This document shows, piece by piece, positions 1 to 30,031 of a stretch of DNA of 30,031 bases. This DNA comes from Mucilaginibacter polytrichastri (GTDB taxonomy: Bacteria > Bacteroidota > Bacteroidia > Sphingobacteriales > Sphingobacteriaceae): NCBI RefSeq assembly GCF_001911425.1, contig NZ_MPPL01000002.1, forward strand, positions 48,067 to 78,097, read 5' to 3'. A program made the translations under genes and the position numbers. The notes beneath the pieces were generated by a model. That model saw only the letters and a program-made list of their open reading frames with translations. It did not search any database and was not told where the DNA came from. Positions within the stretch are counted from its first letter, which is position 1. Each line of letters opens with the position of its first letter.

Positions 1-2
1 AG

Positions 3-2165
3 GGATTACCTCTAAATAAACAAAGCCTTTCCGTAATCAAAAAGCCCGAACAAACTGCCTTGTCGGTTAATGAAGAAAACAATATCGTATATTTAAAAAG
101 CGCTGCTTTACAGGTGGCGTTGAACCTGAAAACCGGTAAAGTTTCATTTTTAGATTTACAGGGAGGACCGCTTTTTACCGAGAAGGATTACGGTGCCCAG
201 TTTACGGCTACCAAAGATGCCGGTAGAAACACTTATTCGGTTAGGCAGGCGTTTATGCTCGAAAAAGATGAAGTGATCTATGGCCTGGGGCAACAGCAGA
301 ACGGCAAAATGAACCAGCGGGGACAAAGAGTGTATCTTTCAAATCAAAACACGAAAGTTTGCATTCCTTTTATTCAGTCAGTTAAGGGTTATGGGGTGTT
401 TTGGGATAACTATTCACCAACCACATTTACTGATAATCTGCAAGAGACTTCGTTCGATTCAGAAATCGGAGATTGCTCTGACTACTATTTTATGTGGGGC
501 GGAAGTGGTGATGGTGTTATAGCACAAATGCGCGACCTTACTGGCCAGGCACCTATGATGCCCCTGTGGGTATATGGCTATAACCAGTCCAAAGAAAGGT
601 ATAAAACACAGGAAGAACTGATTGATGTAGTTAAAAAATACAGAGCCTTAAAAGTGCCATTGGATGGTATTGTACAGGACTGGCAGTACTGGGGTAAAGA
701 TAGCTTATGGAATTCGATGTCATTTGATCCGGTTACTTATCCTGATCCTAAAGGCATGATTGACAAAGTTCATCAGTTAAAGGCACACCTCTTTATAGTG
801 GCGTGGCCAGGTTTCGGGCCTTTGACCAAACAATACGCCGAATTTAAGCAGAAAAACATGCTTATTGACTTTGATACCTGGCCCCCTAAAAGCGGTGCAA
901 AACCTTTTGACCCCTATAATCCGGCAAGTCATGCCATCTACTGGGATTACCTCAATAAAGGTGTTTTTTCGCTTGGCACAGACGGCTGGTGGCTTGATTC
1001 AACCGAACCTGACCATATAAATATTAAAGATCAGGACTTTGACCAGCCCACTTACCTTGGGTCATTCAGAAGTGTTATCAACGCATTCCCTTTAGAGCAT
1101 GTAGGCGGGATCTATGACAGCCAGCGCAAAACTACTTCTCAAAAACGTGTAACCATTTTTACCCGTTCTGCATTTGCAGGGCAGCAGCGTTACGCGGCCA
1201 ACACATGGAGTGGGGATATTGTATCCACCTGGCCTACACTTCAAAAGCAGATCCCGGCAGCATTGAATTTTTCGCTTAGCGGCATTCCTTATTGGAATGC
1301 GGACATAGGTGGTTTCTTCGCCGGCGCTTTCAAACAAGGGGGAGGTGCTAAAAATCCTGAATTTCAGGAATTGTATACACGCTGGTTACAATTCGCCGCA
1401 TTTACCCCGATGATGAGGTCACATGGAACCGACATTCCAAGGGAGATTTACCAGTTTGGAAAACCAGGCGAAAAAACTTTCGACGTTATAGCAAAATTCA
1501 TCAATCTGCGTTACAGCCTTCTCCCTTATATCTATTCTACCGCTTGGGACGTAACCCATCAATCGGGGTCTATCATGAGGGCTTTATTTATGGATTTTGA
1601 AAAAGACATACAAGTATATGATATCGGCAATCAGTACATGTTCGGAAAGTCATTTATGGTTTCACCTGTAACTCAAGCCGGGCAAAAAGAGCAGGCTGTT
1701 TATCTTCCGGCAGGTACTTTGTGGTATGATTTCTGGACGGGAAAAACCGAGGACGGCGGCAAATCTATCATTAGCACTACCCCAATTGATATCATGCCGT
1801 TATATGTAAAAGCCGGAGCTATTATGCCATGGGGGCCTAAAGTTCAGTTTGCCGAAGAGAAAAAATGGAATAACCTGGAAATCAGAATTTACCCGGGGGC
1901 AGATGGCGATTTTACCTTGTATGAGGATGAAAACGACAATTACAATTACGAGGAAGGAAAATACACAGAAACCCCGTTCCACTGGAATGACAAATCCCAT
2001 ATCCTGACGATTGGCAAAAGGAGAGGTGATTTTACTGGTTCACTTGTTAACAGGAAATTCAATATCGTGTTGGTGACGGAAACGAAAGGTATAGGAGAAC
2101 AAGTAAGTAAGAAAACTGATAAAGTTATCTATTACAACGGAGCGGCTTCTTCCATTAGATTGTAA
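3..2165 (+). CDS. Glycoside hydrolase family 31 (alpha-glucosidase/alpha-xylosidase type), 5-prime partial
   Basis: The frame of the 60..2165 ORF stays open back to nt 3 with no stop, so the gene probably starts upstream of the window and the TTG at 60 is not the real start. GH31-like motifs are present: GTDGWWLDSTEPD (compare the WxDMNE nucleophile block), NTWSGDI and MMRSHG. Confidence 0.85.
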   Translation, partial: GLPLNKQSLSVIKKPEQTALSVNEENNIVYLKSAALQVALNLKTGKVSFLDLQGGPLFTEKDYGAQFTATKDAGRNTYSVRQAFMLEKDEVIYGLGQQQNGKMNQRGQRVYLSNQNTKVCIPFIQSVKGYGVFWDNYSPTTFTDNLQETSFDSEIGDCSDYYFMWGGSGDGVIAQMRDLTGQAPMMPLWVYGYNQSKERYKTQEELIDVVKKYRALKVPLDGIVQDWQYWGKDSLWNSMSFDPVTYPDPKGMIDKVHQLKAHLFIVAWPGFGPLTKQYAEFKQKNMLIDFDTWPPKSGAKPFDPYNPASHAIYWDYLNKGVFSLGTDGWWLDSTEPDHINIKDQDFDQPTYLGSFRSVINAFPLEHVGGIYDSQRKTTSQKRVTIFTRSAFAGQQRYAANTWSGDIVSTWPTLQKQIPAALNFSLSGIPYWNADIGGFFAGAFKQGGGAKNPEFQELYTRWLQFAAFTPMMRSHGTDIPREIYQFGKPGEKTFDVIAKFINLRYSLLPYIYSTAWDVTHQSGSIMRALFMDFEKDIQVYDIGNQYMFGKSFMVSPVTQAGQKEQAVYLPAGTLWYDFWTGKTEDGGKSIISTTPIDIMPLYVKAGAIMPWGPKVQFAEEKKWNNLEIRIYPGADGDFTLYEDENDNYNYEEGKYTETPFHWNDKSHILTIGKRRGDFTGSLVNRKFNIVLVTETKGIGEQVSKKTDKVIYYNGAASSIRL

Positions 2166-2180
2166 ATTAAACCCAAGGTG

Positions 2181-2215
2181 CAGGAATTATGTATGATAGA
2201 GCTACATAATTCCTG
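2181..2215 (+). terminator. Hairpin downstream of the GH31 gene (candidate intrinsic terminator)
   Basis: Perfect 13-bp inverted repeat caggaattatgta (2181-2193) / tacataattcctg (2203-2215) with a 9-nt loop, 16 nt after the stop codon. The following T-tract is weak (ttcct). Confidence 0.5.
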
Positions 2216-2453
2216 TTCCTCATTCATCAATAAATTAAGGTTATCCGCTAATAAAAATTCGGGGCTTGCATATCAATAAATTGTATATTTAAACCAGATT
2301 TCAATGACCAATTGACCAGGAATATCCATAAGTCTGGCAGCCAATTTATAAACCTGGTGCAATAGCTGATCTTGCCTGATGGATGATGAAATTTAAATTT
2401 CCCGTAGGGCAGGACCGGATAGTTAAAGAATTAACCGGATTAAAAGTACTAAT

Positions 2454-5400
2454 GTGAGACTACTTCTTTTCGTTTTAGCGTTATTGATCGGAGATGGCGC
2501 ATTTGCCCAGCAATTCCGTGCCTTTATCCCAATCGAGAGCAGTAACGGGCTATCTGAAAACAGTGTTCGTGCCATTAACCAATTGCCCGATGGAAGAATG
2601 GCCATCGTTACCGAAGGTATGGTTAACCTGTATAACGGCACATCGTTTCAATACATTCATATCAATGACGGGCATACTTATCCGCTGACAGGCTACTTAG
2701 GCTTTCATCATATGTATGTTGAAAATGAAAAACGGCTCTGGATCAAAACAGAGGGAAAGCTGATGTTAATTGACCTGAGTACGGAACGTTATGAAGAACA
2801 TCCTGAAAAAGTGTTGGCAACGCTTGGCATAATAGAGCCTTTATCCGACTTTTTTATGGATGCCGGCAGGAATCTGTGGGTGATAACCGTTTCGGGCAAG
2901 CTGATTTGCCGGAACCAGGTCTCCGGAAAAATCGTAACATTTTTATCGCAAGTAAAGTCTCCTGCAAAATTTCCTGACCCGGTTTATGATATTGCGGTGA
3001 TGGATGGCAATTTGTATGTTTTTTATCGCTCTGGCCTGGTTATCATTTATAACATTGCAACACAAAAAGAAACGGGCCGCCAAAATTCGCTGGAAAACCA
3101 GACTCCAGACGCCTATCAGTCTACGCTTTACGTGGTTCCCGGTAATCATACCCTTTACCTGCTTAGAAACGGCGCTCGCGGTATTATGCTGGCCCTAAAT
3201 CTAACCCGGAATAAATGGGAGAAAATCATCGAAACCGATTACTGGCTGAATTCTTTGTCTATTGGCGCCTCTGGAGAAATTGTGGTAACCTGTAGAAAGG
3301 GACTCTGGATGATGGATCATGATTTAACAAATCTCACATTTAGCCCAACACTTCACCTGGTTGACGGCAGGCTGATTGATATTGAAGTAAGCAACCTGTT
3401 CTTTGATCGTCAGGGCGGACTTTGGCTGGGTACGCTGAATAAAGGACTGTTGTATTATCACCCCGATCGTTTCCGGTTCCGAAATATAGGTAAATCCCTT
3501 TTTTCCTTACCGGAAAATCAGGAACTGTATGTAACAAGTTTCGCAGAAAATGAAGGGGGACAGCTCTTGATAGGTACTGACAGGGGCTTATTTCGCTATT
3601 CTGATAAAATGGGAAGGCTAACGCTTTATGCGCCGGATTTCCGGGGGGTGATTTGCAAGGCCATGTTGACAGACCGCCACGGAAATATATGGATAGCGGC
3701 TGAACAAGGCTTGTTTGCTATATCTTCCAATAAGATCAGCAAATACCCGATAGGGGATATCAACAATATAATGGAGGCAAAAGACGGTCGGTTTTATCTT
3801 TGTATGAATGGTAACGGTCTTATGCAATTCGATCCCGCGACGGGTAGTCATAACAGCATTCCTGTAAAGGAAAGCGACCGTGACAAACTCCATACCATAC
3901 TTCAGGTTGTTGACTGGAATGGTGCTTTGATGGGTATTTCAAGTAGCGGCCTATTCGTTTATGATACCGGCAAAAAGGAACTCCGTATGATCAGTGATCA
4001 TTATGGCGCGGGGATGTTAAATCATAATAACAGGCAATATTCTTGTCTGCTGGCCGACAGCAGGGGACTATTATGGTTCGGAACGCAAGATGGTTTAAAT
4101 GTGTGGGATGACAAGGCAAAGCAGCTGCTTAGTTTTCATACTGATGACGGCCTTGTAAATAACACCATTAAAACAGTTACAGAAGATGGCCAAAACTCGG
4201 TCTGGGTTTCCACATCAAATGGGGTTTCACATTTGCGGATAGGTAACAAGGATAACAAAAGAACTTATACGTTTACAAATTTTAACCGTTATGATGGGGT
4301 GATCAATAATGAATTTATACCGCGATCATCTTACATAACCAAGGATAGAACTCTATTGCTGGGAGGGATTGATGGTTACAATAAAGCAGATCTGCGCAGG
4401 ATTTTTGTAGCCAGAAAGGCTTTTGATCCTATTTTTGTAGATTTTCAGGTTTTTGGCAAGGCAGTTAAAGTTGGAGAACTATATGAGGGAACCAAAATTC
4501 TTGAAAAGGCCATCGCTGCTTCCAGGTCGGTCATATTAAAACATAACCAGAATTTTCTAAGCGTGGGTTTCTCCGCACTCAATTACGTTAACCCTTCGCA
4601 ATCGTATTATCAATACTTCCTGGAAGGCGTGGACAATAATTGGCACGAGACTGCTGCGCCTGATGGGATTGGTCGGGCTACCTATACCAATCTCGGCACC
4701 GGGTCATACCTATTGAAGGTGCGGGCCGCGGATAACAGCGGAAAATGGGGATGGAAAATGGCCACATTGAAAATTACCGTACTCGCCCCCTGGTGGAAAA
4801 CATCTTTTATGATCGCACTGTACACAATAACCGGGGTGTTATTTATATATCTAACCATTTCCTGGTACATTAAAAAAAGCAGGGTAAAACAATTAAAAAT
4901 ACAGCAGCAGAAATTGGACGAACTGAAATTTAGCTTTTTTACCAATATGAGCCATGAGTTAAAAACCCCGCTCACACTGATTTTGACCCCACTTGAGGTG
5001 ATCTTAAAAAAAGCAGAGGATGGTCCCATCAAGTCGCAGCTTACCGGTATCTACCGAAATGCTCAATCATTACTGGACCTGGTTAACCAGTTGCTCAACT
5101 TCCGTCGCCTGGAACTAAACGGTGAAGTGCTTCACTTAAATTACTGCGATGTTAATGAATTCACGGAAGCACTGTGCCAGCCTTTCCGGGAACTGGCGGC
5201 TAGCAGGAAGATTTATTTTGAAAGAATATGCCCTGCCGATCTTTGGCTTAATCTCGACAAGGACAAATTCGGCATAATGATGAATAACTTGTTATCAAAT
5301 GCGTTTAAATTTACGCCTGATGGCGGAACTATTAGTGTAAAGATTGAAAATACGGTAATACCGGGCGGAATAACCCCTGCAATAGCGGTGAGTGTGATAG

Positions 5401-6425
5401 ATACCGGTACTGGCATATCAGATAAGGATCTTCCGCAAATTTTCAACCGCTTTTTCCAGGCAGATAACCAGTCTGGTAACAATACGGGAAGCGGTATCGG
5501 GCTCCACCTTGTGCAGGAGTATGCAAACCTGCATCATGGTTTTGCCGAGGTTAAGAGTTCCGAAGGGAATGGAAGCGTTTTTACTTTGTACATCCCCGTA
5601 GACCTGAAACCTGTACTAACAGATAAGCTTAAACCTGCCCCGGATGAATACAGGAAGAACAGTCCGATTAAGATTTTAATTGCTGAAGATAATGATGAGT
5701 TTCGTCAATTTCTGCAAGAACAGTTAAGCCAGCTGTATGACATAATTGTGGCTTCCAATGGGAAAGAAGCGCTGGATATAGTTTTAGAACAATTGCCTGA
5801 CCTGGTGATCAGTGACATCATGATGCCGGAAATGAACGGCCTCGAGCTGTGCGATACCTTGAAAAAAGATATCAGAGCCTCACATATCCCGCTGATATTG
5901 CTAACCGCGCGGTCCTCTGACGAATCACAGTATGAGGGATACCAAGCCAGGGCCGATGCCTATATAACCAAGCCCTTTAATATGGATATCCTCACCGTGC
6001 GCATTCGGAACCTAATCGAGCAGCAGGAGCAGCGGAAGAAATTATTTAAAAAAACGATCGTATTGCAACCGGAGATGGTTACTACGTCTGACATTGATGA
6101 AAAATTAATAAGAAAGGCGCTGGAATGTATCGAAAAAAAATTGGGTAACTCCACTTATTCCGTAGAAGAGTTCAGCAGTGACATGAATATGGAACGATCT
6201 GGGTTATACCGTAAATTAGTTGCTATCATCGGTCAGACGCCCTCTGAGTTTATCCGCTCGGTCAGACTGAAAAAAGCTGCGCAATTGTTAAGTAAGCGTG
6301 AATTATCTGTCTCAGAAATTTCCGAACAGGTCGGATTCGGTAATGCCGCATACTTTAGCAAATGTTTTCAGGAAGAATTTCATGTAAAACCCTCTCATTA
6401 CGCTGACACGCTTCAGCAAAGCTAA
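2454..6425 (+). CDS. Hybrid two-component system sensor kinase/response regulator with AraC-type HTH (HTCS)
   Basis: 1323 aa. It has an N-terminal signal, a long repeat-rich periplasmic sensor and one TM segment (FMIALYTITGVLFIYLTISWYI). It also has an H-box FFTNMSHELKTPL, a HATPase region (NAFKFTP, DTGTGI, GSGIGL), a receiver domain (ILIAEDNDEF, DLVISDIMMPEMNG, KPF) and a C-terminal AraC HTH (SEISEQVGFGNAAYFSKCFQEEF). This is the typical PUL regulator architecture. Confidence 0.9.
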   Translation: MRLLLFVLALLIGDGAFAQQFRAFIPIESSNGLSENSVRAINQLPDGRMAIVTEGMVNLYNGTSFQYIHINDGHTYPLTGYLGFHHMYVENEKRLWIKTEGKLMLIDLSTERYEEHPEKVLATLGIIEPLSDFFMDAGRNLWVITVSGKLICRNQVSGKIVTFLSQVKSPAKFPDPVYDIAVMDGNLYVFYRSGLVIIYNIATQKETGRQNSLENQTPDAYQSTLYVVPGNHTLYLLRNGARGIMLALNLTRNKWEKIIETDYWLNSLSIGASGEIVVTCRKGLWMMDHDLTNLTFSPTLHLVDGRLIDIEVSNLFFDRQGGLWLGTLNKGLLYYHPDRFRFRNIGKSLFSLPENQELYVTSFAENEGGQLLIGTDRGLFRYSDKMGRLTLYAPDFRGVICKAMLTDRHGNIWIAAEQGLFAISSNKISKYPIGDINNIMEAKDGRFYLCMNGNGLMQFDPATGSHNSIPVKESDRDKLHTILQVVDWNGALMGISSSGLFVYDTGKKELRMISDHYGAGMLNHNNRQYSCLLADSRGLLWFGTQDGLNVWDDKAKQLLSFHTDDGLVNNTIKTVTEDGQNSVWVSTSNGVSHLRIGNKDNKRTYTFTNFNRYDGVINNEFIPRSSYITKDRTLLLGGIDGYNKADLRRIFVARKAFDPIFVDFQVFGKAVKVGELYEGTKILEKAIAASRSVILKHNQNFLSVGFSALNYVNPSQSYYQYFLEGVDNNWHETAAPDGIGRATYTNLGTGSYLLKVRAADNSGKWGWKMATLKITVLAPWWKTSFMIALYTITGVLFIYLTISWYIKKSRVKQLKIQQQKLDELKFSFFTNMSHELKTPLTLILTPLEVILKKAEDGPIKSQLTGIYRNAQSLLDLVNQLLNFRRLELNGEVLHLNYCDVNEFTEALCQPFRELAASRKIYFERICPADLWLNLDKDKFGIMMNNLLSNAFKFTPDGGTISVKIENTVIPGGITPAIAVSVIDTGTGISDKDLPQIFNRFFQADNQSGNNTGSGIGLHLVQEYANLHHGFAEVKSSEGNGSVFTLYIPVDLKPVLTDKLKPAPDEYRKNSPIKILIAEDNDEFRQFLQEQLSQLYDIIVASNGKEALDIVLEQLPDLVISDIMMPEMNGLELCDTLKKDIRASHIPLILLTARSSDESQYEGYQARADAYITKPFNMDILTVRIRNLIEQQEQRKKLFKKTIVLQPEMVTTSDIDEKLIRKALECIEKKLGNSTYSVEEFSSDMNMERSGLYRKLVAIIGQTPSEFIRSVRLKKAAQLLSKRELSVSEISEQVGFGNAAYFSKCFQEEFHVKPSHYADTLQQS

Positions 6426-6958
6426 ACATCCGGGCGTAACTGATTGATATTGGGGCATTATCTCCGCATTTCAGATCCCCGGATTGCTTTTAAATGCTAT
6501 AAGGATAGGCTCTCATCCTTAATTTCATCATATGTATTATTTATTTCAACGTGAGTGTTGTCTGCCAACAGTGATTCACCGCTACTTTTACCTCACCTGA
6601 TAGCCAAATAGTCAGGATAACTATAAACCAATTTATTGAACCATAAGATTAATACTGTAGGGCGTTAGGCGCCAAAGTATTAGACTGTATTGATCTATTT
6701 GTTAATTAATTCGTCGAGGATTATCGATTTGTTAAAAAATACGGATTCAGGCCATTTTTTTTGATAAACTGATAATCATGTATTGGTTAACTCATTGTAC
6801 AAACCGGTAATTCAAATAAATCAACAGCTTAACATTTAAATCAAAAGATATGGAAAAATTCAACTAAGCAAGTACCCCCAACCCCAATTATTAACTGTTG
6901 AAAAAACAATAATAATTGAACCATTAACATTTATAAACCAACCATTATAAACAATTTC

Positions 6959-9940
6959 ATGAAAAAAATTCAACTTTATTTAAGGTGTTGTAGGCTCCTT
7001 TTTGCCTTTTTTTTAGCATCAATTATGTCACTGTGTGCTCAAGCACAAGATGGGAATATTAAGATAAAAGGCGCCGTAAAAGATGACAAGGGGCTTGCGC
7101 TTCCTGGTGTCAGCGTAAAAATTAAAGGAACAAACGCAGGCGCGCAAACCTCCCTGGAAGGTGATTTTACTTTGAATGCACCTGCTAATTCCACGCTTGT
7201 TTTTACTTTTATAGGATTTGCGACTAAGGAACTCCCGGTTAACAATCAAAATGTTATCAACGTTGTTCTTACAGATAACAATCAATCGCTCAGTGAAGTA
7301 GTGGTTATCGGTTATGGCGCCCAGCGAAAAGCTGATATAACAAGTGCGGTTACCACAGTCAAATCGACCGATTTTGTGACAGGGCCAGTCTCTGATGGCG
7401 CCGCTTTATTGAAAGGAAAAGTTGCCGGACTTACCATATCCAATCCAAGTGGAGACCCCAATGCACAATCGCAAATTTTATTACGGGGGACACAGACCTT
7501 AAACGGCGCAAACACCGGCCCTTTAGTAATTGTAGATGGTGTTCCCGGAGATTTATTAACGGTAGCCCCAGAGGATATTGCCGAAATATCTGTCTTAAAG
7601 GATGCTTCATCAGCCGCGATATATGGTGTGAGGGGATCTAATGGTGTAATTATAATTACTACTAAAAGAAGTTCTGGCGACAAGATCAATAGAATCGATT
7701 ATAACGGTTCTGCAAGTCTTTCGCAATTTACCCGAACTCCGAAACTACTAACAGGAGACGATTATCGTGACCAAATAGCCCAGGGGATAAGAGATAAGGC
7801 TTACGATTTAGGTAATTCAACAGACTGGATTAAAGCTGTGAGCAAGGCACATCCTGTTTCTACAATTCAAAGTTTAAGTTTTAACGGGGGTAATAATCAA
7901 ACCAATTACGTAGCCTCTTTAAATTACCGTTTTTTGAATGGCGTTTTTCTAAAATCGAACCATGCACAAGTTACAGGCCGGGCAGACATTAATCACACCA
8001 TGCTCGATGGAAAACTAAAATTCAATTTAGGTATATTGAATACTAACTTTAACGATATACCATTTAATAGCAATGAGTATAATCAAGCATTAATGATGAA
8101 CCCTACCGCCCCTGTCAGAGAGCCAGACGGTTCATTTTATCAGCAACCAACTAACTTCGGCTATCAAAACCCAGTGGCGGACATGCTTAATCAAGAGCAG
8201 CCGCAGAATTCTTATCGTCAAAAATACAACGCTACGATAACTTTGCTGCCAGTAGAAGGACTACGTCTGGCTGCTACAGGATCATATACGAAAAGTGGGT
8301 ATGAGAATTTGTATTATGCCAATCACCAGGATATATCGACATTACGTGACAACCAAAATGGTGTTGCAAGTATTGGGCAGGGCCAGTCGATTGACCGCTT
8401 TTTAAATTTAACAGCCGAATATTCTAAATCGCTCGGAGATCACCGATTCACACTGCTGGGCGGTTATGAATATCAGGATGACGATACCTTTGGCACCAAC
8501 ATCACTAATCATGATTTTCCGACAGACTATTTCGGGGTTAATCAAATTCAGCTCGGAACGGCCCAAAAAAACGGACAGGACGTTATCAACAGTTCTCGCA
8601 GTAACTCAAACCTGATCAGCTATTTTGCAAGGTTCACCTATAATTACAAAGAGAAATACATGTTATTGGCCAGCATGCGTATTGACGGTGCCAGCCAGTT
8701 ATATGGTGCCAGTGAGCCTTATGGTAAGTTCCCCTCAATTCAGGCCGGTTGGCGCCTAACTAAAGAAAACTTCATGAAAGATCAAAAGGTATTTGATGAT
8801 CTAAAGTTAAGGGTGGGATATGGTATTACGGGTAATCAACCGGCTCAAGGTTTTCTGGGGGTTGGCTTATTAGGCTATGGCAATTATGTACTATATAACG
8901 GTACCTGGATTCAAACGCTATCTCCAAGTCAAAATGCTAACCCATCATTACGCTGGGAAGAAAAGCATGATACAGACATCGGTCTTGATTTTAGTTTACT
9001 TAAAGGCTTCATTACCGGTAATATCGATGTTTATAACAGCCGTGTAACCGGCTTATTATATAACTACAATGTGCCAAGCCCACCTAACCTTTACCCTACA
9101 ACTCAAGCCAATGTGGGCACAATGCAAAATCGGGGCTTAGAGGCCGTTATTAATGTACAAGCGGTTAATACAAAAAAATTCAGATGGACGAGTAGCATTA
9201 ATTTCTCTACTAACCGAAATAAACTTGTCAGTCTTTCCAATGACCTTTATCAGGCGAGTGTACCTTATTTTACAACAGGCTGGGCAGGAAGCCCTGTTAC
9301 TACATTCTCAAGCATAGTTCAGGTTGGACATAATATTGGTGATTTTTACGGCTTTAAAGTTACTGGCGTTGATAAAAATGGCTACTGGATTTACCAGGAA
9401 CCTGACGGGAAATCTGTTGCGTATAATGATTTTAACCATGCTTTTTCTGATAAACAGGTTCTTGGTAACGGGTTGCCCAAATTTTACGCGGGATGGAATA
9501 ATAGTTTTTCTTATGGAAATTGGGACTTGAGCATTACTATGCGTGGAGCGTTTGATTACCAGGTTTTGAATTTGCAAAGGTTATATTATGAAGGTCCGGG
9601 TATAATTAACTATAACCGATTCAAGGCTGCCAATGATAAATTATTTGGAACAGCCGTGTTAAATAAAAATGTACCGGAAGAGTTTAACAGTTATTACATA
9701 GAAAACGGGGCATTCTGGAAAATAGACAATATCAACCTTGGCTACACCTTCAATAAACCAAACTGGAAATATATCCATAATCCGAGGATCGGCTTCTCAA
9801 CACTGAATACATTTATCATAACAGGGTATAAAGGTTCTGATCCTGAAGTAGATCGTGGCGGACTTGCTCCGGGAATTGACGACAGGTTTAGTTACCCATC
9901 GACCAGAACATTTACTTTAAGTGTTTCAGCACATTTTTAA
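6959..9940 (+). CDS. SusC-like TonB-dependent outer-membrane transporter
   Basis: 993 aa. It has a signal peptide ending SLCAQAQDG, a carboxypeptidase-regulatory-like N-domain (IKIKGAVKDDKGLALPGVSVKIKGT) and a plug region (LSEVVVIGYGAQRK, LLKGKVAGL, IRGSNG-type VRGSNGVIIITTK). The C-terminal barrel ends in an aromatic residue (SVSAHF). It lies immediately upstream of a SusD-like gene. Confidence 0.92.
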   Translation: MKKIQLYLRCCRLLFAFFLASIMSLCAQAQDGNIKIKGAVKDDKGLALPGVSVKIKGTNAGAQTSLEGDFTLNAPANSTLVFTFIGFATKELPVNNQNVINVVLTDNNQSLSEVVVIGYGAQRKADITSAVTTVKSTDFVTGPVSDGAALLKGKVAGLTISNPSGDPNAQSQILLRGTQTLNGANTGPLVIVDGVPGDLLTVAPEDIAEISVLKDASSAAIYGVRGSNGVIIITTKRSSGDKINRIDYNGSASLSQFTRTPKLLTGDDYRDQIAQGIRDKAYDLGNSTDWIKAVSKAHPVSTIQSLSFNGGNNQTNYVASLNYRFLNGVFLKSNHAQVTGRADINHTMLDGKLKFNLGILNTNFNDIPFNSNEYNQALMMNPTAPVREPDGSFYQQPTNFGYQNPVADMLNQEQPQNSYRQKYNATITLLPVEGLRLAATGSYTKSGYENLYYANHQDISTLRDNQNGVASIGQGQSIDRFLNLTAEYSKSLGDHRFTLLGGYEYQDDDTFGTNITNHDFPTDYFGVNQIQLGTAQKNGQDVINSSRSNSNLISYFARFTYNYKEKYMLLASMRIDGASQLYGASEPYGKFPSIQAGWRLTKENFMKDQKVFDDLKLRVGYGITGNQPAQGFLGVGLLGYGNYVLYNGTWIQTLSPSQNANPSLRWEEKHDTDIGLDFSLLKGFITGNIDVYNSRVTGLLYNYNVPSPPNLYPTTQANVGTMQNRGLEAVINVQAVNTKKFRWTSSINFSTNRNKLVSLSNDLYQASVPYFTTGWAGSPVTTFSSIVQVGHNIGDFYGFKVTGVDKNGYWIYQEPDGKSVAYNDFNHAFSDKQVLGNGLPKFYAGWNNSFSYGNWDLSITMRGAFDYQVLNLQRLYYEGPGIINYNRFKAANDKLFGTAVLNKNVPEEFNSYYIENGAFWKIDNINLGYTFNKPNWKYIHNPRIGFSTLNTFIITGYKGSDPEVDRGGLAPGIDDRFSYPSTRTFTLSVSAHF

Positions 9941-9958
9941 CCTATTGAATTAAAAAAA

Positions 9959-11587
9959 ATGAAAAATACATATTTATCACTTATAGGTGTACTTGCCATT
10001 ATTGGTTTATATTCTTGTACCAAGCTTAATAATAAAGACTATGGGACAATAGTTGCCAGTCAATTTAGTCCTACGCAACAGGATGTAGCTGCTCTCGTGG
10101 GCGTGCCTTATACTAACTGGCGTACCCTCGAACTGGGAAGAAGCGCAAATGCGATTTGGCGAACGAACGAAATATCGTCAGATGAGTCGGTAATTCCGGC
10201 GAGACCGAACGGATGGGTAGATAATGGTATTTATCAACGGATGCACTATCATAAATGGACAGCAGACGAAGACAACAGTTTTCAAATATGGACAAATGCT
10301 TATGCCGGAATTTCCAATTGCAACCGTTTATTATACCAGATAGACAATAATCTTATTCCTGTACAAACAGGTAAAGCCCAACTTGAGGCAGAGCTCAAAG
10401 TACTAAGGGCATCTTTCTATTATGCTTTGATAGACTTTTTTGGAAACGTTCCGATTATCACCAAATTCGATGTCCCCGCTGGTTATTTGCCACCACAAAG
10501 CACAAGGGCAGATGTGTACAATTTTATAATTTCTGAACTTAAAACGAACATCCCTTTGTTAAGTACGGCGGTAGATGCCAGTACCTATGGTAGGTTTAAT
10601 AAATATGCAGGTTTCGCATTGCTGGCTAAAATGTATCTGGAAGCAGGTGTATATTCCGGTACTCCTAATTGGCCGGGCTGTATCACTGCCTGCGACTCCG
10701 TAATTAATGCGGGAAAATATGCTCTTGAATCAGTACAAGCAAACGCTTTTGCCACACAAAATCAAAATTCGAAAGAAATTATTTTCGCAATTCCGTTTGA
10801 CAATGTATACACCTCCGATGGTAGCACAGCGTGGACATTGCACATGGAAACATTACAGCCCGAAAATCAGGCTACTTACAATTTCCAAAATTCGCCATGG
10901 GGAGGGATATGCGCAATACCTCAATTTATCAACACTTTTGATCCCAACGATGTCAGGCTAACTGCAAACTGGATACAAGGTCAACAATATGATGCATCTG
11001 GTAAAATATTACTTGGGACAATGGATAAATTTAGTGGTAAGCCTTTAGCATACATTAATCAGCTTCCTGGCGTAGACTCATCTCAGGAGGTTCATGGGTT
11101 CAGGCTTGGTAAATATCAGATCCAGGCTGGAGAACTTGTAGGTATGAGTAATGATTTTCCACTATTTAGGTATGCCGACATTTTAATGATGAAAGCAGAG
11201 TCTGCGTTGCGTAATGGAGATGCATCAACGGCAGCAACGCTGGTAACCCAAGTTCGCCAACGTAGTTTCACCAACAATCCTGCTCTGGCTACGGTAACGG
11301 CGGCTCAACTTCAAAGTGGCACAAGTGTGTATGATTATGGTTTGAGAAACCATTTACAAACCACACATGAGACTGCTTCAGATATTCAATACGGCAGAAT
11401 GCTTGATGAATTAGGATGGGAGTTTTCGCAGGAAGGCAGACGAAGGCAGGATATGATAAGATTTGGCGTGTTTACCTCTAAATCCTGGTTATCTCATTCG
11501 CCAAACGGAAGTTACCGTACATTATTGCCCTTGCCGACCAGTGCATTGCAAACAAATAAAAACTTAAAACAAAATTCAGGATACTAA
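9959..11587 (+). CDS. SusD/RagB-family nutrient-binding outer-membrane lipoprotein
   Basis: 542 aa. It has a lipoprotein signal with lipobox (IIGLYSC) and starts 18 nt after SusC. SusD-like stretches are present (RASFYYALIDFFGNVP, FRYADILMMKAESAL, WEFSQEGRRRQDMIRFG). Confidence 0.88.
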   Translation: MKNTYLSLIGVLAIIGLYSCTKLNNKDYGTIVASQFSPTQQDVAALVGVPYTNWRTLELGRSANAIWRTNEISSDESVIPARPNGWVDNGIYQRMHYHKWTADEDNSFQIWTNAYAGISNCNRLLYQIDNNLIPVQTGKAQLEAELKVLRASFYYALIDFFGNVPIITKFDVPAGYLPPQSTRADVYNFIISELKTNIPLLSTAVDASTYGRFNKYAGFALLAKMYLEAGVYSGTPNWPGCITACDSVINAGKYALESVQANAFATQNQNSKEIIFAIPFDNVYTSDGSTAWTLHMETLQPENQATYNFQNSPWGGICAIPQFINTFDPNDVRLTANWIQGQQYDASGKILLGTMDKFSGKPLAYINQLPGVDSSQEVHGFRLGKYQIQAGELVGMSNDFPLFRYADILMMKAESALRNGDASTAATLVTQVRQRSFTNNPALATVTAAQLQSGTSVYDYGLRNHLQTTHETASDIQYGRMLDELGWEFSQEGRRRQDMIRFGVFTSKSWLSHSPNGSYRTLLPLPTSALQTNKNLKQNSGY

Positions 11588-11614
11588 TTCTCTCCTCACT
11601 ATAATTGGTTTGAA

Positions 11615-11650
11615 GACGGGGCGGCTCTCAACCGCCCTGTCTCTATTTTT
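11615..11650 (+). terminator. Rho-independent terminator after the SusD-like gene
   Basis: GC-rich stem gacggggcgg (11615-11624) / ccgccctgtc (11632-11641, one G-U pair) with a 7-nt loop, followed by tctattttt. Confidence 0.7.
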
Positions 11651-11718
11651 AATACATTAGCTTAGCTATTGATATTGAAGGAGATAATAAGCATTCGACG
11701 AGAATTTTAATTAAAGTA

Positions 11719-13620
11719 ATGATGGAGGAAAAATTAAGACGATTTGCCGAAAATAATACATCTAAAAGCCCGAAACAACAAGCTTTCAAACTCCGTCTAT
11801 TCAAAATTATTGCGGTCATTATTCCGGTTCTGACTCTTGTGTTAATTGAGTTTTGTTTAAGGGCATTCCACTACGGCCATGATACTTCTTTGTTTATTCC
11901 ATACCCGGATGATACTTCTAAACTAGTGATGAACCGGTATGCTTCCGAGCCTTATTTTTCTGATTCAATAAACGCAACTAAAGGTTACATTGAGCCTTTT
12001 GATAAAGTAAAAAAGGCCAATACTTTAAGAATATTCGTCTTGGGCGAGTCAACCGGTGAGGGCTATCCTTATTTTCATAACGGATCATTTCATCGCTGGC
12101 TTCAATACAGGTTAATGCGCGAATTGCCTCAGTCGAATATTGAGATCATTAATTTATCGCTAACGGCAGTAAACTCTTACACCGTTCTTGGTTTTGGGAA
12201 ACAATTAGCTGATTATCATCCCGATGCCATACTGGTGTATGTTGGTCACAACGAATATTACGGGGCTTTGGGTATTGCTTCTACCAGCAGAATAGGCAGC
12301 AACCGGTTTCTCATTAACTGCCTTTTGGCGATGAAGAGATTACGAATTGTACAATGGCTAAACAATATGCTTTCATTACTTAAACCCGCGGCTGGCAGAA
12401 CCAATCAGGATATACGCGAAAACCTGATGAAAAGAATGGCAGGCAAACAACAACTGCCCTATAAAGGAGAAGCTTATAATAAAGGCATCAGACAGTTTAG
12501 CGAAAATCTGACTGAATTATGTAGCTTTTATTCCGGCAAAAAAATCCCGATATTTTTAAGTACTGTATTTAGTAATGAAAAAGATTTAAGCCCGTTTATC
12601 AGTGCTCCAATTGATAGCCCGCTCTCGGCACTTAAAATTTACAACCAAGGTAAAAATGAATATGCCCGCGGCCTGTATACTGATGCTAAAAAAGATTTTA
12701 TACAAGCCAAAGAATTAGATATGTTGCGCTTCCGTGCACCGGAGGCCATGAACCAAATTATTAAAGAAATGGGTAGTCGCTTCAACTTCGTCCATATTGT
12801 TGATTCAAAGGCATTTTATGAACAACATGCCTTACACGGTGTTCTTGGAAACGAAATGCTTTTAGAACATGTACACCCTAATTTATTCGGATACGCGCTG
12901 TTATCAGAGGCCTTCTACCAATCATTAAAAACCCACAAGCTTATCTCGCCCGGTGTAGGCAACCTAATTACGTTCAATGAACTATTGAAGCAAATGCCCA
13001 TTACCAAAATCGATTCATTATTCGGGAGCTACCAAATTATGATGTTAAAATCGGGGTGGCCATTTAACCAAAAGATTGCTAAAGACTTTAAGGTTGGCAA
13101 TAGCCTGTCAGAACGACTGGCGGGGCCGCTTTCGGTAGGAAGTATTACCTGGAGACAGGCCATGGATGACTTGTATAGCCAATCTATGAAAAACAATGAT
13201 GAAGCTGAAGCGCTAAAAGCAACCGAAGCAATAATTCTCGATCAGCCTTTCAAGCCAAGTAATTACCTTTTTGCAGGGAGGCTTGCATTTGATACGGGGC
13301 AGGAAAAAAAAGCAGAATTTTATTTTAAGAAATGCTATGCGTTGGACCCATCACCTAATATTACTGAAAGTTTAATACTTTTCTATATCAAAACCGATCA
13401 GCCGGAAAAAGCTTTGCCCTATTTAAAGGTAATGACCGAAAAGGGCGAGGGCCAAAACCTGATAAACATGCAAGCTATTGTTGACATTTTGGTTAGCGAC
13501 AAAAAGAGCCTTGAAAACCAGCAGTTGAATAAAAAAGAGATAATGTCAAAAATCTCCGCTGATTATTTAAAGCTTGGGGAAAAGAAATTGGCGATGGATT
13601 ATCTAAATGACAAAAAATGA
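11719..13620 (+). CDS. Membrane-anchored SGNH/GDSL-type hydrolase-like protein with C-terminal TPR-like region
   Basis: 633 aa with an N-terminal TM (LFKIIAVIIPVLTLVLIEFCL). SGNH-like blocks are present: IFVLGESTGEGYPY (block I, G-E-S), YVGHNEYYG (block III-like) and LEHVHPNLFGY (block V, xxH). The C-terminal helical repeats look TPR-like (AEFYFKKCYALDPSPN). Its stop overlaps the next start (ATGA at 13617). Confidence 0.65.
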   Translation: MMEEKLRRFAENNTSKSPKQQAFKLRLFKIIAVIIPVLTLVLIEFCLRAFHYGHDTSLFIPYPDDTSKLVMNRYASEPYFSDSINATKGYIEPFDKVKKANTLRIFVLGESTGEGYPYFHNGSFHRWLQYRLMRELPQSNIEIINLSLTAVNSYTVLGFGKQLADYHPDAILVYVGHNEYYGALGIASTSRIGSNRFLINCLLAMKRLRIVQWLNNMLSLLKPAAGRTNQDIRENLMKRMAGKQQLPYKGEAYNKGIRQFSENLTELCSFYSGKKIPIFLSTVFSNEKDLSPFISAPIDSPLSALKIYNQGKNEYARGLYTDAKKDFIQAKELDMLRFRAPEAMNQIIKEMGSRFNFVHIVDSKAFYEQHALHGVLGNEMLLEHVHPNLFGYALLSEAFYQSLKTHKLISPGVGNLITFNELLKQMPITKIDSLFGSYQIMMLKSGWPFNQKIAKDFKVGNSLSERLAGPLSVGSITWRQAMDDLYSQSMKNNDEAEALKATEAIILDQPFKPSNYLFAGRLAFDTGQEKKAEFYFKKCYALDPSPNITESLILFYIKTDQPEKALPYLKVMTEKGEGQNLINMQAIVDILVSDKKSLENQQLNKKEIMSKISADYLKLGEKKLAMDYLNDKK

Positions 13621-14003
13621 ATAAGACCATTAAAAAGAACAGAGATTTTGGCTATGTAGTCGGCGGCTTTTTATTCGCAATATTTGTTTACCGTTATTTT
13701 AAAACAGCCCAATTATCCTGGCCCTATTGCGCGGCATCATTTGCATTACTGTTTACTAGTATAATTATACCCCGATGTTTAACATCATTGCGTTTGCTTT
13801 GGGAGACAATTGGTGAATGGTTAGGTTATGTAAATTCCTTGCTGATACTTACATTAATTTATTTTTTCATAATCACCCCGCTGGGTGTAATTAGTAGATT
13901 ATTAGCAAAAGATCCACTAAAACTAAAGACCGATAAACAGGCAACTACTTATTGGGAGCCTGTTGATTCTAAAATAAAAACTGTTCTGTCACATCAATTT
14001 TAA
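13617..14003 (+). CDS. SxtJ-like small membrane protein
   Basis: 128 aa with three hydrophobic segments. The segment WETIGEWLGYVNSLLILTLIYFFIITPLGVISRLLAKDPLKLK matches my recollection of the SxtJ family, which accompanies carbamoyltransferases. Its position next to a DUF5989-like ORF and a carbamoyltransferase supports the call. Confidence 0.6.
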   Translation: MNKTIKKNRDFGYVVGGFLFAIFVYRYFKTAQLSWPYCAASFALLFTSIIIPRCLTSLRLLWETIGEWLGYVNSLLILTLIYFFIITPLGVISRLLAKDPLKLKTDKQATTYWEPVDSKIKTVLSHQF

Positions 14004-14005
14004 GC

Positions 14006-14155
14006 ATGGAAATACTGATCGAATTTTGTGTTTTTCTTAAACAAAGAAAACGTTATTGGCTTTGGCCTACTATTATATTAATCGTCTTTTTAAGCCTATT
14101 CATAGTTATTGCTCAGTCAACAGCATTATCAACACTAATTTATTCACTCTTTTAG
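14006..14155 (+). CDS. DUF5989/SxtK-like 49-aa membrane peptide (absent from the ORF track, below its length cutoff)
   Basis: The ATG at 14006 translates to MEILIEFCVFLKQRKRYWLWPTIILIVFLSLFIVIAQSTALSTLIYSLF, with a TAG at 14153-14155. It has the basic KxRKRYWLxP motif, one TM and an IYSLF end typical of this family. It fills the gap between the SxtJ-like stop (14003) and the carbamoyltransferase ATG (14158). Confidence 0.6.
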   Translation: MEILIEFCVFLKQRKRYWLWPTIILIVFLSLFIVIAQSTALSTLIYSLF

Positions 14156-14157
14156 TA

Positions 14158-15948
14158 ATGTATATCATTGGTATTTCATGTTTCTACCATGACAGTGCTG
14201 CTTGTATTATAAAAGATGGCGAAATTTTAGCGGCTGTGCAGGAGGAACGTTTTACCAGAATAAAAAATGATGATTCTTTTCCGCAACAATCAATTAAATA
14301 CTGTTTGGAGTATTGTCAAATTGATTTAGGGGTAATAGCATATTTTGTCTTTTATGAAAAACCTTTTCTAAAATTTGAGCGAATACTCGAAACTTTTACA
14401 GCAACCTCACCACTTGGCTTTATTCAGTATTTAAAGGGAATGCCCATTTGGGTAAAGGATAAATTGTTCATGAAACGTACATTGCTGAGAAATATTCAGG
14501 CAATATCCCCCGATAGTACAATTAAGAAAGAACAATTATTATTCAGTGAGCATCACTTGTCACACATAGCATCCGCATATTATCCTTCCCCATTTAACGA
14601 TGCCGTAATTTTAACACTAGATGGGGTGGGCGAATGGGCAACCACATCTGTTGCATTGGGCGAAAACGGAAAAATATCGCCACAATTTGAAATACGTTTC
14701 CCCCACTCGCTCGGATTGCTGTACTCGGCATTTACCCATTATCTTGGATTTAAAGTAAATTGTGACGAGTTTAAGGTGATGGGGCTTGCACCTTACGGCA
14801 ACCCGGCCTATAAAAATATAATCCTCGAAAAGTTAATCGATGTGCAGGAAGATGGATCATTCCATCTCAACATGACTTATTTCAACTTCCTGAATGGCCT
14901 GAAAATGACCAATGGCCGTTTCGAAAAACTATTTGGGGCCAAAAGACGAAAGCCTTCTGAGACTATTTTACAATTTCATATGGATATTGCCAAATCAATC
15001 CAGGAGGTGACGGAAGATGTGATATTGAAAATTGCCATTACTTTACGAAAAAAATATCGTTCCACTAATTTGTGCCTTGCGGGTGGTGTTGCCCTTAATT
15101 GCGTAGCTAATGGTTTGTTGTTAAAAGAAAGTGGCTTCGAAAATATTTGGATACAACCGGCAGCTGGTGATGCCGGGGGGGCTTTGGGCGCTGCTTTGTA
15201 TGCCTATCACGATTTGACAGATAGCAAACGTGAATTAGGTTTACAAAGAAATGATTACATGAAATGCAGTCTTTTAGGCCCGGAATATACAAAGGAGCAG
15301 ATAATAGCTATTCTTGATAAACAAAATATCTGCTATCATCTTTATGATGACGAGGATTTCTTCCCCAAATTGTCGTCCCTTTTAGTAGATGGTAATGTAG
15401 CAGGATGGTTTTCAGGCAGGATGGAGTTTGGTCCGCGAGCACTTGGCAGCAGAAGTATTATTGCGGACGCACGAAGCATTAGTATGCAGACAATAATCAA
15501 CAAAAAAATAAAATTCCGGGAGTCTTTCCGGCCATTTGCTCCAGCGGTGCTTGAAGCACACGCTGATGAATACTTTGAGCTTGATTGCAAGAGTCCGTAC
15601 ATGTTATTTACCGCACCAGTGGCGAAAAGTAAAAGAATTATTAAAATTGAAACTGCTGCATCGGGATTTGATAAGCTTAAGATTAGCCGTTCGGTAATCC
15701 CTGCCGTAACGCATGTTGATTATTCTGCCCGTATCCAAACCGTTAGTCCGGCAAACGGCGACTTTTATACACTTATCGACAGTTTCTATAAGCTAACTGG
15801 TTGCCCACTGCTCATAAATACCTCTTTTAATGTTATGGATGAACCTATTGTCTGCAATCCTGATGATGCTTTAAAGTGCTTCCTGGATACAGAAATGGAT
15901 ATTTTAGCATTCAAAAATATTATAATTTATAAATGTGAGAATAGATAA
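14158..15948 (+). CDS. NodU/CmcH-family carbamoyltransferase (SxtI-like)
   Basis: The canonical family N-terminus MYIIGISCFYHDSAACIIKDGEILAAVQEERFTRIKND begins at the ATG at 14158, which is residue 35 of the track ORF 14056..15948. Further family blocks are SEHHLSHIASAYY, LAGGVALNCVAN, GPRALGSRSI, FRPFAP and NTSFN. The track's alternative start at 14056 would overlap the DUF5989-like ORF. Confidence 0.9.
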   Translation: MYIIGISCFYHDSAACIIKDGEILAAVQEERFTRIKNDDSFPQQSIKYCLEYCQIDLGVIAYFVFYEKPFLKFERILETFTATSPLGFIQYLKGMPIWVKDKLFMKRTLLRNIQAISPDSTIKKEQLLFSEHHLSHIASAYYPSPFNDAVILTLDGVGEWATTSVALGENGKISPQFEIRFPHSLGLLYSAFTHYLGFKVNCDEFKVMGLAPYGNPAYKNIILEKLIDVQEDGSFHLNMTYFNFLNGLKMTNGRFEKLFGAKRRKPSETILQFHMDIAKSIQEVTEDVILKIAITLRKKYRSTNLCLAGGVALNCVANGLLLKESGFENIWIQPAAGDAGGALGAALYAYHDLTDSKRELGLQRNDYMKCSLLGPEYTKEQIIAILDKQNICYHLYDDEDFFPKLSSLLVDGNVAGWFSGRMEFGPRALGSRSIIADARSISMQTIINKKIKFRESFRPFAPAVLEAHADEYFELDCKSPYMLFTAPVAKSKRIIKIETAASGFDKLKISRSVIPAVTHVDYSARIQTVSPANGDFYTLIDSFYKLTGCPLLINTSFNVMDEPIVCNPDDALKCFLDTEMDILAFKNIIIYKCENR

Positions 15949-16674
15949 CCACGATCCACTGTGAAGGAATTGGTAGTAAATAACCTTAGCAAAAAGTACA
16001 AAAGTACGCTGTATTACGAAAGCCTAATGGTATTACTAAATGTCACCCCTTTAGTTAATCCTTACACAAAATTGCTTTACTCAGTGTATGCGCATAGTTT
16101 GTTACAAGCAAAAATGCTTTCTGACAATTAAAAAGCAATATTATCCAACAAGCTAAGCGTATTGCATATTTATCTGCATGATAGCAAATCCGCGCTTCCC
16201 CTACAAAAGGAATTTTACGTCTGAAAAGTAAGTTACATCACCAATTCCTGAGCAATTGCCTTACGGATGTTGAGGTTTTTTGAGTTGATGGTCATAAATA
16301 TGATTTAAAAGATTTCTCGCTATATCTTAGGAAACTCTACTGATATCAAAATAAAAAAGTGCATTAGAGCGCGTGATTTTAGTCAGCTAAGTTGTTATCA
16401 ATTCTACTGCCTCGTCGGTCTGTTTTTGTAAGGTCGGCATATCTTCAAGTTTAAGGTACTACAAAATAGTCAACACTAAAGATATAGCTTCCGGTTGCGA
16501 CTGCAATGGCCGTCTTATATGATTTTAATGTGATTAAAGTTAGATACGCCCAAGATAAATAATGCAGCCTTTGGTATGTATATTTTATTTATAAAAAATG
16601 GGCTAATATTTATTGCAATATTTTTTTTTAATCATAAGTAGTTGTATATTAGACCATACCTAACTTATTCCGCA

Positions 16675-16995
16675 ATGGCAAACCTTAAAATTGAACTCAA
16701 GGGCGAAGGAACGATCGACAACGCAGCGATATTCATAGATGACCCGCTAGAAAAATTACCCCATTCTTTACAGAAAGACGATGATACGTCCTGGTCGCTG
16801 GATGACGTCAGTATTCCGATGTCACCTGGGGATGACCTGACTTATACCCTCTATGTGGTCGCCTTCTCGGGTACTAAATTCAGTTGTGTAATAACTGATA
16901 AAGGCAGCGGCGGGACGATTAGCTTTTCGGACGTGACCGGCAAACAGATCAAGAATCGTGCGATCAGCAAAGGTGATAAACCATTCAGCGAATGA
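16675..16995 (+). CDS. Hypothetical small soluble protein, first gene of the island operon
   Basis: The first ATG (MANLKIELKGEG...) is at 16675 within the 16642..16995 ORF. It has no signal peptide and is acidic and beta-rich by eye. Its stop overlaps the next start (ATGA at 16992). I recognise no family. Confidence 0.5.
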   Translation: MANLKIELKGEGTIDNAAIFIDDPLEKLPHSLQKDDDTSWSLDDVSIPMSPGDDLTYTLYVVAFSGTKFSCVITDKGSGGTISFSDVTGKQIKNRAISKGDKPFSE

Positions 16996-17936
16996 GAAAG
17001 GTCCCTTTATTGTTCGTTCTGGTGTTGGGCACCGGGACGATCACTTACGCACAGACTTCTGTATTTCAGGATGGTAAAGGGGAGTCAGCTTATAAATTAC
17101 TCGGCAATGCGGTCAGTGTAAATACCGGTGACAAAAGTCTTGCGGCAACGCTGAAGGGGAAAGACGAGGTTTCTCAAAATAACACTCATTTTAATTCCTG
17201 GGCGATGAATGTCAACCTGGCAGCTAGCGATGGCTCGTCCGCGCTGAAATCAGATGATGGCTTTTTATTTAACGGAAGTATTGGTGCCAGCCGGATATGG
17301 AAACGCGTTGCTCCCGCGGTTGGCAATACCGATGCTTGGACGAACGCCTGGTACATCAACGGGAATTTTTTAGTGGAGCGCAACAAATTGTATGACCTGA
17401 GCCTTGCCAAGGACAAAGTATTTGATCAGGGCAACGCAGGTTGGAAATTTGCAGCGGGCAGAAGCGGTTATTCAGGTGATCATCTATGGGGTTACGAATT
17501 GAACCTGGGGCAAGCTACCAACGCAAAAGACATCAAGCAGACCACTGTCAGTACGATCCAGTCAGGCGGTACTGATTCCATCAAACTGGAAAAGCAGCAA
17601 TCTGCTTACGCGACCAGCGTTTTTCAGGGCACTCAATTCAATGTACAGCTCAACGCGGATTACGCGTGGGCGCTGACTGCCAAAAAAGCAGCAAACAATG
17701 CAGATGTTCCGGCGCTGTATTTGGCTGGCCTTTTCCGTAGCAAATTCTTTCAGCTAAGCAAACCCCAGATCAATCCCGCTATAGGACTTTATATCGCCAA
17801 CCCTGGTAAGCCTCAAAGTATTTCGGCTGGATTCAACGTACAGGAGTCTGACTTGTTCAACGTACTGCATGCAAAAGACAGTTCGGTAGGCAAACGGATC
17901 GGAATTAGTTTCACGGCTGGTTTTAGTATCGATTAA
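16992..17936 (+). CDS. Secreted protein of unknown function, possibly an outer-membrane beta-barrel
   Basis: 314 aa with a clear signal peptide (MRKVPLLFVLVLGTGTITYAQTS). Alternating amphipathic stretches are present (YINGNFLV, GYELNLGQ, FNVQLNADYAWAL, IGLYIAN, GISFTAGFSID). The barrel call is inference only. Confidence 0.55.
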   Translation: MRKVPLLFVLVLGTGTITYAQTSVFQDGKGESAYKLLGNAVSVNTGDKSLAATLKGKDEVSQNNTHFNSWAMNVNLAASDGSSALKSDDGFLFNGSIGASRIWKRVAPAVGNTDAWTNAWYINGNFLVERNKLYDLSLAKDKVFDQGNAGWKFAAGRSGYSGDHLWGYELNLGQATNAKDIKQTTVSTIQSGGTDSIKLEKQQSAYATSVFQGTQFNVQLNADYAWALTAKKAANNADVPALYLAGLFRSKFFQLSKPQINPAIGLYIANPGKPQSISAGFNVQESDLFNVLHAKDSSVGKRIGISFTAGFSID

Positions 17937-17952
17937 CTTAAAAAAAAACTAT

Positions 17953-18561
17953 ATGAACCCTATCGCTTGTTTTTGGATCGTTTTTGTAGTGATCCTTTTG
18001 GCTCTCGTTTTATTGGAAGTGAAATATCATTTGTTAAAAGATATCGGGCGCCCGCCCGCGACGACACCGGAAGACGCGGTGCCAAATAAAAAAGATGTGA
18101 CCTACAGTTGGTCCAGAGTGCAGCTAGCTTGGTGGACGCTGATCATACTCAGCGCTTTTACCACAATACTGCTAATCGACAGGGAAGCGCCGGACTTGGC
18201 AACCTCCACACTGATTCTGATCGGCATCAGCACGGCTACGATTGCCACTGCCCGCTCAATAGATGTCAACGATCAGGATAAACTGCAAAAATTACCGGGT
18301 CAAAACAGCCAGGGGCTGTTGATCGATATTTTGTCTGATCAGACCGGTGTCAGCATCCCCCGTTTTCAGAACGTAGTATTTAATGTGATCTTCGGGATAT
18401 GGTTCGTCGGGGAAGTACTACATCACTTGGTACAACTACCGGGTGGCGGCATAAACGCGATCATGCCGGACATTTCCACCAATAACCTGATTTTGCTGGG
18501 CCTGAGTTCGGCGACTTATGCAGCATTGAAAACGACAGAGAATAACTCCGCAACGAAATGA
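17953..18561 (+). CDS. Polytopic inner-membrane protein of unknown function
   Basis: 202 aa with about five hydrophobic helices (IACFWIVFVVILLALVLLEV, LAWWTLIILSAFTTILLI, LILIGISTATIATA, VVFNVIFGIWFVGEVL, LILLGLSSATYAAL). Its stop overlaps the nuclease start (ATGA at 18558). Confidence 0.6.
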   Translation: MNPIACFWIVFVVILLALVLLEVKYHLLKDIGRPPATTPEDAVPNKKDVTYSWSRVQLAWWTLIILSAFTTILLIDREAPDLATSTLILIGISTATIATARSIDVNDQDKLQKLPGQNSQGLLIDILSDQTGVSIPRFQNVVFNVIFGIWFVGEVLHHLVQLPGGGINAIMPDISTNNLILLGLSSATYAALKTTENNSATK

Positions 18562-19217
18562 AGATCAAGAGTAATCTTTTGCTAGCGGTAGCCGGTGCCG
18601 CCGCTGCAGTCGGGGTTAACCAGCGCTTTACGACGAGCCTGCCTTCCGAAATAACCGTCCCGCATCATCATTATACGACTTATTATGACGTCACCAGTCA
18701 CGAGGCGGATTCGGTCAGTTGGAACCTCGCACCAGAAATGTTAGGGTGTACCGATAAGCCCAAGCGGAAAGACCTATTTGGACAGGACCCGCAAATACCA
18801 GATACCTATAAGCTTAAGGACAACTACATCAACTCAGGCTATGATAAAGGACATTTGTTCAATTATGAGGATGCTTCCTGCGATAGTACCGACCGGGTCG
18901 AATGTTTCTATATGAGCAATATGCTGCCGCAGCCTCACTATCTCAATGCCGGAAAATGGAAGACGTTGGAAGAGCAGTGCCGCAAGTGGGCACAAACACA
19001 AAAACTGCACATCATTGCCGGAGGGATCGGCCGGATCAAAACGATAGGTTCAGGGCAGGTTACAGTTCCGCAATATTGCTACAAGGCCATTTTAATGAAT
19101 GGAATTTATCAATGTTGGCTTTTTCCCAACGACAAAAAACTTCCTGCCGAAATCCCGCTCGACTCCTGCAAAATTAGCACGGCAGCATTAGATCAAAAAA
19201 CCGGGTTAAAACTTTGA
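18558..19217 (+). CDS. DNA/RNA non-specific endonuclease (NucA / Serratia-nuclease, beta-beta-alpha-Me family), exported or anchored
   Basis: 219 aa with an N-terminal hydrophobic signal or anchor (LLLAVAGAAAAVGV). It has the family signature SGYDKGHLFNYEDAS (compare DRGH; His99 codon at 18852-18854). That is followed by FYMSNMLPQPHYLNAGKWKTLEEQ (compare N-x-x-PQ ... N-x-G-x-W-x-x-LE). Confidence 0.8.
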   Translation: MKIKSNLLLAVAGAAAAVGVNQRFTTSLPSEITVPHHHYTTYYDVTSHEADSVSWNLAPEMLGCTDKPKRKDLFGQDPQIPDTYKLKDNYINSGYDKGHLFNYEDASCDSTDRVECFYMSNMLPQPHYLNAGKWKTLEEQCRKWAQTQKLHIIAGGIGRIKTIGSGQVTVPQYCYKAILMNGIYQCWLFPNDKKLPAEIPLDSCKISTAALDQKTGLKL

Positions 19218-19218
19218 T

Positions 19219-19710
19219 ATGGCTAGCAAAGAACAATTTGAGTTTTTCAAGACGCTTTATGTCGAAGAAAGCGCTCGTTATACCGAGTTGACTAAGAAAG
19301 CAGAAGTATACTTTTCAGTGATTTCTTTGTTCCTGTCGGCCGTGCTGTTTAAAATCAAAGATATTTTTGACAGCGCGAACGGCTTACACAACAAGGTATT
19401 ACTCCTCTTTTTTTGTGTAGGACTTCTTTCGCTTGGGATCGCGCTTTTTCTGTTACTTTTTTCCCTTAAGATCAGGGTTTATGAAGGCGTAACCGACCTG
19501 GATGAATTCGTCGCCAAAAATGACCAAACCACACAGAACGATGAAGAGTTCTTTCAGGACCGGGTGGCAGATTATATTGTTGCCATCAGGCGGAACGAAG
19601 CGCAAAACGATCAGAGGGCAGGCCAATTAGCGTTAACCGGTTATTTTATCTTAGCTGGCCTGCTGTTCACCATCACTTTTATCATTTATTTCTTTATTTT
19701 AAAAATGTAG
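19219..19710 (+). CDS. Small 3-TM membrane protein of unknown function
   Basis: 163 aa, starting 1 nt after the nuclease stop (ttTGAtATGg). It has an N-terminal helix, TM1 (VYFSVISLFLSAVLF), TM2 (VLLLFFCVGLLSLGIALFLLLFSL), a soluble stretch of about 50 aa, and a C-terminal TM (LTGYFILAGLLFTITFIIYFFIL). Confidence 0.6.
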   Translation: MASKEQFEFFKTLYVEESARYTELTKKAEVYFSVISLFLSAVLFKIKDIFDSANGLHNKVLLLFFCVGLLSLGIALFLLLFSLKIRVYEGVTDLDEFVAKNDQTTQNDEEFFQDRVADYIVAIRRNEAQNDQRAGQLALTGYFILAGLLFTITFIIYFFILKM

Positions 19711-19714
19711 TATC

Positions 19715-19840
19715 ATGAGTAAAAAAGATAAGAAAGACAAAGCAGGAAAAGATCAACGGAAAGAAAAAGATAAGCCGAAATCACCATCGCTATCGGAGTC
19801 TGTCAAGCAAAGAGAAGGTAAAACAATCGGTAAGAAATAG
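19715..19840 (+). CDS. 41-aa lysine-rich micro-ORF (not in the ORF track)
   Basis: The ATG at 19715 translates to MSKKDKKDKAGKDQRKEKDKPKSPSLSESVKQREGKTIGKK, with a TAG at 19838-19840. It fills the 133-nt gap between flanking genes almost exactly, starting 4 nt after the upstream stop and ending 3-6 nt before the next start. Its low complexity keeps coding status uncertain. Confidence 0.4.
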   Translation: MSKKDKKDKAGKDQRKEKDKPKSPSLSESVKQREGKTIGKK

Positions 19841-19843
19841 TTT

Positions 19844-20392
19844 GTGATGAAATTAAATTCGACTGAAAACCGTTACGAAACCAATCTGCTTAACACTTCA
19901 AATTTAATGGCTGCTGGAACAGCACAATTAGTTTCCATTAAGATCAGGCCCATTGATTCGCTGCCTCATAGCGATGAGGATGAGTTTTGTGACGCTTATG
20001 TCTATCCAGACGAGTACCAAAACTTCAGAGATTTTTTGTCAGCGGAAAGATTAATAGCGACAGGATTAGTCAACCAGGGACAAACCGTGCGTTATGCAAA
20101 TGTGAATGGCGAGGATTATCTTTTCGTTGAACATGAGACCGGCCCGGAGATCATTGCGGCACTGGCTTTGATCACATCCTCGCTAACTTTAGGAAAATCG
20201 ATTGTCGACCTGATCACAACCATTATCAAAACGGTCAGCGAGTCGGGCGAGAAAAAGAGAAAGGGAGAACCGAGTGGTCGTTATCAGGCAGCGAAGGCCA
20301 TCACGATTGAAAACGTACGGAGAAGGAAACCAAAATCCTTAAGGTCATTCAATTACCTGCCGCCGGAGATGAGATCAAGCTCGAAGAACTGA
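19844..20392 (+). CDS. Hypothetical protein
   Basis: 182 aa. The start is either the GTG at 19844 or the adjacent ATG at 19847. It has one hydrophobic helix (PEIIAALALITSSLTLGKSIVDLITTII) and a basic tail. I recognise no family. Confidence 0.5.
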   Translation: MMKLNSTENRYETNLLNTSNLMAAGTAQLVSIKIRPIDSLPHSDEDEFCDAYVYPDEYQNFRDFLSAERLIATGLVNQGQTVRYANVNGEDYLFVEHETGPEIIAALALITSSLTLGKSIVDLITTIIKTVSESGEKKRKGEPSGRYQAAKAITIENVRRRKPKSLRSFNYLPPEMRSSSKN

Positions 20393-20445
20393 AAAAGCTA
20401 CTAGATGAACTTTAACAAGCACCCATTCAACCTCAATTTAAAACA

Positions 20446-21297
20446 ATGACTACTACCGCCGCTCCCGAGCCCCATATTCAACAACCTGACCTTAAAACCA
20501 TCGACTGGATTCTCATCGTTGTTGTGATGCTCGTACTGGGTTTGGCGGGCTTTACTTTATATCAAAATCTGCATTCCCAAGATCAAGTGTACGATAAGGT
20601 GATCGCGCAATTCATGAACGCGAAAGACACGTCGACCTCTTCCGCAGCGGTTTTGGCTTTTTCCCGTGCGCGAGATTTTGCCAATATGAAAGCGGCTAGT
20701 ATGTTGGTTGGCTTTCTGCTGATCTTTACAGGTGCCTTATTTCTACTGAAGATTTTTGCCTTGTCTTATCACCTTAAAGCTGATAAAACACCGGCGGGTA
20801 GTTTCAGTTTGGAAAGTTCGTCGCCTGGGTTGGTGATGATCACCCTCGGGGTTGCGATCATGAGTGTCGTATTGTTGACGAAAACGGAAGTCGGCCTGGA
20901 AACTGAAACAAGGCCTGACATCGAAGCAGTGTTAAAAAGAATAGATAGCCTGGAAACAGCGTGCGCTTCGGCCAACTCATCAAAACCAGCCGACAAATCT
21001 CCGAATCAAAAAGCGACTGAAACGACACTGACTGATAGTGTTCATTTAAAGAAAGGCCTGACGCATCAGCAACTGGACCAATTGGTACGGCATCTTCAGT
21101 CTGATGCTAGTTTGAAAGTCCGGTTAACTGCGCCAGGAGGCGATATGGCCAGTAGAAACCTGATCAATGCGATCCGCTTGCAATTGCTTAACGCGGGTAT
21201 TGCCTTAACGCGCATCAAAGTGACCAGCTACGGCGAAACGCACCCGCAAGCGGAAACAAGTGGGCAGCCCGGCATCCTTCTTCAAATCATCAAATAA
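20446..21297 (+). CDS. Membrane protein with C-terminal OmpA/MotB-like (peptidoglycan-binding-like) domain
   Basis: 283 aa with three TM segments (IDWILIVVVMLVLGLAGFTLY, MLVGFLLIFTGALFLLKIFAL, PGLVMITLGVAIMSVVLL). The C-terminus VRLTAPGGDMASRNLINAIRLQLLNAGIALTRIKVTSYGETHP resembles the OmpA_C pattern (x-x-G-x-x-D ... N-x-x-L-S-x-x-R-A ... G-I ... R-I ... G-Y-G-E-x-x-P), but it is divergent. Confidence 0.55.
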   Translation: MTTTAAPEPHIQQPDLKTIDWILIVVVMLVLGLAGFTLYQNLHSQDQVYDKVIAQFMNAKDTSTSSAAVLAFSRARDFANMKAASMLVGFLLIFTGALFLLKIFALSYHLKADKTPAGSFSLESSSPGLVMITLGVAIMSVVLLTKTEVGLETETRPDIEAVLKRIDSLETACASANSSKPADKSPNQKATETTLTDSVHLKKGLTHQQLDQLVRHLQSDASLKVRLTAPGGDMASRNLINAIRLQLLNAGIALTRIKVTSYGETHPQAETSGQPGILLQIIK

Positions 21298-21336
21298 CTT
21301 ACAATTGCTAATTTTTTTTAGTGATTTTATACTCTT

Positions 21337-22341
21337 ATGGAAGTAAAACAGTTCATTATTCATAAGCTGGAGAAACAATCCGGTTTTAACGCCAAAAAAA
21401 CAGAACGTAAGGCACCGGTGGCGATCACCCAGCTTCATGCAGATTTCATGTCCCAGGTAAAGGATGTTTATTACAAAAAATCCAATCCGATATACGGCGT
21501 CTTTGACAGCGCAGCAGCGAGTTATCCTTATCAGACGTTTTTAGATAGCTATTTGAAGGGCAATCTGGCTTTTTCTGCTTTCACCAGTAAGGCGCTCGGG
21601 CATTTCGAGAAGATCATTAATGAGGTGACCCAGGCTACAGGTGGTTACGTGCTATTTTGCCACTTTATAACTACCGAAGATTTTATGGCGGTGATCGTTC
21701 TCAACGACAAAGAAAGCTACTTGGTCGGCGACGACCTTGACCTGAAATCTGATTTTAGTCTGGATATCGAAAAATTGGATGTGGCCAATTTTTCCAATTG
21801 CGCCAAATGGAATAATAACGAAGATGTCTATTTATCTTTTACCCGTGGAAAAAAAGACGTTTCTAATTACTTTAAAAAATTTATCGGCTGTACCGACTAT
21901 ACCTCGGCTAAAGAATCGTCGGAGAAATTAAAAAAGGCCCTTAGCGATTTTCTGATTGGTCAAGGTTTGGATAAGGAAAGGATCGAAGCCATCAAAAGCG
22001 AGGTCTTTACCTATTGTGAACAGCGAATGAAAAATAAAGAAGATATCAGTCTCAACACGGTATCTTCAATCGTTAATCAGGATGACCCCGAATTGTTTAA
22101 AGAATTTGCCGCTTCAGAGGCCTATGAGGTGAGCAGCGTGTTTAAGGGACATGCAACGCTAAAGAGCCTCCGTTATTATTCTTTTAAAAGCCAGGAACTT
22201 ACCATCGTCTTTGACAGCAAACTATTGGACCATAAAGTGATTTTTGACGCGGGTTCAAATGAATTGCTAATCAAGGAAGTACCTGAAAAATTACGCGCCC
22301 AATTGAACAGACAAGCGCCTGCTGCTGAAACCAATGAATAA
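21337..22341 (+). CDS. NdpA/YejK-family nucleoid-associated protein homologue
   Basis: 334 aa. From memory it aligns along its length with E. coli YejK: IIHKLEK versus ALHQLIK, IYGVF versus AYGLF, GGYVLFCHF versus GGFVLFCHY, and YLSFTRGKKDVSNYFKKFIG versus [22 protein letters not shown]. The C-terminus also matches, LLIKEVPEKLRAQLNRQ versus LTIKGTPPNLRDQLQRR. Confidence 0.88.
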   Translation: MEVKQFIIHKLEKQSGFNAKKTERKAPVAITQLHADFMSQVKDVYYKKSNPIYGVFDSAAASYPYQTFLDSYLKGNLAFSAFTSKALGHFEKIINEVTQATGGYVLFCHFITTEDFMAVIVLNDKESYLVGDDLDLKSDFSLDIEKLDVANFSNCAKWNNNEDVYLSFTRGKKDVSNYFKKFIGCTDYTSAKESSEKLKKALSDFLIGQGLDKERIEAIKSEVFTYCEQRMKNKEDISLNTVSSIVNQDDPELFKEFAASEAYEVSSVFKGHATLKSLRYYSFKSQELTIVFDSKLLDHKVIFDAGSNELLIKEVPEKLRAQLNRQAPAAETNE

Positions 22342-23518
22342 CGATACCCTCCATATAATCGCAGAGATTCGCCAAAAGCTGAATGACATGGCTTATGATA
22401 GTGGCGAATTGTCTGGAAATATTGTTTTGGATGAGACAGTCATCCCGCAGTTGATCTTGCTGAGTGAAGCCGGTGTGATAGAAGATATGTTGCCGGCCGA
22501 GGGTACGACAATAGCTGTAAAGTTGCTGCAGGCCGGCCAAACGGTTGCCCTAACCATTTATGCTAAACAACTTTCACGAGGGATTTATTACGATTCTGTA
22601 GCGGAGTTTGTAAAAGGCAACCCCGGGACGCTGCCGGCGCAGGCATTTTATATTGCGGATATCGCTTATTTTTCAGATCAAGGCCTATCAGTTCCTGCGA
22701 TGGCGCAGTTTGCTGATATCGCCCGCTTAATTAGCTTATTGACCGAACTTTCGGATTATATACAAACAGGACTTGGTAAAAACAGGACGCTGATCTTTTT
22801 TCAGAAAAAGAAGTTGAATGTTCCTTTGACTTTTGACAGTAGCCAGCTTCGTGAGATTCCTTATCTCGACAAGTTGGAATCGCAACTTCACGAAGCGCAC
22901 GACAAAGAAGAACGCAAAACGATTTTTAAGACCGAATTAGTCAGCAGTTTACAGGAGGTCCCGGCTGCCGAGGTTTTTGACCGGTTGCTGTCCGATCTCG
23001 ACCAGATCTACGAACACTACCTGCAGAGTCACCTGCTTTACCTGGAAAAATTTTCTTACCAAGATCTTAAAGCGGCAGTAGACAAAGACCAGCTTGAATA
23101 CACCAAAAAGATATACAATACTGTCAATGATATTCAAAGCAAACTCATCGCTGTGCCGGCCGCTTTTCTGCTTATCTTTGCGCAATTTGATTTTACCGGT
23201 GCCCAACTATTCAAAAATGTCCTGATTTTTATCGGTGCAGTGCTGTTCGCCATTTTAATCGACATCTTGCTCCGTAACCAATTTGGCGTGTTAAGCTATA
23301 TCCGTACAGAGCTCGAAAGCTTGAAAACCAATCTCAAAAATAAGGATACCCAAGTCGATCTATCCGCTTTCATCACTTCCTTCGCCGGACTTGAACCCAT
23401 CATGGCCAAGCAACGCAATTACCTTTTGTTTTTCCGGCTCATTACCTGGCTTGTGCCAGCAGTTACGTTCATCATGCTCTTGATCTTTACGCATACAAAA
23501 GTAGCAACAGCCCACTAA
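22334..23518 (+). CDS. Hypothetical protein with soluble N-terminal region and C-terminal 3-TM anchor
   Basis: 394 aa. Its start overlaps the NdpA-like stop by 8 nt (AATGAATAA). The C-terminal helices are LIAVPAAFLLIFAQF, VLIFIGAVLFAILIDILL and LLFFRLITWLVPAVTFIMLLIF. I recognise no family. Confidence 0.6.
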   Translation: MNNDTLHIIAEIRQKLNDMAYDSGELSGNIVLDETVIPQLILLSEAGVIEDMLPAEGTTIAVKLLQAGQTVALTIYAKQLSRGIYYDSVAEFVKGNPGTLPAQAFYIADIAYFSDQGLSVPAMAQFADIARLISLLTELSDYIQTGLGKNRTLIFFQKKKLNVPLTFDSSQLREIPYLDKLESQLHEAHDKEERKTIFKTELVSSLQEVPAAEVFDRLLSDLDQIYEHYLQSHLLYLEKFSYQDLKAAVDKDQLEYTKKIYNTVNDIQSKLIAVPAAFLLIFAQFDFTGAQLFKNVLIFIGAVLFAILIDILLRNQFGVLSYIRTELESLKTNLKNKDTQVDLSAFITSFAGLEPIMAKQRNYLLFFRLITWLVPAVTFIMLLIFTHTKVATAH

Positions 23519-23524
23519 ACCGAG

Positions 23525-23859
23525 CTATCTTTTTCGTTTACTGGGCCCATATCTTTTATCACTTTCATATCGGTCACGCGCGATTAAAACTGGGTAGGTA
23601 GCAAGTTTTTTGTTACCTAACATCTGGCCGACGATTTCGATGGATACGCCGTTGGTCAAGGTAACCTTCGTGGCGAAGGTGTGGGGTAGGCCAGGTGTTT
23701 GATGATGATGGCTTTATCGGCGATAAGCTTTAAGTAGGCGTTAGCTTTAGGTTACTGATGCATGGTATGGGTTCGTCTTCGGGGCGCGGGAATGTCAGTG
23801 CTGATCATAAAACAACCATCTTCATGCTCCCATTCGATATACTCAGTTTGATGCTCACT
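23525..23859 (-). pseudogene. Decayed tyrosine recombinase (Bacteroidota-type integrase) C-terminal remnant
   Basis: The minus-strand translation gives fragments ...EYIEWEHEDGCFMISTDIPAP..., ...NAYLKLIADKAIIIKHLAYP and HTFATKVTLTNGVSIEIVGQMLGN.... These match the conserved integrase blocks (NaYLKeIa..., lTxHxaRHTFAT, NGVsIExVsxMLGH). They are interrupted by a stop (TAA) and at least two frame changes. The N-terminal half is missing. Confidence 0.7.
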
Positions 23860-23913
23860 TATTATTATTAAATCGCCAATCTGTCAAGCATCTTAGCGAA
23901 GTACGTTAAACAG

Positions 23914-23953
23914 AATGGCAATTGGCAGAATATGCCCATATTCTGCCAATTGC
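23914..23953. repeat. Near-perfect hairpin / inverted repeat built on GCCAATTGC
   Basis: gcaattggcagaatatg (23918-23934) and catattctgccaattgc (23937-23953) are exact reverse complements separated by cc. The 13-mer aatggcaattggc (23914-23926) recurs as its exact reverse complement at 24037-24049. Confidence 0.7.
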
Positions 23954-24036
23954 TGTAAATTCCAAAAACCGCAAACAAAAGCTAAAGACCGAAATGGTAG
24001 TCGTCAATTACCCTTTTCATTTGGCAAAGAATTACA

Positions 24037-24049
24037 GCCAATTGCCATT
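24037..24049. repeat. Third copy of the GCCAATTGCCATT motif
   Basis: gccaattgccatt is the exact reverse complement of 23914-23926. Confidence 0.6.
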
Positions 24050-24545
24050 TTTAAATATGTAGTGCTCTGATAAATCTGGGTCAGGATGTTTTGCTATGAG
24101 TTAAATGTGGTTTTAATTATTAACATCGCTTTTTAAAGTTTGCAAATGAAAGCCGAATATTTATAAGAAAAGCAACTGCTCTTCCTAGCCAAATTTGACC
24201 CGTAAAGGACAGAAAGTAATAGAGCGATTGCTGGTTGAGTTCATTGCCGCTGGTCCTCGTCAGCCCATACTTAATTGTCTATAGAAGACTATGTATTGGG
24301 ACGATACAGGATAATCACTTTTAAACGTTTTGCTATTGGATGGAAATGAAATTAGCTTCCTTTGGGCGTATTGCCGGAAGCCCAGCTTTTCAATATGACG
24401 TTTAGTACGGAACACTTATATCATTGATTTTACCAAATAAGGCTTAATGTTCGTAGTCCGCAACCCGTGAATATTAAGCCTCGTTTTACAACGCTGATTT
24501 TTTTTGATGCGGCGTTTATTCAACAGGTGTTAGCACTTAAAGTTT

Positions 24546-24587
24546 TACAGAACTATTTATTCTGTACGTATAATTTCCGTATATTTG
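24546..24587 (+). promoter_or_regulatory. Candidate operator (7-bp inverted repeat) plus Bacteroidota-type -7 box upstream of the TA operon
   Basis: tacagaa (24546-24552) / ttctgta (24560-24566) form an inverted repeat with a 7-nt spacer. tatatttg (24580-24587) matches the Bacteroidetes -7 consensus TAnnTTTG exactly and ends 18 nt before the ATG at 24606. Confidence 0.4.
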
Positions 24588-24605
24588 TTTAAGTAGAAAA
24601 TTGAT

Positions 24606-24902
24606 ATGGAAAAGCAATTAACGTTATCAGCAAAAGCGAGGTTTGATGCCAAGATCCCAAAAGTTCAAAAAGAACTATTTGAATATGCTGCCAGTCTTGG
24701 GGGATTTCGCACACTGACCGATTTTATTATTAATGCGGTACAGGAAAAGGCAAGTGCCATTATTCAGGAACACAATACCATTATTGCATCTGAAAAGGAC
24801 CGGGAGATATTTTTTAATGCCCTAATGAATCCATCCGGGCCAAATCAGAAACTAAAGGACGCAGCCGAAAAGTATAAATTGTTTATTCGAGAGAATAAAT
24901 GA
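24606..24902 (+). CDS. DUF1778-family (TacA-like, RHH) type II antitoxin
   Basis: 98 aa. The pattern ARFDAKIPKVQKELFEYAASLGGFRTLTDFIINAVQEKASAIIQEH...SEKDREIFFNALMNP is typical of DUF1778 antitoxins. Its stop overlaps the GNAT toxin start (ATGA at 24899). Confidence 0.88.
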   Translation: MEKQLTLSAKARFDAKIPKVQKELFEYAASLGGFRTLTDFIINAVQEKASAIIQEHNTIIASEKDREIFFNALMNPSGPNQKLKDAAEKYKLFIRENK

Positions 24903-25399
24903 GCGATAAAATAGAACTGCTGAACTCCGCGCTAAATAAAAAGGATTTCAGTTGCGGTAAGGAAATGCTGGATAATTACCTGCATACCCAGGCAAGTCAG
25001 GACGTTAAACGTAAGTTATGCGTTGTATTTGCGCTGTTTGAGGATACAAGTATTAAAGGTTATTATACACTTTCCAATGCTTCGGTGCCTGCCGCATTCA
25101 TGCCCGAAGCGGTCAAAAAAAAGATGCCGCGATCTTATGAGGCGCTTCCCGTTACCTTATTAGGGAGGCTGGCCGTCGATTCCAAATTCAAGGGACATGG
25201 ATTTGGGGGAATTCTGTTATTGGATGCCTTAAAAAGAAGCTTTGACATTGCCAGTCAAAGTTTGGGATCAATCGGTGTAGTGGTGGATCCTTTAGATGAC
25301 GATGCCGTAGCTTTTTATCAAAAGTTCGGCTTTGTTCTTTTGCCCGATAGCGGCAAAATGTTCCTTCCTATGGCTGATATTGCTCAACTAGCGTTATAG
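24899..25399 (+). CDS. GNAT-family acetyltransferase toxin (TacT/AtaT/KacT-like)
   Basis: 166 aa. It has FSCGKEMLDNYLHTQASQD, GYYTLSNASV, LLGRLAVDSKFKGHGFGGILLLDAL and AFYQKFGF, the characteristic blocks of GNAT toxins paired with DUF1778. Confidence 0.88.
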   Translation: MSDKIELLNSALNKKDFSCGKEMLDNYLHTQASQDVKRKLCVVFALFEDTSIKGYYTLSNASVPAAFMPEAVKKKMPRSYEALPVTLLGRLAVDSKFKGHGFGGILLLDALKRSFDIASQSLGSIGVVVDPLDDDAVAFYQKFGFVLLPDSGKMFLPMADIAQLAL

Positions 25400-25575
25400 C
25401 GCTGGCAAAATTATATCGCTTAACTGCCTGTCTCCTATTTTATCAATTAGTTGATCAGGCGAATTTGATGGCCATGGGAAAACGGCGCGACCATCGTTGC
25501 ATAACCGCGTGGCGGTGGTGGCCTAACTTTCTACGCTGCATCCATGTACCCGGAAAACTGGGTTAATTCGTTACA

Positions 25576-26187
25576 ATGTTACGCTACTTTCTGGAATACC
25601 ACTTATTTCTACCGGTATTTAGATTTGATAATTACAACGGGCATCCTTATACTTTTAGACATTTTATCACTAACGTTTTCTTCTATTACTTCCCGTCTTA
25701 CTTTGTTTATGGCCTGATATATTTCTTCGTTTCGGGCTGGTATAAAACCAAGCAGCATCAGCAAGAACTTGAAAAGGAAAATACCGCGGCCGAGCTCAAT
25801 TTCCTGCGCTCGCAGGTCAACCCGCATTTCCTTTTCAATAGTATTAATGATATTTATTCACTGACCTATCAGCAATCGGTACAAGCGCCGGCCGCATTAT
25901 TAAAACTTCTAAAATCCTGCGTTACATGCTGCGAAGGTAAAGCGGATACGATGCCGCTACAAAACGAAGTGACTTACCTGGAAAATGTAATTGAACTTCA
26001 ACGGATCAGCGCGAAAGGCCAGGCTTTTATTAATTTTACGGTGGAGGGCTACATTGAAACGCAAATAATCGCTACGATGCTGTTGGTTGCTTTTGTCGAA
26101 AATGCATTTAAACACGGTGTGATAACAAATCCTGAGCACCCGATAGTAATTCATTACTTGCGCAGCCACCTCACCTCATTGCAGTAA
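25576..26187 (+). pseudogene. LytS/YehU-type sensor histidine kinase remnant (His_kinase domain only; scrambled and truncated)
   Basis: The signature LNFLRSQVNPHFLFNSIN and the later block FVENAFKHGV are present. The conserved ILRYML(YE) block is encoded out of frame (atc ctg cgt tac atg ctg at 25914-25931), flanked by compensating indels. The ORF stops before any ATPase (N/G-box) region, and no LytTR partner follows. Confidence 0.65.
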
Positions 26188-26439
26188 CGCTTGCACGCTG
26201 AATTCCGGATTATTCTTTTCGCCATAAAATGTACTATAGCCAGGTACTGTTCAGGTGTACCATTAAATCCGGGCTTGATCCTGAACAGCTTCCATAGCAA
26301 TTCAATAACCCCATCGCGCTATAAATAAAGTTAAAGCCCTGCTTCATTGTAAATATAAGCCGGGCTGCTCCGCTTTGTCAAGCATATAACTTTTCATGTA
26401 AACATAACGGCAAGCCCAGCCGTGCCGGGCACATACGCC

Positions 26440-26469
26440 GTATCTGCTACGCAGGATGCTGCTGCTATC
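26440..26469 (+). repeat. 30-nt dispersed repeat, copy A
   Basis: gtatctgctacgcaggatgctgctgctatc matches 29894-29923 at 28 of 30 positions in the same orientation. It lies 24 nt beyond the 3-prime end of the minus-strand methyltransferase gene. Confidence 0.65.
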
Positions 26470-26492
26470 CCTCTTGCGAAAAAATTGAAAAT

Positions 26493-27107
26493 TTAATTTG
26501 CCCCTGCACTACGTTTATTGCTTATTTCTGCGATTTGTTCCTGAACATAAAGTGTACTTTCCTCCAACCTGGTCCATATTTCAAAAATGGTATCATTGTG
26601 CAATATTTCCTTAACCTTCAATAGGTTATTGAAAGCACCCATCCCTCTTTCATGTTTATTGCATTCAACTATTATTTGCCCTCCGACGGTAAGGATTTGT
26701 GGCCGTTTATTGATTGCAGTTAAAAAACTAAGATAATGTTCTCTTGTATAGGGCGGGGCAGAAAAGATGACATCAAAAGTCTCGTCAACTCTTTTGATAA
26801 ATTTTATAGTATCAAGATTATGTATTTTGGAATTATTAAGTTCATTACATAGTTCAATATTCTTGTGTAATACGCTATAAGCGAAGTAATTGATCTCCAC
26901 AAAGGTTACATTCCTGCATTCCCTGCTGAGAGCCTCTAATCCAATTGCCCCTGTACCGGCGTAAAGATCTAATACTCTTTTATCAGCAATATCATTTCCC
27001 AGGAAGCCAAAGAGGCGCTCTTTAGCTTTATTGGTAATGGGCCTAGTCCTTGATCGTGATGACCCGTGTAACTTTATGCCTTTATACTTTCCAGAAACGA
27101 TTCTCAT
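26493..27107 (-). CDS. RsmD-like (Cons_hypoth95 family) SAM-dependent methyltransferase with atypical motif IV
   Basis: 204 aa. The N-terminus MRIVSGKYKGIKL...TRPITNKAKERLFGFL and SAM motif I VLDLYAGTGAIGLEALSR match the RsmD family. Motif IV reads FSAPPY (codons at 26748-26762) instead of DPPY/DPPF. Its start overlaps the stop of the upstream TIR-HAD gene (ATGA at 27104-27107). Confidence 0.78.
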   Translation of the reverse strand: MRIVSGKYKGIKLHGSSRSRTRPITNKAKERLFGFLGNDIADKRVLDLYAGTGAIGLEALSRECRNVTFVEINYFAYSVLHKNIELCNELNNSKIHNLDTIKFIKRVDETFDVIFSAPPYTREHYLSFLTAINKRPQILTVGGQIIVECNKHERGMGAFNNLLKVKEILHNDTIFEIWTRLEESTLYVQEQIAEISNKRSAGAN

Positions 27108-28378
27108 GAAGAAGATTTTGGAATTAGAATGTGCGACAGTATACCGGCCATATTATCGTCATAAACCGGAGTTACATTATCCAGGTCATTATAGTCATCG
27201 AAAGCCTTTGCTGCTGGAAAGGAAAGTGGTTTCCCGGAAATAGTTGCAACATCTATATCATTTAAACCTTCCCCAACAAATACTACTTCAGCTGGTGTCA
27301 AGCCATATTTTGCACAGAAAGATTCCATGGCCCTGACCTTTCCTGTACCATCTGCCTCGGCATTTGGATAAGCTTCTATTTTCACTAATTCACCGCGGCT
27401 TCCATAAACGAATCTATTCACAAAAATTTCGTCTATAGATTGCATGGTCTTGTCTGGAATGGCTTCTTGTATAAAAGAATCCACTCCTCCGGAAATAATC
27501 GCAATATGAAGTCCAAACGACTTTAATAATTTTACCGTTAATTCAAACCCTTCCGCAAGCTTAAGATGTTTGGCTTTAAAAATCTCCTTAACTTGTTTAT
27601 GGTTAAAGCCTTTTGCAATAAAATGCTTACAGCAGTCGTCACACCAATCCTGATATGTATAATTTTTTGAATCCTGGTAATGTCGTTTGTACAAGGTTGT
27701 TCTAACATCGTCGCTATACTTTAGGTGCTGCCATATCGCCTTCCAGGAATATACGAAATTGTCGCCCTGCAATATAGTGCCATCAAAATCAAATGCTACA
27801 GCCTTGTATTTATAGTCATATTTTTTCTTTCCTATGAGCTCTTTTGGGGAGGTTGGTTCTGGCCTGATTTTCTTTTTGGAAATTGCCAGGAATTTTGCCC
27901 TCTCTGATTCATACTTGTTCGTAACAACGGGTTTTCGGGGAAAGCTACTGTCGTCCCTAAAATGATCACACAATTTGTTTATCTGATCCGAGTCATCCGA
28001 CATAATAGCCTGATTAAAATGTATAAAATCCTGCAAATTTGCATGTTTCATATCATATAGCAACATAGGGATGATTTTCGTTTTGCATAGCCCCCAGGCG
28101 GCTCCCATTTCATAGAGGCAATATTTGCTATTGTAATAGCTGTTTGATATTAAAGATATCATTTGGGCATCATAGCCGGTCAATTGGCTGATGATATAAT
28201 CATTAAAATTTACCCCTAATGGTATATCGTGGCCAGGGACCGAAGAGCAAAAGATCAGTGATTCATCCAACCCAACTCCGTTTATCAACAATTCAACCAA
28301 TGCCTGGGCGATTTCCTTGTCTAAGGCCGAATGGCTAATGAAAATTTTGGTCCTTTTTTTTGAAGACGATGTGCTCAT
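27104..28378 (-). CDS. TIR domain fused to a HAD-superfamily (SerB/HAD-IB-like) phosphatase
   Basis: 424 aa. The N-terminal TIR_2-like domain has KIFISHSALDKEIAQAL ... LISNSYYNSKYCLYEMGAAWG, with the conserved Glu90 codon at 28109-28111. The C-terminal HAD domain has motif I AFDFDGTI (Asp197 codon 27788-27790), motif II IAIISGG, a Lys in GTGKV and motif IV VGEGLNDIDV. Confidence 0.85.
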   Translation of the reverse strand: MSTSSSKKRTKIFISHSALDKEIAQALVELLINGVGLDESLIFCSSVPGHDIPLGVNFNDYIISQLTGYDAQMISLISNSYYNSKYCLYEMGAAWGLCKTKIIPMLLYDMKHANLQDFIHFNQAIMSDDSDQINKLCDHFRDDSSFPRKPVVTNKYESERAKFLAISKKKIRPEPTSPKELIGKKKYDYKYKAVAFDFDGTILQGDNFVYSWKAIWQHLKYSDDVRTTLYKRHYQDSKNYTYQDWCDDCCKHFIAKGFNHKQVKEIFKAKHLKLAEGFELTVKLLKSFGLHIAIISGGVDSFIQEAIPDKTMQSIDEIFVNRFVYGSRGELVKIEAYPNAEADGTGKVRAMESFCAKYGLTPAEVVFVGEGLNDIDVATISGKPLSFPAAKAFDDYNDLDNVTPVYDDNMAGILSHILIPKSSS

Positions 28379-28406
28379 ATTTTAAGTGATTTAGGTAGGG
28401 TTGGCT

Positions 28407-28422
28407 AAAAAGATATCTTTTT
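28407..28422. promoter_or_regulatory. Perfect 16-bp palindrome upstream of the TIR-HAD gene (candidate operator)
   Basis: aaaaagatatcttttt lies 29-44 nt upstream of the ATG at 28378 on the minus strand. Confidence 0.3.
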
Positions 28423-28703
28423 GATCGGGAACTAAGCTTGGATAGCAATTTGTAAAGCTTGGTTCAGTAGTTTCTTTAAATAATCATCATTCAAGTATTT
28501 AGGTATCAGATTTAAAGGTAATTAACAATTATTAATATTCATCTCCAAGTATTAAATAATATTTATTTTTTGAAAAATTTTGACGCTTGATTAATCATTC
28601 TAATAGACAGTTAAAGCAATATCGTCACCTACTACATATAAGATTCTTCAAAAGACTTATAGGCTTTAATCGCCTCCGGCTCCAATGGCTTTTTTTTATT
28701 TTA

Positions 28704-29102
28704 TCAATGAATATTTAAGACCTCGAAGGGAAGCTGCAGCCCGGCCTTTAGCTCGTGCACAAATTCCTGTAATAACGTATCATCGCGAAAGGTAGAAGCT
28801 ACGATAAACCGTGATATCCCTAACTTGAGTTTCCTTGTTTTTTCTACATCAGTTAAGATGTCAACTTTCAGCTGCTGCCGGATCTGCTCTCTTTTTTACG
28901 GATATCCTTTAATTTGCACTGGATGGCGTAGTCCCTCTACTCGAATAAATATCGAGCCCGCGCTGGTTCAGTCCCTTAACCCCGAAGATCTGGTAGTCGC
29001 CGGGCTGTTGGGTAGCCTTGCTGTCGACAGCATTAAACAGGTCGCAGGTAAACTCTTCAAACAGTCTTTCATCCTTTAGCGGGGGAATTGAAATTTAGGC
29101 AT
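28704..29102 (-). pseudogene. Frameshifted ORF of unknown function
   Basis: The minus-strand reading is MPKFQFP / PLKDERLFEEFTCDLFNAVDSKATQQPGDYQIFGVKGLNQRGLDIYSSR / DYAIQCKLKDIRKK / REQIRQQLKVDILTDVEKTRKLKLGISRFIVASTFRDDTLLQEFVHELKAGLQLPFEVLNIH*. This looks protein-like but needs about three frame changes, two of them at homopolymer runs (C5 near 29080, A6 near 28893). The + strand track ORF 28825..29079 is its shadow. Confidence 0.45.
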
Positions 29103-29138
29103 GGCTGATTTACAGGACTGATAGATTCGTTAGTCTAT

Positions 29139-29777
29139 TTAGGCATAGATACACTTGCTGAGCGCGTCTGTTATGGTATTCACAAAGCTTTCTTCCAGGC
29201 CCTCGTTTTTGATCGTGATATGCACGTAATCTGGCTTGCACCAACAAGAAATGACCGCCTTCTGTTCGTCTTTGCCGGTATAATGGAACCGGAACGCTTT
29301 TGCGCCTAAGCTGGTATCATAGCCGCTTTGTTGTTCCTGTGTAATATCAGAGCTGAGGGATAAAGTTTTTCCGAAAGTTTCAAAAGGCTTGATGACCCTT
29401 TGTTCCAGCGACTGGTCAGTAAAGTTACTGGAATTGATAAACCGGTAAAGCTGGTCATTTAGTTTTGCCACTTCCTGTTTTTCGCGTATGCCCAATGAAA
29501 GCCAGATGCTCAGGAAATCAGCTTTGACGAGGGTGTTGAAAGGACTTAATGCACTATCGAAGAAAGAGTTTTCATAAACACTTGAGTATAACCCGAACCA
29601 GTCCTTTTCGGTTTGGGGTGTTTACAGCGCCTGGATCAATTGAGCTATTCTTTTCAGAAATGCATGGTAGCTGTCCGGGACGTTACCCTGTGCCTGGCGC
29701 TGTGTTTCAAGGTCAGTAATGATCTTCTTTAAAATGGTATCGTAATTTTTGATCTGTGGTTCGGATAATATCCCCAT
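29139..29777 (-). pseudogene. Hypothetical gene interrupted by an in-frame TAA
   Basis: The ATG at 29777 (MGILSEPQIKNYDTILKK...LIQAL) runs into a TAA at 29624-29622. It then continues in the same frame through the track ORF 29139..29495, whose listed start is a TTG. I recognise no family. Confidence 0.5.
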
Positions 29778-29793
29778 AACTGGATTTTTTTCA

Positions 29794-29801
29794 CAAAGCT
29801 A
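29794..29801 (-). promoter_or_regulatory. Candidate Bacteroidota -7 promoter box
   Basis: The minus strand reads tagctttg, matching TAnnTTTG, and ends 16 nt upstream of the ATG at 29777. I saw no convincing -33 TTTG. Confidence 0.3.
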
Positions 29802-29893
29802 AAACTTTTTTGGCGAGCGGTTGGGCAGGTTTTGTGTGCCAAAAAACTTACCTCCATCTTCCTGGCCGTTGCCTCCGGCCCGCGCTATCCGCT

Positions 29894-29923
29894 GTATCTG
29901 CTCCGCAGGATGCCGCTGCTATC
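29894..29923 (+). repeat. 30-nt dispersed repeat, copy B
   Basis: gtatctgctccgcaggatgccgctgctatc is 28/30 identical to 26440-26469. Confidence 0.65.
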
Positions 29924-30031
29924 GGCTAACGGGAGTTAAGCGTTTGGGATTTTTAATGTACCCATTTTTTAGGCGAAACGGGTAAAAAGCGCAGCTAAGG
30001 TCGAGCTCCGAATGCTTCGTTGGGGTGGTCA

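Follow-up and report, generated by a model that had tools for sequence, protein, structure and literature searches.

Four probable modules in a 6.9-kb gene block of Mucilaginibacter polytrichastri, including a distant relative of DS-1/type II PANGU

The g9-g10 pair and its closest described relatives

DS-1 (DefensePredictor, E. coli unit D390) is a two-gene unit with replicated protection against phages, in which the first protein belongs to NA37 (PMC13092281). Type II PANGU, from the 'Cluster 2' NAP operons, combines the nucleoid-associated protein (NAP) Pag2A with the transmembrane effector Pag2B (Li et al., bioRxiv 10.64898/2026.04.06.716658). According to that preprint, the effector has an acidic, DNA-mimicking N-terminal domain and a C-terminal transmembrane (TM) region, both proteins are required for protection by abortive infection, the NAP leaves the nucleoid upon T4 infection, and the system is sporadically present in Bacteroidota.

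The window analyzed here, a 30,031-nt stretch of DNA from Mucilaginibacter polytrichastri, contains a 6.9-kb block of ten genes (g1 to g10; Table 1). This block is probably a horizontally acquired island made of four self-contained modules arranged head to tail on one strand, of which g8-g9-g10 is a distant DS-1/type II PANGU relative. Protein g9 matched Pfam NA37 (1.1e-56) and the solved YejK structure 9be2 (5e-39), and scored 223 bits against the NCBIfam YejK model (cut-off 341). Both window proteins matched the DS-1 models (NF053868 DS1_1 and NF053869 DS1_2) in the same gene order: g9 aligned with profile positions 65-319 of 369 of DS1_1_antiphage (1.2e-24, 87 bits, cut-off 330), and g10 with positions 53-285 of 337 of DS1_2_antiphage (3.2e-19, 69 bits, cut-off 315). 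Since these scores, obtained against the profiles only, fall far below the curated equivalog cut-offs (about a quarter of them), the sequence comparison places g9-g10 as a DS-1 relative at the superfamily, not the equivalog, level, and as a distant branch. Lengths differ as well, with 334 aa in g9 versus 391 aa in DS-1A and 394 aa in g10 versus 337 positions in the DS1_2 profile.

Protein g10 also matched phrog_5023 (1.9e-43), and no solved structural relative was found for it. Its residues 1-270 are acidic (pI 4.8, net charge -14), and TM-like segments lie at 267-385. When compared by published architecture, g9-g10 resembles type II PANGU in being a two-gene operon whose YejK-like NAP gene precedes that of the effector, in the acidic N-terminal and C-terminal TM domains of that effector, and in a cross-phylum spread that follows defense genes and mobile elements. 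It differs by the additional upstream membrane/OmpA-like protein g8 of this sublineage, which the preprint text consulted does not mention for type II. The N-domain of g10 was modeled by AF2 (pLDDT 85) as alpha/beta plus helices, and DNA mimicry by this protein is putative.

A g9 homologue adjoined the g10 homologue in all eight loci found via g10, none of which contained homologues of g1-g7, and in L004 and L005 the pair was flanked by opposite-strand genes. The 8-nt g9/g10 overlap was conserved in L002-L005, L009, and phage phi2LM21. The pair ranged across Bacteroidota and proteobacterial phages and plasmids; pairs on Sinorhizobium phage phi2LM21, a Methylobacter plasmid, an Acinetobacter prophage, and a Klebsiella phage matched both DS1_1 and DS1_2, and all the cross-phylum pairs tested showed the same distant-branch scoring against the DS-1 models as g9-g10. 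Genes near the homologues encoded integrases, MmeI-type restriction-modification (RM) enzymes, KAP NTPase, HepT/MNT, and FRG proteins.

The pair could instead be a housekeeping element of mobile DNA, in which a NAP and a membrane tether organize or segregate DNA while the upstream genes (exported nuclease, outer-membrane protein) serve the envelope or the scavenging of nutrient DNA. YejK-type proteins are general nucleoid proteins, the pair is found on phages and plasmids, where DNA organization matters, the left flank of the block is a polysaccharide-utilization locus, and exported Endonuclease_NS enzymes, such as those of Serratia and Anabaena (NucA), classically act outside the cell or in scavenging. 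However, we consider this unlikely because homologous pairs protect E. coli from phages experimentally, with both genes required and infection aborted, because close g10 homologues are patchily distributed (30 among 5.8 billion proteins), because the pair is associated with RM, KAP NTPase, toxin-antitoxin (TA), and integrase genes, and because g9 scores under the YejK equivalog cut-off.

By analogy with the published system, we infer that g9 is a Pag2A/DS-1A-like sensor and g10 a Pag2B/DS-1B-like membrane effector, and that the pair may act in defense in M. polytrichastri. The YejK-like g9 would sit on the chromosome, would be released when a phage degrades the host DNA, and would bind g10 at the acidic N-terminal domain that mimics DNA. 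The three C-terminal TM helices of g10 would in turn damage the membrane, so that the infection would be aborted.

Only in L002 and L008 did a g8 homologue (40% identity) immediately precede the NAP pair, and a clade with ~33% identity closes unrelated operons in L097-L099. Judging from these relatives, g8 is a lineage-specific accessory of the NAP pair, confined to its closest relatives. The OmpA-like end ascribed to g8 by a first-pass annotation was borne out through the family (Pfam OmpA in 7 of 10 members), although the window copy matches weakly; Saf_2TM was matched below threshold by two members, and the AF2 model of g8 was poor (pLDDT 50). With a peptidoglycan-binding OmpA-like end, g8 would probably modulate or anchor the effector g10. 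Its TM helices and OmpA-like C-terminal domain recall ZorB of Zorya and other MotB/OmpA-like anchors, but g8 carries three TM segments instead of a single one, in a weakly Saf_2TM-like core, and the block has no ZorA/MotA partner, as previously stated, and gave no Zorya match in PADLOC.

The same annotation had proposed a candidate undescribed defense or conflict system with an NdpA-like protein among its members. The block does appear to contain a defense-type system centered on that NdpA/YejK-like protein, with which the DS-1 model matches are consistent. PADLOC v2 gave no match and no older catalogue names the system, but the g9-g10 core was already described in 2025-26 as DS-1/type II PANGU.

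Layout and setting of the block

Table 1 Features of the ten-gene block and its right border
Feature	Position	Strand	Basis
g1, small acidic beta-rich protein, module 1 first gene	16675..16995	+	ORF, public gene call
g2, exported 314-aa beta-rich protein, module 1 second gene	16992..17936	+	ORF, N-terminal hydrophobic stretch
g3, conserved 4-5 TM membrane protein, module 2 first gene	17953..18561	+	homologue family
g4, DNA/RNA non-specific beta-beta-alpha-Me endonuclease, module 2 cargo (gene neighborhood reading)	18558..19217	+	Pfam Endonuclease_NS
g5, 163-aa 3-TM protein, module 3 first gene	19219..19710	+	homologue family
g6, 41-aa Lys/Glu-rich small ORF	19715..19840	+	similar ORFs in L101, L102
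g7, 181-aa protein, one hydrophobic helix	19847..20392	+	module 3 by position only
g8, inner-membrane protein, 3-TM core and divergent OmpA-like C-terminal domain	20446..21297	+	family
g9, YejK/NA37-type nucleoid-associated protein	21337..22341	+	Pfam NA37, NCBIfam
g10, acidic N-terminal domain and three C-terminal TM helices	22334..23518	+	NCBIfam DS1_2, phrog_5023
Degenerate tyrosine recombinase C-terminal fragment, possible island boundary	23525..23690	-	translated motif

ORF calling recovered all ten ORFs reported for the + strand at 16642-23518, including the 41-aa one, and Pfam agreed with the two family assignments that had been made, nuclease (Endonuclease_NS, g4) and NdpA/YejK (NA37/YejK, g9). 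Envelope features were likewise found as claimed, with hydrophobic segments in g3 (four), g5 (three), g7 (one), g8 (three), and g10 (three), and signal-like N-termini in g2 and g4. The junctions were as described (ATGA at 16992 and 18558, TGAtATG at 19215-19221, and the 8-nt overlap at 22334-22341), and the remaining gaps measured 3-53 nt. This packing, previously taken as a sign of one unit, is real, but the neighboring housekeeping genes lie equally close together, so that it is not unusual for the window.

The higher G+C content noted earlier for the block holds as a modest difference (0.448 versus 0.405 in the rest of the window), and the genes at 60-6425 likewise have ~0.43. GC3 was 0.46-0.57 in the block (0.33 in g6) versus 0.34-0.47 in the near flanks, and no promoter or terminator signal above chance was detected within the ten genes. 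The uniformly raised GC3 and the lack of detectable internal terminators and promoters are consistent with the ten genes being co-transcribed here, and there may be functional cross-talk between the four modules in this genome.

The 0.7-kb non-coding gap reported on the left was confirmed (15949-16673, G+C 0.34). On the right, the TA pair and TIR gene were both present, as a TacA/GNAT pair and an SpbK-like TIR gene; together with a mad2-like methylase, TacAT and the TIR gene adjoin the block, which agrees with the defense-island-like setting that had been proposed. The translation of the fragment at 23525..23690 reads ...HTFATKVTLTNGVSIEIVGQMLGNKKLATY..., with stop codons upstream, a motif that we take to be tyrosine-recombinase box II-like. 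The 'integrase remnant' claimed for the right border was legible only in translation; neither Pfam nor tblastn picked it up, and it is a possible island boundary.

The neighborhoods examined comprised those of homologues of g10 (eight loci), g3 (83), g8 (three further), g2 (one), and g5 (two). Each of the modules g1-g2, g3-g4, g5-g6(-g7), and g8-g9-g10 recurs elsewhere without the others, alone between opposite-strand genes or beside unrelated genes. Members of different modules occurred together in no locus outside this genome among the >90 neighborhoods reached via the five genes, and hence the ten genes as a set do not co-occur outside this lineage. This contradicts the earlier view of a single ten-gene system, in which the nuclease was a partner of the NAP; g4 belongs with g3 in a separate two-gene module.

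One integrated, novel envelope-spanning defense or conflict machine, with the nuclease as effector, the NAP as DNA sensor, and the membrane/OmpA-like proteins as scaffold, would fit the single strand with overlaps or gaps of at most 53 nt, the uniform GC3, the lack of internal signals above chance, and the defense-island setting. Nevertheless, the comparative data already largely refute it, and we regard it as very improbable: different modules never share a locus elsewhere, every module is also found as an autonomous unit, and the NAP pair alone suffices for defense in the published systems.

The g3-g4 module

Protein g3 has >348 homologues, with the invariant motifs YSWSRVQLAWW, DILSD..GVS..RFQ, and LLGLSSATYAALKTTEN. 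In 47 loci a gene lay close downstream of the g3 homologue. This partner was a signal-less Amidase_2(+SH3) protein or M15 peptidase in 31 of them, all 31 of these hydrolases missing export signals; other partners were a protein with a lipobox and a C-terminal TM segment (four loci) and a nuclease (two). The four lipobox proteins look like unimolecular spanins. Protein g4 matched Pfam Endonuclease_NS (8.5e-33), and its nearest solved structure was that of Anabaena NucA (1e-15), with DKGH, SNMLPQ, and a downstream Glu aligned; its Gly/Ala-rich N-terminus is a signal or signal-anchor (SAR-like) sequence. The g3-g4 pair was found again in L010 and L013 (74% identity) without the other window genes, in L010 alone between opposite-strand genes, and g4 was the sole window gene co-occurring with g3 across the 83 g3 loci (two loci).

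Since its homologues precede signal-less cell-wall hydrolases in 31 of the 47 loci, g3 is read, from gene neighborhood only, as a holin-like release factor, with the g4 nuclease as an alternative cargo. A holin-like membrane protein and a signal- or SAR-bearing non-specific nuclease would derive from lysis/release cassettes in which the g3-type protein normally precedes a signal-less endolysin. Holin/endolysin cassettes and type 10 secretion systems (Serratia ChiW/ChiX; PMC9527704, PMC10109510) likewise place a small multi-TM protein directly before a signal-less peptidoglycan hydrolase, as in the g3 homologue loci, some of which have spanin-like lipoproteins, and the g3-g4 version has an exported enzyme as cargo. 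However, g3 is larger than classical holins (~200 aa, 4-5 TM) and matched no known holin family, the window module has no endolysin, and g4 has its own signal or SAR-like N-terminus.

Alternatively, g3-g4-g5 could be a conflict module that relies on its nuclease, either in abortive infection or in competition between bacteria, with g3 and g5 as membrane gate or immunity proteins, and the island would then hold at least two defense systems plus unknowns. The three genes are coupled by ATGA and TGAtATG, the g5 homologue of L101 again lies behind a nuclease-superfamily (HKD) gene, toxic enzymes including an eCIS-core toxin occur among the partners of g3 relatives, and patatin and bpX genes lie near g3 of M. 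gracilis. We hold this to be improbable, as L010 and L013 carry g3-g4 without an adjacent g5, by far the most g3 partners resemble endolysins, favoring a lysis/release cassette over immunity, g5 has one independent extra context, and PADLOC gave no match.

The g1-g2 and g5-g6-g7 cassettes

The g1-g2 and g5-g6-g7 genes form independent cassettes, g7 being placed by position only. The g1 ORF opens at TTG 16642; the start at ATG 16675, which gives the 106 aa of the public gene call, is more likely. Protein g1 had no Pfam match, and its relatives were ~5 representative homologues and a 1236-aa protein in which 16 stretches match the g1 part of the query. A g1 homologue (65% identity) lies directly upstream of a g2 homologue in L100, where the two genes form a unit of their own and opposite-strand genes and a C5 DNA methyltransferase come next. 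The beta-rich g2 has a signal peptide (MRKVPLLFVLVLGTGTITYA/Q), had no match in Pfam, the PDB, or plasmids, and is possibly an outer-membrane protein; its ~17 representative homologues are 283-321 aa long.

Protein g7 (~13 representative homologues) showed a conserved EHE(T/S)GPEI motif in the alignment and had no domain, phage, or plasmid match; no g7 homologue was found upstream of g8 homologues elsewhere. Protein g5 belongs to an uncharacterized family of >100 representative homologues of ~160 aa, matched phrog_23273 (1.2e-5), and has relatives that weakly match Pfam 8xMP (7 of 50). In L101 and L102, which come from separate samples, a g5 homologue (57% identity) lies after an HKD-motif gene and is followed at 3-4 nt, with the spacing seen here, by a small charged g6-like ORF; g6 is probably a real gene. 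A nuclease-type gene precedes g5 both here (g4) and in L101, which could reflect g4-g5 coupling.

Gene organization and flanks of the block

All ten plus-strand reading frames of the block, termed g1 to g10, were present in the ORF list, and the close junctions described in the first-pass annotation were found (ATGA at 16992 and 18558, TGAtATG at 19215-19221, and an 8-nt overlap at 22334). Pfam confirmed the two families that had been recognized by reading, g4 as Endonuclease_NS (8.5e-33) and g9 as NA37/YejK (1.1e-56), and hydrophobicity analysis supported the membrane or exported nature of g2, g3, g4, g5, g7 (one helix), g8, and g10. The PADLOC v2 run on the ten proteins gave no useful match, the one to Csm3 being at chance level. 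The G+C content is raised as had been noted, at 0.448 in the block versus 0.405 elsewhere in the window, but the difference is modest; the genes at 60-6425 are likewise at about 0.43. GC3 was 0.46-0.57 for g1 to g10 versus 0.34-0.47 in the near flanks.

Genes of the block in the Mucilaginibacter polytrichastri window
Gene	Position	Strand	Product
g1	16642/16675-16995	+	117 aa (106 aa if ATG 16675 is the start)
g2	16992-17936	+	314 aa
g3	17953-18561	+	202 aa
g4	18558-19217	+	219 aa
g5	19219-19710	+	163 aa
g6	19715-19840	+	41 aa
g7	19844/19847-20392	+	182 aa (181 aa if ATG 19847 is the start)
g8	20446-21297	+	283 aa
g9	21337-22341	+	334 aa
g10	22334-23518	+	394 aa

The left flank (60-15948) is housekeeping-like and encodes a GH31 glycosidase, a hybrid two-component regulator (propeller, HK, RR, and AraC domains), a SusC/SusD pair, a GDSL-lipase/TPR protein, SxtJ, and a carbamoyltransferase; it is a polysaccharide-utilization locus next to a carbamoylation cluster. 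On the right, the toxin-antitoxin pair and the TIR gene noticed earlier were both identified. The former, at 24606-25399 (+), is a TacAT-like pair: the gene for a 98-aa antitoxin of the TacA1 type overlaps that for a 166-aa GNAT acetyltransferase toxin. PADLOC gave no match to this pair. The latter encodes a 424-aa fusion of TIR_2 and HAD-phosphatase domains within an overlapping gene pair at 26493-28378 (-). The TIR_2-HAD protein matched the PADLOC model SpbK at 6.6e-31 and ThsB weakly, the 204-aa methyltransferase of the same pair matched mad2 at 5.3e-21, and together they may form a separate defense module of the right flank. Between the toxin-antitoxin pair and the TIR module lies a 203-aa ORF (25576-26187, +) with only a LytS-type His_kinase domain (3e-15), which looks truncated or orphaned.

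An integrase remnant had been proposed at the right edge of the block. The translation of 23525-23690 (-), HTFATKVTLTNGVSIEIVGQMLGNKKLATY, does read as a tyrosine-recombinase box II-like end, but Pfam and tblastn with intact integrases were silent. We take it to be a box II end that retains the catalytic Tyr, has stop codons ahead of it, and belongs to a degraded integrase abutting the 3' end of g10. Downstream of the block, non-coding DNA extends over 1.1 kb; it contains a perfect inverted repeat of 17 nt (GCAATTGGCAGAATATG / CATATTCTGCCAATTGC, 2-nt loop) at 23918-23953, which scored as terminator-like on the minus strand. Neither a tRNA nor convincing flanking direct repeats were found at the island ends.

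A nucleoid-associated protein pair homologous to DS-1 and resembling type II PANGU

The protein g9 matched the solved YejK structure 9be2 at 5e-39 but scored 223.2 bits against NF001557, the NCBIfam equivalog of housekeeping YejK (June 2026 release), below its cut-off of 341 bits; by sequence, it is classified as a YejK-family paralogue and not as the housekeeping orthologue. Both g9 and g10 matched the models of DS-1, a replicated, phage-protective two-gene unit of E. coli from the DefensePredictor study whose first protein is a 391-aa NA37 protein (PMC13092281). The matches cover most of each profile, in the same gene order, but the scores are far below the equivalog cut-offs: g9 reached 1.2e-24 and 87.0 bits (cut-off 330) against DS1_1_antiphage (NF053868, "nucleoid-associated anti-phage protein"), and g10 reached 3.2e-19 and 69.3 bits (cut-off 315) against DS1_2_antiphage (NF053869). 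On these scores, the pair is homologous to DS-1 and lies outside its narrow equivalogs.

The search with g10 recovered 30 homologues at 43-66% identity. In all eight loci examined (L002-L009), a g9 homologue lies directly upstream of the g10 homologue, mostly with the same 8-nt overlap, and no homologue of g1 to g7 was found beside the pair, two of these loci (L006 and L007) ending just upstream of it. In Ilyomonas (L004 and L005), the pair is placed between opposite-strand genes, which indicates that g9-g10 is an autonomous cassette. Elsewhere, it is accompanied by an integrase and an MmeI-type RM system (L008), by a KAP NTPase, HepT/MNT, and an integrase fragment (L009), or by a downstream gene that appears FRG-like when read by eye (L003). 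Intact or partial integrases thus flank the pair in both L008 and L009. In M. angelicae (L002), a 178-aa ORF (11178-11714) begins 2 nt past the g10 homologue and carries a PD-(D/E)xK-like motif (D...E-M-K) recognized by eye; it may add a nuclease to that pair.

Pairs were also found in Proteobacteria: in the Sinorhizobium phage phi2LM21 (again with an 8-nt overlap), on a Methylobacter plasmid beside an AAA ATPase and a helicase, in an Acinetobacter prophage, and in a Klebsiella phage. In all of these, both proteins match the DS-1 models, also below the cut-offs. A scan of viral contigs with the g10 alignment gave no relatives. In 37 of 5426 complete E. coli genomes, the nucleoid-associated protein (NAP) and a g10-like protein are encoded by a pair that shares about 76% DNA identity with its counterpart in Klebsiella phage Kp4865-4. 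RefSeq labels it only "nucleoid-associated protein" and "hypothetical protein"; this generic label rules out that it is DS-1 itself and means that current annotation misses it as an anti-phage system.

PANGU systems consist of a YejK-like NAP and an effector whose gene, by the operon definition used, starts less than 40 bp after the NAP gene; in type II, the NAP Pag2A is paired with Pag2B, in which an acidic, DNA-mimicking N-terminal "DMK" domain that binds the NAP is followed by a C-terminal transmembrane (TM) domain (10.64898/2026.04.06.716658). Both genes are required, and an abortive-infection phenotype was reported, for E. coli systems only; the NAP departs from the nucleoid once T4 degrades the host DNA, and the step that activates Pag2B is unknown in those systems (10.64898/2026.04.06.716658). 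The same preprint had already noted a sporadic occurrence of PANGU cluster 2 in Bacteroidota and its spread across phyla (10.64898/2026.04.06.716658).

The window pair resembles type II PANGU in several respects. The YejK-like g9 is followed by g10 with an 8-nt overlap that is kept in homologous loci, and g10, like Pag2B, has a C-terminal TM domain, with three TM-like segments at residues 267-385. Residues 1-270 of g10 are acidic (pI 4.78; 39 D/E versus 25 K/R) and may correspond to the DMK domain, for which DNA mimicry and NAP binding were described in Pag2B. The AlphaFold (AF2) model of g10 (pLDDT 85) comprises an alpha/beta domain, a helical region, and long C-terminal helices at 273-393; Foldseek of this model against the PDB returned nothing significant (best E = 0.24). 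Sequence homology was judged with the E. coli DS-1 models as a proxy for Pag2A and Pag2B.

Based on homology and architecture, we infer that g9-g10 is a distant Bacteroidota relative of type II PANGU / DS-1 that would act in the same way, by NAP-sensed abortive infection. In this scheme, g9 would sit on the chromosome and be freed when phage nucleases destroy the DNA; the freed g9 would be caught by the acidic N-terminal domain of g10, whose TM helices would then damage the membrane, and g8 could serve as a membrane and peptidoglycan-binding accessory of this sublineage. The NAP core is already described; what would be new is the distant Bacteroidota lineage and a possible three-gene variant with g8. 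NAP-sensed abortive infection would thereby be placed in soil Bacteroidota together with a lineage-specific third membrane component, and the g8-bearing pair would offer an entry point to the question of how a NAP activates a membrane effector.

Only M. angelicae L002 and L008, the two closest relatives, have a g8 homologue (40% identity) directly upstream of the NAP pair; in L008, it comes right after the integrase. Seven of ten g8 relatives matched Pfam OmpA (PF00691), only one of them above the gathering threshold of 27.2 bits (32.8 bits), and two of ten matched the SAVED-fused 2TM effector domain below threshold. The window g8 itself showed weak Pal/PdsO/CpaD matches (E 0.008-0.04), and its AF2 model, with a pLDDT of 50, was of too low quality to assess the domain. 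If g8 belongs to the system, NAP-sensed immunity may have here its first variant with three components and a peptidoglycan anchor. Zorya, which requires a core of ZorA (MotA-like) and ZorB (MotB-like), was rejected, the window having no ZorA partner or other MotA-like gene and PADLOC giving no Zorya match.

The modules g3-g4, g1-g2, and g5-g7

g4 matched PF01223 (DNA/RNA non-specific endonuclease, beta-beta-alpha-Me / His-Me) with 114 bits versus a cut-off of 23, and aligned with Anabaena NucA, EXOG, EndoG, and the Serratia nuclease. By comparison with Anabaena NucA, its catalytic motifs DKGH, SNMLPQ, and LEE are intact, with the DRGH-type catalytic His, the metal-binding Asn, and the downstream Glu, and its Gly/Ala-rich, signal- or SAR-like N-terminus is kept in L010 and L013.

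Strong conservation marks the membrane protein g3, for which more than 348 homologues were found. Among 83 loci examined, g4 was the only gene of the block to co-occur with it, in the two loci of its closest relatives (about 80% identical), one of which is a free-standing g3-g4 pair. A close downstream gene was present in 47 loci and encoded an Amidase_2(+SH3) protein in 29, an M15 peptidase in two, a lipobox protein with a C-terminal hydrophobic segment in four (Lambda Bor-like by Pfam, with the architecture of a unimolecular spanin), an eCIS-core toxin in one, and the nuclease in two. All 31 amidases and M15 peptidases are without an export signal.

Holin-endolysin cassettes are recognized genetically by a membrane protein gene placed in front of one for a signal-less endolysin. 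Since g3-type proteins precede signal-less endolysin-type partners in this way, their neighborhood suggests that g3 is a holin-like gate, for which g4 would be an alternative cargo. Type 10 secretion systems are non-lytic derivatives of such cassettes (PMC9527704). The g3 family shows this holin- or type 10 secretion-like arrangement, the partner in the window being the nuclease g4 and no hydrolase. No holin family in Pfam or PHROG matched g3. The family, widespread in Bacteroidota, may act as a generic gate whose toxic cargo can be swapped (endolysin-type amidases, M15 peptidases, an eCIS-type toxin, or a nuclease); if so, it would represent an undescribed holin-like release or abortive-infection platform. 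An immunity function of g3 was discarded, one conserved protein being unable to inhibit amidases, peptidases, and a nuclease specifically.

Across L010-L092, the g3-type membrane protein and a signal-less Amidase_2(+SH3) or M15 peptidase, separated by 2-30 nt, form a widespread Bacteroidota cassette. Some partners are 113-aa proteins with a lipobox and a C-terminal TM segment (spanin-like), the partner in L019 is an eCIS-core/kinase-like toxin, and most g3 loci looked non-prophage (for example, L011 and L012).

An exhaustive HMMER search put the number of representatives at about five for g1, about 17 for g2, and about 13 for g7, and at more than 100 for g5. Pfam yielded nothing informative for the families of g1, g2, and g7, and the g5 family matched 8xMP weakly. 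No relatives were found in viral contigs with g5, a narrow g5 alignment, or the g7 alignment, nor by tblastn of g5 against phages or of g7 and g2 against plasmids, and profile-profile comparison showed no relation of the g5 family to the g10 and g8 families. The g1-g2 pair occurs on its own in L100, where a C5 DNA methyltransferase is its neighbor. With g1, g2, g5, and g7 concatenated as query, the 1236-aa protein P0226 matched in 16 stretches, the best of them aligning to g1 residues 55-81; g1 may therefore correspond to one unit of a repeat module.

In L101 and L102, a g5 homologue follows an HKD-motif enzyme and precedes a small charged ORF resembling g6, which argues that g6 is a real gene. 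The HKD motif is a signature of PLD-family nucleases and phospholipases; in L101 (2-445), it is carried (HHKMVVLD...GSSNF) by a gene whose end lies 8 nt before the g5 homologue. g5 is thus found after a nuclease-superfamily gene in two different contexts, g4 in the window and the HKD gene in L101. A NuiA-like nuclease inhibitor was dismissed for g5, a TM protein without similarity to NuiA.

Modules g1-g2, g3-g4, and g5-g7 are compact and recur near defense and mobile-element genes, and the residual novelty of the block sits here, chiefly in the g3 family. Among the three, this family, whose enzyme cargos can be exchanged, offers the most tractable lead. We regard it as rather unlikely that at least one of these modules is a new kind of system, with the g3 family as the strongest candidate, and that g8 makes the NAP system a three-component variant.

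A probable single island assembled from several cassettes

The first-pass annotation had interpreted the block as one undescribed ten-gene defense or conflict system. Its defense-island setting and a defense system centered on the NAP were borne out, but the single system was not. Neighborhoods sampled through g10, g8, g3, g1-g2, and g5 never combined the modules elsewhere, and the ten-gene set was not seen outside this lineage, an outcome that the first-pass annotation had itself named as refuting its reading; we therefore do not regard it as one unit. Pointers toward some unity are the evenly high GC3 over g1 to g10, the lack of internal promoter or terminator signals above chance, and the recombinase-like end that follows g10, and the genes may be co-transcribed in M. 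polytrichastri. Scans of the block for sigma-70 promoters, terminators, and Bacteroidetes TAnnTTTG elements gave signals at or below chance, with none internal above it, so that transcription units could not be delimited. Most simply, the block is read as a single acquired island that took up several cassettes on the same strand, and not as one functional system. A convincing-looking ten-gene operon can thus be an accretion of independent cassettes, and tight packing on one strand is weak evidence for a single system.

A distant g8 clade (33% identity) closes unrelated plus-strand operons in other defense-like islands (L097-L099), where FRG, SLATT_2, metallophosphatase, LysM-CHAP, and trypsin-like protease genes stand beside AbiGi, type ISP RM, and NERD genes; neither the NAP nor g1 to g7 was found in these operons. 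With their g8-like OmpA-type proteins, the operons may be further uncharacterized conflict systems sharing the g8 module. A family of 340-380-aa multi-TM proteins (motif LVASAGFLG.MI...SWLLWY.(V/I)KPF; L097 3582-4601, L045 3612-4745, and L099 1443-2591) lies directly upstream of the g3 homologue in L045 and within the operon ending in the g8-like gene in L097, which hints at membrane components common to a pool shared by these islands.
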